A stretch of 64,000 nt of DNA, taken from positions 26,142 through 90,141 of the forward strand of contig CAJWYM010000002.1 in NCBI GenBank assembly GCA_913049555.1. Reading direction: 5' to 3'. Each line of letters begins with the position of its first letter. The first letter of the stretch is position 1. The stretch is from an uncultured Opitutia bacterium. GTDB lineage: Bacteria > Verrucomicrobiota > Verrucomicrobiia > Opitutales > CAJWYM01. The notes beneath the pieces were generated by a model, which was not told the origin of the DNA, did not search any database, and was given only the letters and a program-made list of their open reading frames with translations. A program made the translations under genes and the position numbers. Of the stretch, positions 1 through 64,000 are shown in pieces.

Positions 1-135
1 ATCTTCTTAGGCAACTGGGAGAGACAACAACTGTTAAAAAAGAAAAAGCTTTTAGAAAAGAATGGAAATATCGGAATGAAATCGGATCCACTCCAAAAGA
101 GTTCTCTAAGCAAAAACCAATCCCTTAAACCATGA
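1..135 (+). CDS. 3' end of a CDS running off the left edge (last 44 aa, product unknown)
   Basis: Frame +1 is open from base 1 to TGA at 133-135 (ends ...KNQSLKP). Its stop overlaps the ATG of the next gene as ATGA (132-135), the same coupling seen at other junctions here. Too short to assign a function. Confidence 0.4.
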   Translation: MFLGNWERQQLLKKKKLLEKNGNIGMKSDPLQKSSLSKNQSLKP

Positions 136-1529
136 AGATTAAGTTTTTAATTTATTTTATTTTATCGATCTTTGGTCTCGGATCATTGAAATCTGAATCT
201 AAACCAAACATTATTTATATCAATGCTGATGATTTAGGTGTGATGGATGTTGGTTTTATGGGTAATAAGATCTATAAGACTCCAAATTTAGACCAGATGG
301 CGCGGGAAGGAATGGTTTTTACCAATGCCTATGCTCCAGCCGCTAATTGTGCTCCGAGTCGGGCAGCTTGTATGACCGGACAATATGCTTCCAGAACTGG
401 GGTTTACACGGTCAACACTTCGGAGCGTGGACCGGCCAAAGAGCGAAAACTGATCCCCACAAAGAATAACCTGTTCATATCGGAAGAGAATTTGACAATT
501 GCTGGGGCTTTAAAAGGTGCAGGATATACCACGGCTCAAATAGGAAAATGGCATGTGACCCATGACCCAACTAGGAATGGATTTGATGTCAATGTTGCGG
601 GTTCTCAAGTGGGGCATCCCAAGTCGTATTTCAGTCCCTATATAAACCTGGTGATTAGCGATGGCCCAAAGGGTGAATATTTAACAGATCGATTGACAGA
701 TGAATCTATCAAATTCATTACGAAAAATAAAAAAAATCCTTTTTTTCTATATTTGCCTTACTACACCGTTCACAAACCCCTGCAAGGGCGAAAAGACTTG
801 TTAGAAAAATACCAAGATATTAAAGGGGTGAATGCTCATTATGCTGCTATGATAGAAGCAATGGACGAAAATATTGGTCGTATATTAGCTCATTTGGAGA
901 AGCTAAATTTAAGAGAAAACACTTTGGTCCTATTCACCTCAGACAATGGTGCCATTCGGAGTATCAGTAATCAGTCTCCTCATCGAGGAGGAAAAGGCAC
1001 TTACTATGAGGGTGGGATTCGAGAGCCCTTGGTGATTCGATGGCCTGCAAAAGTAAAAGCGGGTTCTCGATGTGAGCTTCCCGTGTTCGGACTCGATTTT
1101 TTTCCTACATTTATTGAAGCTGCAAGGATTCAGTTGCCTCCAGAAAAAATATTGGACGGGATTAGCTTAATGCCGGTCTTGACTCAATCCTCATCCCCAG
1201 TGGATCGAGCTCTTTTTTGGCATTATCCTATTTATTTGCAGGCTTACAAAAAAGGGGAAGATGGAAGTCGTGATCCATTGTTTCGAACCCGCCCGGGTTC
1301 TTCCATGCGATACAAACAATGGAAATTACACGAATTTTTTGAAGATGGATGCTTTGAGTTGTACAATCTTACAGAGGATCCGGGAGAATCAAAAAATCTT
1401 GTGGACTTAGAAGTGGATACATTTAAATCATTGAAGAAACAACTTCTCGAGTGGCGAAATCGTTTGGATTGTCCAGTCCCTAAAAAGTTAAATCCGAAAT
1501 ACGACCCATCCATTTCAAAAGTGTATTGA
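132..1529 (+). CDS. Cys-type sulfatase (S1 / arylsulfatase A-like), secreted
   Basis: 465-aa ORF with an N-terminal hydrophobic signal-like segment. Contains NIIYINADDLG, the formylglycine signature CAPSRAACMTG, GKWH and SDNG blocks. Confidence 0.9.
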   Translation: MKIKFLIYFILSIFGLGSLKSESKPNIIYINADDLGVMDVGFMGNKIYKTPNLDQMAREGMVFTNAYAPAANCAPSRAACMTGQYASRTGVYTVNTSERGPAKERKLIPTKNNLFISEENLTIAGALKGAGYTTAQIGKWHVTHDPTRNGFDVNVAGSQVGHPKSYFSPYINLVISDGPKGEYLTDRLTDESIKFITKNKKNPFFLYLPYYTVHKPLQGRKDLLEKYQDIKGVNAHYAAMIEAMDENIGRILAHLEKLNLRENTLVLFTSDNGAIRSISNQSPHRGGKGTYYEGGIREPLVIRWPAKVKAGSRCELPVFGLDFFPTFIEAARIQLPPEKILDGISLMPVLTQSSSPVDRALFWHYPIYLQAYKKGEDGSRDPLFRTRPGSSMRYKQWKLHEFFEDGCFELYNLTEDPGESKNLVDLEVDTFKSLKKQLLEWRNRLDCPVPKKLNPKYDPSISKVY

Positions 1530-1845
1530 ATTTGGAAGAGGCATTGGATCCAAAAATTTAATTGGACACATTGCGCTTTAATATTTTTGCTTGAAACTCA
1601 TTTTTCATTGCATCTTTCAGGCGGAACGGAACGGATTGGATTTTTTAGTTCTTGGTGCGAGCAAAGAAACCAATGTGTCTATTCTTTGGATTCTGGTGAA
1701 CCAACAAAATTGAATGATTCAGCCTTTTTATGAAATTCCAATTCTCATTCAGAATAGCTTGTTCTTATTTTCGAGAATTTAACAGTGAGTGTTTCGCTTA
1801 CATAAATGAGTTCGCTTTTTTTAATGGAAACCAGTTTATACTATT

Positions 1846-3408
1846 ATGAAAATACTCTTATTGATCTTCAATTTTGCAATCCTATCTACAATGTTTGCTG
1901 AAGTGACTTTGGCACCAATTTTCTCCTCCAACATGCTTTTGCAACGAAATGTTGAAATCCCTTTGCGAGGATTGGCTCAGAACGAAAAAACAGTTCTAGT
2001 TTCTTTCAATGGCCAAGAATACCAAGCGAATGTTGAAGAGAATAAATGGTCACTGAATTTACCCCCTATGAAAGCTGGAGGAGACTACACAATTGTTGTC
2101 AAAGGTTCTAATACAATCACTCTAAAGAAGGTCACATTTGGGGATGTTTGGCTTTGTGCAGGTCAGTCCAATATGGACAGTGCAATTGAAACGTATAAGA
2201 AAAAGTTTCCAGAGCTTTATGAAGGACATCCAGTTGTGGAACACGATCAGATCCGGATATTTCGAGCGGCGCGAGTTCGAATGGATGAACCTCAAGAATT
2301 TATTGAGCGTGAGCATCGTTTTGCCGATGGTTGGTATCGAATTACAAAAAAAACTAGAACAAGATTGTTCAGTGCGACCGCTTATTTTTTCGGGCTACAT
2401 TTGACCGAAAAGGTCGACGTTCCAATTGGATTGATTCAATCTTGTCGGGGAGGTACGCCTATTCAAGCTTGGTTGCCGGAGGGGGTTTTAGAAAGTCATG
2501 CAAAATATACCCATATTTTAGAAGAGCATCAAAGAGCGGTTTCAGCATGGCCTGAAGAAAAAATTAAATTACAAAAAAAAATTAAAGAATGGGAGGCGAA
2601 AAAAGCTGCTGGTAAAAAGGCTGGATGGAAGCCAGAGGCAGACAAAGGTCCAGAAAGTAAAAACCGACCTTATGCGCTTCATAATGGTATGATCGCACCC
2701 CTTTACAAATTACCTATTAAGGGAGTTCTATGGTATCAGGGAGAGGGAAGTGTAATGTCTAGGGAGCGAGCCCTTCAATATGAGGACCTTCTCAAAGATT
2801 TGGTCAAAAGTTGGAGAGAAAAATGGCAAAATGAAAACATGCCTTTTTTAGTCGTTCAGCTTCCTGGGTTAGGAAAGATTTCAAAAAAACCTAGAATGAC
2901 AGAAAATCGTCCTTGGACTCGAGAATCCCAAAAGAAAATTGAAGCATTCAACCATTGCAAGACTGTTTGCATAGTGGACAGTGGGATGCAACAGGACAAT
3001 CATCCACCTTATAAAGAGAATGTAGGAAAAAGATTGGCTTATGCAGCCCTTCAAATGGTCTATGACCAGAAAGATTCTCCATTATCTCCCGAATATCTAT
3101 CTCATGAATCCAGTGAGGACTCTACAATCATTACCTTTAAAAATTGTGGATCTGGGCTGATTCTTAAAAAACCTCTAATTACCGACAATGCAAAGAAAGA
3201 GGGCGAAGTTTTGTCTTTTCTGGCAATGGATGCATCTGGAGAATTTAGAAGAGTCCAAGCGAGTATTTTCTCTGACAACCAAATAAAGGTTCTTCATCCT
3301 GAGATTCCAATGCCCAAAGCTTTTCGTTATGCTTGGGAGGGATTTCCCAATGTCAATTTATTTGGGCCTAATGATATGCCCGTTTTCCCATTTCGAACGG
3401 ATGGTTAG
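1846..3408 (+). CDS. Sialate O-acetylesterase-like SGNH carbohydrate esterase, secreted
   Basis: 520-aa ORF with a signal-like N-terminus. Contains the WLCAGQSNM catalytic-Ser block, VLWYQGE and a late DNHP Asp/His block, all typical of 9-O-acetylesterase-type proteins. Confidence 0.8.
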   Translation: MKILLLIFNFAILSTMFAEVTLAPIFSSNMLLQRNVEIPLRGLAQNEKTVLVSFNGQEYQANVEENKWSLNLPPMKAGGDYTIVVKGSNTITLKKVTFGDVWLCAGQSNMDSAIETYKKKFPELYEGHPVVEHDQIRIFRAARVRMDEPQEFIEREHRFADGWYRITKKTRTRLFSATAYFFGLHLTEKVDVPIGLIQSCRGGTPIQAWLPEGVLESHAKYTHILEEHQRAVSAWPEEKIKLQKKIKEWEAKKAAGKKAGWKPEADKGPESKNRPYALHNGMIAPLYKLPIKGVLWYQGEGSVMSRERALQYEDLLKDLVKSWREKWQNENMPFLVVQLPGLGKISKKPRMTENRPWTRESQKKIEAFNHCKTVCIVDSGMQQDNHPPYKENVGKRLAYAALQMVYDQKDSPLSPEYLSHESSEDSTIITFKNCGSGLILKKPLITDNAKKEGEVLSFLAMDASGEFRRVQASIFSDNQIKVLHPEIPMPKAFRYAWEGFPNVNLFGPNDMPVFPFRTDG

Positions 3409-3471
3409 ATAAAAAAATTCTAATTTTAATAAAAGTGTTTCGATTCGGGATTTTCCCTCGCTCTTTTTTAT

Positions 3472-6156
3472 ATGAGAACCTTATTAATAATTATAATATC
3501 CGCTATGACTCAATATTTGATAGGATACACCCCAGAATTTTCAACCGCAGGTTTTTATCAAACCGATTCTAAGGTTCGAGAAGCTTCCAGTTTCAATGTC
3601 GGATGGCGGTTCATAAAAAAAGAGGTTCAAAATGCTGAAACTTTAGATTTTAATGATCAAAGTTGGAGTTTAGTCAATTTACCAGATGGGATGGAATTAT
3701 TGCCATTGACTGCCAGCGGAGGGGCTAATTATCAAGGCCCTAGTTGGTATCGGAAGCGTTTTCTTGTCGAAGAATCTCTAGAAGGTAAAAAAGTAATGAT
3801 TCATTTTGAAGGAATCATGGGGAAATCCAAAATTTGGATCAATGGAGAACTGGTAAAAGAAAACTTTGGAAGTTATTATCCAATCCATATCGACGTGACC
3901 CAATTTCTAAAATATGGAGAGGAAAACTTAATTGCCGTCCGAGCTGACAATAGCAATGACCCATCTTATCCTCCTGGAAAACCGCAAGAGACCTTGGATT
4001 TTACTTACTTCGGCGGAATTTATCGAGATGCTTGGTTTATTGTCCACAACAAAACCTATGTAACCAACCCTCTGGGTGTGGACAAGGTAGCCGGAGGCGG
4101 AGTTTTTGTCCATTACGAAAAGGTGTCTGAAAAGTCTGCAGAAGTTTTTATCAATATTGATGTTGCGAATGAGGGAAGTCCCAAAAAAGTGCAAGTAGAA
4201 TTTTATCTGGAAGATCGGGATGGAACAATTCCCGCTAGAAAAGAGGTGACTTTTAATCTCCCTTCTATGGATTCGAAAAGCGCATCCTTATCTTGTAAAT
4301 TAATAGATCCAAAGCTTTGGAGTCCAGATGACCCACACTTGTACAATCTTTATGTTCATGTTAAAGATGAATCCAATGTCCTCGTAGATAGTTTCCGCAA
4401 AAAAATCGGGGTTCGATCAATTGAGATGAAAGGCCCAGACGGATTCTTCCTCAATGGGAAAAAGTATCCTGAAAAGCTCATGGGAGCGAATCGTCACCAA
4501 GATTTTGCACATATTGGTCATGCACTTCCCAACAATCTTCATTATCGTGATGCTTTAAAATTGCGACAAGTTGGAATGCGAGTGGTTCGTTCTGCTCACT
4601 ATATTCAAGATCCTGCATTTATGGATGCATGCGATGAGTTAGGTCTTTTTATGGTAACCGCGATACCTGGATGGCAATTCTGGAATGAGGATCCCATTTT
4701 TATGGAAAGAATGGTGCAGGATGTAAGAAAACTGGTTCGATTAGAAAGAAACCGACCTTCTATTCTCCTTTGGGAAACGATCCCTAATGAAACCCATTTT
4801 CCTGAAGAGTTTGCTATTCTTTCTGCGAAAGCGACCGATGAGGAATACCCTTATCCTGGATGCTACACCGCAACCGATGGTAGAAAACACCGCTCCAGTG
4901 CCCAAAAATATTTTGATGTTCTATACGCTAATGATCAAGTTCCTGATCACCCCGAGAAATCTACTTTCAAGCGAGAATGGGGAGACTTTGTTGACAATTG
5001 GGTCGATCATAATTCTGTCAGTCGTGTAGCCAAACAATGGGGAGAGGGCCCTCAAATTCGCCAATCCATGCATTATTTCTGTGAGGAATGGACGGATGGA
5101 GAGATCGATCGAGAGTGGCCCTCTCTAACCATGGTTTATGGTTCCAGTGATTCCATGTTTGGCGGCACCTTATGGCATTCTTTTGATCACCAAAGGGGGT
5201 ATCATCCAGATCCATTCTGGGGTGGGATTATGGATGCCTACCGACAACCAAAATTTTCCTATTACCTTTTCAAAAGTTTACTTCCTACTCATGGATTGGA
5301 AAATGTTCCTTTGGTGGAAGCAAAGCCTTTTGTATATATCGCCCATCTAATGACTCCTTTTTCACCTGAAGATGTCGTTGTTTTTACAAATTGCGACTCA
5401 GTAAAATTATCTTTATACGGACAAGAGATGGGGACTATGAATGCCACAGATAAAGAAAGTCCTGTTCCTAAAGTACCCGTAATTTTTAAAGATGTTTTTC
5501 GCTATGTCGATGCTCGCAATAAAAACAAAAAAGCCTACGGCAAGATCGATCAAGAATTTGTCGAAAACGCAAGAATGAAGGCTGAAGGTATTATTGACGG
5601 AAAAGTAGTCACTGAGCATATTCGCTGGCCAGTTGGGAGGAAAAGGCGCTTGGTTTTAAAAGTCGACGATTCTAATATTCAACCGATTGCCGATGGGAGT
5701 GATATTACAACCGTGGTTGCCTACTTAGTAGATGCAGGGGGAGCTGTGAAGAGATTGAGTGATGAACAGGTTCGTTTCAAAGTCGAGGGGAATGGACATT
5801 TGATCGGTGGTGAGTTGAATGGTATCAATCCTCAAAAATTGCAGTGGGGAGAATCTGTGGCTCTAATCCGATCTACTTTGGAAGCAGGAAAAATCCGAGT
5901 GAGGGCTGAGGTGATAAAAGAGGCTTTGAATGGTCCAGATCCTGCAGAGATCGAATTTGCAACCCTTGCCCCTTCTAGATCCTCTAAATACATTGAAATT
6001 CCTACCTATGAGAAGGAAATTCAGAAAACTCAAGAAATCGTAGATGAAAGTGAAGAATTAAAATCGCTTCGAGATCAATTACGCGCTACTCAAAAACAGT
6101 TGCAAGAGTATAGAATTAATGAGGTGGGGCAACAGCAACAAGATTTTATACAATAG
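3472..6156 (+). CDS. Glycoside hydrolase family 2 (beta-galactosidase/glucuronidase-like) with a C-terminal coiled-coil tail
   Basis: 894-aa ORF. GH2-type blocks present: GWRF...QSW, SWYRKRF, GGIYRDAW, RSAHY, and LLWETIPNE (acid/base NE). The last ~55 aa are K/E/Q-rich and heptad-like. Confidence 0.8.
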   Translation: MRTLLIIIISAMTQYLIGYTPEFSTAGFYQTDSKVREASSFNVGWRFIKKEVQNAETLDFNDQSWSLVNLPDGMELLPLTASGGANYQGPSWYRKRFLVEESLEGKKVMIHFEGIMGKSKIWINGELVKENFGSYYPIHIDVTQFLKYGEENLIAVRADNSNDPSYPPGKPQETLDFTYFGGIYRDAWFIVHNKTYVTNPLGVDKVAGGGVFVHYEKVSEKSAEVFINIDVANEGSPKKVQVEFYLEDRDGTIPARKEVTFNLPSMDSKSASLSCKLIDPKLWSPDDPHLYNLYVHVKDESNVLVDSFRKKIGVRSIEMKGPDGFFLNGKKYPEKLMGANRHQDFAHIGHALPNNLHYRDALKLRQVGMRVVRSAHYIQDPAFMDACDELGLFMVTAIPGWQFWNEDPIFMERMVQDVRKLVRLERNRPSILLWETIPNETHFPEEFAILSAKATDEEYPYPGCYTATDGRKHRSSAQKYFDVLYANDQVPDHPEKSTFKREWGDFVDNWVDHNSVSRVAKQWGEGPQIRQSMHYFCEEWTDGEIDREWPSLTMVYGSSDSMFGGTLWHSFDHQRGYHPDPFWGGIMDAYRQPKFSYYLFKSLLPTHGLENVPLVEAKPFVYIAHLMTPFSPEDVVVFTNCDSVKLSLYGQEMGTMNATDKESPVPKVPVIFKDVFRYVDARNKNKKAYGKIDQEFVENARMKAEGIIDGKVVTEHIRWPVGRKRRLVLKVDDSNIQPIADGSDITTVVAYLVDAGGAVKRLSDEQVRFKVEGNGHLIGGELNGINPQKLQWGESVALIRSTLEAGKIRVRAEVIKEALNGPDPAEIEFATLAPSRSSKYIEIPTYEKEIQKTQEIVDESEELKSLRDQLRATQKQLQEYRINEVGQQQQDFIQ

Positions 6157-6170
6157 CACTTAAAATAGAG

Positions 6171-7742
6171 ATGAATAAGATTTTATCTGTTCTCGTTTTA
6201 ATTGTTAGCAATCTACTTTTTGCGGATCAAAAACCGAATGCAATCGTCATAATAGCCGATGATTTGGGATACGCAGATATGGCATTTTTAGACCAAGCAC
6301 CTGAGGATGTTAAAAAATTTGGAACCCCTGGATTTGATAAATTAGCAAAAACTGGCCTTTATTTTAAAAATGCCTATGGCACTTCACCCATCTGTAGTCC
6401 CTCTCGTGCTGGAATGATTACGGGTCGCTACCAACAAAGATGGGGAAATTACAGTTACAATGAGGGAGGTTTGCCCTTGAATGAAATCACTATTCCGGAG
6501 GCCTTGTTGAAATTGGGATACAAAACCGCTAAATTCGGTAAAACGCATTTGAATGGAGGCCCTAAAAAGTATCCTAGTCTTCACGGCTTTGAGGAATCTT
6601 TAGGCTTTATGTTTCACACATGGGACTACATACGTCTGAGTCAAAAAGATGAAAATGCCTACAAAAAAAGAGCAGGACACAAAGGATGGGTTGGGTGTCA
6701 AGTGGTGGGTCCTCTTCTTCGGTCCAGATCTTTAGGGACTGCTGCTAATGAGCATGAGAAAGTTTCTTATGAAAATAGTTTTACAACAAAGATTTTTACA
6801 GATGAAGCGGTACGTTTTATAAAAAGCGAAAAATCCAACAAACCTTTTTACCTTCACATTTCTCACAATGCTGTTCATATGCCCACCTATGTGGTAGACA
6901 AGGAATGGGCTGAGAAAGTAGGCTTGGATTATGTCGCATGGGATCGCGATTCTAGTCAATGGAACTTCCCATATTGGGAACCCAATCAAGAGACCCATCA
7001 AGTATTTCACAAAAAATGGGGACATTTAGGGGAGGTAGATAAGAATGGAAGAAGGGCTTATTTGTCACACCTACTAGCTTTAGATTACAGTGTTTGGAAA
7101 GTGCTGAAAGCACTTGAGGATTCTGGACAAAGAGAAAACACCGTCGTATTTTTCATCTCTGATAATGGAGGAACAATCAACACCTTTGCCAACAATGCTC
7201 CTCTTACAGGCTTTAAATACATGCTGGGAGAGGGAGGGATCAGAGTGCCCTTTATGGTTTCTATGCCTGGGACTTTACCGGAAAATAAAACGGTCGACAA
7301 ACCCCTGGTATCCACAATGGATATTTTTCCAACACTCTTGGATTTAGCAAAGCAAGAAATTCCTGAAGATTTAGATGGAAAGAGCTTGCTTCCTTTAATT
7401 TTAGGAGAGGTTGAAAAGCACCATGATTCTTTGGCTTGGGCTCTGAATAGAAATCGCTGGGCTTTCCGGATGGGTAAGTGGAAGTTGACTCAAAATGCAG
7501 GGTGGAAGCACAGCAATTATAAACTCTTAGAAAATGGGGATGCGGTTCGAAATCCAGAGATATTTGTATATTCCAACGAACCGCAGCTTTTTAACTTGGA
7601 AGAAGATATATCAGAAACGACGAATCTCTTAGAAAAGTTTCCAGAAATTGTAAAAGAAATTCGGAATAGGTTTGAAGACTGGGATCGACAAATGTCAGGC
7701 CCACTCACCTCAGAGGGAAAACCAAAAAACAAAAAAATATGA
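6171..7742 (+). CDS. Cys-type sulfatase, secreted
   Basis: 523-aa ORF with a signal-like N-terminus. Contains AIVIIADDLGYAD, CSPSRAGMITG, GKTH and SDNGG. Confidence 0.9.
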   Translation: MNKILSVLVLIVSNLLFADQKPNAIVIIADDLGYADMAFLDQAPEDVKKFGTPGFDKLAKTGLYFKNAYGTSPICSPSRAGMITGRYQQRWGNYSYNEGGLPLNEITIPEALLKLGYKTAKFGKTHLNGGPKKYPSLHGFEESLGFMFHTWDYIRLSQKDENAYKKRAGHKGWVGCQVVGPLLRSRSLGTAANEHEKVSYENSFTTKIFTDEAVRFIKSEKSNKPFYLHISHNAVHMPTYVVDKEWAEKVGLDYVAWDRDSSQWNFPYWEPNQETHQVFHKKWGHLGEVDKNGRRAYLSHLLALDYSVWKVLKALEDSGQRENTVVFFISDNGGTINTFANNAPLTGFKYMLGEGGIRVPFMVSMPGTLPENKTVDKPLVSTMDIFPTLLDLAKQEIPEDLDGKSLLPLILGEVEKHHDSLAWALNRNRWAFRMGKWKLTQNAGWKHSNYKLLENGDAVRNPEIFVYSNEPQLFNLEEDISETTNLLEKFPEIVKEIRNRFEDWDRQMSGPLTSEGKPKNKKI

Positions 7743-9127
7743 AAGATTTATATAAACTCTATGCGATCGGCTTTTTTAAGATTTTCTTTTTATTCTCAGC
7801 CCTTTCTGCAGAGTCTATCCCTTCTTTTTCTACTGGAGTTAAAATCGGAGAAGTTTCTGAAAATTCAGCAATCGTATGGACTCGATTGACTTCTGTATCC
7901 TCTCCGGATTTTGACAACCTCAACTCTGCTCCTGGATCGAGGGGTTCCGTTCAAGTGAGTTATTGGGTTCAAAATTTAGAGAAAAATCAAATCTTATTAG
8001 ACCCTGTAGTCGTCGATGAAGCAGCCGATTTTACAAGTCAAATTCATTTAAAAGCTTTGACTCCAAACACTCATTATTCTTTACAGCTTTCTGCATTCTC
8101 AACAGAGGGCTCACCTGGAGAGACGATTCGGGCTTCATTTAAAACGGCTCCTGCTCAGGATCAAGTAGCAGATGTTTGTGCGGTCGTGGTTACTTGTCAG
8201 GGACATGAGACGATCGATAAACCCAAAAAAGGCCATTGGGCCTATTCGCACATGCGCAGGCAAGACCCTGATTTTTTTATTCACACTGGAGATGTTGTTT
8301 ATTATGACCGATGGGAGGCAATGCCCCTTTCCAAAAATAAGACTCAAGCGAGGCAGCGATGGAACAAAATGTTTTCTTATGCCTGGAATCAAGAATTCCA
8401 CAAGCAAGTAAGCTCCTATTTCATGAAAGATGATCACGACACTCTGAAAAATGATTGTTGGCCTGGCCAAGTATATGGAGAGCTCACTTGGGACGACGGG
8501 CTTCAACTTTTCAAAGAACAAACTCCTCAAGGTCCATTGCCATATAGAAAAGTAAGATGGGGAAAAGATCTTGAGTTTTGGATGATGGAGGGTAGAGATT
8601 TCCGTTCCGCAAATACGATTCCTGATAGTCCGAATAAAACCATTTTAGGAAAAGCACAAAAAGAGTGGTTGAAAAAGACGGTTCTGGAATCTGACGCCAC
8701 CTTTAAATTGATTGTCTTCCCATCTCCGGTGGTTGGGCCCGATAAAAAAGGGAAGAGCGACAATCATTCAAATCTGGGGTTTAAAAATGAAGGGGATGAA
8801 TTGAGACAATTTATTGCCAGTATTCCGAATGCATTTGTAGTTTGTGGGGACAGGCATTGGCAATATGCCTCCAAAGATCCTGAAACTGGTTTGACTGAAA
8901 TCTGTTGTGGGCCTATCAACAACGCTCATTCTAAAAGAGGGGGCAATGCAAACGGGAATCCTGATTATCATCTTTACTATGGAGGCGGAAAAGGAGGTTA
9001 CCTTCGATTGAATATAAAGAGAGAGAATGGGACCCCTAAAATCCATTTTGTTTGGCATGGAGACATCACAACAAACGGTAAGATAAACCATGAGTTGAGC
9101 TTTTTGGCGAAGTCAGCCAATCCTTAG
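7739..9127 (+). CDS. PhoD-like metallophosphatase, secreted
   Basis: 462-aa ORF whose start overlaps the upstream stop (ATGA at 7739-7742). It has a signal-like N-terminus. Metallophosphoesterase blocks present: HTGDVVYYD, KDDHD, VCGDRHWQY. The N-terminal GVKIGEVSENSAIVWTRL resembles the PhoD N-domain. Confidence 0.75.
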   Translation: MKDLYKLYAIGFFKIFFLFSALSAESIPSFSTGVKIGEVSENSAIVWTRLTSVSSPDFDNLNSAPGSRGSVQVSYWVQNLEKNQILLDPVVVDEAADFTSQIHLKALTPNTHYSLQLSAFSTEGSPGETIRASFKTAPAQDQVADVCAVVVTCQGHETIDKPKKGHWAYSHMRRQDPDFFIHTGDVVYYDRWEAMPLSKNKTQARQRWNKMFSYAWNQEFHKQVSSYFMKDDHDTLKNDCWPGQVYGELTWDDGLQLFKEQTPQGPLPYRKVRWGKDLEFWMMEGRDFRSANTIPDSPNKTILGKAQKEWLKKTVLESDATFKLIVFPSPVVGPDKKGKSDNHSNLGFKNEGDELRQFIASIPNAFVVCGDRHWQYASKDPETGLTEICCGPINNAHSKRGGNANGNPDYHLYYGGGKGGYLRLNIKRENGTPKIHFVWHGDITTNGKINHELSFLAKSANP

Positions 9128-9904
9128 GAAATTTCCATTTTTCAAACCGCATGGATCGTGAGCCGCTACTTATGAAATTATTAAAGTTAGTGGGCACTGT
9201 AAAACTTCATTTTGATTTTTTACTAAAATAAGTTTTAGAACGATTTTTTATAAAAAACATTTTCTAACAATCGATGAGAAAAATTGTTTTGATGATTTTG
9301 ACCGATTGCTTGATCTAATTGGGTGTTATTTGAATGGAGGGGTCTCCTGAAGATTCAATACTTTAATGTAGAAAATTTTTTGTTTGGATATAGGACAATG
9401 ATATAAATGCTCTAGCGTTGGTAGAAAAATGGATTGATTTGAATTTATTCAATTACAAACCGAAGCCGGGATTTTTTTAAAATAGTATATCTAGATTAGT
9501 TATTGCAGTGTATTCTGATTTTTGAAATATAGATATTTTTAATTTTTATTCAGTTTTTAAACATTATTAATTAAACGCTCTAGTAGAGTGTTTTAAATAA
9601 GAATTAATACATTTTAATTCTACGTCCCACTCTCAGTCACTTATTTTTAAAGTCATAATTAGATGAATGCTGAAGGTCCATAAAAAGAATGAGCACATAA
9701 AATCTAAAAAATAAAACGAATAATCCATTCATTTTTTCCATTTTTGAACTATCTTTACCAGTCTTCTATGCACTCAACCATCAAACATTTAAAATGAATC
9801 CTTACAAATGCCTTTATTTGGAATCGATCTTCGTCCATTACAATAGGATTATGATTCATCGATCAAATGGGGACTTTTTTAAATCCAACTAGAAACGTTT
9901 TTTA

Positions 9905-10351
9905 ATGCGAATCTCTCTCTTCTTTTTGTCATTATTGATTCTATCAAAGTCACTCTTTGCCTTGTCTCTATCAAGTAATGATAAAGAGAAGCGTTTATAT
10001 TCTTGGGAATTTTTAAAGAGTAAAATAAAAAACAATGAAATTCACTTTGAATTAAAGGATCGTTTGCCTGCGGATATATTGGATCCAGAGTTAAAAATCA
10101 TCACTAAAAAGGGAAAATCATTGTTGATCAATATTCAAAAAGTTTCTCCAAAATACATTTATTTTGTCTTTGAAAACAAATCAAGAAAACTTAGGTTGAA
10201 AGATTTATCAGAAAAGTATGAGATTTTGTTTGATACACTCACTAGAAGAATGCCCACAAACACCAAAGCTTATCAATATGATTTTGGATTTTGTCCCAAC
10301 GAAGACGACAGTGAATTGTTATCTAAATACTTAAACTCTTCTTCCATGTAA
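9905..10351 (+). CDS. Hypothetical secreted protein
   Basis: 148-aa ORF with a clear signal-like N-terminus (MRISLFFLSLLILSKSLFA). No recognisable motif. It is isolated between long AT-rich spacers. Confidence 0.45.
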   Translation: MRISLFFLSLLILSKSLFALSLSSNDKEKRLYSWEFLKSKIKNNEIHFELKDRLPADILDPELKIITKKGKSLLINIQKVSPKYIYFVFENKSRKLRLKDLSEKYEILFDTLTRRMPTNTKAYQYDFGFCPNEDDSELLSKYLNSSSM

Positions 10352-10585
10352 CTTATACAAGATCCTTCTAATTGGAACTACTCTTTTTTTTCAGCAGTTT
10401 GGTGCCTAAAATGATGATCTATATTAAAGAATCAAAGGATATGGATGAAATTTTAAACGCACCTCTGGCATGCTAATAACAATCAAGCCCTAAAAAATAA
10501 AAGTCCCAAAAAGATAGTTAAAAAGGATAGTTAAAATACTATTATTGGTTGAGAAAATTGATTTATAATTTTGGCAGATTTTGTT

Positions 10586-11665
10586 TCAATTAAAACTATT
10601 CTTTCTTCGCTTTTTAACAGAATCGGAAAGTAATTTCATAATTTCCTCTGTCTGCTCTAGGCCAATGCAAGCATCTGTAATACTTTGACCATAGGTATTT
10701 TCTTTGTGGGTCTCATAATCCTGCCGACCTTCAACAATAAAACTTTCCAGCATGACTCCACAAATAAACGGTTGTCCGTTTTGGATTTGAAGCGCGAGAT
10801 CTTCAGCAACTTGCGCCTGTTTTTTAAAATCTTTTTGGCTATTACCGTGACTGCAATCAACAACGAGCTGTTGTGGTAAATTGTATTTTTTTAATAATTC
10901 CGTGGTTTGTTTTATGGAATCAGCGTCATAATTGGTTCCAGTTCTTGATCCACCTCGTAGGATTAAATGACCATCTGGGTTTCCAGTGGTTTGAAAGATG
11001 GCAGTCACCCCCTGACGGGTAACTGACGGGAACCAATGGGGAACTCGAGCAGACCTTACAGCATCCACAGCTATTTGAATATTCCCGCTTGTCCCATTTT
11101 TAAATCCAATCGGCATGGAAAGACCAGATGAAAGTTCTCGATGCACTTGACTCTCTGTGGTTCTCGCTCCGATTGCAGCCCAAGAAATTGTGTCTGCTAT
11201 ATATTGAGGGTGGATTGTATCCAAAAATTCAGCCGCAGTAGGGATTCCTAAATCACAGATTTCACAGAGCAACTTTCTTCCAATGCGAAGCCCTTGATTG
11301 ATTTCAAAACTTCCATCTATTTTTGGATCGTTCAACAATCCCTTCCAACCAACTACAGTTCTTGGTTTCTCGAAATAGGTCCTCATCAAGATCACTAATT
11401 CGCCTGCAAAACGATTCGCTAAGGGTTTCAGCCATTTAGCATATTCTAGAGCCGCCGCTGGATCGTGAATAGAACAAGGGCCACATACGAAGAGCAGACG
11501 ATCCTCTTTTCCATGGAGAATTTGAGAAGATTCTTTACGACCTTTTATCACGGTTTCATGACCATTTTCGCTCAATTCAATTTCTTCAAGAAGAATTGCG
11601 GGGGGTAAAAGAGGGCGAGTACCTGCGATTCTAGTGTCAATGTAGTTGGAGTTGTAATTATCCAT
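10586..11665 (-). CDS. aroG: 3-deoxy-7-phosphoheptulonate (DAHP) synthase, class I
   Basis: 359-aa ORF with GPCSIHD, KPRT..GWKGL.NDP, IGARTTESQVHRE and GFKNGT blocks of class I-alpha DAHP synthases. The isoenzyme (F/G/H) cannot be distinguished from sequence alone. Confidence 0.9.
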   Translation of the reverse strand: MDNYNSNYIDTRIAGTRPLLPPAILLEEIELSENGHETVIKGRKESSQILHGKEDRLLFVCGPCSIHDPAAALEYAKWLKPLANRFAGELVILMRTYFEKPRTVVGWKGLLNDPKIDGSFEINQGLRIGRKLLCEICDLGIPTAAEFLDTIHPQYIADTISWAAIGARTTESQVHRELSSGLSMPIGFKNGTSGNIQIAVDAVRSARVPHWFPSVTRQGVTAIFQTTGNPDGHLILRGGSRTGTNYDADSIKQTTELLKKYNLPQQLVVDCSHGNSQKDFKKQAQVAEDLALQIQNGQPFICGVMLESFIVEGRQDYETHKENTYGQSITDACIGLEQTEEIMKLLSDSVKKRRKNSFN

Positions 11666-12057
11666 ATTTAAATTCTAACTTAATTGGGAGATCCATTCTG
11701 TTTTATTGAATTTAGGTAACTCTAAGTTGGAACGGAGTTCAATTTATATTTTTAAGCCTGTTCGAAATCTTACTCCAGGATTGTCTGAAATCATTGAATA
11801 ATCAAGGAAAGGATAGGAAGATAGGAAATGAGCAATTTGAAATTTTTCCACTGAGACGCTCATTAATTTTACCCTTATGGATCGGGAAGTGTGGTTTTTC
11901 TAATCCTTAATTTGGTTTAAATAGCTTCTATAATCTCCCTGTAGAATCCTATTTCATATCCTAATTTTTAAAGGATCAAATTGAAGAGAAAATCATAAAT
12001 CAAAATGGGCGCGATCAGATCTAGTTTTAAAAAATGAAGTTTATTAGAAGCTCCAAT

Positions 12058-13521
12058 TTATCTGACATTAGCGACCCGTAAGACCTCTTCTACGCTTACC
12101 AATCCTGCTTTAATTTTCTTAATACCGTCGTCCATCAAGGTAGGAATAGATTTCTTTTTCATAACATTCAGTAAATCCACCTCCGTGATGGCTGGATGAA
12201 GAATTTGCAAAATGTCATTCGTAAGTGGAAGCACTTCAAAAAGTCCTATTCTCCCCTTAAACCCTCGAGAATCACAATATTTGCAACCTTTGGCATGGTA
12301 GGCCGTCGATCCCTCCAATTTCGCATCCCCTAACAAAACAGCTTCTTTTTTGCTTAGGGCTTTGGGTTTGTGGCACTTAGAGCATAATTTCCTCACTAAT
12401 CTCTGGGCTACGGCAAGTCTGAGCACAGAACTTATCAAATAAGGTTCCAAACCCATATTGATCAATCTGATAATAGAACTAGGAGCAGAATTGGTGTGCA
12501 GAGTGCTTAACACCAAGTGACCTGTCATGGATGCAGTCACAGCTATTTCAGCGGTTTCTTTATCTCTAATTTCCCCAATCATTATGACATCCGGGTCGTG
12601 TCTTAAAGAGCTCCTTAAAGCTTGTGGAAATGTGATTTTTTCAGAGTCAATTTGAACTTGGTTCACTCTTGGAAGATCTAATTCAACCGGGTCTTCAATT
12701 GTGATAATACTACTATCTTCTTTATCAGAAAGCCCTTTTAGAGCGGCATACAAGGTAGTGCTTTTCCCACTTCCAGTAGGACCAGTAATTAAAATCATTC
12801 CATGAGGTTGATTGAAATTCTGCTTGGCGATTTCCAAATGAGAGGGGATCATTCCCAAAGATTCCAAACTTAGATTTGAAATTTTTGCACCTAGAAATCG
12901 AAGAGTCATTTTTTCTCCATGCTTCGTTGGAATCGTTGCTGTTCTTATATCTACACTGAGACCATTGGATTTAAATGTGTGTCTTATATGACCATCTTGA
13001 GGGGATCTACGCTCCGATATATCCATATTGCCTTGGACTTTAAATCGGTTGATCAAAGAAACAAAGCTTTCGTTGGGCAATTCTTCAAAAATCTCCATAA
13101 TCCCTGCTACACGAAAGCGAACAAGGAAACTATTTTCGTCTGGATCAATATGAACATCGGAAGCTCTTCTTAAAATTGCGGAATCTAAGATACGATTTCC
13201 TAGTTCGATAGATTCTTCTAATCCTCCATAAGATTCAGATCGTATTAGGGATGGATTTTGCAAGCCTTTACCAAAAATATTTTGCAAAGCTTCCTGAAAA
13301 GATTCCTCATCTGCTAATTCAAGTTGAACGGACATCCCAGTTGTTTTTTCAACAGAGCGCAAACCGGAGAGATTGTTTGGATTTGGGGTTGCAACCAATA
13401 ATTTATCTTTAATAACAGTGAAGGGTAAAACCTGCTTCCTCCGTGCAACAATTGGAGTAATCTTAAGGGCCCATGCAGGATTGATTAGCACTTCCCTCAT
13501 ATCTAATCTCTCTTCATTCAC
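12058..13521 (-). CDS. pilB: PilB/GspE-family pilus/secretion extension ATPase
   Basis: 487-aa ORF. Contains Walker A GPTGSGKST, Asp box TIEDPVE, Walker B DPDVIMIGEIRD, His box TGHLVLSTLHTN, and the tetracysteine motif CSKC...CKYC. The start is GTG at 13519-13521, overlapping the upstream stop; an ATG 7 codons downstream is an alternative. Confidence 0.9.
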   Translation of the reverse strand: MNEERLDMREVLINPAWALKITPIVARRKQVLPFTVIKDKLLVATPNPNNLSGLRSVEKTTGMSVQLELADEESFQEALQNIFGKGLQNPSLIRSESYGGLEESIELGNRILDSAILRRASDVHIDPDENSFLVRFRVAGIMEIFEELPNESFVSLINRFKVQGNMDISERRSPQDGHIRHTFKSNGLSVDIRTATIPTKHGEKMTLRFLGAKISNLSLESLGMIPSHLEIAKQNFNQPHGMILITGPTGSGKSTTLYAALKGLSDKEDSSIITIEDPVELDLPRVNQVQIDSEKITFPQALRSSLRHDPDVIMIGEIRDKETAEIAVTASMTGHLVLSTLHTNSAPSSIIRLINMGLEPYLISSVLRLAVAQRLVRKLCSKCHKPKALSKKEAVLLGDAKLEGSTAYHAKGCKYCDSRGFKGRIGLFEVLPLTNDILQILHPAITEVDLLNVMKKKSIPTLMDDGIKKIKAGLVSVEEVLRVANVR

Positions 13522-14411
13522 TGAATAAACCTTTTCTTTAAAATATTTGTACGGATGGGATCTTTTATAATCAATTCCAAGGCATCTACTGTGATTGGAT
13601 CTTGGCAGGAAATGGAGTGGATTTCTTCATCACTGCATCTCAATAAAATTGCTAATGGTTGGTTGCTTATTTTGTTTAATACACGGACTGATTTCTTAAA
13701 TCTTTTCATAAGAAATAGGTGTCTTACGATTTGAAAAAAGATATAGAAAATCGAAGAAGCGCCTGCGAAATAAACCAAAGAGTCATTTATTGATTCTATA
13801 AAATGATTCAAAACACTGGAAATAAAATAAGAAAAACAGAGAACAATAAAAATCAAAGACTCTAAGGGTCTATGAAAAATCCCACCCCAAAACTGGATTC
13901 TTTTGTTTTTACATACCTGATAGGCCAATATTTCTTCATAGACAATGGAATGGAAAGAAACTCTAGAAGCATGGACGAATTCATGAGCAATGAGTTCCTC
14001 ACGGTTGTAAATAAACCACCGATTTTTATCCTTAAACTTTTCTTTAAGTGAAATAATAAAATTGATTGTGTCGAAGGATATAAATCGAGCCCCGGCAAAC
14101 AAACTCAGCAATTGATCCTCATAAAAAACGGGGGCCCATCCGATCTCAATCTCAAAAGTTTCTTTGATTAGAGCATTTGCTTTCTTGAGAACAAGAGCAG
14201 GAACTTTTTTTTCATTCAATTTTTTAGGAGTTAAATCAGGGGGTAAAAGATCTGAATAATTTTCCTCGGGATTTGAATTTACTAAGGCATGGACCCTCTG
14301 ATACCAATTCTCCTCTGTTTCGAGAGGGCTTTTAATAAATCCATTCGCATCCAATTCAGTTTCAATAAAACTGGAGCTCAAAGAATCATTCTGTTTTGTT
14401 TTGATCTCCAT
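13518..14411 (-). CDS. Unknown membrane protein with HExxH motif (putative Zn-metallopeptidase-like), pilus-operon embedded
   Basis: 297-aa ORF. HEFVH lies at aa 143-147 (13971-13985), followed by YEEILAY. Two hydrophobic helices are predicted (aa ~183-203 and ~212-232). It overlaps both neighbours. The start is uncertain: ATG 14411 has GGGAGG immediately adjacent, and TTG 14381 is an alternative. Confidence 0.6.
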   Translation of the reverse strand: MEIKTKQNDSLSSSFIETELDANGFIKSPLETEENWYQRVHALVNSNPEENYSDLLPPDLTPKKLNEKKVPALVLKKANALIKETFEIEIGWAPVFYEDQLLSLFAGARFISFDTINFIISLKEKFKDKNRWFIYNREELIAHEFVHASRVSFHSIVYEEILAYQVCKNKRIQFWGGIFHRPLESLIFIVLCFSYFISSVLNHFIESINDSLVYFAGASSIFYIFFQIVRHLFLMKRFKKSVRVLNKISNQPLAILLRCSDEEIHSISCQDPITVDALELIIKDPIRTNILKKRFIQ

Positions 14412-16131
14412 CCTCCCAGTTCAATCCAATATTATTGATAATATCTTCCAGCAACATTGGTTGCATGATTTCACCATTAATATATCGGTCTAATTGCATA
14501 TTTTGGCTGTCAATACTCTTGTTTCCATTGATATGGTAATGATGATTGGATAAACCATTCATCAACTTCTGAGTCATCAAATTCGCTTTCTCAGAATCAT
14601 CTACAATAAGCGGTCTTATCAATAGGATCAGTTCGGATTTTTTAACATCATCCCGGTCACTTCTGAACATTCCACCCAGAATCGGCACATCTCCTAATAC
14701 TGGGACTTTACTCGTGGACTCCGATCGCTCTGACCGGATTAATCCACCCATGGCGATTGTGAATCCATCCTTGGCAACAACAGTGGCCTTGATTTTTGCA
14801 GTATCTACAGAATCAATAGGAATTGTTTGCCCAGAGACAGTGATGCTATTATTTCCAGTCAAAAGGGTGCTGGATTCCTGTTCTACATAAAGTGTGACAG
14901 TCCTATCTTTATTAATTCTAGGAATAATAGAGAGGGTAGTGCCAATCGTTCTTTTCTCTGTTTGGGTATTCACCGTTTCATTAATGGTTCCGTTTTCTCC
15001 TGCTATATTGATGTCAGAGGAAGCACCCACAGTGATAATCCTTTCTTCTCCAACCTCTATTTCTGCCTTTCTGTTATTGGCAGCAATCAGAATTGGGGTA
15101 GCAATAATATCCACATTGTTGTTATTTGCTAACATTTCTACTCTAGCCTCAAAATCATTACTCAGATAACTGTAAATAAAATTAGAAGCTGCATTCGATG
15201 CGAGGTTGGATACTGAAAGTGAGGAGTTAATTTTATCATTGATTGCAAAATCAATCCCAACCGTGGAGGAATCACCGATGTCAAGTTCTAGAATTTTCAT
15301 TTCCAGTATCACCTGTGGTATTGGTTCATCCATTTGTTCAATCAAATTAACAATTTCATCTAAAGCCATAACATCTGTTGTTCGGACAATAATCATATTG
15401 TGCTCCACATTAGTAGTTAAAAATATAGAAGGCCCATTCTGTTCACTCAGTATATTAGGATTTTTGGAAGATCCAGCCTCTAATTTATAAAACGAGGAGG
15501 TGCGATTATTTTCCATGGCGAGCGCGTTTTCCCCCGAGATATTATTTTGATATTTATTATTGTTTTGAATCTGATTAGAAGATTGATTCGAGTTGTTATT
15601 GTTATTGTTGTTGTTGCTGTTATTGGATCCACTGCCACTATCTCCGCCTTTGGATCCGCCGCTCCCTCCGAGTTCTGAACTAAAATCAACAACTCCATCT
15701 TCCTCATGCAAAACTACTTGCTGATAATATAAAGATTCAATAGTCTTGGCTATCAGCGAGACATTTGCAGGTTCTACTCTAAAAATTTTTGTATAATAGG
15801 TGCCTTCTACTGTAGCATTGGTCTTATACTCATCCAGAGTCATAACCGTAAAAACTTCACTGTTAGAATCGAAGCGATAGACAAGACCGGCTGACTTGCA
15901 GACAAGTTTTAAGGCATCTATGGCTTCCATATCCCTTAAGAGAATATTGATTTTTTTATTACCGGATTTTTCAGTTGCAACGACATTGATTCGGCATAAC
16001 TCTGAAATCGCTCGAGTAGCTGTAGGGACATCACAATCCTTTAGGCTTAAATAAGTAATTTTGTCAGAATCTAATTTATTGGCCAATACTAGAAGCGGAA
16101 TAAAAAGAGTGAGTAGGATTAATAATTTCAT
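14386..16131 (-). CDS. Secretin (PilQ/GspD family) with a poly-Asn/Gly-Ser low-complexity linker
   Basis: 581-aa ORF with a signal peptide. The C-terminal secretin block is VPVLGDVPILGGMFRS...SELILLIRP. A low-complexity insert spans aa 154-197. Confidence 0.85.
   Translation of the reverse strand: MKLLILLTLFIPLLVLANKLDSDKITYLSLKDCDVPTATRAISELCRINVVATEKSGNKKINILLRDMEAIDALKLVCKSAGLVYRFDSNSEVFTVMTLDEYKTNATVEGTYYTKIFRVEPANVSLIAKTIESLYYQQVVLHEEDGVVDFSSELGGSGGSKGGDSGSGSNNSNNNNNNNNSNQSSNQIQNNNKYQNNISGENALAMENNRTSSFYKLEAGSSKNPNILSEQNGPSIFLTTNVEHNMIIVRTTDVMALDEIVNLIEQMDEPIPQVILEMKILELDIGDSSTVGIDFAINDKINSSLSVSNLASNAASNFIYSYLSNDFEARVEMLANNNNVDIIATPILIAANNRKAEIEVGEERIITVGASSDINIAGENGTINETVNTQTEKRTIGTTLSIIPRINKDRTVTLYVEQESSTLLTGNNSITVSGQTIPIDSVDTAKIKATVVAKDGFTIAMGGLIRSERSESTSKVPVLGDVPILGGMFRSDRDDVKKSELILLIRPLIVDDSEKANLMTQKLMNGLSNHHYHINGNKSIDSQNMQLDRYINGEIMQPMLLEDIINNIGLNWEDGDQNKTE
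15541..15672 (-). repeat. Low-complexity coding tract (GGSGGSKGGDSGSGS + poly-Asn) inside the secretin gene
   Basis: Runs of AAT/AAC and GGN/AGY codons visible as gttgttattgttattgttgttgttgctgttattgga on the + strand. Translates to SNNSNNNNNNNNSNQSSNQIQNNNKYQNN. Confidence 0.8.
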
Positions 16132-16132
16132 A

Positions 16133-16615
16133 TTATCTGAGTATGAATTTTGATCTTTGATCGATTACCACTAACATCCTAGTGTCTGTTATTTCTTTCA
16201 CATGCACCGGTGTAATTTTATAATCAGACCCTTGTATACTGAAGTAATCTTGTTCTTTAACCATAATAATCTCCCCTTGAGGCAATTCCAAATAGGCCAC
16301 TTTTTTCCCACTACTACTCGAACCCAATACTAAAACCTTAATTTTAATTAGATCATTGAATATTGGATTTTGCCCTTGATTGTTTTGAAGCGCATAAATG
16401 GGTATATTTACTTGTTGAACCATAGAATTAAATGGATCTCGAATCTCCACTTTCTCAATATTTTCTGAAGTTGAGGCATCCATAGATGGATCCAAATCTA
16501 AATTTTGTTCTTGAGAATAAACAACATTTTTTATCATTAAAAATGTTGCTAGAAAAAAGTAAAACGGGATTTCTTTTATCCTGCTTTCACGAATTTTAGA
16601 TAATTTTTTTTTCAT
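16133..16615 (-). CDS. PilP/GspC-like periplasmic pilus assembly protein
   Basis: 160-aa ORF with an N-terminal membrane anchor, an RDPF motif, and a C-terminal beta-rich segment. It lies directly upstream of the secretin with a 1-nt gap. The assignment rests on position plus one short motif. Confidence 0.5.
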   Translation of the reverse strand: MKKKLSKIRESRIKEIPFYFFLATFLMIKNVVYSQEQNLDLDPSMDASTSENIEKVEIRDPFNSMVQQVNIPIYALQNNQGQNPIFNDLIKIKVLVLGSSSSGKKVAYLELPQGEIIMVKEQDYFSIQGSDYKITPVHVKEITDTRMLVVIDQRSKFILR

Positions 16616-16616
16616 T

Positions 16617-17843
16617 TTATAAAGTTTTATAGACCGAAAGTAATGCCATAATCATGGCAATGTAGACAAAGGCTACAATGAAACCGACTGATAGTATCAA
16701 GATAGGACCAGTAAGATTGACGATGATCCCAATTATAGATTCTAGCTCTTTAGAATAGAAGCCCTTGAGTTCATTGAAAGAATCAGGCAAATTTCCTGAA
16801 TTTTCGCCAGCGCTGATAAGACTATAAACCGTTTGAGGAAAATAGGGAGAATCTATGGATTCTCTCAATTGAGCTCCAGCTAATAACTTGGGTCTGGCCC
16901 CAATGAATACATCCTTAATAATTTGAACTTGAACAATTTTAGATACAGAATCAATTGCTTGCAGAACATTGATCCCACTCTTCAACATGACTGACATAGA
17001 GCTAGCAAACTGAGACAGAACAGAGAGCGTAAGGGCTTTTCCTAAAAAGGGAATTGACAAGAGGATTCGTTCTTGGAGTCTCCTTGTTTTTTTATTCCTA
17101 AACATCAGCAGCATAGTTGTTATAAAGCCTGCAGTGCCTAAGGATAGAAAAACCCAATAATCAGTAAAAAAATGAGAGATATCGACTACGAGTTGAGTGA
17201 TAAATGGGAGAGATTTATTTAATTTGGATAAGATTTTTTCTTCTAGGATTGGAATGAAAAAGAAAACTAGGAATCCAATTACTATTAAAGACAAAGCAAA
17301 TACAATTGCTGGATAAATGAGAACTGTAAGAGTTTGTTTTTTTAAATCGTCCCAAAAAACCATTGTCTCTGCGACTCTCTCCAATGTGATAGCTAAGTCC
17401 CCACTTTGTTCGGCACTGCTAATAATTTCTATAGCTATAACAGGCAGTAATTGAGAACCATTCTTTAGAGATTGGGAAAAAGAAGAACCGCTCTGCAGGT
17501 CTTGGATAATTGAATTCAGCTTGTTCTGTAATTTTACTTTTTCAGATTCTTCCTCAATAATCCTTATAGATTCCATTAAGGTTAAGCCTGAACGGAGCAT
17601 GACGGACAATTGTCGCAGAAACATGATTTTATCTTTTGAGCGAATAGGCCACTTATTGGCTCTTTTTTTACGCTTATTACCAGAACTTCCTCCGAAACCG
17701 TCACGATCATTTTCTTCAACTTGTAAAACAATATTCCCAGTTTCTCTTAGTTTTCTAGCAGCAGCAGACTTATTTTCAGCCTCAATCGTTCCAGACTTTT
17801 TAGTCTGAGTGCGATCTTGAATTGTGTATTTAAAATCAGGCAT
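16617..17843 (-). CDS. pilC: PilC/GspF-family inner-membrane platform protein
   Basis: 408-aa ORF with duplicated T2SS-F repeats (ISSAEQSGDL and LISAGENSGNLP) and three hydrophobic segments. Confidence 0.9.
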   Translation of the reverse strand: MPDFKYTIQDRTQTKKSGTIEAENKSAAARKLRETGNIVLQVEENDRDGFGGSSGNKRKKRANKWPIRSKDKIMFLRQLSVMLRSGLTLMESIRIIEEESEKVKLQNKLNSIIQDLQSGSSFSQSLKNGSQLLPVIAIEIISSAEQSGDLAITLERVAETMVFWDDLKKQTLTVLIYPAIVFALSLIVIGFLVFFFIPILEEKILSKLNKSLPFITQLVVDISHFFTDYWVFLSLGTAGFITTMLLMFRNKKTRRLQERILLSIPFLGKALTLSVLSQFASSMSVMLKSGINVLQAIDSVSKIVQVQIIKDVFIGARPKLLAGAQLRESIDSPYFPQTVYSLISAGENSGNLPDSFNELKGFYSKELESIIGIIVNLTGPILILSVGFIVAFVYIAMIMALLSVYKTL

Positions 17844-17862
17844 GGCTAGGCGATCATCAATT

Positions 17863-18966
17863 TCATTTTAATAAAGAAGAAAAGCTTCTTGAATTTCTTT
17901 TAGAACCCAAAATATCCTCTAAAAGTCTACTATTTCTGCATTTTATCCTGCCCATTTCATAATCAATTTTTCCTTCCAAAATAAGTTTAGCCAATTCAAA
18001 ATCGATGCTTTGCATTCCAGATTTAGAACCCGTTTCTAAAACGCTGTAAATCTGGGTGAACTGATGGGTGTGAATTAAATTTTTTACTGCCGCATTGGAG
18101 CGTAGTATTTCTAATACCGGTATCCTCCCAGTTCCATTTTTTAAAGGCAAAAGGCTTTGAGCAACTACAGATTTAAGAACCATTGCCAATTGTCTCCTAG
18201 CGGATTCTTGCTCTTCTGCCGGATACATAGCAAGAATTCTATCCAATGCACCCACCGTATCACCAGAGTGAACGGTTGAGAACACTAAATGCCCGGTCTC
18301 TGCCGCAGTAACTGCCGCCCTAATGGTCGGAAGATCACGCATTTCTCCAACTAGAATAACATCAGGGTCCTCCCTCAGTGCATCCCTCAAAGATTCTGAA
18401 AAGCTTAAAACATCTGTTCCTAGCTCTCTCTGATGAACGAGAGATTTGCGATTCAAATGAACATATTCAATGGGATCCTCAATAGTTAGTATGTGGCAAG
18501 CGCGCGATTGATTGATAGAATCAATCAATGCAGCTAATGAGGTGCTTTTACCGCTTCCAGTAGGGCCTGAAAATAAGACCAAACCATCTTTGAGTTCCGT
18601 TAATTCTAATAATTTTTCTGGCAATCCTAAATCATCAAAACTTTGTATTTGGTCATTCAATCTGCGGACAGCAATTGCAATAAAACCTCTCTCTTTATAG
18701 AAGTTCAATCGAAACCTCGTGGATTGAAAAGAACATGCAGAATCTAAACAGTGATTTTTATGAAATTCTAATTTCATCTTCTCCGAGGTGATCCCATTGA
18801 ATAATTGATGGACATCCGCTTCGTTAAGAAAACGATCTTCAACAGCAACAATCTGACCATTTTTTCGGCCATGAATAAAAGAATTGGCGGTTATATGAAG
18901 GTCCGAAAAATCACTATCAATAGTGATTTTTAAAAGCTTAGAAAACTCTTCATTGATATTAAGCAT
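17863..18966 (-). CDS. pilT: PilT-type (retraction-class) hexameric ATPase
   Basis: 367-aa ORF lacking the long N-terminal domains of PilB. Contains GPTGSGKSTS, TIEDPIEY, DPDVILVGEMRD, TGHLVFSTVHS, and an AVKNLI box resembling the PilT AIRNLIRE motif. Confidence 0.8.
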   Translation of the reverse strand: MLNINEEFSKLLKITIDSDFSDLHITANSFIHGRKNGQIVAVEDRFLNEADVHQLFNGITSEKMKLEFHKNHCLDSACSFQSTRFRLNFYKERGFIAIAVRRLNDQIQSFDDLGLPEKLLELTELKDGLVLFSGPTGSGKSTSLAALIDSINQSRACHILTIEDPIEYVHLNRKSLVHQRELGTDVLSFSESLRDALREDPDVILVGEMRDLPTIRAAVTAAETGHLVFSTVHSGDTVGALDRILAMYPAEEQESARRQLAMVLKSVVAQSLLPLKNGTGRIPVLEILRSNAAVKNLIHTHQFTQIYSVLETGSKSGMQSIDFELAKLILEGKIDYEMGRIKCRNSRLLEDILGSKRNSRSFSSLLK

Positions 18967-19547
18967 TAGACCATAAAAGCAACTGAAATTTCAAGGGAGG
19001 AATCTTGAGATTTTTTGATTTCTAATTCCATAAATATCAAGTCATATTCTAAGATTTCAATAGAAGATAGAAATTGAAATAGATCTCTGTAATTTCCTCT
19101 TAGATTAAGGACATGGGTCTTTCTATCTTGAGGACTTTTTCTATGAGAAACCTTGTTTCCAGATTCAATTTTCGTGACAACCAAACGGTTGTTTCTTGCA
19201 ATCTTTACTAGATTTCCGATCAGAGCTTGAACGGCTCCACGATTGTTAAGGTCAATTAAATTTGGAGCATCAATCGTTGTATTCTTATTTAGTTTTTCCA
19301 AGTCTTTTTCAAGTCCTGCTAATTCCTCCTCCAATTTTTTGATGTTGGGAGCTTTGGGATCATTTTTAGTATAATTAAAGAGATAATTTTTATTTGCTGT
19401 AAGATCCTCGATTTCTTCTTCAAGATCTAAAATTTTAAGATTATAAATGGAATTTGTAATCCAATGAGTCAACAAACACAAAACAACCAGAATTAGGATT
19501 GTTAGACCGCCATATTTTTTATAGGTTTTAACCTCTTCCATGATCAT
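18966..19547 (-). CDS. PilO/GspM-like bitopic pilus assembly protein
   Basis: 193-aa ORF with one N-terminal TM helix (LTILILVVLCLLTHWI) followed by a coiled coil and a small C-terminal domain. Coupled to both neighbours (TAATG and ATGA). Assigned by architecture and position only. Confidence 0.5.
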   Translation of the reverse strand: MIMEEVKTYKKYGGLTILILVVLCLLTHWITNSIYNLKILDLEEEIEDLTANKNYLFNYTKNDPKAPNIKKLEEELAGLEKDLEKLNKNTTIDAPNLIDLNNRGAVQALIGNLVKIARNNRLVVTKIESGNKVSHRKSPQDRKTHVLNLRGNYRDLFQFLSSIEILEYDLIFMELEIKKSQDSSLEISVAFMV

Positions 19548-21136
19548 CGCTTTGGTATTAATGAAAAGTGATAAGAAGTTCCATTTCCCTGAGCTAGTTT
19601 CAAGATTAATTCTTGCTCATTTAAATCCCAATCACCCATTTCATCATAGAAATTTTGGATCATTTTATGAACCGCTGTATCCGTGATTGAGTTGCCGGAA
19701 ATTGATAGATTTGCAGAGGCATCAATTTTAATGTGATCCAAAGCGATCTCTTTTTGTATGGACTTGCTTATTTTATGCAATGTAGATGCGTAAAAATCAA
19801 CTCGATGATTTTGATTAAAAACTACCAACTTCCCTTCTGTTTGTCTTTTAAGTTTTTTAATTTCGCGTTGAAGTTCTTTTTCTTTTTTTAGTGCTAGAGT
19901 CTTTTCTTTTTGGTCTAGTTTGAGAGAATCATAACTCTTTTCTAAACGGGATTTTTCCTCTGATAAATCCTGATGTTTTTTCCATGTTTCCACCGGTGAT
20001 AGGAAACAAAATAAAGCATAAAAAAGAAATCCTAGGGTAAGATAAAAGAAAACATTGTTGTATATGGGTTGAGGTTCATGAATAACCTCTAGGATTGGAA
20101 TTGGATATTGGTGTTTTGATTCCGCTTGATCTAGTAGGACGGATTCGATCGATACTAAGCTTGATTTCTTTGAATCTAAAACAAGCTCTTGGATCTCTCG
20201 GTCCTGCTCTTCAATTCGTTTTAAATTCTTCGTTATATCACTCCATTGAAGCCAATTACTTCTAGAGTGAATCCACTGTACCTCATGCATGCAAATGTCT
20301 TGGAGTAAACTCAATGGGATCTCCTCTTTAATACATGGGTAAGAAACCTGTTCTATTATGTTTCCAGATTTGAAAAATGTGCAGTGAATTTCAAAAAGAT
20401 CCGTTTCAATCAGTGCAACTGGACTGTTGTCTTTGTCAGACAAAGCAAATAAGTTGTAATCAGCAAATTTTAAGGGTATCAGAGCTAAAAGATTGAGTTT
20501 TTTCTGGGTAAAAAATTCAAGCCATTCCAAATACATTCTTTCAGGTATGTAGGATATGTAGGAGTATCCTTTAGGGAAATTTCTACTAGGTTTTGCAAAA
20601 TTTACCTTATAGTCTTCACTTTCACTTGGCCATTGATCTATTTTGTAGTGAAACAATTCTTCTTGTTTAGGACTCAATAACTTTTTTTGTTTTGCAATCT
20701 CAACGACTCCCAATCCACTTTCTATGGCTTCATCCATCAATAACAAGCGATCCTGCTTTTTAAGAAAATCACTTTTTTCTAAGAATTGCTCTAAAGATGG
20801 TGCGGTTCCTAAATAGTCCCAAGCCCCATCCATTTCCCAGCGAATCATAGATTGAAGCTGGTCCTGATCTAAGTTTTTTGGAATATCAATATTCAACCAA
20901 CCCGCATTGTGTTCCATTGAAGACAACACAATGTTTTTGGGAAATTTCTTAACTTTTTTCTGCAATGAATCAAAACACTCCTCCACCGCCCACCTTGTGT
21001 CGATAGAATTTACTTCAAAGCATTCAATCACTTCGAGAACGTTCTCAACTTTCTTGAAAATATGAAGAGAAACCTTAGAAAAGTTTATTTCTAAGTATAA
21101 AAAGCTTTTATTTTTTAAGATATTTTCTAATTCCAT
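19544..21136 (-). CDS. GspL / PilM-PilN fusion-like bitopic assembly protein
   Basis: 530-aa ORF. A ~355-aa cytoplasmic part is followed by one TM helix (VFFYLTLGFLFYALFCFL), then a K/E coiled coil and a periplasmic domain. Assigned by architecture and position only. Confidence 0.5.
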   Translation of the reverse strand: MELENILKNKSFLYLEINFSKVSLHIFKKVENVLEVIECFEVNSIDTRWAVEECFDSLQKKVKKFPKNIVLSSMEHNAGWLNIDIPKNLDQDQLQSMIRWEMDGAWDYLGTAPSLEQFLEKSDFLKKQDRLLLMDEAIESGLGVVEIAKQKKLLSPKQEELFHYKIDQWPSESEDYKVNFAKPSRNFPKGYSYISYIPERMYLEWLEFFTQKKLNLLALIPLKFADYNLFALSDKDNSPVALIETDLFEIHCTFFKSGNIIEQVSYPCIKEEIPLSLLQDICMHEVQWIHSRSNWLQWSDITKNLKRIEEQDREIQELVLDSKKSSLVSIESVLLDQAESKHQYPIPILEVIHEPQPIYNNVFFYLTLGFLFYALFCFLSPVETWKKHQDLSEEKSRLEKSYDSLKLDQKEKTLALKKEKELQREIKKLKRQTEGKLVVFNQNHRVDFYASTLHKISKSIQKEIALDHIKIDASANLSISGNSITDTAVHKMIQNFYDEMGDWDLNEQELILKLAQGNGTSYHFSLIPKR

Positions 21137-22065
21137 ATATTAATATCCATTTGAATGGTTAAGGCGGAAGTTGTTTGGGGAACAAGGTAGTATACTTGAG
21201 GGTTTAATTGATTGATTCTATTCCTTAATGAATCTACCAATTCAACGTCCGTATTGTAGAAAACAAACTGAAACTTTCTAATAAAGTCAGTCGGAAAATA
21301 TGATATTGTAAAAGTTTCCTCTTGATTCGAATCAATAGAAATATCTTCTTTTAAAACAGAATTATGGTCTGTAAAATCATCATCAATATCAATTCCTGGA
21401 TAAATAATTCCAAGATGCATTGCAGTGGAATTCAATGTGTTGTTTTTGAGAGTAACACTTATGGAGACGTCGTTTGTTTTGTACAATGAGTCCTCAATAA
21501 CGGACTGATTAGGATAATCTTGTTCAAAATTTTCGGTTCCGCCTGCACTGCCATCTTTTCCAAAGCTTTGTAAAGTCATATCGCTACCGACCATGCCATA
21601 TTGAAAAACATGGCCCCATCCATCTCTAAGTTCAGATTCCACAAAATCTAAATAAGGTCCCCTCCATCCGTGCATAATACTTATGTTAGGGATTGGAACA
21701 TCCCCGACTTGCTCCGATCCGATATAAACATAAGAACTCAACAATCCTGTAATACTGGCACCATCATACAGCTCTTTTAAAAACTCGTGATTTTCACCCC
21801 CCTCATATTTTATCGGTAACCTGCCCATATCTGCTATAAATCCATCGATGATAGGAGTTGAGTTAAGGGTTGTGCTTCTTTTTGTGCCAAGGATTGAACG
21901 CTTAATAATTTCTAATCTATCTGCGGTTTTACGATATCTTTGTTCATCATCCGCTGAGTCAAAAACCATCAGAGTTGCAGATGCTACAAGTCCCATAATA
22001 AAAAGAACGAGCAACATTTCGATCAGAGTAAACGCAGAGCGAGACTCTAGATTATTACCTTTCAT
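21127..22065 (-). CDS. Prepilin-type (class III signal) minor pilin/pseudopilin
   Basis: 312-aa ORF. N-terminus is MKGNNLESRSA|FTLIEMLLVLFIMGLVAS, with Glu at +5 and Ala rather than Gly at -1. Confidence 0.8.
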   Translation of the reverse strand: MKGNNLESRSAFTLIEMLLVLFIMGLVASATLMVFDSADDEQRYRKTADRLEIIKRSILGTKRSTTLNSTPIIDGFIADMGRLPIKYEGGENHEFLKELYDGASITGLLSSYVYIGSEQVGDVPIPNISIMHGWRGPYLDFVESELRDGWGHVFQYGMVGSDMTLQSFGKDGSAGGTENFEQDYPNQSVIEDSLYKTNDVSISVTLKNNTLNSTAMHLGIIYPGIDIDDDFTDHNSVLKEDISIDSNQEETFTISYFPTDFIRKFQFVFYNTDVELVDSLRNRINQLNPQVYYLVPQTTSALTIQMDINIWN

Positions 22066-22072
22066 CTGGATA

Positions 22073-22777
22073 TTACTTTCCTAGATAAACAACAATATCA
22101 TTTTCTTTGTCTAAGTTGCTTACTGAGTCAAAAACGCCATCTTCACCAAATGAAATTAAATAATACTTGTTTAGATACTCTTTAATAACTAGAGGGTTGC
22201 CATTTTTCGAAATAATTAGATTAGGATTTCCATCATGGCCCCAATAATTGAATTGACTGAAGTTTTGAGTATCAAAATCCTTAAAGAATTGGTCTGACAG
22301 TGCATAAACTCCATCATATTGATCTCCAGCATTGAGATTATTAGAGCCCGCATTGTATAACTTTAAATTCAATCCTGTTATATAAGGACCATTCCAACCA
22401 TGGTTGTAATCAGGCTTGTAATTCCAGAAATTTGGATCCGAAATTTTTACTGGTTGTTCGAAAAGTTGCCAGAAATTCACGCTTAAATCTGCCCAAGTTT
22501 CTGTAGATAAACCCACCTCGTTACCAAATACATCATAATCATCGAGGTCTAAATTCGCAGCTGCTAACTCTCCAAAACCTGGGAAATACCCCATGTCTTT
22601 TCGAAATTGAACCAGCGCGGTCTTAACCGTTGAAAGATTGTAGGTGGTTAATTTGTTCTCGGCATTTTTCAATAAATTAGAATCTAAATTTATCATAAAT
22701 GCTCCCCCGACAAGGGCCAGAATACTAGTCACCACTAATAACTCTAGAAGTGTGAAACCTTTTTTAATAGAATCCAT
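22073..22777 (-). CDS. Prepilin-type minor pilin/pseudopilin
   Basis: 234-aa ORF with a canonical MDSIKKG|FTLLELLVVTSILALVGG N-methylation motif. Confidence 0.85.
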   Translation of the reverse strand: MDSIKKGFTLLELLVVTSILALVGGAFMINLDSNLLKNAENKLTTYNLSTVKTALVQFRKDMGYFPGFGELAAANLDLDDYDVFGNEVGLSTETWADLSVNFWQLFEQPVKISDPNFWNYKPDYNHGWNGPYITGLNLKLYNAGSNNLNAGDQYDGVYALSDQFFKDFDTQNFSQFNYWGHDGNPNLIISKNGNPLVIKEYLNKYYLISFGEDGVFDSVSNLDKENDIVVYLGK

Positions 22778-22806
22778 TTTCGCCGCCTTTAAGAGAGAAT
22801 CTTGTT

Positions 22807-22844
22807 GATAAACAAGAAAGGTAAGGGTGGGGCGATCCCTTACC
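22807..22844 (-). terminator. Intrinsic terminator/attenuator after the major pilin gene
   Basis: On the minus-strand transcript, 23 nt after the TAA stop, there is a hairpin GGTAAGGG-atcgcccca-CCCTTACC (perfect 8-bp stem, 22820-22844). It is followed by TTTCTTGTTTATC. Confidence 0.55.
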
Positions 22845-22867
22845 TATGAACGAAGTCTAACTAAACC

Positions 22868-23839
22868 TTATTGTTTTTGACCTGTAGATTCAGCGAACTC
22901 TTCATCTAAGAAATCGCCTCTTGGATCAACAATGCAGATCATTTTAGCAGGATCTTGGGCCACATCCACTAACATGATGTAGTGGTTGTATTCATTTTTA
23001 GCAACATCTCCATAGAAAGGAGCATTGTCTAAACGAACATTTCCAACACCACCAGATTTATCATCGTCGGCACTGACCAAACTGGAAGCATTTCCGATTC
23101 CCAATCCAACTAGAACAGCCGTGGGTGAAGCACCCACTTTGACATTGTCATATTTTGCAACAGGAGCTGCAGGGTCTTGACTACTCCAAACCATAAATTC
23201 AGCTCCAGAGGCAGATGCAGCAAAACCAGCATCGGACATATCAAGAGCAAAACCACGACCACGATTTCTTCCATCTCCAGGACGAGGAGCTTCGAAAGCA
23301 TGTTGAGGAATAGAGATTTCGCTCAATGCACCTACTTGTGTAGCAGCAGCACCGTCAGCTGCAGCGATCGTAAGATCCGCAACCGTTTCGTCATTTCCTA
23401 GTAAATCTAGGTATCTAACTGAATCAATTCCAGCATTTTTCAAGGCATCTAACTGATCTTCGGTCAAAGCAGATACGCCAAACTTTCCAGCCAGTTTAGA
23501 ACCTAGGTGTCCAGCAGCCTCCACATCACCAACGACAACAGCAGTGCTGTCTAATAATGCTGCGTCATGAGCGGGAGCAGTTGGAGTAGCTGCTAGAAGG
23601 GATTCTACATTGTTAGGCAAAGCTTTCTCCGTAACATTGTAGGAACGAATTGAATTTTGCAGAGATGCAATAGAATTCGTTGCGGTTGATTTAGCAGCTT
23701 GAGCAATCAGTCCATCATAGGCAGCGATCATAGAACCCCCAATAAGGGCCATAATACCTACAACAACTAACAATTCTAGCAAAGAGAAGTTTCTCTTTGT
23801 TGATTTTTTGTTTGTTCTTTTAATTATTGAACTTTTCAT
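22868..23839 (-). CDS. Large prepilin-type protein, probable major pilin (non-canonical Asn at -1)
   Basis: 323-aa ORF and first gene of the operon. N-terminus is MKSSIIKRTNKKSTKRN|FSLLELLVVVGIMALIGG, with Glu at +5. The body is Ala/Gly/Asp-rich. It is followed by a terminator-like hairpin, as is common for major pilins. Confidence 0.75.
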   Translation of the reverse strand: MKSSIIKRTNKKSTKRNFSLLELLVVVGIMALIGGSMIAAYDGLIAQAAKSTATNSIASLQNSIRSYNVTEKALPNNVESLLAATPTAPAHDAALLDSTAVVVGDVEAAGHLGSKLAGKFGVSALTEDQLDALKNAGIDSVRYLDLLGNDETVADLTIAAADGAAATQVGALSEISIPQHAFEAPRPGDGRNRGRGFALDMSDAGFAASASGAEFMVWSSQDPAAPVAKYDNVKVGASPTAVLVGLGIGNASSLVSADDDKSGGVGNVRLDNAPFYGDVAKNEYNHYIMLVDVAQDPAKMICIVDPRGDFLDEEFAESTGQKQ

Positions 23840-23878
23840 TGTACTCTTTTATTTTATATTTGATATATTATATATTGA

Positions 23879-23921
23879 GTTAGGGTTAAGTGTCGCTTGC
23901 GATTTGACATTTAGCCCTAAC
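23879..23921 (-). promoter_or_regulatory. Hairpin in the putative 5' leader of the pilin operon
   Basis: GTTAGGG (23879-23885) pairs perfectly with CCCTAAC (23915-23921). The stem is extendable to ~14 bp with G-U pairs. It lies 39 nt upstream of the pilin ATG. Confidence 0.4.
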
Positions 23922-24952
23922 ATTATCCACAGCCAGAATTAAATGGTAGATAATTGACATCTAACAATAAATTCTAACTTTTAAGCAAAGGATTCAAAAT
24001 TTGCTTCCTTTGCAGGACAACAAACAGAGTATATAAAAATGCACCCCCCTTTTTCTACCCTTGGAAGAATAAAAAAACCCCTTAAAAGAATAAATATGCT
24101 CCCTTCAATATGGATGGTAGGTTTTTAAAAATAAGCATAAAAAATTACCTCTGCAGGGTTTAAAAATGCCTATAAAACAGCCACTAGAACCTGTATTGCT
24201 TGACTTTTATCAACCTTGACTAATTTTTATCTTTTCTTAAATGCTATTAAAAAATGAGTTGAAATTAGTTTTCTTAAATCGCAACGCATGAATTTTCAAT
24301 GCAATAAAATGGATTCCTAATTACTAAATTGCTAAAAAGAATAACAGAACAATTCTTAAAATAGGGCTTCGATCATACAGGCTTTGCTTGATACAATGTT
24401 GAAAAAAGGTATATTCCATTTAGAAAAAGAAGCTCGTCATCTATACGATTCAAATTGAATGATTACTCGATTTTAAAACAAGCAGAAAAAGGGAACCGTT
24501 ATTTATGCGTAAATCATCCTATTTCTGGATACTGCAGGCATTAAAATTACCAGGAATTACGCTGTAACTTGATGGGGTTTATGAGAGTTAAAATTTCAAT
24601 CTGAAAATATTTCAATTTCAATTTGGACCGGGTGAAATGCCCTGTTTTATTTGTCGCTGGTTGTGTTGTTTTAAGAATGCCTTGTGTTCCCTTTCGAGCC
24701 TCTCCGCCTAGAATAAAAATTTTAAAACGGTAGAACTGACTAAACTACTATTTCAGCGTCCAGCTTAGTCCCCTATTTTTGAAATTTTGTTGCCTACTCA
24801 TCTTCACATTTTCCTGAACGGTTATTTATAAAAGAGAGCCTACAGATTGCATGCACTTTTAATGTTTTTCAGGGAACCTGCCTATCCTAACACCCCAAAG
24901 ACTGATTTTAAAAAAAGCTTGGATAGACTTTGCAAAATGACAGTATAGATTT

Positions 24953-25723
24953 ATGAATTCAGTTGCTTTTGTTACAGGAGGTTCTCGTGGAATAGGTTTG
25001 GGTTGTGCTGAAGAACTTGCTCAGAATGGTTTTGATCTTGCGATCAATGGAATACGCGATGAAGGTTTGGTTTTGCCTGTCATTGAGAAATTAAAATCAT
25101 ATGGAACGGATGTGATTTATTGCCAAGGAGACTTAGGATCTGCGGTTGCAAGAAAAGAAATTATTGAAAACGTTCGCTCTCATTATGGCAGATTGAATGT
25201 ATTGATTAACAATGCTGGGGTTGCTCCTAAAGTTCGATTGGATTTACTCGAGACTACAGAAGAGAGTTATGATTTTGTTATGAATACCAACTTAAAAGGA
25301 GCTTTCTTTTTATCTCAAGAAGTTGCCAGATGGATGGTAGATCAGAAAAAAGAGGATCCCTCTTTTGAAGGTTGTATTATAAACATAGGGTCTATTTCAG
25401 CTACTGTCGTTTCGGTGAACCGAAGTGAATATTGTGTGTCCAAATCTGGAGTCGCAATGATGACGCAATTGTTCGCTGCCCGTCTAGGAGAGTTTGATAT
25501 TCCAGTTTATGAAATTAGGCCTGGTGTTACTAAGACCGATATGACTTCAGCGGTAACAGAAAAGTATGATCAGTTGATTGAAGAGGGACTCAACGTAACA
25601 AAAAGATGGGGGTATCCTGAGGATGTCGGTAGGGCAGCCGTTTTATTAGCCCAGAGAAATTTTTTACATTCAACTGGTCAAGTTCTAATGATTGATGGTG
25701 GACTGACTCTCCCCAGATTATGA
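24953..25723 (+). CDS. Short-chain dehydrogenase/reductase (3-oxoacyl-ACP reductase-like)
   Basis: 256-aa ORF with TGGSRGIG, NNAG and the YCVSK (YxxxK) catalytic block. Confidence 0.9.
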   Translation: MNSVAFVTGGSRGIGLGCAEELAQNGFDLAINGIRDEGLVLPVIEKLKSYGTDVIYCQGDLGSAVARKEIIENVRSHYGRLNVLINNAGVAPKVRLDLLETTEESYDFVMNTNLKGAFFLSQEVARWMVDQKKEDPSFEGCIINIGSISATVVSVNRSEYCVSKSGVAMMTQLFAARLGEFDIPVYEIRPGVTKTDMTSAVTEKYDQLIEEGLNVTKRWGYPEDVGRAAVLLAQRNFLHSTGQVLMIDGGLTLPRL

Positions 25724-25826
25724 TACAATCTGTGGATTGACTGATTGAATTTGTTAAAAAATTTGTAGATTTTCAAATAGATCTCACAGAAAAAAATCCA
25801 AGGATCTTTTAAAATTGGGGTGCGAT

Positions 25827-27347
25827 TCAATGGTCTGATTTAAAATTCCTAGGATGGGTTTTAAGTTTATCTGGATAGGAAGATTTGGATACGTTGCTTA
25901 AAGGTTCTTCATTCTGGATAAGCATTAAAATCATTTTTTCCATCAATTCCGCTTTTATTTTTAAATGTGCAGGATCTTTGCTATCGATCCGATTATACAA
26001 TTCTCCTGGATCTTCTTTTAAGTCATAGAGCTCCTGTTTGCCAGAGATCTCCGAGATTAATTTCCAGTTGTTGAAGCGGACCATCCTCATGCTTCCTCCC
26101 AATGAATATTCGTTGAGTTCGTTGAAGCTGACTCCTTTTGGCGATATATATTTATCCAAATCTGGTTGGTCCTCCCAGTTGTAATTGAGTCCCCCATATC
26201 CCGTTTCACAAAAAGCAGTATCAAAGTCTTGTTTTGGATACTCTTCGCCCCGGAGCAAGGGGGCCAGACTTTTTCCTTGAACGCCCTCAGGAATATCTTG
26301 TCCAATAATTTCACAAATGGTAGGAAAAATGTCGATGAGATTTACATGGGCATCATGGACTTTTTTACGGGATTGAATGCCAGCTCCTTTCACGATGAAT
26401 GGCACCCGACAAAGGGTCTCAGGAAGTCCAGGTCCTTTTCTCATCAATCCGTAGTCACCCACAAAATCACCATGGTCTGAAATGAAAAAAAGAATTGTAT
26501 TTTCTAAAATACCCTCATTTGATAAATGCTCTTCTAGACTCTTAATTTGATCATCGATCAAACGACACATGGAGTAGTAATTGTATCTATAATCTTCGAA
26601 TTTTTGATCAAAATCTTCCTTTGCTTTGCGTTGAATTTTTCCAGTCACTTCCCATTTAAAACCTTTTTCTTTGTATTTTGTTTTGTCACCAATAATAGGA
26701 GGAAGCTTTTCATTTCTAAACATTGAGAAATAGGGTTCTGGAACCTGATAAGGATTGTGGGGTTCATTTATGGATAGGTGCATGAAAAAAGGTTCTGTAT
26801 TTCGGTTTTTAGAAATCCATTTTTTTGCAGTTTTAATCAATCGAGCAGGACTTTGACAATGCAGCGGAAAAGGGGTGGGTTTATTTGAAATCCAGTGGTG
26901 TAAACTTCCTAGCCATGCATCAAAATCCACCTCCATGGAGTTTCTCTCAGCTCCTGCAATTCCTTTATCAGTATGGGCACCTTGATGATCGTGTTGATAC
27001 CAAAAATCACAATCCTTCTCCTCTAAATGAGTATGATTTTTCCCAATCATAGCGGTTTTATAATTGGCTGCTTTCAAAACATCAAAAAGATCTTTTTGGT
27101 ATCTTGGTTGTGTGATCCTATTGCAACGGATTCCAGTAGAGGTAGGACGGCGACCAGTAAATAAGGACACTCTAGCAGGACCGCACAATGGGATTGGAGT
27201 GTATGCTTTATCAAACCACACCCCCTCATGGGCCATTGTATCTTGATGGGGTGTGATGTCCCATGGAAATCCTTCTCGACCACAGGCCCTTGCCTGTTGT
27301 TGGTCTGTCATGATAAGAATAATGTTGGGTCTTTGAGGCATACTCAT
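25827..27347 (-). CDS. Cys-type sulfatase without a recognisable signal peptide
   Basis: 506-aa ORF that starts directly with MSMPQRPNIILIMTDQQ. Contains CGPARVSLFTG, GKNH and SDHGDFVGDYG. Confidence 0.88.
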   Translation of the reverse strand: MSMPQRPNIILIMTDQQQARACGREGFPWDITPHQDTMAHEGVWFDKAYTPIPLCGPARVSLFTGRRPTSTGIRCNRITQPRYQKDLFDVLKAANYKTAMIGKNHTHLEEKDCDFWYQHDHQGAHTDKGIAGAERNSMEVDFDAWLGSLHHWISNKPTPFPLHCQSPARLIKTAKKWISKNRNTEPFFMHLSINEPHNPYQVPEPYFSMFRNEKLPPIIGDKTKYKEKGFKWEVTGKIQRKAKEDFDQKFEDYRYNYYSMCRLIDDQIKSLEEHLSNEGILENTILFFISDHGDFVGDYGLMRKGPGLPETLCRVPFIVKGAGIQSRKKVHDAHVNLIDIFPTICEIIGQDIPEGVQGKSLAPLLRGEEYPKQDFDTAFCETGYGGLNYNWEDQPDLDKYISPKGVSFNELNEYSLGGSMRMVRFNNWKLISEISGKQELYDLKEDPGELYNRIDSKDPAHLKIKAELMEKMILMLIQNEEPLSNVSKSSYPDKLKTHPRNFKSDH

Positions 27348-27815
27348 TTATTGACTTTGGAGTTTTCTTGAATAAATACTTGGATTAAGATTTATATAAG
27401 TTTGGGTTGGGGTCTTATTAGGTAAAATCATTGAGGTTTTTTTAAAATAATCCAATTTATATAATTAAATTTTCCAGTCTTTGCAGTAAATAACTCTTCA
27501 TGAAGAGGTAACTTCCTGATGGAAAAATCTAAGTGAAATGGATATGAAACAAGAAATGAATGGAGGAGATTTTCAAGAATAAAAGAAAAAGAGTAAAAAG
27601 AGGAGTTCAAATTTTGGACTGGAGCCATCAAAAAATACATCTATGCAAATTCTCAATTAAAACTGCGATAGAACAAATGATATTTTAACAAATGGGCTTT
27701 GAATCATGAGTAATCATTTTCAAGTGCGGTGCCTTAATCATTGTTGTCCAAATAAATTAGAGTGGTTTTTAAATTTTTAAGGATTCATAATGGACAACAA
27801 TCAAAGTGCAGTTGC

Positions 27816-28718
27816 ATGCTAAAAATAGCACATCACTCCAATTATAGGCATGATTTACCTGAGGGTCATCGTTTTCCTATGGAAAAATATGAATTGTTAC
27901 CCGCTCAATTATTGTACGAGGGAACCTGTATCTCAGAAAACTTTTTTAAACCTTCAGGTTTAAATTTAGCAGATCTCTGTTTGGTTCATGATCCTGAATA
28001 TGTGTTGAGTTTATTGGAAATTACTTTAGACAAAAAAGCGGCTCGAAAAATAGGATTCCCATTGAGTAAAGAATTGATTTCTAGGGAAATTTTAATAGCT
28101 GGAGGCACCGTTAAGGCTTGTGAATTTGCAATTAAAAACGGGATTTCTATGAATATTGCAGGAGGAACCCATCATGCATTCACCAACAGAGGTGAGGGTT
28201 TTTGTATGTTTAATGATCAAGCAATAGGCGCTAGATATTTGCAGAAACAAAAATGGGCCAAAAAGATATTGATTGTAGACTTAGATGTTCATCAAGGAAA
28301 TGGAACTGCTGAAATCTTTCAAACAGATCCTTCTGTTTTTACATTTTCTATGCATGGAAAGCATAATTATCCATTCAACAAAGAAAAAAGTGATTTGGAT
28401 ATTGAATTAGTCAATGAAACCACAGACTCTGAGTTTCTCTCTACACTGAGAGAAATTTTACCTAAATTAGTTCACTCTCAAAAGCCAGATTTTATTTTCT
28501 ATTTGTGCGGTGTGGATGTTCTTGAAACCGACACATTGGGAAAGTTGTCATTGACGATTGAGGGGTGTAAGGAAAGAGATCGTTTTGTTCTTCAATCTTG
28601 TCGAGACCTTAATATTCCTGTCATGTGCAGTATGGGAGGCGGTTATTCACCGGATATAAAAACAATCATTGATGCGCATGCGAATACATTTCGATTGGCT
28701 CAGGGGATCTATTTTTGA
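27816..28718 (+). CDS. Histone deacetylase-family (AcuC/HDAC-like) Zn deacetylase
   Basis: Contains the GGTHHAF and DLDVHQGNG blocks. I place the start at ATG 27816 (MLKIAHHSNY...GHRFPMEKY) rather than the track's 27762 alternative start. Confidence 0.88.
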   Translation: MLKIAHHSNYRHDLPEGHRFPMEKYELLPAQLLYEGTCISENFFKPSGLNLADLCLVHDPEYVLSLLEITLDKKAARKIGFPLSKELISREILIAGGTVKACEFAIKNGISMNIAGGTHHAFTNRGEGFCMFNDQAIGARYLQKQKWAKKILIVDLDVHQGNGTAEIFQTDPSVFTFSMHGKHNYPFNKEKSDLDIELVNETTDSEFLSTLREILPKLVHSQKPDFIFYLCGVDVLETDTLGKLSLTIEGCKERDRFVLQSCRDLNIPVMCSMGGGYSPDIKTIIDAHANTFRLAQGIYF

Positions 28719-29224
28719 TGAATCCACTTCTATTTTTAAGAGGGGTTCCTGTATGAACTCTTAAGAAATTTAATTTTATAAGAGTCACTAACCTCCGTAT
28801 AAAAATATAAAAAACATGCAAGATAATTGATTCACTTGATCCAATCTCTCTCGCGATGCGAGGTGGCTAAAAAAATAAGAATGCTCAGCGCATAAAGGAG
28901 AGGAAACATGAAAGAGTCTCCATTCCGCTTTGAACCGAATCTGTTAGATATGAAGTTCTTTTTTGGCAATGAATCTAATACGGTCCATGCGAAAACTTGA
29001 ACTTTTGGTTCGATGTTATTCTTATAACCCTAAAATTTCCGACCTTTACAGGTCTGTTTCATAAATTGTGCAACTGAAAAATTCTTGAATTGAAAAACAA
29101 TTCTTCAATTTAAAGTTAAAATAACTTTATAAGAACCGCATTTTGAGCCAAAAACCAATCCTTTAATAGACCCTTATTATTAGATTGTTTGTAAGGTTCT
29201 TCAATTGTAATGTGAGGACATTCA

Positions 29225-29827
29225 ATGAAAACGCATAAATTCAAATCTAAATCTCCATTTATATTAGCCTCTAGTTCTCCAAGAAGAATACAGTTATTGA
29301 AAACGATTTTAAAGGATTTTGAGGTGATTCCTTCCTCTGCTGAAGAAATTCAACCTGGCACATTCAAACCAGAGAATTTGGTCATTAAAAATGCGGATAT
29401 AAAGTGTATTGGAATTGCTAAAAAATATCCGAATTGTTGGGTATTAGGATCAGATACATTGGTTGCATTGGAGGATTTAGTATTAGGAAAACCAAATGAT
29501 TTTGAGGATGCAGTTCAGACACTTTCAAAACTTTCGGGAAAAACAAATCAAGTATTTACCGGGATTTCACTGAGAAATCAAAGCTTGGGTATCAAAAGAA
29601 TACTTGCGATTGAATCATTGGTTTACTTTAAAAGAATAACAATGAGTGAGATTTATCAATACTTCGATCTTGTCAACCCATTGGACAAAGCGGGATCCTA
29701 TGCTATTCAAGAACATCCTACACGAATTATCGAAAAATATGAGGGGTCTTTGAACAATATCATAGGCCTGCCTACAGAACAATTGGCTGACCTATTTTTA
29801 GAATACAGCGACTTTTCTAAAGAATAA
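29225..29827 (+). CDS. maf: Maf-family nucleoside triphosphate pyrophosphatase
   Basis: 200-aa ORF with ILASSSPRR..LL, the GSDT block, and a C-terminal GAYAIQ-like SYAIQE. Confidence 0.9.
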   Translation: MKTHKFKSKSPFILASSSPRRIQLLKTILKDFEVIPSSAEEIQPGTFKPENLVIKNADIKCIGIAKKYPNCWVLGSDTLVALEDLVLGKPNDFEDAVQTLSKLSGKTNQVFTGISLRNQSLGIKRILAIESLVYFKRITMSEIYQYFDLVNPLDKAGSYAIQEHPTRIIEKYEGSLNNIIGLPTEQLADLFLEYSDFSKE

Positions 29828-30644
29828 GATTTTTAATCGAAGTGCTTTTTTATAAGGGAATAGAAATGACTTTCTTTGACATTCTCTACCAGACAATATG
29901 TGCAAGATTATACATGATGTCTGTTGGCATAGGACCTAAAAGAAAGTTGTATTCAGGTTCAAGACCTGAGACTACATAAAGATCGATTAGACCGACTAGT
30001 TTTTGCTGAGCTTGTAAGATAGAAGAAAGCATAATTTTTTAATAAATGAGAGAATTAGTAAGGTGAGAAAGGGTGGAAAATCGTAAAGAAATGGGAAGAA
30101 AGAAAGTTGAAAATTTTAAAAGTTGAAAATGAGATCTAATAGAAAAAAACCATACATAAAAAATTGAATTCTCTTAAAAAGGCAGCAGAAAGCCACTGAT
30201 TATTAAAGGTTCATCAATCCAAGGGAGATATTAAGAACGTTTCATTATGGAACTCAAAAATCCAAAAAGAAATGTACTGACAAAGAAATTGGAGGTTTAT
30301 TTTAAAAAGCAAACATACGTATATGATATGAAGTAGGGATGATGTGAAGGGTATTGTGTAAAATTTACTCTAAGTAAATGAGACTTTTATTGCTTCTGCA
30401 ATTATAAAATTATCTTTTTCTATTATTTTAAGTATTGTAAGTTCTAGTGGGTTTCAAATGAGTGCCCTATTTTTCCATAAAAATATCAACTCCATTTCTA
30501 GTTTCCCAAATTGTTTTTCATTTTAATTAGAATTTCTTTTTTTCATTGTCGCTTTAGGACAGTTTTGTGGCGAACCTTAACATTGTAAATAAAGCCATTT
30601 TTGTTAAAATGCTTCACTCTCATCTCTATCACATTCAATATTCT

Positions 30645-32348
30645 ATGAAAAAAAATTCTTTCACTCTTTTAATTCTGTGTTTTCTTTCTCTGATTTTGTA
30701 TCCCACTCTAAATGGCGAAGATGCATCGACTCCCAATATTATTGTGATCTATGCGGATGATCTCGGTTATGCTGATTCTTCCGTTCAAATGATGGCATCG
30801 GACCCATCGACTAAGCATCCTTTCATTCTTACTCCCGGACTTGATCGATTAGCTAAAATCGGGGCTCGCTTCACCTCTGCTTATTCTCCCTCTCCGACCT
30901 GCACTGCCTCACGAGTAAGTATTCAGTTTGGTCAATCGACTGCAAAAATCCAGTATCGAAATGTATTCGATGTATTTTCCTCTGTGCAACGACCAAACGG
31001 ATATGATACAGAGATAACCGTTGCAGACATGTTTAAAGAATCTGGTAAAAATTATAGAACAGCCCATTTTGGTAAAGGTTGCAGTATTATCGGACGTTTT
31101 GATGAGTCTGGTTATGATGTAACGGATGAAAATCCTGGAGAAATCGGTGGCAATGGGAATGCACACGGCTCCTATTGGGATCCCATTTCTGAAAAGACCC
31201 CATTTCCGCCGGACAATCCCAAGAGGATGTATTCGCTAATGCGAGATTCTGTTGATTTTATAAATAAAAATTGCGGAAAAAATCCTTTTTTTATGATGGT
31301 TTCTCACTATGCACCTCATATTCCTTTTTATTGCACAGATGAGGTATTTGAACGAAACAAAAAGCGCTGGATTGAGCAGGGTCGAGATTCCACTGGAATT
31401 GACAATAAAAGATCTCCTGTCAGCAAGAAAATTCTCTACGCTTCTATGGTTGAGGAGATGGATTTAACTTTGGTGGCAATTTTAGATACTCTAGAAGCCA
31501 AAGGTGCTCTTGATAACACCTATATTATTTTTACATCTGACAATGGTGGTGGGTTTGCGGATCGTCGTGATATTGACGGAGAGTTGCGAAGATTTAATGG
31601 TCCTTTACAAGAGGGCAAACGATCTATTTATGAAGGAGGAATTCGGGTTCCAACTCTTATCTCGGGACCCTTGATTCAGCCTGGCTCTGAGTGCAATGTC
31701 CCGATTGTTCAATGGGATTTCCTTCCTACTTTCCATGATTTAATTGGAAGTGAAGCTCCGATCCCACCAAATTCAGATGGGGGAAGTTTGAAAGATGTTT
31801 TTGAAAAAGGGAATCAGGGTAAGGTGAAGCGAGTAGCCCCTGGAATCATTCACCATTATACTTGTCATTATCATCCGCCAATAAGCTCTATTATATTGGG
31901 GGATTATAAGCTCATGCGCCATTTAAACACAGGTGAATTTAAACTCTTCAACATTAAGACCGACTATCGCGAAGAAATTAATTTAGCTGCTGAGATGCCG
32001 GAAAAAGTTAAAGACATGGATCGTACTTGCAGGGAGTATGTGGAGCATGTCAACGGAGGAACTGCTGAGGAAGTTCGACAAGCTCACCATGCACTGTTGG
32101 ATATATTTAACAATCAATCTATTCAAGGATATAAAAAGAAAGTATCTGCTCTGAAAGAACAAAATCTCCCTGATTTTGAAACAAAGAAAGAGGAGTTGCT
32201 TAAAAACTTGAATAAAAGTTTGTTCAAAAATCAAATCAGTAAAGAGAAGACAAACATCCATCGGGATTTAGATTCTTGGAGAGAAGGTCCTGGCGTAAAA
32301 GAAGCGAAAACGTTGGCACTTGCCGGATGGGTAGATTTTGTGGATTGA
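30645..32348 (+). CDS. Cys-type sulfatase with C-x-A-x-R signature variant and a K/E-rich C-terminal extension
   Basis: Start placed at ATG 30645 (MKKNSFTLLILCFLSLIL, a signal peptide) rather than the GTG at 30567. Contains IIVIYADDLGYAD, CTASRVSIQFG and SDNGGG. The last ~100 aa are a charged helical tail. Confidence 0.85.
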   Translation: MKKNSFTLLILCFLSLILYPTLNGEDASTPNIIVIYADDLGYADSSVQMMASDPSTKHPFILTPGLDRLAKIGARFTSAYSPSPTCTASRVSIQFGQSTAKIQYRNVFDVFSSVQRPNGYDTEITVADMFKESGKNYRTAHFGKGCSIIGRFDESGYDVTDENPGEIGGNGNAHGSYWDPISEKTPFPPDNPKRMYSLMRDSVDFINKNCGKNPFFMMVSHYAPHIPFYCTDEVFERNKKRWIEQGRDSTGIDNKRSPVSKKILYASMVEEMDLTLVAILDTLEAKGALDNTYIIFTSDNGGGFADRRDIDGELRRFNGPLQEGKRSIYEGGIRVPTLISGPLIQPGSECNVPIVQWDFLPTFHDLIGSEAPIPPNSDGGSLKDVFEKGNQGKVKRVAPGIIHHYTCHYHPPISSIILGDYKLMRHLNTGEFKLFNIKTDYREEINLAAEMPEKVKDMDRTCREYVEHVNGGTAEEVRQAHHALLDIFNNQSIQGYKKKVSALKEQNLPDFETKKEELLKNLNKSLFKNQISKEKTNIHRDLDSWREGPGVKEAKTLALAGWVDFVD

Positions 32349-32511
32349 AGTTTCTTTTTTGGATCCTGATACGTTTTTAATTTTCTGCTCTTCTCTATCC
32401 GTAAAACAAGCGATTTAAAAATGTTAGGGTTGCCATTTAAAGGTTTGTCTATGTTCCTTCATTTGAGATAATGTTGGATCCTTCCGATCTAATAAAAGTA
32501 TTATTTAGTAT

Positions 32512-33480
32512 ATGAATACATTCAAAAGTGAATTGAATAAGGTCAACGCAGTCAGAGAAGAAGTTGGTCGAGTGATTGTTGGTATGGAAAACTTGATCAA
32601 TCGTTTGTTGATTGGGGTTCTATGCGGGGGTCATGTTTTGGTTGAGGGAGCTCCTGGTTTAGCAAAAACGATGACAATACGAACCTTGTCTCGTGCATTG
32701 GGAATCAGTTTTTCAAGAATCCAGTTTACTCCTGATTTATTGCCTGGCGACTTAATCGGGACTCTTGTCTACAATCAAGGTACTGGAGACTTTATGCCTC
32801 ACTTGGGACCTGTATTTGCCAACATGGTTTTAGCGGATGAAATCAATCGATCTCCTGCTAAAGTTCAAAGTGCATTGCTTGAGGCGATGGAAGAAAAACA
32901 GGTTACAATTGGGAATAAAAGTTATTCGCTAGATGAGCCTTTTCTTGTGTTAGCTACTCAAAATCCTGTGGAGCAGGAAGGGACTTATCCATTGCCTGAA
33001 GCCCAACTGGATCGATTTATGTTTAAGGTATTGATCGATTATCCAACGATTGAACAAGAGGAAGAAGTTTTATCTCGGATGGCCAAAATGGGCAGTTCTA
33101 TTGAAGTCCACAAAGTATTAGAGGGTGAGTCTATTTTACAAATCAGGAAGTTGATCGATACGATTCATTTGCATGAAGATTTGAATAAGTATGTAGTTCG
33201 ACTTGTGGATGCAACTAGAAATCCGGATTCCTACGGGCTGGGCTCTTTAAAAAAATACATACGTTATGGTGTTTCACCGAGGGCCAGTTTGGCAATGATC
33301 CGTTCGGCAAGAGCTTTTGCATTTTTACAAGGTCGAGAATATGCAACTCCTTCAGATGTCAAAGAGATCTCTAAAGATGTCATGAGGCATAGAATTATTT
33401 TAAACTATAAAGCAGAAGCCGAGGGGGTCGATGCTGAGGATGTAATCAGTAAAATTTTACAAGAAGTTCCAATGAGCTGA
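32512..33480 (+). CDS. MoxR-family AAA+ ATPase
   Basis: 322-aa ORF with Walker A GAPGLAKT, Walker B LADEINR, and ATQNP..EGTYPLPEAQLDRF. Confidence 0.92.
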   Translation: MNTFKSELNKVNAVREEVGRVIVGMENLINRLLIGVLCGGHVLVEGAPGLAKTMTIRTLSRALGISFSRIQFTPDLLPGDLIGTLVYNQGTGDFMPHLGPVFANMVLADEINRSPAKVQSALLEAMEEKQVTIGNKSYSLDEPFLVLATQNPVEQEGTYPLPEAQLDRFMFKVLIDYPTIEQEEEVLSRMAKMGSSIEVHKVLEGESILQIRKLIDTIHLHEDLNKYVVRLVDATRNPDSYGLGSLKKYIRYGVSPRASLAMIRSARAFAFLQGREYATPSDVKEISKDVMRHRIILNYKAEAEGVDAEDVISKILQEVPMS

Positions 33481-33512
33481 ATCCTAATCAATCTTTTTAC
33501 CATTTCGCTGCT

Positions 33513-34412
33513 ATGACTGAAGGTTTCTTAGATCAGGATCTACAAAGACGTTTTCGTCAAATTGAAGTTTTTGTTCGTGAACGTGTCAATGATTTGTTTT
33601 CTGGTGATTTCATGAGTCACTTTAAGGGTTCTGGAATGGAATTTGAGGATGTACGAGAGTATATGGCAGGCGATGATGTTCGTTCTATGGATTGGAATAT
33701 TACCGCAAGAACAGGAACTCCGCATATTCGGCAATTCATGGATCGCAGAGAGTTGAGCCTCTATTTTTTAATCGATGTTTCAGCTTCTACATTTTTTGGT
33801 AGCGGAGATTTAAAAAAAAGGGATGAACTGATAAGATTGTTTGCTCTTTTAGGCTCTGCAGCTTCTCACAAGCAAAACAATGTAGGTATGATTGCTTTTT
33901 CCGATAGGATTGAGGGGGTGAGGAAGGCTGTAAAAGGAATGAGAAATGTTTTGAGAATTGCTCATGACTTACTGGAGTTGGAACCGAGGGGTCAAGGCAC
34001 CTCCATTAAACTTGCATTGGATGAGCTGATGCATATGCGAAAAGGCAGATGTGTCGTGATTTTATTGTCGGATCTTTGGGCCAATGATTACCATGAAAGT
34101 TTACAAATGATCCATCATTTGCATGATTTTATTAGTATTCGCTTTTTAGACAAAAGAGAGCAAAACCTTCCATCCTCTGGAGCTTTCGTCATTAATGATT
34201 TGGAAAAGGGATCGGAAATTTCAATTGATTGTTCCAGCAAAGAACAAAGAGCGGAGGTTGAGAATGGATTTGTTTCTTCTAAAGATAAAAAAAATCGTTT
34301 GTTTCAGAATTTAGGAATGGATTATCTGGACCTCGTGAGTGATGAAGACCTTGTGAGCAACCTGCAACATTTTTTTGCGCAAAGAAAAGATAGGATTGCA
34401 AATGGAAGGTAA
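33513..34412 (+). CDS. DUF58-family protein (MoxR partner, VWA-like)
   Basis: 299-aa ORF with the AGDDVRSMDWNITARTG signature typical of DUF58. It lies immediately after MoxR. Confidence 0.88.
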   Translation: MTEGFLDQDLQRRFRQIEVFVRERVNDLFSGDFMSHFKGSGMEFEDVREYMAGDDVRSMDWNITARTGTPHIRQFMDRRELSLYFLIDVSASTFFGSGDLKKRDELIRLFALLGSAASHKQNNVGMIAFSDRIEGVRKAVKGMRNVLRIAHDLLELEPRGQGTSIKLALDELMHMRKGRCVVILLSDLWANDYHESLQMIHHLHDFISIRFLDKREQNLPSSGAFVINDLEKGSEISIDCSSKEQRAEVENGFVSSKDKKNRLFQNLGMDYLDLVSDEDLVSNLQHFFAQRKDRIANGR

Positions 34413-35076
34413 TATTTCCTGTCGAGTTCTATTCTTTTTATTTTCAACCACTTTTTTACTGGCGGAAACCAATGAGAATGTTGTGCAAAGTGAGCGACTG
34501 GAAACGCGACTCTATTATTTACACGAGCCAAATGAAGAACGAGAGTGGAGTGAATTGAGTGAGATTCCGTTGGGAAAGAAGTTAAGGATAAAAATTGAAG
34601 TTTTTAGACCTGCAGGATTGGATATGCAAACGATGAAAGGTTTTAAATCCTGGGGAGATTTGAATTTAGACTTTATTTACAATGAGGGAACCTTTTATCC
34701 CGATCGGAATTTGTATTTAGACCGTTTTTATTACGACGCTTATGTGGAAAAAGTCGGGACCTTGAGCATAGATTCCCATGAAGAATTGATTCCCTCCTTT
34801 GGGTCTAGAATTAAATATTCCGTTTTCATCCCAGGTCTTGCATTTAAAAGTGTCGGTTATTTGTCGAATGAGGAATCTGAATCCTTAAAAACACCTGAGG
34901 TTGTTTTTACGGATTTTAAGATAAGGGATTTTAAAAAAATCGAAAGTTTAGACAACATTGAGAACGAAGGCATGCAATCGTTTTTTTACATGGGTCTATC
35001 GGTTGTTTTTATTTTAACTGCTCTTTCGATCACTCTTTTCAGAATCTATTCATCCAATCAAGAGGAGATGCAATGA
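34402..35076 (+). CDS. Bat-operon membrane-anchored hypothetical protein
   Basis: Start placed at ATG 34402 (MEGNISCRVLFFLFSTTFLLA, a signal peptide). It has a C-terminal TM helix (FFYMGLSVVFILTALSITLF). Its position matches the uncharacterised third gene of Bat operons. Confidence 0.55.
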   Translation: MEGNISCRVLFFLFSTTFLLAETNENVVQSERLETRLYYLHEPNEEREWSELSEIPLGKKLRIKIEVFRPAGLDMQTMKGFKSWGDLNLDFIYNEGTFYPDRNLYLDRFYYDAYVEKVGTLSIDSHEELIPSFGSRIKYSVFIPGLAFKSVGYLSNEESESLKTPEVVFTDFKIRDFKKIESLDNIENEGMQSFFYMGLSVVFILTALSITLFRIYSSNQEEMQ

Positions 35077-36101
35077 GTTTTGATAATTTCAACTGGTTCT
35101 TTGTCCTTTTGTTGGTTCCATTTTTTTTCTTTTGGGTATATCGTCGAAAAATCCCTGACTCCATCCAATACCCTCATATAGAGGAAGGATGGATTTTAAA
35201 AAAAACGTGGAGGCAGCGCTACCATGGCATTCCCTCCATTTTAATGGGTTTGGGCTTAGTTTGTCTAATTGCGATCTTGGCGAGACCTATTGAGACCATT
35301 CAAAGTTTTCGGATGCAAAGAGAGGGAATTGCAATTCAGATTGTAGTAGATATCTCCTCTAGTATGAGTCAGGATGCGGATTACAAGGACAATCAAAAGA
35401 CAAGGATGGAAGTTGCGAAAAAAGTTCTTTCCAGTTTTATCTCTGGAGATGGAGAGGAGTTGAAGGGACGAAGCAATGATCTCTTAGGAATTATTACCTT
35501 TGCCCGGTATTCAGATGTGATCTCTCCTTTGACATTTTCACATTCAGCCTTAGATCAAATGGTTGAAGATTTAGAACCGAGCGAAACACCCAATGAGGAT
35601 GGAACTGCTTATGGAGATGCAGTTGCTTTGGCGGCGGCTCGTTTGTCAAAATTGGATGAAATCAGAGGGGAAGAAATGGCGAACGTGAAAAATCGTATTA
35701 TTGTTCTTTTGACGGATGGGGAAAATAATTGCGGTCTCTATCTGCCAGATCAAGCGACCGCATTGGCTAAAGAATGGGGAATTAGAGTCTATGCAATCAG
35801 TCTTGGGGAAGCAGTATCCGTGATTACCGAAACCAAGGATGGGAAAAAGATCGATCTAAAAAGTAGTGAGAACCCCTTGGAGAGGATGGCCGCTTACACG
35901 GGAGGCATTTTTCGAACGGCCCATGATTATGAATCTTTAAAAGGAGTCTATGCAGAAATTGATCGTCTAGAAAAAAGCCAAATTAAGGAAGAGGACTTTT
36001 CCTATGAGGCGGATTCATCCCGTGTGTTTTTCCTTTTGAGTCTTCTTTTTTTGATCAGTGGTCTCTGGTTAAAAGCTACCAAGTTTAGGGGGGTTCATTA
36101 G
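35073..36101 (+). CDS. batA: BatA-like membrane VWA-domain protein
   Basis: 342-aa ORF whose start overlaps the upstream stop (ATGA). It has N-terminal TM helices, the MIDAS motif VVDISSSM, LLTDGENN, and a C-terminal TM helix. Confidence 0.85.
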   Translation: MSFDNFNWFFVLLLVPFFFFWVYRRKIPDSIQYPHIEEGWILKKTWRQRYHGIPSILMGLGLVCLIAILARPIETIQSFRMQREGIAIQIVVDISSSMSQDADYKDNQKTRMEVAKKVLSSFISGDGEELKGRSNDLLGIITFARYSDVISPLTFSHSALDQMVEDLEPSETPNEDGTAYGDAVALAAARLSKLDEIRGEEMANVKNRIIVLLTDGENNCGLYLPDQATALAKEWGIRVYAISLGEAVSVITETKDGKKIDLKSSENPLERMAAYTGGIFRTAHDYESLKGVYAEIDRLEKSQIKEEDFSYEADSSRVFFLLSLLFLISGLWLKATKFRGVH

Positions 36102-36106
36102 TTGTT

Positions 36107-37903
36107 ATGATTGATGTGAGTTCCCATCCTTCTTTTCGTTTTGCGGAGCCAGAATGGCTTTATCTTTTGCCATTTATAATTATTCCTTGGCTTCTCTGGA
36201 AACACTTTCAAAAAGCGAGGCAACGAGAAATAGCCATTTTCGTCGGTAATCAGGAAGCTAAAAGAGTGTCGAAGAGAGTGTGGCACAAATCCAGTGCTCT
36301 CCTTCAAGTTTTTTCTTTTTTATCCATTGTTTTGGGACTCGCCGGTCCTGAGATCAATCCCCATTCGCACCCTCTAAGTGTCAATGGTAGAGATGTCCTG
36401 TTTCTCTTGGACATTTCTAGGAGCATGTTAGCTGAGGATATGAAACCAAATCGTCTTGAAAGGGCGAAATTAGCAATTCGTGAAAGTGTGGATAACAACG
36501 AATTTCAAAGGATAGGATTGGTGGTTTATGCAGGTTCATCGGTTGTAAAATGTCCCCTTACTACGGATTATGATTTTTTTAAATCTGTTTTAAAAAAGGT
36601 ATCGATTCATGATGTTCCCATTGGAGGAACCCGAATTTCAGATGCTATCAAAAAGGTGTGCGACAAGGTATACGATCAAGAGGTAAACAGTTTTCGTGAT
36701 TTGATTTTAATAACAGACGGTGAAGACCATGCCGCAGAACTTTCTGTATCTACCATGTTAGATGAAAAAAAAGTAAATTTAATTGTCTTGGGGGTTGGAG
36801 ATAAGGAACAGGGAAGTAGGATCCCAGAGGCTGGAAGTTTAAAGACTTATTTGACGCATGAAGGGGCTGAGGTTTGGACACGCTTGAATGAAGACGCGCT
36901 GAGGGATTTAGCTAAAAGTTGTGAAAAAGGGATTTATATCTCTGTGGGTCGAAAAAATTATGATCTCTATGAGATTTATGTTCAGGCGACGAAGAATATG
37001 GAAAAAGGGGTTGTTGGAACGGACTCTGTGGTGATCTATGATTCTATTTCCCATTTTTTTGCTGCCCTATCTGCAATTGTTTTTTGCATCGCCTATGTGG
37101 ATAAGAATGGATCACAAGCGCTTGTAGCTTTATTCGTTTGTTGCCTATTAATTCCCTCGATTTCCTGTTCTGACCCTAAGTCTAGAAGGGATCATGCTGA
37201 TTTAAATGAAATGCGGGCTTTGTATGAGACTACTCAAAACTTCTCTGAGGAAACTTCAGAGTACGAAATGATAGAGACGTGGGGAAAGTTGGCAGAGCAA
37301 TTAAAAGAGACTGAGCAAATTGCAGTCGCACGATACAACATTGCCTGTGCTAATTTTAAAATTGGCACCTCGATGTATCTTGAATACGAAGGAATGATAG
37401 AGGGGGTTGGGGATCTTGATTTTGACTTTGATGAGATGGAAATGTATGATATTGAAATGATAGAGGCTCATTTCAAAGCCGTCGCAAATTCTTTCCAATC
37501 CTTAATTGCTTATCCCATTGTTTCCGAATCCGCCGGCTTTAATTATGAGATGATTCTCAAATTAATTGAATGGCTGAATCTAGAGGAAGATTTGGAAGAT
37601 CCAGAACAAGAAAACCAGAACCAGCAGCAAGAAGAAAATCAAGATCAGTCTGAGGCGGAACAAGAATCTGAGGGGCAAGACTCCGAGGAGGGTGAAAGCG
37701 ACTCAGAAATGGGTCAAGATGCTGAGAACTCAGAAATGAGTGAAGAGGAAATTGAGTCAGGTCGATACAACGCAGATGGATCTGGTTTGCCTAAACCGAC
37801 GGACAACCCCTCTAATATTTTAGAGCAATTTAAAATGCAAGAGAGCGAGCGATCTGGGAATCAAAAGAGTGGTCGTGTTCAAAAAGTAGAGAAAGATTGG
37901 TAA
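36107..37903 (+). CDS. batB: BatB-like VWA protein fused to a BatC-like TPR/acidic C-terminal region
   Basis: 598-aa ORF. TM helices are followed by the MIDAS motif LLDISRSM and LITDGEDH, then two further TM helices, a TPR-like ARYNIACANFKIG, and a long E/D/Q/S-rich tail. Confidence 0.8.
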   Translation: MIDVSSHPSFRFAEPEWLYLLPFIIIPWLLWKHFQKARQREIAIFVGNQEAKRVSKRVWHKSSALLQVFSFLSIVLGLAGPEINPHSHPLSVNGRDVLFLLDISRSMLAEDMKPNRLERAKLAIRESVDNNEFQRIGLVVYAGSSVVKCPLTTDYDFFKSVLKKVSIHDVPIGGTRISDAIKKVCDKVYDQEVNSFRDLILITDGEDHAAELSVSTMLDEKKVNLIVLGVGDKEQGSRIPEAGSLKTYLTHEGAEVWTRLNEDALRDLAKSCEKGIYISVGRKNYDLYEIYVQATKNMEKGVVGTDSVVIYDSISHFFAALSAIVFCIAYVDKNGSQALVALFVCCLLIPSISCSDPKSRRDHADLNEMRALYETTQNFSEETSEYEMIETWGKLAEQLKETEQIAVARYNIACANFKIGTSMYLEYEGMIEGVGDLDFDFDEMEMYDIEMIEAHFKAVANSFQSLIAYPIVSESAGFNYEMILKLIEWLNLEEDLEDPEQENQNQQQEENQDQSEAEQESEGQDSEEGESDSEMGQDAENSEMSEEEIESGRYNADGSGLPKPTDNPSNILEQFKMQESERSGNQKSGRVQKVEKDW

Positions 37904-37929
37904 TATATAATATTCAATGGGTTTCATTC

Positions 37930-39432
37930 ATGCAAAAATTTATTTATAGTTTATTCTTTGTGGTGTCGGTTTGCCTATCGGCATCAGACGACTACACCTC
38001 AAGGCTTTTGAAAGAGGCGAAACGGGATGACAGTATGAAACTCAAGCTTGTCTTAGAAAAGAGCCAAGCTTTCGAAGGAGAACCCGTCCGAGTCTTTGTT
38101 GAATGGATATCTAAGTTGCCATTGAATTCTTTTAGGAATGTCGAACTGATGGTTCCTTTTTACGATCATCCCAAGTTATTGGTTTTTGATGAGCCATTGA
38201 TCGATTCAAAAAATCCTAAATCCATTGGAATGCCCGTTACGAGGAGAAGACTCATAGCGAAAGTGGAAGAGATTCAATTGGAGGGGCAACCCCACACAAG
38301 AATTCAATTTAAACTGGTCATAATTCCTAAGTCTGAGGGATTTATCCAATTCAAGGATGCATGGATTGTGGGTTCTTATGATCCAAAAAAGAAATACAAC
38401 AACAACCGAAGATATCGAGCCCAATATCCAAGTTATTTTAACAACAATTTTTTTGATAAAGAGGACTCAGGTTCCAACTACGAACGAATCTATTCTACTG
38501 CTGATTCCTCAAGTTTAGAGGTTCTGGCGTTGCCATTGGCTGGAAAACCAAAGAATTTTAGTGGAATTGTTGGCTCCTTTTCAATGCTTGCTACTCTTTC
38601 CGAAACGAGTGTGAGTGTCGGGGACCCCATTGGCTTGAATGTCAAAATGTCAGACTATTCATTCTTACCCGCTTTAAAATTACCTCGTTTGTCCTCATAT
38701 CTCGGATTCTCCGCTCAATTTAGCTTTCCTGAGAAAGATGCAGATCGAGAATTGAGTAAAAATCATATATCATTCAATCGAACTTTACGTCCTGTGAGTT
38801 CAAGTGTTATAAGTGTTCCTCCTTTGAGAGTTTCTTATTTTGACCCGACCACTCTCAGTTATGGTTTTGTCGAAACCCCTGAAATTCCAATTTCAGTAAA
38901 AGAGTCCGAGAAGGTAACCATTGCGGATCTTGAATTTTCCGATGTGAATCAAAAAAATTATTTGCGAAAAAATACGAATGGTATTTGGGGAATTGAAATC
39001 AAACCAGATGGGAACTTTCCTTTAAAAGCAGATAAACCCAGTATTTGGCTACTAGTATCTCCATTTATTGTTTCCATCCTAGTATTCATCTTATCGATCC
39101 ATTATCGGCTAAAAAGATGGCATCCTAAAGATTATAGAAAAAAGTTTGCAAAGAAATGGTTCTTAAAATCAATTTCTGAAGCAAATACTTTGGAGGCCGT
39201 TGAGAATGTATTTAGGGATTATATTTATAATTTTTATGGTTTGAATGCAAAAGCCCATAGCTTAGAGGATCTAAAAGGATTGATTTCAGAGGAGAATTGG
39301 CCCCAGTTTCATAAAGTTTATGATTCTTTGGAGTCCTATTTCTATGGCAAAGATCAAATAGAACTGAAGCCAGAGGATGTAAAAACAATGCTTATGAAGT
39401 GTTTGTCCACAAAGAATACGAGGGGGCTATAG
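37930..39432 (+). CDS. batD: BatD-like (oxygen-tolerance family) large periplasmic protein with C-terminal TM anchor
   Basis: Start placed at ATG 37930 (MQKFIYSLFFVVSVCLSA) rather than the TTG at 37897. It has a beta-rich body, a TM helix (IWLLVSPFIVSILVFILSI) and a cytoplasmic tail. Assigned by position and architecture. Confidence 0.65.
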   Translation: MQKFIYSLFFVVSVCLSASDDYTSRLLKEAKRDDSMKLKLVLEKSQAFEGEPVRVFVEWISKLPLNSFRNVELMVPFYDHPKLLVFDEPLIDSKNPKSIGMPVTRRRLIAKVEEIQLEGQPHTRIQFKLVIIPKSEGFIQFKDAWIVGSYDPKKKYNNNRRYRAQYPSYFNNNFFDKEDSGSNYERIYSTADSSSLEVLALPLAGKPKNFSGIVGSFSMLATLSETSVSVGDPIGLNVKMSDYSFLPALKLPRLSSYLGFSAQFSFPEKDADRELSKNHISFNRTLRPVSSSVISVPPLRVSYFDPTTLSYGFVETPEIPISVKESEKVTIADLEFSDVNQKNYLRKNTNGIWGIEIKPDGNFPLKADKPSIWLLVSPFIVSILVFILSIHYRLKRWHPKDYRKKFAKKWFLKSISEANTLEAVENVFRDYIYNFYGLNAKAHSLEDLKGLISEENWPQFHKVYDSLESYFYGKDQIELKPEDVKTMLMKCLSTKNTRGL

Positions 39433-40218
39433 ATGAAGTTTTATTTAATGTTGTTTTTCTTAGTTGTAAATTCTGTTTTTGCTTTGTCCTCTGATTTATT
39501 TACGAGCGCCAATCAGTTGTATTTAAGTGCAGATGCGGAAATGTTGGTAGACCCTTCTCGAGCTAAAAACTTGTATGTAGATGCGGCTCGAATGTATGAA
39601 TCCATTGCAAAAGAAGACGAGAATCTTGCAGTTTCAGCAATGTTCAATGCAGGAAATGCATGGTTTATGGCCAAAGAATATGGGAAGGCCTTGTTTTGCT
39701 ACAAGTATGGGGAACAGTTTTCGCCTGCATCAGCAATTAAGGAAAATATTCATGCTATCTATTCAATGCGTCTCGATGAATTTGTGGAATCCTTTTCAAT
39801 TTTGGAAGCGCTCACTCACTCCTTTTATCTGATTTTTGGTGCAGAAAGAAATCGCTTTTGGCTTTTGTTTGTATTGAATTGGATCGCTTCTTTTAGTTTG
39901 CTTGCCTACCTATTTAGGTGGAATCCTATCTACAATCTAAACAAGAAAAAATGGTTCTGTCTGACATGGTTCATCTTTGTGGCAGTGATAGTATTCAGTA
40001 TAGTCATCCCTCAAAAAAGTTATGATGGAGTGATTACCTCTGAGGTAACTGCAAAAAAAGGGCCCAGTTTACTCTATGAATCTGCTTATCAAGGAAAGGT
40101 CAATCCTGGAACTGAATTTTTATTTCTAACTGAATTGCCTCAATGGCTCCAAGTGGAATTGCCGGATAGGTCCCAAGTTTGGATTCCGAAAAATACATTT
40201 AGATTGTATGACTTTTAA
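39433..40218 (+). CDS. BatE-like protein (TPR + TM helices + C-terminal SH3b-like domain)
   Basis: 261-aa ORF whose ATG directly abuts the upstream TAG. It has TPR-like FNAGNAWFMAKEYGKALFCYKYG, two TM helices, and a C-terminal WLQVELPDRSQVWIPKNTF that looks like a bacterial SH3 domain. Confidence 0.6.
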   Translation: MKFYLMLFFLVVNSVFALSSDLFTSANQLYLSADAEMLVDPSRAKNLYVDAARMYESIAKEDENLAVSAMFNAGNAWFMAKEYGKALFCYKYGEQFSPASAIKENIHAIYSMRLDEFVESFSILEALTHSFYLIFGAERNRFWLLFVLNWIASFSLLAYLFRWNPIYNLNKKKWFCLTWFIFVAVIVFSIVIPQKSYDGVITSEVTAKKGPSLLYESAYQGKVNPGTEFLFLTELPQWLQVELPDRSQVWIPKNTFRLYDF

Positions 40219-40379
40219 TTTTTAAAGGACCCGAGTGTATATAAATAGCTCTCATTATCAAAATTCAAGATTGTCTGACTCCGCTTTCTATTGAAGGATA
40301 CCCTGTATTTATTTAGGTTTCCCGATCAGAAAATTTAATTTTACAGTGAAAAAGAAGGACACAATGGGGTAGCTTGAAA

Positions 40380-42362
40380 TCATTGGGTAATGATTTCAGT
40401 TTTAAGAGAGATAAATGGTTTCAGGTCCCTTTGAATCATTTGCTGGGAAATGGGTCGAGTCCAGATTTTCAATTCATCAATGGATCCTTTATAAGGATTT
40501 GCCAACTGGTCAAATACTTTATGGCTGGTTCCATATCCGCCGATACTAATTTTCATATTGTTTGTCGGATCTACTTTCCGGTCGGTTCCAATTATTTTAG
40601 AAGCTAAGAGTTCTCCATCTAAATAAATCAACAATTTTGATAAATAGCACTTTGGTTTGGGAACGACAACTGTGATGTTGTGCCATTGATTGTCATTGAC
40701 TTTTATTTCTCCAAGCAATGCAGAGTCCTTAGCAATGGAAACTTCTGGGAAACCATTATTAATATTTAAATTTAAGAAATTTTTCAGTTCAGATCCCCAA
40801 ATAGGGGATCCATTAATAAGAATGTGGTGTCCATTGGATTTGGTTTTCACCCAAATTGAAAAAGAGAGGGCCCTTTTGTTATCATAAGGTCCCATAGCAA
40901 AAACACCCAGTCGACTCTCTGGAGTCATTTGAATCGCATTTCCAGAAATCCCAGCAGTGGATGATATACCAGTCCCAAAAGAATCGAATTGAGGACCAAA
41001 TTCACCCCTATTAGGCAGGTTTTGAGTTGCTTTTTTGCCTCGCAATAGCAAGAAGTTTTTATGATCTCTCAGTCCTATTATTGGGCGCTTTTCAAGTGGA
41101 ATAATACTTTCAAAATCGTAATGAAGAATCGGTTGGTTGACATCCACTAACTCAAGCTCCCCCTCTCCTTTAATTATTATTTCAGGGTTCCTTTTATCTA
41201 CAACCAATGAGCCAATGACCTCATAGTCTTGGTTTGGATCTTTGAGGTTATAATCTAGAACTCCCAAGCAGGTAATTTCAATTTTATCAGCACAAATATC
41301 TACAGTCTGAAAGTTTGAGAAAAAATTTCCTCGAGTCACTACTTGCAGCAAATTGGATTGAGAATCTTGTATCACTGTGTTTGCATGGACTTCACCAGCA
41401 AAATAAATATCTACTTTGTATTTTCGCATCAATTTCCAAACCGCTGAATCTTCCCCTTTATCCATAAGCATCCCGCTACTGTTTAGCTTTTTGACCGGAG
41501 AAAGAATGGGAAGATGAGACTGCACAAAAATATGTTCAATACTGCGATCCTGATTGGCTTGTTTTAAAACACTCTCAAACCAACTCAATTGGCCGCTATT
41601 GATATCTCCAGTTACAGTGCCTTCTTCACCAATACGAATTTCTGGGGATTTCTGATAAAAAGCATCCAGAGTTACAAAGAGTGCATTTTTATGTTGGTAG
41701 GCAAATGCAGTGTCTTCGTAAGGGGTACCCAAAGGTCTGGATGGAATCTCTCCAATTTTTTGAGTGAATTTAAAGAGTCCCGTGTCTTTATCATAGTTAA
41801 ACTCACGAGCCATAATTTTTTTGAAAGTATTTAGATGCTTTGATTTTTCACTGTTCTCGCGCCATGGATTGTCTCCAATTTCATGGTCTCCAACAGCGAA
41901 TAGAAGTTTTTCATATCCCGCCTTCTTGAAGGAATCTATCATTCCGCCATAACAAAAGGAGCCAGCTTGGAGGATGGTTGATTCTACGGAACCGCCCGGA
42001 TTGTATTGTCGGATAAATTTTGCTCGATCCCAATGACCTCCGTTGCTATCTCCAGGCATAAAAATAAACTCACCGCCGTATTCTTTTTTTATTTTTTGCA
42101 GATTTAAAAGGTCGTTCTTGATTGCTGGGTTAAGCCACTCTGGGTTGTTCTTGAGTTGAACATATTTCTCAGCACTGTGCCAATCAGCCAGAAGGAGAAA
42201 CCTCCAAGAATCGACGTTTGAATCGGCCCATAGAGCCTTGGTCGATAAACCCAATAAAAGAAGGGATGTGTAAATGAGTGACAAAGTTCTTCGGGCTTTT
42301 TTAACCATTGGATCTCTTGACAATATTCTTGAAGATTCTTTATAAAAATTCTCTTTTTTCAT
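40380..42362 (-). CDS. Calcineurin-like metallophosphoesterase fused to a LamG/concanavalin-A-like lectin domain
   Basis: 660-aa ORF with an N-terminal anchor/signal. Phosphoesterase blocks present: LLLADWHS, MPGDSNGGHW, VGDHEIGDN, VQSHLP, AGEVHAN. The C-terminus has LamG-type ALSFSIWVKT, WHNITVV, IYLDGELL and GSIDELKIWTRP. Confidence 0.75.
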   Translation of the reverse strand: MKKENFYKESSRILSRDPMVKKARRTLSLIYTSLLLLGLSTKALWADSNVDSWRFLLLADWHSAEKYVQLKNNPEWLNPAIKNDLLNLQKIKKEYGGEFIFMPGDSNGGHWDRAKFIRQYNPGGSVESTILQAGSFCYGGMIDSFKKAGYEKLLFAVGDHEIGDNPWRENSEKSKHLNTFKKIMAREFNYDKDTGLFKFTQKIGEIPSRPLGTPYEDTAFAYQHKNALFVTLDAFYQKSPEIRIGEEGTVTGDINSGQLSWFESVLKQANQDRSIEHIFVQSHLPILSPVKKLNSSGMLMDKGEDSAVWKLMRKYKVDIYFAGEVHANTVIQDSQSNLLQVVTRGNFFSNFQTVDICADKIEITCLGVLDYNLKDPNQDYEVIGSLVVDKRNPEIIIKGEGELELVDVNQPILHYDFESIIPLEKRPIIGLRDHKNFLLLRGKKATQNLPNRGEFGPQFDSFGTGISSTAGISGNAIQMTPESRLGVFAMGPYDNKRALSFSIWVKTKSNGHHILINGSPIWGSELKNFLNLNINNGFPEVSIAKDSALLGEIKVNDNQWHNITVVVPKPKCYLSKLLIYLDGELLASKIIGTDRKVDPTNNMKISIGGYGTSHKVFDQLANPYKGSIDELKIWTRPISQQMIQRDLKPFISLKTEIITQ

Positions 42363-42369
42363 ACTCTTT

Positions 42370-43014
42370 TTAATCGTTTGATTTCAAGATAATGTTGGAC
42401 AAAAGTAGACTACTCTTTTCGTCTGCGATGTACATTTTTTCTTTTTGATCGTTTAGAAATTGAAAAAATAAAGTTAAATCTCTGTAGGGATCTTCATGGA
42501 TATAATTTACGAATTTAATCTCCCACAACAACCAATCATCCCCTAGCTTTTTAATCTTGGATTGGTCCATCTCTCCATAAGTGGATATGGAATTTTCATC
42601 CACAGATTTTGCCCTGTGAATATCAAGGGTGACCGAAAAAATCTTTTCTGGAATCGCTTCATTCCAAGTTTTGTCTTTCAAACGAGAATAGACAGTCACA
42701 TTTTGGAATCGAATTCCGTTGCTTTTGACAAATAAACTCAAGGTGTATTTGCCTTTTTTTGATTTTTGTTTGGATCTGAATCTTAAAGAGTGATTCTCAG
42801 AATCTCCAAAGGGAATGCATTCAAAAATTTGAAAGGATTTTTTCTCGATTTGTTCGGAACCAGATGGAACCCATTTTACATATTTTTTATTGAAGTCTGA
42901 TTCAGTGAATTTAGATTCCTCGGCGTTCATGGAAACTGAGCTGAGAGTGAAAACAAGTAAAAGGATTGAAATAAAATATTTTTTATTCACGTTATAAAAT
43001 TCAGTGGCATTCAT
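42370..43014 (-). CDS. Hypothetical secreted protein
   Basis: 214-aa ORF with a signal/anchor-like FISILLLVFTLSSVSMNA. It is 7 nt upstream of the next gene in the same operon. No known motif. Confidence 0.55.
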   Translation of the reverse strand: MNATEFYNVNKKYFISILLLVFTLSSVSMNAEESKFTESDFNKKYVKWVPSGSEQIEKKSFQIFECIPFGDSENHSLRFRSKQKSKKGKYTLSLFVKSNGIRFQNVTVYSRLKDKTWNEAIPEKIFSVTLDIHRAKSVDENSISTYGEMDQSKIKKLGDDWLLWEIKFVNYIHEDPYRDLTLFFQFLNDQKEKMYIADEKSSLLLSNIILKSND

Positions 43015-43023
43015 TGGTATTTT

Positions 43024-43773
43024 CTATTTTTTATTTAATTCTGATTGAAGATTCTTCTTTTCTTTCCAATACAAACTATTCAATTCAAAAAGATGATGAA
43101 AACGATACCTTTCATTACCAATAGGAAAAATAAAGAAGTGGGTTCTAGCATCTGGCTTTCTAGGCCAAGAGCTTCTAAAAGTGGAGGACCAATGATCCTT
43201 ACTGCTTTCCACTCCGATGTTCATAGCCATAGGAGTGTTGGAGTCGTATAAATTGCTAAATTCCAAGGGATCCTCCCCCCGATTTTTCAGGTAGTGAATC
43301 ACTTTTGATTTTAGTGGACTCACCGCGATAATTTGGTCTCCTAATTTCATAGCTATGTTTTTTTTAGTAAAGTTGTACAGCCTTAAGGATCCTTTTGGGA
43401 ACCCCTTTTTCGAATTTCCATAAACAAGATTTTTCAAGTTTTTCCCTGATTTGTTATGAAAAAAAAGGATCAGCTGATCGGAAAGCTCTTTTTTAAATTT
43501 TACATGACTAAGGATTCTTTTCTTTCCATCCTTTTCTTTTTGATAAAAGGAGAGTCTGTAAGGTCCTTCATAGTAATACTCCTCAGATATTTTATCGATG
43601 TAGAGATGCAACTTCTTCTCTTTACCATGAATATCCTGATAATAAATATCTTTTATGTCTGAGCCCCAAGAAAAGGCCCTAAAATATAGTTTTGCAATGT
43701 CATCCCCAGAATCGGCATAGGAACTCTGAAAGATCAAGTGGATTGCAAGGAACAAAAGAATCAAGAATTTCAT
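43024..43773 (-). CDS. Hypothetical secreted protein
   Basis: Start placed at the internal ATG 43773 (MKFLILLFLAIHLIFQSSYA, a signal peptide). This removes the 56-nt overlap with the upstream gene implied by the track start at 43851. No known motif. Confidence 0.55.
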   Translation of the reverse strand: MKFLILLFLAIHLIFQSSYADSGDDIAKLYFRAFSWGSDIKDIYYQDIHGKEKKLHLYIDKISEEYYYEGPYRLSFYQKEKDGKKRILSHVKFKKELSDQLILFFHNKSGKNLKNLVYGNSKKGFPKGSLRLYNFTKKNIAMKLGDQIIAVSPLKSKVIHYLKNRGEDPLEFSNLYDSNTPMAMNIGVESSKDHWSSTFRSSWPRKPDARTHFFIFPIGNERYRFHHLFELNSLYWKEKKNLQSELNKK

Positions 43774-43795
43774 TGTGAATGGATTAAAAAAAGTT

Positions 43796-46700
43796 CTAAG
43801 TTTTATCGGGGTCAATCCACCTGAAGAAAACAATCTGGAATTTTCTGCCAAATTTATTTTGGACTGACTTGTAAGCTGGATCTGCTATCTCCTCGTCTTG
43901 CTCTATGAAACTTGGGATCCTTTGAAGCACCGCTTCACAGATTGAGTTAGAAAGGATTTTTCCTGTAATGGGATCCATGCTTTCGCCCGAAGATCGAATC
44001 ACAAAAGTATCCGATCGAGTATTGATGACAGGAGCCATCATTTGAAGGAGATCATTTTGCAACAACCAAGTGGGTTGCCCAGCTGCCTTATCCGGTGACA
44101 AGTTAGAAGAGCTTTCAGTTCCCCAAAGAGTTGCACTGGGAGAACCCGATTGAAAACTTGCGGACTTTAAGTTGATTCCTTTATCCAAAGCTGCCTGGAG
44201 GGCCCCTTTATCTCCTAATGGGCTATTTTCCAAGCGTCGATTCACAAATTCAGACAAGTTTAGGAAGGGCCCCCTTTTTCTTACTTCTTCAATCATCGTC
44301 TCCGACAAAGCATCGAGTTCCTCAGGAGTCAAGGTTCGAAAACCAGACCATGAATTGGGATTGTCAATTTCATCTTCTTTATCAACTGCTTCTCCCATAG
44401 GATTTGAGAGTCTCATAATGTGATACAATCCACTTGCATTGGATTGCATCGTTTTTTTATTGATATTGTAAAAATCCATCCTTTTTTTATCAGACAAATT
44501 TCGGTTTAGGCTTCCTAAAAAAAGTTTCCAAGCTGTTTTATTGGTAGAATTGATATTGAAGCCTCCGTCAATCCATAATTTTGAGGAGGCTTGATGATAA
44601 TCCCTCAACTGATCCATATATGCAGAGTTGATTTCATCTCCATTCTTATAAAACTTCAGTCGTCCGTTGGGCAAAGTCTTTTGTTCCCTTACAAAACCTT
44701 CTTCTACCTCATCGTAGGGAGGGATTGAGGGAGAGCTAATAGAAGGTATGGATGAGAAAAAGAAAGTATCAAACAAAGCATCGTTGTAGAACCAAGACCA
44801 GTCCAAAGTATGGACTTCATTTCCAAAATAATCTGCTTCACTAGCAGAATAAGTTCTGGCAGTTCTATTGGATGAAAAAGGAGGGGCGTATGAGTTGCCA
44901 ATTGTATACATTGCCGATGTATCAAACATGCCTATATCTGCATGCATCAACTGTCCTAGTGAAAGCAAAGGTTTTCGGGGCACCTCTTTAGACAGCACAT
45001 ATTTTTGACCATAATCAGAAAGTTCATTTCCCCATTTGGCATACCCAGTCAAACTATTGGGGTTTTCTTGAGTATAAAATTGACTCCATTCTGATCGATT
45101 CATGTAACGACTTTGCCAAAGAGATGAATGCATCTCACTTTTAACATTTGGGGTGAAGTGCCATGCAAGCGGATTGAATTGAGCATGGATAGGAAGATCT
45201 GATTCTGGTCCATGAGTGGTCTTCAGTGAGTAGAAAATGGCCAGTGGATAATTAGTAAGTCCACTGGTATACCATTCACTCACTTTATTGTAAGGCGTGA
45301 AGGTAAAATCCTTGTTTCCACCCTGATAAATAAATGCACTGCCAACCCGAACCGTAGTGCCTAGTGCTGCCTCGGGTTCTATAGTCCCAGGACTGTTGCT
45401 GAGTGCTGCGGGTTCATCGGGAGCGACTGTTAAGTAAAATCTACCCTGAACTTTATAATTGATATCTGAACTCTCTAAGGTCGATTCGGACAACTCAATT
45501 TTCTCAAAGAGCTGAGTTGCCTTAAGAAGGGTGCTGGGAGGAGGATTCGACTTGATTTGTAAACCAGAAACGCCATAGGAGGAAACGGTATTGTCCACTG
45601 GAGTCCCTTGATCGGAGACAAAATCCTCTGGCCAGAGCATACTCTGATTTCCATCATTTCCATACTGATAATTACTGTAATTGGGGTGGGGTTTTTCCTT
45701 CCAATAATCGGCATTCAAAAGTCCAAAAGATTTCACCTCTCCAGGTAAAAATTCTGCATCCATAATGAGGTGGAACTGACTGTTCCATCCCTTAAGAAAA
45801 CCGAGATCTTTTAGCATTTGAAACCATTCTGCTTTGCTATTTCCCAGAGGTTTTACATTCGAGCTATTGATTGCTTTATTGGTTTTCCAAATACCTCTCC
45901 AATCCATGGTTTCAAAGGTCCCATCGTTGTCAGTATCGGCTGAAATTTCCACTTGAAATGCAGGATCAAAATGAACCCTGTAATTGTTTGCAGCCAATCG
46001 AACATTGTAAGGATTCCACAAGACAAATTGAGGGCTTATTCTCCATGAGTAGGAAGTGATTTCATCTCCATCGTTTTTTATATATCCAGAAGATTTGTGA
46101 CCAGTCAACTTTATGCGCAAGAGAATTTGGGTGACAACAGGAGCTATCGGGTGAATGGTCGGATCAAATGGTTCCCCATTTTTGTAGAGAATGGAACCAT
46201 TCAAAGTATTTGTAGCCTCAAATTCTTTTTGTGGAAGGAATGAAATCAAATTTCCTGATTCATCTTTACAGGTATCCAATGGTTTTATCGAGGGCATGTA
46301 AGGATCTGAGAAATCTAATTTCTTATAAAGATTGTAGTAGCTTTTTAATAGATCCCATTTTGGAGATTTGAAGTCTGGAAAGCGTTGACGCAGGGAATCT
46401 GAGAGAGTGAAAATTCTGGAGCCCATCAAGGTAGAATCAAATTGATTGTCTAAACCTCTACTGAGATCCAGTTTTAATCCTCCCGATCTCATATTGGTTA
46501 AGAGTGAGTATCCGAAGGTGGTAACCTCATTCGCATAGTTTTTTATCCATGCAGTCGGATTGGTTTTATCCAAAAGACTTGCTTGCTTCAAGGTAATTAG
46601 GCTCTGCAATTTGTTTTTATTCAACATATATTCTGAAGCGATTTCAGGCAGTAACTCAAAGGCATACCGTTGCGAACTTATATTTTGAATTGCATTTTTT

Positions 46701-47362
46701 TGCATCTTTTGTGTGCCACTGGAGAAAAGGGAGTACTCTTTCTCAAATGTATTTTTGATATTGATTTTTGCTTTTACCCCTTCATCTAAAATACCCCAAG
46801 CGTAGGAACCCATCTGATTTTTTTCATTGTCGAGGACGGGCACTTTATCTGCGAAAAAATTAAGTTTTGGAAACAAGGGAACCGTTTCGCTGTCATTGGG
46901 TTTGAAAGGATCCAAAGAACTTGTGTAGTCCCGTTTGTCTTTGTGCGATACCAACCATTTTCTAAAAGGTTTAGAACTTGGATTTTCTGGGTTGTAATTG
47001 CTCGCATCCCAAACCCCAGTCCAGGAAATATTTTGATTTTTAGAAGCCCTATTTAAAAGGTCTGCATTCGCTGAAACTCTTAGGTCTGGACCCAATTCCT
47101 GCTGCAATTCACTGATCGCTTGTTGCAAGGCAAATTTAGCATTCTGTTTGGATAGGGAGCGGTGTTTGAGTGCCTCAGCAGATTTTATTTGCACACGAAT
47201 TGTAGAACTGGCCACAAATACTAATAACAGAATCAATGACAGAACCATCAAGGATACAATCAATGCGAATCCAGATCGATGGGGGTGATTTTTTAAGTTA
47301 TTGGGTCGGTTTTTCAATGGAATTCTTGTCAAATTATATCTATAATGAAATCTATCAATCAT
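43796..47362 (-). CDS. Giant (1188 aa) GspK/PilX-like minor pseudopilin / putative pilus tip protein
   Basis: A 31-aa basic leader ends RSG|FALIVSLMVLSLILLLVFVASS, with Gly at -1 and no Glu at +5. A C-terminal RGPFLNLSEFVNRRL (44231-44275) resembles the GspK HhH-like segment. The remaining ~1000 aa are unassigned. Confidence 0.65.
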   Translation of the reverse strand: MIDRFHYRYNLTRIPLKNRPNNLKNHPHRSGFALIVSLMVLSLILLLVFVASSTIRVQIKSAEALKHRSLSKQNAKFALQQAISELQQELGPDLRVSANADLLNRASKNQNISWTGVWDASNYNPENPSSKPFRKWLVSHKDKRDYTSSLDPFKPNDSETVPLFPKLNFFADKVPVLDNEKNQMGSYAWGILDEGVKAKINIKNTFEKEYSLFSSGTQKMQKNAIQNISSQRYAFELLPEIASEYMLNKNKLQSLITLKQASLLDKTNPTAWIKNYANEVTTFGYSLLTNMRSGGLKLDLSRGLDNQFDSTLMGSRIFTLSDSLRQRFPDFKSPKWDLLKSYYNLYKKLDFSDPYMPSIKPLDTCKDESGNLISFLPQKEFEATNTLNGSILYKNGEPFDPTIHPIAPVVTQILLRIKLTGHKSSGYIKNDGDEITSYSWRISPQFVLWNPYNVRLAANNYRVHFDPAFQVEISADTDNDGTFETMDWRGIWKTNKAINSSNVKPLGNSKAEWFQMLKDLGFLKGWNSQFHLIMDAEFLPGEVKSFGLLNADYWKEKPHPNYSNYQYGNDGNQSMLWPEDFVSDQGTPVDNTVSSYGVSGLQIKSNPPPSTLLKATQLFEKIELSESTLESSDINYKVQGRFYLTVAPDEPAALSNSPGTIEPEAALGTTVRVGSAFIYQGGNKDFTFTPYNKVSEWYTSGLTNYPLAIFYSLKTTHGPESDLPIHAQFNPLAWHFTPNVKSEMHSSLWQSRYMNRSEWSQFYTQENPNSLTGYAKWGNELSDYGQKYVLSKEVPRKPLLSLGQLMHADIGMFDTSAMYTIGNSYAPPFSSNRTARTYSASEADYFGNEVHTLDWSWFYNDALFDTFFFSSIPSISSPSIPPYDEVEEGFVREQKTLPNGRLKFYKNGDEINSAYMDQLRDYHQASSKLWIDGGFNINSTNKTAWKLFLGSLNRNLSDKKRMDFYNINKKTMQSNASGLYHIMRLSNPMGEAVDKEDEIDNPNSWSGFRTLTPEELDALSETMIEEVRKRGPFLNLSEFVNRRLENSPLGDKGALQAALDKGINLKSASFQSGSPSATLWGTESSSNLSPDKAAGQPTWLLQNDLLQMMAPVINTRSDTFVIRSSGESMDPITGKILSNSICEAVLQRIPSFIEQDEEIADPAYKSVQNKFGRKFQIVFFRWIDPDKT

Positions 47363-47375
47363 ATCAATAAATCAA

Positions 47376-47404
47376 AATATAACACATTTTGTAAAACAGT
47401 TCAA
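47376..47404 (-). promoter_or_regulatory. Sigma70-like promoter candidate for the giant pseudopilin operon
   Basis: Read on the minus strand: TTGAAC (47404-47399), a 17-nt spacer, TATATT (47381-47376), then only 13 nt to the ATG at 47362. This implies a very short or leaderless mRNA and there is no SD. Confidence 0.35.
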
Positions 47405-47833
47405 TTTATAATTAAATATTTTATTTATTTTGAGTTATTATTATAGAGGTCTTGTATCAAGGGGCAGTCTAAAATTTGTATTCTATTAGATGTATCCTGA
47501 CGTTCTCGCTAAAAGGAATGAAAAACGAGCGATCCACCCTAAATAAAATTTTGTATTTAACGCAACGCAACGCTCTTCATTGAAGAAAGCCTTGAAGAGA
47601 TTGTCTGATGTAGCTTCATTTGAAATAATTTTAAGGCCCAACTTACTGTGGGACTGTACTTATGGAAATTGTAAACAATCTCCCTAATGATTGAAAGGGA
47701 AAGAGTCTCGTTGGAATTTTGCTCAACCAAATCTAATTTCTCCTTTTAGGCGCTTCATTGAAATTCATGGATTCTTACTCACTTGGTGTTTCATACAAAC
47801 TACAAAAACCATAGGGAACTTGCAATTAATCAT

Positions 47834-49228
47834 TTATATGATTCCTCGAACCTCTTCCAATTGATTGCGAGTCTGAAGTGCTTTTTGGCGAGTGATTGGA
47901 AATTTACTTAAAACAAAGAGTGCTATTAGAGTTGGAATGAATGGACCTAGCATTAAAGTAAGCCTCATTGCTAAGAAAGTTTCATCGCTTTGGTTGCCAC
48001 CCAGTTCTTCATCAAAGCCAGACAACGAGAGAGCAATTCCATGAGCAACAGCACTGAGAGCAATTGCTGATTTGGTGATCCATCCAAACACAGAACTAAA
48101 CATTCCTTCTCTTCTTTGTCCATATTGCAGCTCATCTTCATCGCAAATATCCGCCATCATAGACTCCTTTACTGTGGTGACAGCAGTCCAAAAAAGAGCA
48201 CCAAAAATGGGATCTATCAGGATTAAATAATGATTCCCGGGTCGGTAAATGAACCAACTCAAGACCGCTTTTACAATCAGTAATAAGTAGACTCCTCGAA
48301 GCACATTCGCTTTAGAGCTTCTCTTTGACCACCATAGAACGAATGGAACTCCAATGAATCCCATAAGACCATACCCACTTGAGAGGATGGCCTTCCAAAA
48401 AGACCCTTGGACGATGTCGCCATCAAACATATAATAGACGAGTAGATAGTAATCCATAGAGCTTGCCAGAAGACCCGATACTATTTGTAGAAGGGTCAGT
48501 AAGATAAGAATGGCAAAGGCTTTGTTTTTAAGGGCTTCTTTTGCAGATTGGAACATTGGAATTCTATCCTTTTTGTTCTCTTGCAATTTATAGAAACGCT
48601 CTTTACCGAAGAGAGCAGGCAAGGATCCCAAAAGCATCATGCAAAAGATAGCAACAAACCAGCTAATGCTCTGGATTCCTATCATTTTAGAAGCAAAAAA
48701 AGAGAGAGACGCTAAAGGAACAATCCATTGATAAGAAATTTCTCCAATTTCTGCCCAAATACTGGTGTAACCCATGATGGAGGTACGTTCATCGTAGTTT
48801 GCTGACATCTCATAAGTCAAACATTTGTAAGGAACCGAGAAGACGGTATAACAGGTGTAAAAGAGAATCGAGGTCACACCCAGCCATGCAGCCATTTTGA
48901 ACTCACTCCATCCAGTAGGCACCATCCAGATGAGACCATAAGAAATTCCCATAAGAAGAGCACCGACTAAAATGAAGGGCCTTCTACGACCGAATCGACT
49001 TTTAAAATTGTCGGTTATATTTCCCATGAATGGGTCGGTGAAAGCATCCCACAATCTTGGAAGGGCTAGGACAAAACCAAGGATTGTTGGATGGATACCA
49101 AGCATCATTTGATAATAGGGGATCGCCATAGACTTGACACCTACATTTCCGAAGAAGGAAGTCAGACCACCAGCGCCCACTGCGATTTTCTCTTTTACAG
49201 GTATTTTATCTGAATTATTTATTTTCAT
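47834..49228 (-). CDS. GPH-family (glycoside-pentoside-hexuronide:cation) sugar symporter, paralog A
   Basis: Start placed at ATG 49228 (MKINNSDK...), matching the paralog's N-terminus. Contains the GPH signature DAFTDPFMGNITDNFKSRFGRRRPFI and ~12 hydrophobic segments. Confidence 0.88.
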   Translation of the reverse strand: MKINNSDKIPVKEKIAVGAGGLTSFFGNVGVKSMAIPYYQMMLGIHPTILGFVLALPRLWDAFTDPFMGNITDNFKSRFGRRRPFILVGALLMGISYGLIWMVPTGWSEFKMAAWLGVTSILFYTCYTVFSVPYKCLTYEMSANYDERTSIMGYTSIWAEIGEISYQWIVPLASLSFFASKMIGIQSISWFVAIFCMMLLGSLPALFGKERFYKLQENKKDRIPMFQSAKEALKNKAFAILILLTLLQIVSGLLASSMDYYLLVYYMFDGDIVQGSFWKAILSSGYGLMGFIGVPFVLWWSKRSSKANVLRGVYLLLIVKAVLSWFIYRPGNHYLILIDPIFGALFWTAVTTVKESMMADICDEDELQYGQRREGMFSSVFGWITKSAIALSAVAHGIALSLSGFDEELGGNQSDETFLAMRLTLMLGPFIPTLIALFVLSKFPITRQKALQTRNQLEEVRGII

Positions 49229-49290
49229 TACAAAGGAGTTGCGGATCAATATTGCATACAATTAAATATTATCAAATAAATTATTTTATT

Positions 49291-49340
49291 ATTTATAAAA
49301 CAGTTTGACATATAAGAAAAACAAGCGATGTTTTATAAAT
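49291..49340. promoter_or_regulatory. Perfect 11-bp inverted repeat ATTTATAAAAC-N28-GTTTTATAAAT in the divergent transporter intergenic region
   Basis: The arm at 49291-49301 and the arm at 49330-49340 are exact reverse complements. The left arm is identical to the left arm of the palindrome at 51162-51184. Confidence 0.45.
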
Positions 49341-49598
49341 TAAATAGATCGTTAATAAAATGCACTGTAGCAATCCAGTAAAAAGATTCGAAAATTGAAA
49401 GATGGAACCAGAAACACCCATCGGTAGGCTCATTCGATCTAGAAACGCGGTTTTCTCAGGCTTCAATAGTAGAGGTAACTTTTTACAAGTCCTCTACGCA
49501 CATGACCTATTTAAAAAACCAATCGGTTTTATTTGTGATTGTCGAATCGTTTGAATGAATAAGATCCAAACGAAAGACCTTAAAAAATATATAATTTT

Positions 49599-51026
49599 AT
49601 GAAGATTCAAGAAGTAAAAAATGCATCTCCTAAAGAAGGAGTTCGATTAAAAATCATTGAAAAAATAGCTGTTGGCTCGGGTGGGCTTACAGGATTTTTG
49701 GGAAATGTAGCTGTAAAGAGTACGGCAATCTCCTTCTATCAAATGATGCTTGGAGTCAATCCAGCTCTTTTAGGAGCGTTGTTGGCAGTTCCAAGATTCT
49801 GGGACGCCTTTACGGATCCAGTGATGGGTCGAATCAGTGATAATTTTAAAAGTCGATTTGGAAGAAGAAGGCCTTTCATTTTTTTTGGCGCTATTCTTAT
49901 GGGACTTTCTTTCGGTTCTATTTGGATGGTACCAACAGGATGGAGCGAATACAGCATCGCTGCCTGGTTTTTGGTAAGCTCTTTGATCTTTTACACCTGC
50001 TACACTGTTTTTGCAGTTCCTTTTATGAGTTTAACTTTGGAAGTCAGTTCCGATTATGATGAAAGAACTTCCGTGATGGGATATACCAGCTTTTTCTCTA
50101 AATTAGGAGAGTTGTCGTATCAATGGGTGGTTCCAATCGCTTCGATTTCCTATTTTTCCTCAACAATTGTTGGGGTTCAGACAGTTTGCTGGGGATTGGC
50201 TTTATTCGGTATGATCCTATGCGGTTGTATTCCCGCTCTTTTTGTCAAAGAACGTTATTATGAATTGAGTCAAAAAAAATCTGCAAAAGTTAAAAAGACA
50301 ACGTTCGTCACCGCTGTGAAACAAACATTGAACAACCGGGCTTTTGGAATTCTGATTGGATTGACAATTCTACAAATTATCGCCGGCATTTTGGGGAGTA
50401 GTCTCGATTATTACCTTCTTGTTTATTATATGTTTGATGGGGATATTGGGGAGGGTTCTAAATGGAAAGCTATTCTATCTTCAGGCTATGCAATCATGGG
50501 ATTTGTAGGTATCCCTATTGTTCTTAAATGGTCGAAAAGAACGTCCAAACTTAAAGTATTGCGAGGAATTTATCTTCTAGTGATTCTAAACAGTGTGATG
50601 CGCTGGTTTCTTTATCAGCCAGGGAATTCCTGGATCATTCTCTTAGATCCAGTTATTGGATCTTTGTTTTGGATTGCTGTTGGAACTGTGAAGCAGTCCA
50701 TGATGGCAGATATTTGTGATCAGGATGAAGTAGAATATGGTCAGAGGAGAGAAGGCACATTCAGTTCTGTATTTGGTTGGATTACAAAAACAGCACTGTC
50801 CCTCTCTTTTTTCGCTAGTGGAGTTATTTTAGAATGGATCGGTTTTGACGTAAATCTTGGAGGAAACCAGAGCAGTGGCACCTTTTTGGGAATGCGTTTG
50901 TCCATGGTTCTTGGTGGAATTGTCCCCTCTTTAATGGCTTTAGTTGTTTTGAGGTATTATCCAATAGATCGAAAAGAATCCGAAGAAAACAAAAGAATTC
51001 TCGAGAGCAGGAGGGGAGTGGTCTGA
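49599..51026 (+). CDS. GPH-family sugar symporter, paralog B
   Basis: 475-aa ORF with DAFTDPVMGRISDNFKSRFGRRRPFI. It aligns colinearly by eye with paralog A over the full length. Confidence 0.9.
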   Translation: MKIQEVKNASPKEGVRLKIIEKIAVGSGGLTGFLGNVAVKSTAISFYQMMLGVNPALLGALLAVPRFWDAFTDPVMGRISDNFKSRFGRRRPFIFFGAILMGLSFGSIWMVPTGWSEYSIAAWFLVSSLIFYTCYTVFAVPFMSLTLEVSSDYDERTSVMGYTSFFSKLGELSYQWVVPIASISYFSSTIVGVQTVCWGLALFGMILCGCIPALFVKERYYELSQKKSAKVKKTTFVTAVKQTLNNRAFGILIGLTILQIIAGILGSSLDYYLLVYYMFDGDIGEGSKWKAILSSGYAIMGFVGIPIVLKWSKRTSKLKVLRGIYLLVILNSVMRWFLYQPGNSWIILLDPVIGSLFWIAVGTVKQSMMADICDQDEVEYGQRREGTFSSVFGWITKTALSLSFFASGVILEWIGFDVNLGGNQSSGTFLGMRLSMVLGGIVPSLMALVVLRYYPIDRKESEENKRILESRRGVV

Positions 51027-51161
51027 CAACCTTTACTCCATTCAAATTCAAGTTTTAAACAGCAGTTAAGGTTGAACTGGAAGAAACTTTTTAGGGCCAT
51101 ACTCACTTAAAATCTACTCCTACCAAGTTTAAATACACACTCAAGAAAAGTAAAAAATTTA

Positions 51162-51184
51162 ATTTATAAAACTGTTTTATTAAT
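51162..51184. promoter_or_regulatory. 23-bp near-perfect palindrome ATTTATAAAAC-T-GTTTTATTAAT upstream of the sulfatase array
   Basis: 10 of 11 arm positions are complementary. It lies 86-108 nt upstream of the ATG at 51270, with TATAAT at 51202-51207 and TTGACA at 51208-51213 nearby. Confidence 0.45.
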
Positions 51185-51269
51185 TATTGAATTTTTTTAT
51201 ATATAATTTGACAATCTAGCTATTCAATGCATTTGTTTGTCTTATAAAAACTCAAAATCCGACCCTTTA

Positions 51270-52661
51270 ATGAATATATTAAAATCTAGTTTTCTCACAC
51301 TTACAGGCCTCTTTTTCTCTTTAATGGGGAAGCCATTGCAAGCGAATCAACCTCCCAATATTTTAGTAATTATGGCGGACGATGCGGGGTACAATGACTT
51401 CGGTTTTCAGGGGAACGAAATTTTTAAAAAGATTACACCCAATCTGGATGAATTGGCAGCAAAAAGTTCATTATTTACTCAAGGATATGTAAGTGCAAGC
51501 GTTTGTGGACCTTCAAGAGCTGGATTTATTACTGGCAAGCACCAGCAAAGATTTGGATACCAAGAAAACTTCCCTCAACATTGGTCTGAAGTTCCTGACA
51601 TCATTTGGAAATCTGAGAAGTGGAAACAACTCGGAGTTCCTAAAGACGAATCAACCATCGGTTCATTGCTTCAAGCGGCTGGTTATAACACCGCGGTTGT
51701 TGGAAAATGGCATTTAGGCTACAGTCAAGAGCATTTTCCAACAGAAAGAGGTTTCGATTATTTTTATGGGTTCCGATCAGGCAGTCGTTCCTACTTCCCT
51801 AAAGCTTCCTACAATACGACTTCAGCAATTCCTGAAAAATATCAGAGTATTGAAGAGAACGACCAACTCGTGTCAGAGAGTGAAATCACTTATTTGACTG
51901 ACAATCTTAGCGACAAAGCGGTTTCTTACATTCAAAACCAGAAAAATGAAAAAGCACCTTTTTTCCTTTTTCTATCCTACACAGCCCCTCATTCGCCTAT
52001 GCAAGCTTTGAAGCAAGATATTAATTCTGTGAGAGCTTGGATCCCGGACGCTAGTCAGATTCGTCTTAAGTATTCTGCCATGTTATACAGAATGGATCTA
52101 GGGATTGGAAGAGTTCTTGATGAACTCTCCAAGTCTGATCAAATGAAGAACACTATGATCGTTTTTCTAAGTGATAATGGAGGTTCTATGAAAAATGGTT
52201 CCGACAATGGCATTTTAAAAAGAAGTAAGTGGAGCCCATACGAGGGTGGGGTTCGAGTTCCATTCTTGATCCACATGCCAGGACAAGAGAAAAGTTTGAT
52301 CTGTGAGCAAGTAATTTCTAGCTTAGATTTACTCCCTACTTTTTTAGCCCAAGCAAATGCAGAAATCCCCTCAGATTTAGATGGAATTGATTTAAGCCCT
52401 TTTTTAGAAGCTGAGGAAAATAAGACTTTTCATAGAACATTGTATTGGAGGGAAAATACTTTCGTTGGCCCCTCCAGATTTATGAGAAGTGGGAACGAAA
52501 AATATGTAAGTGCCGATAAAAACATAGAAGATGAATTTTTTCATTTACACTCGGATATCAGTGAAAGCAACAATTTGTCGTCCGCTTATCCAGAACGTTT
52601 GACTGATTTGAAGAAGAAATACAAAGCATGGAGTTTATCCATGCCAAAACCAAGATGGTAA
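51270..52661 (+). CDS. Cys-type sulfatase, secreted
   Basis: Start placed at ATG 51270 (MNILKSSFLTLTGLFFSLMG) rather than the TTG at 51237. Contains ILVIMADDAGYND, CGPSRAGFITG, GKWH and SDNGG. Confidence 0.9.
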   Translation: MNILKSSFLTLTGLFFSLMGKPLQANQPPNILVIMADDAGYNDFGFQGNEIFKKITPNLDELAAKSSLFTQGYVSASVCGPSRAGFITGKHQQRFGYQENFPQHWSEVPDIIWKSEKWKQLGVPKDESTIGSLLQAAGYNTAVVGKWHLGYSQEHFPTERGFDYFYGFRSGSRSYFPKASYNTTSAIPEKYQSIEENDQLVSESEITYLTDNLSDKAVSYIQNQKNEKAPFFLFLSYTAPHSPMQALKQDINSVRAWIPDASQIRLKYSAMLYRMDLGIGRVLDELSKSDQMKNTMIVFLSDNGGSMKNGSDNGILKRSKWSPYEGGVRVPFLIHMPGQEKSLICEQVISSLDLLPTFLAQANAEIPSDLDGIDLSPFLEAEENKTFHRTLYWRENTFVGPSRFMRSGNEKYVSADKNIEDEFFHLHSDISESNNLSSAYPERLTDLKKKYKAWSLSMPKPRW

Positions 52662-52687
52662 TCCATCTCTATGATCTACTTAAATTT

Positions 52688-54145
52688 ATGAGACCTTTTA
52701 ACAAAATCCTTTCATTATTGACCGCACTTTTTTGCACATCTTCTTTTTTGCAATCGGAACGACCCATCAGTCCATTTTTACTCGGTTTTAACAACAGCTA
52801 CTTCAATGATCTGGATGCAATTTGGAAAGCGGCTCAGATTCCTAAGCATCTTAAAAATTTGAATGTTGGCATTTTAAGATATCCAGGAGGAGAGGAGACC
52901 TCGCGCTATGATTGGAAATACCCAGGAGTAACCGGTTATATCGATGTTTGGAACAAAGGCATGTATACTCAGCAATGGCAAACTACCTGGGTTTCAAAAG
53001 AAGATTGGAATCAAAATCAAAGTTACATGGACGTAGATGAGTATTTTGCTCACTGCAAACAAATCAAAGCGGAACCTTTATTGGGAGTCAATATGACCTC
53101 AGGCATCATTAATGGTAGAGAAAAAGAATGTTTAGAAAATGCCAAAGATCTTCTGAAACATTGTAAGAATCAAGGATACCCTTTGGTCTACGTATATTTG
53201 GACAACGAGCCTTGGCACAAACACAAAAGCAATTATTATCATTTTAAAGGAAACTCTTATGCTGAAAATGTGGTGAAATATGCGACTGCGTTGAGACAGA
53301 TTTTTCCGGATATTAAAATTGTTGTAAATCCTTTTGATGGAAATCAATTCAATCTGGAGCCTCAATTGAAGAAATTCCTTAAAATAGCTGGAGACTCTGT
53401 GGATGTTATGGATGCCCACTGGTATTGGAGTTTTGGTTCTGCTACTTTTCAAGGATGGAAAAATTCATTGCCCCTTAAAAATTCAGCCAAATGGAAGCCT
53501 TATGACCAAGCCATTACTTACACTCAATTTATTAAGAATGCAAAGTCTATATTTTCCAAAGCTGGTTACCCAGACATGCAACTAGCAGCTCTGGAGTGGA
53601 ATATCTCCCCCCCTGTAGATGAGTCAAGCAAGGGACAAATTGCGCTGATGCAGGCTGAAATGTTTATGCAATTTATTGAAGGTGATTTAGATATGGCATG
53701 TGTTTGGCCAATGTTCTGGCAAGTCAATCCCCCAGATGGAATCAACAAAAACATTGGTAAAACTTCTGGGAACGGAGACAAACGAAGTATCTTTAATCAT
53801 GTGGCTCCCTACGATTTAAATCCTAGTTATCACATGTTTCAATTGTTTGCTGATTTAAAATCAGCTCAATTCATTGAGGCTCAATTCTTAAGTCAAGGGA
53901 TCTACGTCATAATGATCCGTGAAATCCACACTAAAAACCGCATTTCTTATGTTTTAAATAAATCCAATGAGGATCATGAATATGAATTTTCAGCTGGAGA
54001 GGTTCTGGGATCCGATCATTTTGAAACGAAAAGATTCAAGGTAGATGGGATTTTGACGGAAACAGTGAAAGCTAAATTGAAGCCGTCACAATCTAAGTTG
54101 CTCGTTCCGAGTGATACTTTAACAAAAATTGTATTTTTAAAATAA
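52688..54145 (+). CDS. Clan GH-A-like (TIM-barrel) glycoside hydrolase, family unassigned, secreted
   Basis: Start placed at ATG 52688 (MRPFNKILSLLTALFCTSSF). Contains LRYPGGEETSRYDW, YVYLDNEPW (candidate acid/base NEP) and LAALEWNIS (candidate nucleophile Glu). Spacing is consistent with a 4/7 retaining TIM barrel. Confidence 0.6.
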   Translation: MRPFNKILSLLTALFCTSSFLQSERPISPFLLGFNNSYFNDLDAIWKAAQIPKHLKNLNVGILRYPGGEETSRYDWKYPGVTGYIDVWNKGMYTQQWQTTWVSKEDWNQNQSYMDVDEYFAHCKQIKAEPLLGVNMTSGIINGREKECLENAKDLLKHCKNQGYPLVYVYLDNEPWHKHKSNYYHFKGNSYAENVVKYATALRQIFPDIKIVVNPFDGNQFNLEPQLKKFLKIAGDSVDVMDAHWYWSFGSATFQGWKNSLPLKNSAKWKPYDQAITYTQFIKNAKSIFSKAGYPDMQLAALEWNISPPVDESSKGQIALMQAEMFMQFIEGDLDMACVWPMFWQVNPPDGINKNIGKTSGNGDKRSIFNHVAPYDLNPSYHMFQLFADLKSAQFIEAQFLSQGIYVIMIREIHTKNRISYVLNKSNEDHEYEFSAGEVLGSDHFETKRFKVDGILTETVKAKLKPSQSKLLVPSDTLTKIVFLK

Positions 54146-54149
54146 GAAA

Positions 54150-55652
54150 ATGAGAAAATCACCCAACTTTATAGTAATCTATGCGGATGATTTAGGTTTT
54201 GGAGATCTAGGCTGTTACGGTGCTAGTAATCTTCCCACGCCAAATCTTGACCGAATGGCTAAGGAAGGCATTCAATTCAACCAAACTTATGCTACGGCTG
54301 CAACTTGCACCCCTTCTCGCTACAGTTTATTAACTGGAAGTTATCCGTGGAGAAACCCAAAAGCAAAAATTTTGAAGGGGGACGCTCCGATGATCATCGA
54401 TGATGGTGAATGGACTTTGCCAAAAATTTTGAAAAGGGCGAATTATAAAAGTGCAGTGGTTGGAAAGTGGCACATAGGTCTGGGGGATGGAGATATAAAC
54501 TGGAACGAGAAAATATCTAAAACTCCTCTGGATGTCGGCTTTGATCAATCTTTCATTATGGCTGCAACCAATGATCGAGTGCCTTGCGTTTATATTGATG
54601 GTAGGGAAGTTGAAAACTTAGACCCTCAGGATCCGCTAGAGGTCCACTACGGGAACAAAAATCCTTTCCCAGAAGAACCCACTGGCAGACAAAATCCAGA
54701 ACACTTAAAGTTAATGCACAATGACCATCAACACTTTGACTCTATTGTCAATGGAGTTGGTAGAATTGGTTTTTGTAAAGGGGGCCAATCTGCACAGTGG
54801 AACGATGAAACAATGACCGATACCTTTTTAGAAAAATCAAAACAGTTTATCTCTGACAATCAATACAATCCTTTTTTCCTCTATTTTGCCTTGCATCAAC
54901 CTCATGTTCCTAGGATTCCCAGTCCTAGGTTTCGAGCTTATACGCAACAAGGACCAAGAGGGGATGTGATCGCAGAGTTGGATTGGTGCGTAGGTCAATT
55001 GATAGATACTCTTAAAGATTTAAACTTGGCAGAAGACACCCTTGTCTTATTTTCCAGTGACAATGGCCCCATTTTAGAGGATGGATATGCGGATCAAGCA
55101 AAAGAATTGGTTGGAGACCACAAACCGGCTGGACCTTTAAGAGGAGGAAAATACAGCCTTTTTGATGGAGGAACCCGAGTTCCGACTCTTGTTTGGGGAC
55201 CAGGTAGAATTCCATCAATGGAGTCCAACGCCCTTATAAGTCAAGTAGATCTACTAGCAAGTTTCGCAAGTTTGGCAGGTATAAAAATGACACCAAATGA
55301 AACGGCTGATAGCTTAGATCTCTCAGAGGCTCTATTAGGAAATGATTTAAAAGGTCGAGATTGCCTAGTAACGGAGGGCTTCGGAGCCAAAACATTGATT
55401 CGAAAAAATCATTGGGTTTACATTCCTCCTTATGAGGGAGAGCCTCTTTTTGGAGATAAAGGCACAGAGACAGGGAATTTATCAGATCCTCAGTTGTATG
55501 ACCTGAATTCGGACCTGGGACAGAGGCAGAATTTGGCAGATGCAAATCCTGAAAAGCTTAAAGAGTTAGCAAGTTTACTGGAAGATATCAAAGCGAATTC
55601 CAATCCAGAGTTGGAACGATCCGCCAGTAAATCGGAAGCTATTTTTAGTTAG
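54150..55652 (+). CDS. Cys-type sulfatase without a recognisable signal peptide
   Basis: 500-aa ORF that starts MRKSPNFIVIYADDLGFGDLG. Contains CTPSRYSLLTG, GKWH and SDNGP. Confidence 0.9.
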   Translation: MRKSPNFIVIYADDLGFGDLGCYGASNLPTPNLDRMAKEGIQFNQTYATAATCTPSRYSLLTGSYPWRNPKAKILKGDAPMIIDDGEWTLPKILKRANYKSAVVGKWHIGLGDGDINWNEKISKTPLDVGFDQSFIMAATNDRVPCVYIDGREVENLDPQDPLEVHYGNKNPFPEEPTGRQNPEHLKLMHNDHQHFDSIVNGVGRIGFCKGGQSAQWNDETMTDTFLEKSKQFISDNQYNPFFLYFALHQPHVPRIPSPRFRAYTQQGPRGDVIAELDWCVGQLIDTLKDLNLAEDTLVLFSSDNGPILEDGYADQAKELVGDHKPAGPLRGGKYSLFDGGTRVPTLVWGPGRIPSMESNALISQVDLLASFASLAGIKMTPNETADSLDLSEALLGNDLKGRDCLVTEGFGAKTLIRKNHWVYIPPYEGEPLFGDKGTETGNLSDPQLYDLNSDLGQRQNLADANPEKLKELASLLEDIKANSNPELERSASKSEAIFS

Positions 55653-55656
55653 AACG

Positions 55657-57285
55657 ATGGAATCTTTATCCATGTCAATCCAACGGACCATGAAAGGACT
55701 TGTATTCTCACTCCTGATTGTCGTAGCTCAATTTTCTCAAGCGGAGAACAATCGTAAGAATGTTTTGTTGATTGCTGTGGATGACCTCAAACCCCTTTTG
55801 GGAATCTATGGAGCGGACTTTATGCATACTCCTAATATCGATCGGCTGGGGAAGATGGGAACGGTTTTTATGAACAATCATTGTCAGGTAGCTCTGTGCG
55901 GGCCCTCTAGAAGTAGCTTAATGACAGGAATTTACCCAGATCACGCGAATGTTTATACGATGGGACAAAGATTAGACGACGTTCGGAAACGCGTGCCGGG
56001 ATTGAAGACTTTGCCAGGTTATTTCAAAGAGAAAGGCTATTATTCCTATGGGGTCGGCAAACTCTTTGACCATAGAAATACAGGACCAGGACAAGATAAA
56101 ATCAGTTGGTCTTTAAAGTCCGGGGTGGAATGGCGGTGGGACTCTAGCCTCTATGAGCCGACCGTAAATGGGTATCAGAATCCCCAAACCAAAGAAAAAC
56201 TATCCAAGACTTTAAAATATTTGAAAAAGAATAAAATCGCAGGAAATGAGAAAATGCTCTACTTTCGAAAAAACAGTCAACTAAGACCTGCCTATGAAGT
56301 GACTGAAGAGATTCCAGACGAAGCCTATGCAGAGGGGAATTTTATGGCTCCATTAGCCATCAAAAATTTGAGAAACCAAGGGCGAGCTTACCATAAAAGG
56401 GGTGAGAACTTTTTCGTAGCAGTTGGATTTTACAAACCTCACTTGCCCTTCAATTGTCCTAAAAAATATTTTGATTTGTACGATCGCAACGATTTTAAAG
56501 TCGCCTTGAACCCCAACTATCCTGAAGGCACTTCTAATATAGTGGAAGCACCTATTATTGAAGCAAGGGCGTTTGGATTTGTGCCTAAAGAGGGAGAAAT
56601 CCCAGAGGAGACCCAGATCATGCTGCAAATGTCTTATGCAGCCTGTGTCAGTTATGTGGATGCTCAAATAGGAAAAATTATGACCGTCCTCGAGGAGGAA
56701 AATCTTTGGGAAAATACCATTGTTTGTCTTTGGGGAGATCATGGATTTCACTTGGGAGATAAAAGTGTCTTTGGAAAGCACACCAATTATGAACAAGCCA
56801 CTCGCTCTCCTTTGATTCTTTATTCTCCTGAGATTGACGGCAATCGAAAGATAGAAAAAACACCTACGGAACTGATTGATGTGTTTCCCACTCTTTGCGA
56901 TTTGGCAGGAATTGAAAAACCAGCAGTATTGGATGGAGATAGTCTGATGGATGTGATGAAGGGCAAAACAAGCAAAGACCCGGTGGCTCTCAGTCAATAC
57001 CTTAGGCCCTATCAAGGATGGGAGAATGATTCCATGGCAATGGGTTATGCTATACGGGATGAACGATACCGCTATGTTGAGTGGAGAAAATCCAACCGGA
57101 GTGCCCAGAATAAGAAAGTATGGGAAAAACAGTCGGAGGTAGTTTTAGTAGAACTCTATGATTACGAATTGGATCCATTAGAACGGGTAAATTTATACAC
57201 TCATCCAGAATATTTAAATATCGTTGAAAAAATGCAGGATAAATTTGATTCTAAGTTATCCTACTTACCTCCTAGAAAACTTTAG
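55657..57285 (+). CDS. Cys-type sulfatase, iduronate-2-sulfatase-like
   Basis: 542-aa ORF with a signal-like N-terminus. NVLLIAVDDLKPLLGIYG...TPNIDRL...ALCGPSRSSLMTG closely resembles the N-terminal block of iduronate-2-sulfatases. Also contains GDHGFHLGDK. The exact start (55657, 55672 or 55690) is uncertain. Confidence 0.85.
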   Translation: MESLSMSIQRTMKGLVFSLLIVVAQFSQAENNRKNVLLIAVDDLKPLLGIYGADFMHTPNIDRLGKMGTVFMNNHCQVALCGPSRSSLMTGIYPDHANVYTMGQRLDDVRKRVPGLKTLPGYFKEKGYYSYGVGKLFDHRNTGPGQDKISWSLKSGVEWRWDSSLYEPTVNGYQNPQTKEKLSKTLKYLKKNKIAGNEKMLYFRKNSQLRPAYEVTEEIPDEAYAEGNFMAPLAIKNLRNQGRAYHKRGENFFVAVGFYKPHLPFNCPKKYFDLYDRNDFKVALNPNYPEGTSNIVEAPIIEARAFGFVPKEGEIPEETQIMLQMSYAACVSYVDAQIGKIMTVLEEENLWENTIVCLWGDHGFHLGDKSVFGKHTNYEQATRSPLILYSPEIDGNRKIEKTPTELIDVFPTLCDLAGIEKPAVLDGDSLMDVMKGKTSKDPVALSQYLRPYQGWENDSMAMGYAIRDERYRYVEWRKSNRSAQNKKVWEKQSEVVLVELYDYELDPLERVNLYTHPEYLNIVEKMQDKFDSKLSYLPPRKL

Positions 57286-57327
57286 TTTCCGAACCAAAAT
57301 TGCACCTAAAAACCAATCAATATAGCT

Positions 57328-58824
57328 ATGAATAGAAGAGAATTTTTACGAATGGGCCTCTCTGCCGGAATGGCAGCAGGTTTACCGATGACCTCTCGCG
57401 CAAATGCAAAAAATCAGAATGATGGAAACACCGCCAAACCGAATTTGGTCATTGTTCATACGGATGAGCAGAACTTCAGGACGCTCGGTTGTTATCGCAA
57501 ATTACTAAGCAAGGATCAGGCATTTGTCTGGGGAGATGGGGTGAATGTCGAGACTCCTTACGCGGATAAACTCGCAGAACAAGGAGCCTTGTGCTCCAGC
57601 TTTTATGCAGCCTCTCCTGTCTGCACTCCTTCCAGAGCCTCTTTTGTTTCAGGATTGTATCCCTATGCCACTGGAGCTGGAAACAATCATGAAGCCTTGA
57701 ATGACAACGTGGTTACCTTTGGGGAGGTTTTAAGAAAAAATGGCTACTCGACCTCCTATGTAGGCAAATGGCACTTAGATGGAAATGAAAAACCGGGCTT
57801 TGCCCCTCAAAGAAAATTTGGATTTGAGGACAACCGCTACATGATCAATCGGGGTCATTGGAAAATGTTCAAAGAAGATGAAAATGGTTTTGATTTCATT
57901 GGAAAATTCAGTCCGGACAAAAATAAATACAAGTATGAATTGAAAGATTTTAATGAAACCAACTACGCAACGGATTTTCTTACTGACCGGACCCTTGAAA
58001 TTATTGAAAGGGATCAGAAAAAACCATTTTGTGTGATGTTATCAATTCCAGACCCTCATGATCCAAACAATGTGCGAGCTCCTTACAACAAAATGTATGA
58101 CGATCTAGAGGTTCAAACTCCTAGGACGATGACGGCAGCTTTGGAAAGCACTCCCAAATGGAACAGTATGAAAAGCAAGAATGCTATGAAAAATATGAGT
58201 AGTTATTTGGCAAAACAATACTTTGGAATGGTCAAATGTATCGATGACAACTTAGGAAAATTAATGAAGCGATTGGACGAATTGAATTTATCTAAAAATA
58301 CGATTCTAGTCTTCACTTCAGATCATGGTGAAATGTTGGGCGAGCATGCGAAGAAAAATAAAGGATTGCCCTTTGAGGCTTCCGCTTGTGTGCCTTTTAT
58401 TATTCGCTATCCAGAAAATATTCGTCCAGGAAAATTAATTAGAAAGGCGTATACAACGACTGACTTTACCCCTTCTATACTAGGAATGATGGGTGTTGAC
58501 CATAAAGATTATAATTTTCATGGAGAGGATTTATCCAAAGATTTTACAGGGCAAGAAAGTGAATTGTTGGATGATAGAGTCGTTTATTACAGACATGCTG
58601 GTGGACAATGGGTGGCTGCTGTCAACAGCCGATATAAATTGATTTTTGCTTCGACTTATCTGGACCAAGAACCTGTTTTGTATGATTTAGAAAAAGATCC
58701 AGATGAGTTGAAGAATTTCTATGAGGATCCCGCATACAAATCCATTGCTGATAAGATGAGTGCCCAATTAAAACAGAAGATGAATCAGTTCAAAGAGCCT
58801 AAGATAGATTTTATATCTGTATAA
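57328..58824 (+). CDS. Cys-type sulfatase with twin-arginine (Tat) signal peptide
   Basis: 498-aa ORF. N-terminus is MNRREFLRMGLSAGMAAGLPMTSRANA (RR-x-FL Tat motif plus an A-x-A site). Contains CTPSRASFVSG and SDHGEMLGEH. Confidence 0.9.
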   Translation: MNRREFLRMGLSAGMAAGLPMTSRANAKNQNDGNTAKPNLVIVHTDEQNFRTLGCYRKLLSKDQAFVWGDGVNVETPYADKLAEQGALCSSFYAASPVCTPSRASFVSGLYPYATGAGNNHEALNDNVVTFGEVLRKNGYSTSYVGKWHLDGNEKPGFAPQRKFGFEDNRYMINRGHWKMFKEDENGFDFIGKFSPDKNKYKYELKDFNETNYATDFLTDRTLEIIERDQKKPFCVMLSIPDPHDPNNVRAPYNKMYDDLEVQTPRTMTAALESTPKWNSMKSKNAMKNMSSYLAKQYFGMVKCIDDNLGKLMKRLDELNLSKNTILVFTSDHGEMLGEHAKKNKGLPFEASACVPFIIRYPENIRPGKLIRKAYTTTDFTPSILGMMGVDHKDYNFHGEDLSKDFTGQESELLDDRVVYYRHAGGQWVAAVNSRYKLIFASTYLDQEPVLYDLEKDPDELKNFYEDPAYKSIADKMSAQLKQKMNQFKEPKIDFISV

Positions 58825-58833
58825 AAGGATGCT

Positions 58834-60318
58834 ATGAAGTCATACCTATTCATATTTTTAGGTTTATTCTTCCTTCAGGATTCAATCATCGGGGAGGATA
58901 AACCAAATGTTTTATTTATTGCCATTGACGATATGAATGATTGGACTGGCTTTTTAGGAGGCCATCCTCAGGCAATAACCCCCAATATGGATGCACTTGC
59001 CAGAAAAGGAGTCAACTTTACGAATGCCCATTGTTCGGCTCCAGGATGTTCTCCAAGTAGAAATTCTCTTCTTTTTGGCAAAGAACCATTCCACTCTGGG
59101 CTGTATTGTTTTTATGATGGAGAAGAGAGTAACAAAAAGCTTGTTTCTCAATACACGACTTTGCCAGAATTTTTTAAAACGAATGGATTCAATACTTACG
59201 GATCTGGGAAAATTCATCATGGGCAAAAAGAGGCACCAGAAAAAGAGTGGACCCAATTCCATAGCCCTCAAAAACATAAACTGGAAATCGATTTTTCAAG
59301 AGGAATTCAAGGAAGAAAAGGCAAATACAACTGTGCACCCACGACCAGTCCCCTAGAAAATCATCTGGACTTTAAAAACACCACTTTTGGTGTGGAGATC
59401 TTAAGCAAAGAACATGACAAACCTTTTTTTCTAGCAGTCGGTATTATCAATCCTCATTTGCCTTTTGTTTGCCCCGAACAATTTTGGGATGCCTTGCCAG
59501 AGCCTATAGATCCTCCAGAAAGACATGAAGAGGATTTAAGGGACATACCCTGGGCCGGTCGAGATTTTTTAAACTTGGGAGAAGTTGCAAAATACAACGC
59601 TAATAAACAGTGGAATACTGTTAGAAAAGCCTACTTAGGATGTATATCATGGGCAGATTACAACGTAGGGCGACTTATAAAAGCTTTGGAAAAGAGTCCC
59701 TATGCGAACAATACAATTGTCGTTTTGTGGTCAGATCATGGATACCATTTAGGTGAAAAAACCACATTTAAGAAATTTACACTCTGGGAGGAATCCACCC
59801 GAGTTCCTTTCATTATTTATGACACGCGCGCACCCAAATCGCTAAGCGGTCGCAAGATTGAAGAAGCTGTATCTTTAATCAATATTTACAAAACACTGGC
59901 AGATTTAAGTGGTCTACCAATTCCTGAGAACTTGGATGGCTACAGTCTGAAACCCTACTTGGAAGATCCATCTAAGACCATTCTGAAGCCGGCGATTACA
60001 AGCTGGGGTCGAGGTAATTATGCTGTCAGAAGTAAAGATTGGCGATATATCAAGTATTTTGACGGAACGGAAGAGCTTTATTCGCACAAGCAGGATCCTA
60101 ACGAATGGACCAACTTGGCAAAGAACCCAGAATTGGAACCTGTGAAACAAAAATTACGCGAATCCCTTCCCAATCACGAATCAGCAAGTGTTCCTAATTG
60201 GGCACTCTGGAGTTCAGTGGGTGCGGATAAAGAGGATTCTGGTTTCAAAATTTTAAAGCGAGATTGGAAAAAATCAGCAAAAAGATTCAATCCACCATTG
60301 CCCCAAAAAGTTCAATGA
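58834..60318 (+). CDS. Cys-type sulfatase, secreted
   Basis: 494-aa ORF with a signal peptide. Contains VLFIAIDDMNDW, CSPSRNSLLFG and SDHGYHLGEK. AAGGA lies upstream of the ATG. Confidence 0.88.
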   Translation: MKSYLFIFLGLFFLQDSIIGEDKPNVLFIAIDDMNDWTGFLGGHPQAITPNMDALARKGVNFTNAHCSAPGCSPSRNSLLFGKEPFHSGLYCFYDGEESNKKLVSQYTTLPEFFKTNGFNTYGSGKIHHGQKEAPEKEWTQFHSPQKHKLEIDFSRGIQGRKGKYNCAPTTSPLENHLDFKNTTFGVEILSKEHDKPFFLAVGIINPHLPFVCPEQFWDALPEPIDPPERHEEDLRDIPWAGRDFLNLGEVAKYNANKQWNTVRKAYLGCISWADYNVGRLIKALEKSPYANNTIVVLWSDHGYHLGEKTTFKKFTLWEESTRVPFIIYDTRAPKSLSGRKIEEAVSLINIYKTLADLSGLPIPENLDGYSLKPYLEDPSKTILKPAITSWGRGNYAVRSKDWRYIKYFDGTEELYSHKQDPNEWTNLAKNPELEPVKQKLRESLPNHESASVPNWALWSSVGADKEDSGFKILKRDWKKSAKRFNPPLPQKVQ

Positions 60319-61934
60319 ATCCTAAAAACAAAGCAATTATGAAATACACTTCAATCTTCTTATTTTTACTGCTAATCCACACTTTTCTGTTTGCTTCCAA
60401 GAAGCCTAATGTGGTCTTCATTATGTGCGACGACTTGAATGACTATATTACTGGTATTGAGGGTCAAGCGGGTCACCCCCAATCCATCACTCCAAATGTA
60501 AATAAATTAGCCCAATCTGGGGTCGCCTTTGAAAAGGCTTACAGCAATCACCCCGTTTGTGCTCCTTCTAGGTCTAGTTGTTTTACTGGAACCTACGGAA
60601 TGTCTTCGGGCAATTTATTCTGGGGAAAATGGTTTACAAATGAAAAATTGAAAAATTCCAAGACTATGATGGAACATTTCCGTGACCACGGCTATTACGT
60701 TGCAGGTTCGGGGAAACTCTTGCATCACAACAAGAAGGATGTTTGGTCTGAGTTCAAGCATGAAGCGGACTATGGACCCCATGCATTCAATGGAGAAAAA
60801 AAAGTAGCCCATCCGGATGTCCCAAAACCGTTTTGGGATATTGGTCCTACAGATGGTTCTTTTGGATCCTTGGAAAGTTCTTCATATCTGAATGATAATA
60901 ATCCAAAAACAGGGTGGGTTACAGGTCCTTGGAACAATCCTAAACTTATGAAGTTTAAAAATGATTTGGATCGAGACAGAACTCCGGACGAAAAAAATGC
61001 AGAATGGGCAGCCAATCGCATTCGAAAATTTGCAGAATCAGGCGATGAAAAGCCCTTTTTCCTAGGGGTTGGATTTATTCGTCCTCATACGCCTATGCAT
61101 GTCTCACAAAAGTATTTTGATAGGCACCCTCTCGATCAGGTACAACTGCCTATTCTTAAAAAAGACGACCATTTAGATACTTTTTATCATAAATATTTTC
61201 GTCCTACCCAGAAGGGATTGAGATATTATTCTACTCTGAAAAAATCTTATACAGACTTTGAAGAGGGGCTGCGTAAATACACTCAAGCCTATCTAGCATG
61301 CGTCACTGCAGTCGATGAATGCATTGGTCAAGTTGTGGATGCAATTGACAACAGTCCCTTCAAAGACAATACAATTATTGTCATTACCAGTGACCATGGC
61401 TGGAATATGGGTCAAAAAGAATTCATTTTCAAAAATTCCCCTTGGGAAGAAAGCTGTCGAATCCCATTGATTATTCGAGCACCCGGAGTGGCTCAGGCTG
61501 GTGGGGTCGCTAAACACCCGGTGTCTTTAGTCGATCTTTACCCCACTTTAACGGATCTTTGCGGCTTAGATAACAACACTAAAAAGAATGATCAAGGAAT
61601 CCCATTGGATGGACACAGTATGCGACCCTTTCTAGTAAATCCCGACCAAAATGAGTGGACAGGCCCTCAGGGAGCCCTCTCAATGATCTTCATTGGAGAT
61701 AGTTTTCGAAAAGATTTATCTAGAGAAGAAAGATTCCAACTGAAGAATCAACATTGGTCCTACAGGACAGAAAGATGGAGATATATTCAATACAGTGGTG
61801 GGGACGAGGAACTCTATGATCACCTAGAGGATCCTTATGAATGGGAAAATTTAGCCTTAAATCCAGAATTTAAAGCCGTTAAAATCAATTTGTTGAATGA
61901 AATGAAGTCCATTCGCTCTCTTTCAGAATTATAA
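60315..61934 (+). CDS. Cys-type sulfatase, secreted
   Basis: Start placed at ATG 60315, overlapping the upstream TGA (ATGA), rather than the track start at 60264. Contains VVFIMCDDLNDY, CAPSRSSCFTG and SDHGWNMGQKE. Confidence 0.88.
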   Translation: MNPKNKAIMKYTSIFLFLLLIHTFLFASKKPNVVFIMCDDLNDYITGIEGQAGHPQSITPNVNKLAQSGVAFEKAYSNHPVCAPSRSSCFTGTYGMSSGNLFWGKWFTNEKLKNSKTMMEHFRDHGYYVAGSGKLLHHNKKDVWSEFKHEADYGPHAFNGEKKVAHPDVPKPFWDIGPTDGSFGSLESSSYLNDNNPKTGWVTGPWNNPKLMKFKNDLDRDRTPDEKNAEWAANRIRKFAESGDEKPFFLGVGFIRPHTPMHVSQKYFDRHPLDQVQLPILKKDDHLDTFYHKYFRPTQKGLRYYSTLKKSYTDFEEGLRKYTQAYLACVTAVDECIGQVVDAIDNSPFKDNTIIVITSDHGWNMGQKEFIFKNSPWEESCRIPLIIRAPGVAQAGGVAKHPVSLVDLYPTLTDLCGLDNNTKKNDQGIPLDGHSMRPFLVNPDQNEWTGPQGALSMIFIGDSFRKDLSREERFQLKNQHWSYRTERWRYIQYSGGDEELYDHLEDPYEWENLALNPEFKAVKINLLNEMKSIRSLSEL

Positions 61935-61961
61935 TTTTCAAAATCATTCAGATATAAAGAT

Positions 61962-63356
61962 ATGCATAATCAAACTTTATTAACATTCTTAGGTCTTCTG
62001 TATTTCTTTGTGTTTTCCTTTGCTTCCTCGAAACCGAATCTAATTGTCGTTATGTGTGATGATCTAGGATACGCAGATGTAGGTTTTAATGGATGTAAAG
62101 AGATCCCCACACCTCATATTGATTCCATTGCTGCGAATGGGGTGCGTTTTTCCGATGCTTATGTTGCCTATCCGGTCTGCGGACCAAGTAGAGCTGCATT
62201 TTTAACTGGAAGGTATGGACAAAGGTTCGGATTTGAAAGAAATCCACAATACCTTCCTTCAGATCCTAATATGGGACTTCCAAAGGAAGAGAAGACCATT
62301 GCCGAGCGATTGAAGCCGGTTGGGTACAAGTCGGGTATTGTGGGCAAATGGCATATGGGTGCCCATTTAGAGTCTCACCACCCATTGAATCGAGGATTTA
62401 ACTATTTTTATGGACATCTGGGTGGGGGGCATCGTTTTTTGCCAGAAGAATTGACTCTCAAAGACAGTTACAACATCACTGGGGAAAACGACAGTTACAG
62501 AACTTGGATTTTAAAAAATCATGAGCCGGTTCCTCCAAAAAAATATTTGACGGATGAATTTTCTGATGAGGCAGTCGCATTTGTAGAAAGAAATCAGAAG
62601 GATCCCTTTTTTCTTTTTCTCTCCTACAATGCTCCCCATCTTCCATTACAAGCTACCGATAAATATTTGGACCGATTCCCTGAATTGACTGGCAAAAGAA
62701 AAATATATGCTGCGATGGTCAGTGCCGTAGATGATGGCGTGGGTCGTTTGTTGAAGACCTTGGATGAATTAGAACTGTCTGAAAATACATTGGTCTTTTT
62801 CTTGTCTGACAATGGGGGCCCTTACAAAAAAAATGCCTCCGAAAATACTCCTTTAAAAGGGGGCAAGGGGGATATTTGGGAAGGTGGAAACCGAGTTCCT
62901 TTTGCGCTTCAGTGGAAAGGAAAACTGGAGGGTGGTCGTGAGTTCACGGAAATCGTTTCCTCTTTAGACATAATGGCAACCATTTGTGATTTATCTCAGG
63001 CTCCTAAAGTTCCCGAAAAGCCATTGGATGGAGTTCATTTGATCCCTTATCTTACCGGCAGTAAAAAGGGAGTGCCCCATGAATCTCTTTTCATCAGAAA
63101 GTTCGATCAGCAAAAATTTTCCGCACGGCAGGGAGCCTACAAACTTGTTTTGGAAAAAGAAGGCGCTCCTGCAAAATTGTACAATCTCCAAAAAGATATC
63201 ACGGAAAATGAAAACCTAGCGAATCAATTGCCAGAAAAAACGACCGAGTTGGAAAAATTACTGAATACTTGGACGAATTCCTTAAAAGAGCCTCAGTTTT
63301 TAGGATTGATCCACTCTCCAGAGTGGCAAAAGAAATTAAAAAAGAAACAAAAATAA
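61962..63356 (+). CDS. Cys-type sulfatase, secreted
   Basis: 464-aa ORF with a signal peptide. Contains LIVVMCDDLGYADVG, CGPSRAAFLTG, GKWH and SDNGGP. Confidence 0.9.
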   Translation: MHNQTLLTFLGLLYFFVFSFASSKPNLIVVMCDDLGYADVGFNGCKEIPTPHIDSIAANGVRFSDAYVAYPVCGPSRAAFLTGRYGQRFGFERNPQYLPSDPNMGLPKEEKTIAERLKPVGYKSGIVGKWHMGAHLESHHPLNRGFNYFYGHLGGGHRFLPEELTLKDSYNITGENDSYRTWILKNHEPVPPKKYLTDEFSDEAVAFVERNQKDPFFLFLSYNAPHLPLQATDKYLDRFPELTGKRKIYAAMVSAVDDGVGRLLKTLDELELSENTLVFFLSDNGGPYKKNASENTPLKGGKGDIWEGGNRVPFALQWKGKLEGGREFTEIVSSLDIMATICDLSQAPKVPEKPLDGVHLIPYLTGSKKGVPHESLFIRKFDQQKFSARQGAYKLVLEKEGAPAKLYNLQKDITENENLANQLPEKTTELEKLLNTWTNSLKEPQFLGLIHSPEWQKKLKKKQK

Positions 63357-63371
63357 AAGGATAAAAATCGG

Positions 63372-64000
63372 ATGAATATGAATGATTCTAGACAATGCTT
63401 CCCCTTTTTCATTTTACTAAACTTTGTACTTTCTGGATTTTTGTCTGGTATGGATAGACCAAATGTTCTGTTTGTAATATGCGATGATTTGAATGATTAC
63501 ATCGAGGGGATGGATGGTCACCCCCAATCTAAAACTCCGAATATTAAAACATTAGCAGAATCAGGAGTTCAATTTCAAAACGCATTCAGTAACAATCCTG
63601 TTTGCGCCCCCTCTAGAGCGAGTTTATTGACAGGAATCTACCCGCACAATTCCGGGCAGTATTTTTTCGACAAATGGGAGAAAAACAAAGTTATTTCAAA
63701 TTCAAAAATGATCCATGAACACTTTCGTGACAATGGCTACAAAGTGGCTGGAGCTGGCAAGGTATTGCACCATGACAGCGAAAAAGTCTGGAAAGGAATG
63801 GAACATTTCAGTTCTGCAGATTACGGGCCTTTTGCTTATGATGGGAAGAAAAAAGTAGCCAACCCATCGGTCCCTAGACCTTTTAGTGATCTAGGTCATG
63901 TAGTTGGATCTTATGGTCCTCTTTCCAATGTTCCTTTTAAAGACTCTGGAATAAAGAACGCTGGGTGGGTCAATGGAGATTGGAAGAACAACAATCCTAT
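63372..64000 (+). CDS. Cys-type sulfatase, 5' part only (runs off the right edge; not in the ORF track)
   Basis: My own translation from ATG 63372 gives MNMNDSRQCFPFFILLNFVLSGFLSGMDRPNVLFVICDDLNDYIEG...NPVCAPSRASLLTGIYPHNSG...GAGKVLHH. The frame is open to the window end. It is a close paralog of 60315-61934. Confidence 0.85.
   Translation, partial: MNMNDSRQCFPFFILLNFVLSGFLSGMDRPNVLFVICDDLNDYIEGMDGHPQSKTPNIKTLAESGVQFQNAFSNNPVCAPSRASLLTGIYPHNSGQYFFDKWEKNKVISNSKMIHEHFRDNGYKVAGAGKVLHHDSEKVWKGMEHFSSADYGPFAYDGKKKVANPSVPRPFSDLGHVVGSYGPLSNVPFKDSGIKNAGWVNGDWKNNNP

Follow-up and report, generated by a model that had tools for sequence, protein, structure and literature searches.

Type IVa major pilins, such as PilA of P. 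aeruginosa and PilE of Neisseria, are processed by PilD and combine a basic leader, Phe at position +1 and Glu at position +5 with a hydrophobic helix of ~20 residues that runs into a long α1, and they are encoded together with PilB-, PilT- and PilC-type proteins and a secretin. Here, we discuss a putative pilin (pilin 1) that is encoded in a window of 64,000 nucleotides, the whole stretch of DNA that was analyzed, of a marine bacterium that probably belongs to Lentisphaerota. Pilin 1 shares these features of sequence, predicted helix and gene context. Unlike PilA and PilE, pilin 1 has Asn instead of Gly at the −1 position and is about twice as large, and models of class III signal peptides stay below threshold for it. 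The leader also differs in length, as type IVa leaders comprise 6–7 residues, whereas that of pilin 1 comprises 17. Pilin 1 has a single Cys, and hence lacks a disulphide-bonded D-region, and its modelled head had no Foldseek match among solved pilins; its cluster contains three pilin genes and neither a PilY1-type gene nor the set of four to five minor pilins.

Reviews describe the leaders of bacterial pilins as "invariably" terminating in Gly, or in either Gly or Ala (PMC4471445, PMC10191384), and Pelicic 2023 words this terminal residue as "Gly or Ala" (PMC10191384). The accepted bacterial exception is that of the streptococcal competence pilins (ComGC and others), which have Ala at −1. The third pilin of the present cluster (pilin 3, SRSA|F) and many relatives in Planctomycetota and Verrucomicrobiota fit this case, and the Ala of pilin 3 is within the accepted range (PMC10191384). 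However, the Ala of ComGC still belongs to the two smallest amino acids, unlike Asn, Tyr, Gln, Arg, Lys, His, Phe or Thr. We know of no studied system that uses any of the latter eight at −1. In archaea, the exceptions mostly have Ala or Ser at this position, and Glu5 is frequently missing from the pilins; in contrast, Glu5 and Phe1 are invariant in the pilin 1 family, the −1 residues of which include large and charged ones, and the associated machinery is of the bacterial diderm type with a secretin. With regard to the terminal Gly, Berry and Pelicic 2015 noted "many exceptions in archaea" (PMC4471445). Such substrates of PibD, FlaK and EppA imply that A24-type enzymes can evolve other specificities.

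GspG of type II secretion was the best family match for the N-terminus of pilin 1, although below threshold (TIGR01710, E = 2.8e-5). A likeness to GspG is also apparent from a T2SSG segment in pilin 3 and from source annotations that name homologues of pilin 1 "PulG". Conversely, pilin 1 scored 24 bits against an equivalog cut-off of 88.9 and has 323 residues, as opposed to ~140 in GspG, and the cluster encodes a PilT-family ATPase above its cut-off. Gsp NCBIfam matches in the cluster were far below their cut-offs, and no operon protein matched GspC, L, M, H, I, J or K.

The pilin gene and its operon

Pilin 1, a putative major type IV pilin-like subunit, is encoded at 22868..23839 on the minus strand (323 aa; ATG at 23839), and the N-terminus of the translated ORF reads MKSSIIKRTNKKSTKRN|FSLLELLVVVGIMALIGG, with the predicted mature part opening FSLLELLVVV. 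The leader (codons 1–17, MKSSIIKRTNKKSTKRN; 23789..23839, minus strand), delimited by translation and column conservation, contains seven Lys/Arg residues, no acidic residue and neither Gly nor Ala. Its last codon, AAC at 23789–23791, specifies the −1 Asn and is followed by codon 18, TTC, for Phe+1; the Glu+5 codon lies at 23774–23776. In an alignment of 24 sequences of the family, the hydrophobic α1-N (residues 18–40, FSLLELLVVVGIMALIGGSMIAA; 23720..23788, minus strand) includes Phe+1 and Glu+5, and F18, L20, E22, L24, V27, A31, G34 and G35 are invariant. We rejected an alternative start, because the next Met falls within the conserved helix and no shorter leader is possible. Pilin 1 has the short, hydrophilic, basic leader and the ~20 hydrophobic residues with Phe+1 and Glu+5 that are expected of a class III signal peptide, but not the Gly or Ala at −1. 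PF07963 and TIGR02532 gave no match, and the Pfam/TIGRFAM class III models remained sub-threshold for pilin 1, whereas pilins 2 and 3 passed.

The AF2 model of pilin 1 (pLDDT 87.9) predicts an N-terminal helix of 52 residues (20–71) followed by β strands, and a Foldseek search of the PDB, pilins included, returned no match for the head domain. The family (~300 aa) is one of large pilins whose modelled head matches no solved structure. Ala, Gly and Asp account for 15.5%, 9% and 8% of the residues of pilin 1, respectively. A preliminary description of this DNA had recognized a pilin with Asn at −1, a long and very basic leader, a canonical hydrophobic helix with Glu+5 and an Ala/Gly/Asp-rich composition, all of which is borne out by the codon, the leader residues, the invariant F18 and E22, the composition and the predicted helix-plus-strand fold, and the Asn is also kept in the nearest homologue. 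The same description called the protein unusually large for a major pilin; the size of 323 aa stands, but ~300 aa is typical of the entire family (290–370 aa).

Pilin 1 heads a cluster of 11 genes, all on the minus strand, that also encodes PilB-, PilT- and PilC/GspF-type proteins and a secretin, in agreement with its earlier designation as the first gene of an operon. It is followed by pilin 2 (22073..22777; 234 aa; PF07963 N_methyl, 25.8 bits; TIGR02532, 24.5 bits) and pilin 3 (21127..22065; 312 aa; PF08334 T2SSG, 28.2 bits, for the GspG-like segment; PF07963, 23.3 bits), and the earlier readings of Gly at −1 in the middle pilin (KKG|FTLLELL) and Ala in the third (SRSA|FTLIEM) were correct. 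Downstream of them lies a gene for a 530-aa protein (19544..21136), possibly a PilM/PilN-like fusion, as suggested by its conserved position and a faint PilN match (E = 0.12); it is present in all related clusters, and its position is retained in loci L001, L085, L087, L176 and L177. The next gene encodes a PilO-like protein of 193 aa (18966..19547; PF04350, E = 0.0012, 19.4 bits, under the cut-off of 22), so that PilMNOP is represented in the cluster by this sub-cut-off PilO match and the faint PilN match only.

As in type IVa systems, a retraction-type ATPase is encoded in addition to the assembly ATPase: the former is a PilT/PilU-family protein of 367 aa (17863..18966; TIGR01420, 387.9 bits against a cut-off of 319.1; PF00437), and the latter a PilB/MshE-type protein of 487 aa with an MshEN N-domain (12058..13521; PF00437, E = 1e-117; PF05157, E = 1e-9). 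Between them are encoded a PilC/GspF platform protein of 408 aa (16617..17843; PF00482, E = 3e-46), for which the GspF/PilC NCBIfam matches were under their equivalog cut-offs, a 160-aa protein with an N-terminal hydrophobic segment (16133..16615), a 581-aa secretin (14386..16131; PF00263, E = 9e-38) and ORF297 (13518..14411), an HExxH membrane protein of an uncharacterized family of the Planctomycetes-Verrucomicrobia-Chlamydiae (PVC) group that overlaps the stop of the secretin gene and the start of the PilB gene. The 160-aa protein had no family match, and its slot is conserved in related clusters. No pilin gene beyond these three and no PilY1-like gene were found in the cluster. Synteny is retained in at least 15 related loci. 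Conservation of the cluster spans Lentisphaerota, Verrucomicrobiota and Planctomycetota, and some Beta- and Gammaproteobacteria have more distant versions of it.

The residue preceding the predicted mature N-terminus

Identical 323-aa pilin 1 proteins were found on 13 contigs, and the leader DNA was identical on the four contigs that were read, which came from four assemblies (two from ENA, including Tara; GCA_001757045.1 from NCBI; and one from JGI). The same leader is carried by a 93%-identical homologue, and conversion of AAC to GGC (Gly) requires two base changes. The Asn at −1 is a real, fixed feature of pilin 1.

We found 180 homologues of pilin 1. Among 117 homologues, the −1 residue was Gly in 81, Asn in 23 and Tyr in 8, with Arg, Gln, Ala, His and Phe occurring once each, whereas F+1 and E+5 never varied. 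Column conservation in the leader did not exceed 42% by one count and 58% by another, rose to 100% at +1 and stayed at 83–100% from there on, which is the sharp step expected if the mature protein began at F+1. On a UPGMA tree of the homologues, the −1 state changed at least nine times. Asn is retained in a clade whose mature regions are down to 67% identical, and Tyr in one down to 60%, whereas Arg, Gln, Ala, His and Asn alternate in a clade of 51–68% identity.

Such relaxation extends to the neighbouring pilins of related clusters, whose −1 residues are Q, R and F in L001; H, N and K in L087; N, T and N in L176; N, A and A in L177; and A, A and A in L012. L071, on another contig of the same MAG as L001, has K, Q and N, and the Rubritalea cluster has G, G and G. 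Among the pilin N-termini of the fetched loci, Gly occupied −1 in 130 of 131 from proteobacteria but in only 38 of 68 of the PVC type (Fisher p = 1e-15). The −1 residues observed in PVC lineages included N, Y, Q, R, K, H, F, T, S and A, as well as Ile and Cys. In the preliminary description, Gly in the orthologues would have made the Asn a strain-specific oddity or an error; many distant orthologues do have Gly, the nearest of them at 64–65% identity, but the closest have Asn or Tyr. Together with the many non-Gly PVC lineages, this indicates that the Asn reflects a lineage-wide relaxation, and the reading as a strain oddity fails. Judged from these alignments, the rule that Gly or Ala occupies −1 has been lost across PVC bacteria, with the Asn of pilin 1 as one instance.

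This conserved pilin and dozens of its PVC relatives therefore break the rule that bacterial leaders end in Gly or Ala, around which detection tools (PF07963, TIGR02532 and PilFind-type rules) are built. A precomputed PF07963 match was absent from every N, Y, R, Q, H or F homologue among those listed, and our literature search found no description of non-Gly −1 residues in pilins of Lentisphaerae, Victivallis, Kiritimatiellaeota or Planctomycetes. It would follow that the annotation of pilins is systematically incomplete in Lentisphaerota and related groups.

Probable removal of the leader

The enzyme that cuts these leaders in PVC lineages would be either a prepilin peptidase of unusual tolerance or another protein altogether. 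On balance, we consider it more likely than not that pilin 1 is the major pilin of a retractile type IV pilus equipped with PilT and that its leader is cut at N|F by a tolerant A24-type peptidase encoded elsewhere in the genome. The prepilin would insert in the inner membrane with its 17-residue leader, of charge +7, remaining in the cytoplasm; cleavage, most likely between Asn17 and Phe18, would free Phe1 for assembly via Glu5. The peptidase is assumed to be encoded outside the window, and its S1 pocket would admit larger and polar side chains. As N|F, G|F and A|F substrates all have to be processed in one organism, a tolerant A24-type enzyme is the simplest and most likely mechanism.

A scan for the GxGD[x]K motif in the window and the fetched loci found A24 genes only in the proteobacterial loci L019 and L075, and no A24 gene was found in any PVC locus fetched. 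With the two proteobacterial enzymes as queries, phmmer returned nothing from all ORFs of the window and of ~90 loci, nor from 80 loci of the ORF297 family. Likewise, a Pfam scan of the multi-TM ORFs of the window detected no prepilin peptidase, and extension of the window by ~10 kb at each end added only sulfatases and similar genes. To our knowledge, studied PilD/GspO enzymes accept only Ala as a substitute for Gly at −1, and acceptance of N, Y, R, K, H, F and Q by a bacterial peptidase would, as far as we know, have no precedent. If the tolerant peptidase is borne out, the substrate rule of prepilin peptidases is not universal, and the PVC enzyme, as a naturally occurring variant in specificity, could help to explain how the bond to be cut is chosen by A24 enzymes, a matter described by Pelicic 2023 as "poorly understood" (PMC10191384).

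The least constrained position of the family, −1, directly adjoins its fully conserved core, and this contrast could also arise if the leader stayed on and −1 drifted freely. Pilin 1 would then be a bitopic inner-membrane or periplasmic protein, or be assembled with its leader. The alternation of R, Q, A, H and N within one clade at 51–68% identity and the failure to find a peptidase nearby are in line with this reading. We nevertheless regard it as unlikely, since the invariant F+1 and E+5 are hallmarks of processed and assembled pilins, Asn and Tyr persist within clades instead of drifting, and neither the length nor the sequence of the leaders is constrained within the family, which fits a segment that is discarded. 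Furthermore, the full assembly and retraction machinery and the secretin are conserved with the pilin, and established structures of type IV filaments indicate that a basic leader of 9–40 residues would find no room in the core in which the N-termini are buried.

A second alternative is that the cutting enzyme is encoded within the operon. ORF297 would be a membrane-anchored, cytoplasm-facing HExxH zinc metallopeptidase whose family cuts non-Gly prepilins alongside or in place of an A24 enzyme. Its family has ~800 representative relatives (22 matches were obtained by profile search, as opposed to 1 by word-indexed search), named members being confined to PVC bacteria (Chlamydiae and Verrucomicrobiota). 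H143, E144, H147, E159 and E160, in the motif HEFVH at 143–147 and the EE at 159–160, are invariant across the relatives, and HExxH is carried by 149 of 150. ORF297 has no signal peptide and two TM helices (182–204 and 210 onward) with positively charged flanks, so that the HExxH domain is predicted to face the cytoplasm, the side on which leaders are cut. Peptidase activity is suggested by the motif, and there was no match in Pfam, in PDB sequences or with Foldseek against the PDB.

The ORF297 gene overlaps both the secretin and the PilB genes and hence belongs to the operon. The slot between these genes holds an ORF297 homologue in L085 (Tyr clade) and L177 (Asn clade, E = 3e-35), whereas it is empty in Rubritalea, in which all three pilins have Gly. 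Homologues also occur in two independent pilus contexts, namely with a pilin with Arg at −1, a secretin and PilMN in L120, and after PilB, PilB, PilT and PilC in L136. In pilBCD operons, pilD occupies the slot that the homologue fills in L136. All seven distinct pilin-like N-termini in 80 loci of the family were non-Gly. Conversely, 36 of 39 long loci of the family had no pilus genes within 10 kb, and homologues in Chlamydiae and Verrucomicrobiota MAGs lie between topA-SWIB and rpoN. L001, L087 and L176, each with three non-Gly pilins, have no homologue in the locus, and enrichment of the family near pilus genes was only marginal by a rough estimate. Co-occurrence with non-Gly pilins may merely mirror shared PVC ancestry, and we know of no metallopeptidase that cleaves class III signal peptides. 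At present, we regard a role of the ORF297 family in cutting non-Gly prepilins as quite improbable, and its stricter form, in which throughout Lentisphaerota and other PVC bacteria this family and not an A24 aspartyl peptidase would remove the class III leaders lacking Gly or Ala at −1, as more doubtful still. ORF297 is nonetheless a concrete candidate for an alternative processing enzyme, and if it were one, its family would constitute a second, unrelated class of prepilin peptidase.

Cleavage at another site appears very improbable. Signal peptidase I could cut past the hydrophobic segment, where an A-x-A motif occurs (AQA|AKS, with AQA|A at residues 46–48), but no other part of the family is as conserved as this segment, which is homologous to pilin α1-N and is modelled within one unbroken helix of residues 20–71; signal peptides that are removed do not show such conservation. 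In some relatives, a prepilin peptidase could instead cut after a Gly at −2, as several read LGR|F, SGN|F or IGH|F; this shifted cut was rejected, as it applies to few relatives only, while pilin 1 and the Asn and Tyr clades have no Gly or Ala in the leader. Finally, the view that Asn17 stems from faulty sequencing or assembly, from a substitution private to one strain or from a pseudogene is backed by nothing beyond the prior expectation of Gly at −1 and is refuted by the 13 contigs and four assemblies, the two substitutions that separate the codon from Gly, the shared leader of the 93%-identical homologue, the occurrence of Asn in 22 further homologues and of Y, R, Q, A, H or F in 13, and an ORF that is intact and strongly codon-biased.

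Base composition and expression signals

The gene of pilin 1 had been described by eye as more GC-rich than its neighbours, and the computed profile agrees: its GC content is 0.43, reaching 0.46 in 500-nt windows, as opposed to ~0.30–0.37 in the flanks. By codon position, GC was 0.577 (first), 0.448 (second) and 0.269 (third), the last being below the mean GC3 of the window as a whole (0.348 ± 0.030). Codon usage is biased towards T-ending codons (GCT 66%, GGT 45%, GTT 58%), and this bias together with the Ala/Gly/Asp/Val-rich composition accounts for the higher GC. Horizontal transfer was rejected as its source, since the excess resides in the first and second positions and GC3 is under the background.

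Pilin 1 had also been described as a probable major pilin. Its place at the head of the operon, the codon bias of its gene and the terminator-like hairpin that follows the stop codon suggest the same, namely that it is probably the major subunit, and it is apparently highly expressed. A candidate σ70-like promoter (GCGACA, 18-nt spacer, TATAAT; 23867..23896, minus strand) lies ~28 nt upstream of the ATG and agrees with 10 of 12 consensus positions, being a consensus match only; the region contained nine promoter-like sites, which is not above the shuffle mean of 13.4. Scans of the window for Rfam families and tRNA genes were negative. The terminator- or attenuator-like hairpin (22810..22845, minus strand) begins 23 nt past the stop codon and consists of a 9-bp stem (AGGUAAGGG/CCCUUACCU) with a 9-nt loop, followed by UUUCUUGUUU (a U-tract). 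It was passed over by the terminator pattern scan, as its loop is longer than the 8-nt limit of that scan, but the 83-nt stretch has an MFE of −20.3 kcal/mol (z = −2.9 against shuffles).

Pilin 1 and its pilus cluster

Pilin 1 (22868-23839, minus strand, 323 aa) begins, in translation, with the leader MKSSIIKRTNKKSTKRN, directly followed by the predicted mature sequence FSLLELLVVVGIMALIGG. Codon 17, which encodes the last leader residue (position -1), is AAC at 23789-23791 and is followed by Phe at +1 and Glu at +5; the Asn at -1 of the preliminary description was thus borne out, as were the N-termini it gave for the two downstream pilins (KKG/FTLLELL at 22073-22777 and SRSA/FTLIEM at 21127-22065; the slash separates leader from mature protein). 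The leader contains seven Lys or Arg residues, no acidic residues, and neither Gly nor Ala. Asn17 is not an error: the same 323-aa protein occurs on 13 contigs, and the leader and upstream DNA were base-for-base identical in the four contigs read, each belonging to a separate assembly (two from ENA, including one from Tara Oceans, one NCBI marine metagenome, and one JGI sample), ruling out sequencing error as its source. A change from Asn (AAC) to Gly (GGC) requires two substitutions, and a homologue 93% identical to pilin 1 has an unchanged leader.

As described earlier for an operon with this gene in first position, pilin 1 heads an 11-gene cluster on the minus strand. The three pilins, recognized by ORF translation, are followed by a conserved 530-aa protein (19544-21136; faint PilN match), a PilO-like protein (18966-19547; PilO match below cut-off), a PilT/PilU-family ATPase (17863-18966; TIGR01420, 387.9 bits, cut-off 319.1), a PilC/GspF platform protein (16617-17843), a 160-aa protein without a family match (16133-16615), a secretin (14386-16131), the HExxH protein ORF297 (13518-14411), and a PilB-type ATPase with an MshEN domain (12058-13521); the platform protein, secretin, and PilB-type ATPase were assigned by family profile matches. 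With a PilT-family score above its cut-off and Gsp matches far under theirs, the cluster points to a retractile pilus and away from a type II secretion system. The order pilin 1-2-3 ... PilT-PilC-secretin recurs in Lentisphaeria, Rubritalea, and Planctomycetes, and the same arrangement is found in Beta- and Gammaproteobacteria (for example Neptuniibacter, Accumulibacter, and Methyloversatilis), with pilin identities of 25-38%. In the Lentisphaeria MAG ALOHA_ZT_20 (locus L001), the slot between secretin and PilB holds a 172-aa lipoprotein-like ORF (L001:19058-19576; lipobox ILGC), not ORF297; this ORF may be a pilotin.

The proposal that pilin 1 is the major pilin is indirectly supported by its first position in the operon, the lowest GC3 therein (0.269; window mean 0.348 +/- 0.030), a strong preference for T-ending codons (GCT 66% vs 36%, GGT 45% vs 26%, and GTT 58% vs 41%), and a 9-bp hairpin with a U-tract starting 23 nt past the stop codon (fold z = -2.9 vs shuffles). 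Such cues are typical of an abundant subunit followed by attenuation. The gene had also been judged by eye to be GC-richer than its neighbours, which is real on the computed profile; because the excess lies in GC1 (0.577) and GC2 (0.448) while GC3 is low, it reflects amino-acid composition (Ala 15.5%, Gly 9%, and Asp 8%), not foreign origin. Pilin 1 has the leader, hydrophobic helix, Glu5, and genomic context of a pilin, lacks Gly or Ala at -1, and scores under the PF07963 and TIGR02532 thresholds; it appears to work like a type IV major pilin.

In the AF2 model (pLDDT 87.9, pTM 0.81), an N-terminal helix of 52 residues leads into beta strands. The mature head domain (22868-23680), modelled with high confidence in a family of approximately 300 aa, resembled no solved structure in a Foldseek search of the PDB, pilins included. 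A PRPG-x-GRNRGRGF loop and a C-terminal RGDFLDEEFAE-x-TGQKQ tail are strongly conserved in the family, whose single Cys implies that no disulphide loop is formed. Between pilin 1 and a divergent short-chain dehydrogenase gene lies an AT-rich region of 1.1 kb (23840-24952; GC ~0.30), unusually long for a promoter region, in which neither ORFs of at least 50 aa nor Rfam matches were found.

The -1 residue in homologues and other lineages

The well-conserved pilin 1 family comprised 180 matches, with identities of 42-93% among the 120 matches listed and source names including Lentisphaeria, Lentisphaerales, Lentisphaeraceae, Planctomycetaceae, and Pirellulaceae. Whether orthologues keep Asn at -1 received a mixed answer: Gly occupied this position in 81 of the 117 homologues with a readable N-terminus, followed by Asn (23), Tyr (8), and Arg, Gln, Ala, His, and Phe (one each), but Asn and Tyr were kept within clades. 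On a UPGMA tree of mature regions, the -1 state changed at least nine times. Asn was retained in a clade of 20 members although mature regions diverged to 67% identity, and Tyr was retained in another down to 60%; this retention shows that the residue is not simply drifting. In a third clade (51-68% identity), Arg, Gln, Ala, His, and Asn alternate. The clade closest to pilin 1 was the Tyr clade (61-68%), and the nearest Gly-type relatives showed 61-65% identity. Phe+1, Glu+5, and six further helix positions were invariant; column identity did not exceed 42% across the leader, stood at 58% at -1, and was 83-100% over positions +1 to +7, a step at +1 that is expected if the cut falls exactly before Phe. 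None of the listed homologues with Asn, Tyr, Arg, Gln, His, or Phe at -1 had a precomputed PF07963 match, so such pilins are likely under-annotated.

Neighbouring pilins in related clusters were often non-Gly as well. The residues at -1 were Q, R, F and K, Q, N on two contigs of ALOHA_ZT_20 (L001 and L071), N, T, N in Lentisphaerales GCA_022446985.1 (L176), A, A, A in an uncultured 'Akkermansia sp.' MAG (L012), H, G, S in a Planctomycetota MAG (L011), and H, N, K (L087), N, A, A (L177), and Y, G, G (L085) in metagenome sequences. When every class III-like N-terminus within the fetched loci was tallied, Gly was found at -1 in 130 of 131 from proteobacterial and other loci, 21 of 28 from named Planctomycetota (the remainder mostly Ala), 11 of 17 from named Verrucomicrobiota, 3 of 7 from named Lentisphaerota, 3 of 9 from the window and close relatives, and 0 of 7 from metagenome loci with the ORF297 family. 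Pooled, this amounted to 38/68 in loci of the Planctomycetes-Verrucomicrobia-Chlamydiae (PVC) type against 130/131 in the remaining loci (Fisher p = 1e-15), a contrast indicating that Asn17 is one case of a PVC-wide relaxation. The small residue Ala is common at -1 in Planctomycetota and Verrucomicrobiota, and Lentisphaerota-like lineages are the main place of large or polar residues.

In the Lentisphaerales cluster, pilin 2 (L176:11223-11789) begins MLKHT/YTLLELV, with Thr at -1 and Tyr, not Phe, at +1, both non-canonical. Pilin-like proteins whose leaders are extremely short or odd and do not end in Gly (MRI/FTLIELLIV, ILKC/F, RSR/F, LKR/F, RHA/F, FKR/F, and TKR/F) were also seen on gut, rumen, and marine metagenome contigs (L106:~4326, L107/L115:~8631, L113:~11362, L115:~20026, L120:1429-2322, L126:~11601, L134:~17396, and L172:~7613 and ~9759), so the deviation reaches well past the pilin 1 family.

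Proposed removal of the leader

According to Berry and Pelicic (2015, PMC4471445), bacterial leaders end 'invariably' in Gly; Pelicic (2023, PMC10191384) gives the last residue as 'Gly or Ala'. The deviation in pilin 1 is real, lineage-wide, and against this textbook generalization; we found no description of a non-Gly/Ala residue at -1 in PVC bacteria in the open-access literature searched. Mutations of Gly-1 are known to prevent processing of PilA, PulG, and PilE, save for partial tolerance of Ala. The pilus operon must handle N/F, G/F, and A/F junctions, and the most economical reading is that all three would be cut by one A24 (PilD/GspO-class) prepilin peptidase whose S1 pocket is tolerant and whose gene lies in the genome outside the window. 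Neither a GxGDxK motif scan nor phmmer with two bona fide A24 enzymes gave a match in the window, its ~10-kb extensions, or any fetched PVC locus, and among the multi-TM ORFs of the window, PilC and two MFS transporters were recognized, the others encoding unrelated proteins. Little can be concluded from this absence, as genes for prepilin peptidases often lie apart from pilus clusters.

It is improbable that the leader of pilin 1 is instead removed by ORF297, whose gene overlaps the secretin gene at its stop codon and the PilB gene at its start. ORF297 has no signal peptide, carries HEFVH (143-147) and YEEILAYQ (158-165), and has predicted TM helices at 182-204 and from 210 onward, whose positively charged flanks would place the HExxH domain on the cytoplasmic side, beside the membrane. 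An exhaustive HMMER scan gave 800 representative relatives (365 at E <= 1e-10), with HExxH in 149 of the best 150; they share an EE pair 11 residues past the second His and two C-terminal TM helices, and Y135, H143, E144, H147, E159, and E160 were invariant in a 42-sequence alignment (A2). ORF297, which had no match in Pfam, PDB sequences, or Foldseek, belongs to a large uncharacterized family without a Pfam model. The family is embedded in the pilus operon of the window and a few others. In favour of a link to pilin processing, a homologue fills the secretin-PilB slot in the Tyr-clade cluster L085 (16045-16773; 27% identity) and the Asn-clade cluster L177 (19585-20193; E 3e-35), and this slot is empty in Rubritalea, whose pilins have G, G, G at -1. 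Further, in L120 a homologue (429-1379) is followed by a pilin bearing Arg at -1 and then by a secretin and a PilMN-like gene, another accompanies PilB, PilB, PilT, and PilC in L136 (9953-10864), and the only relatives with a source name come from MAGs of Chlamydiae and Verrucomicrobiota. However, 36 of the 39 long loci with this family have no pilus genes nearby, homologues in those MAGs lie between topA-SWIB and rpoN, and the all-non-Gly clusters L001, L087, and L176 have no local homologue.

A leader that stays uncleaved fits poorly with the invariance of Phe+1 and Glu+5, with leaders that vary freely, and with an assembly machinery that is complete. That the hydrophobic helix is so extremely conserved contradicts cleavage by signal peptidase I after AQA, and a cut after Gly at -2 is impossible in a leader without Gly.

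Other genes of the window

Three ORFs in a row (1188, 275, and 214 aa; 42370-47362, minus strand) had no Pfam match at E <= 0.001. In 32512-40218 (plus strand), genes for a MoxR AAA ATPase, a DUF58 protein, and membrane proteins are arranged as in a BatA/Bat-like operon; MoxR and DUF58/VWA were assigned through Pfam matches precomputed for L081, and downstream ORFs of 511 and 261 aa had no Pfam match. Sulfatase genes (PF00884) are present at very high density, with at least eight in the window (132-1529, 6171-7742, 25827-27347, 30567-32348, and within 57328-63356) and more in both extensions (L088-L090); they neighbour a GH2 glycosidase, an esterase of the SASA type, and a pair of MFS sugar transporters (47834-49261 and 49599-51026). 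The host is a marine, low-GC bacterium, likely of the Lentisphaerota judging by the source names of the pilin homologues, and this gene content is in keeping with a Lentisphaera-like bacterium that degrades sulfated polysaccharides.
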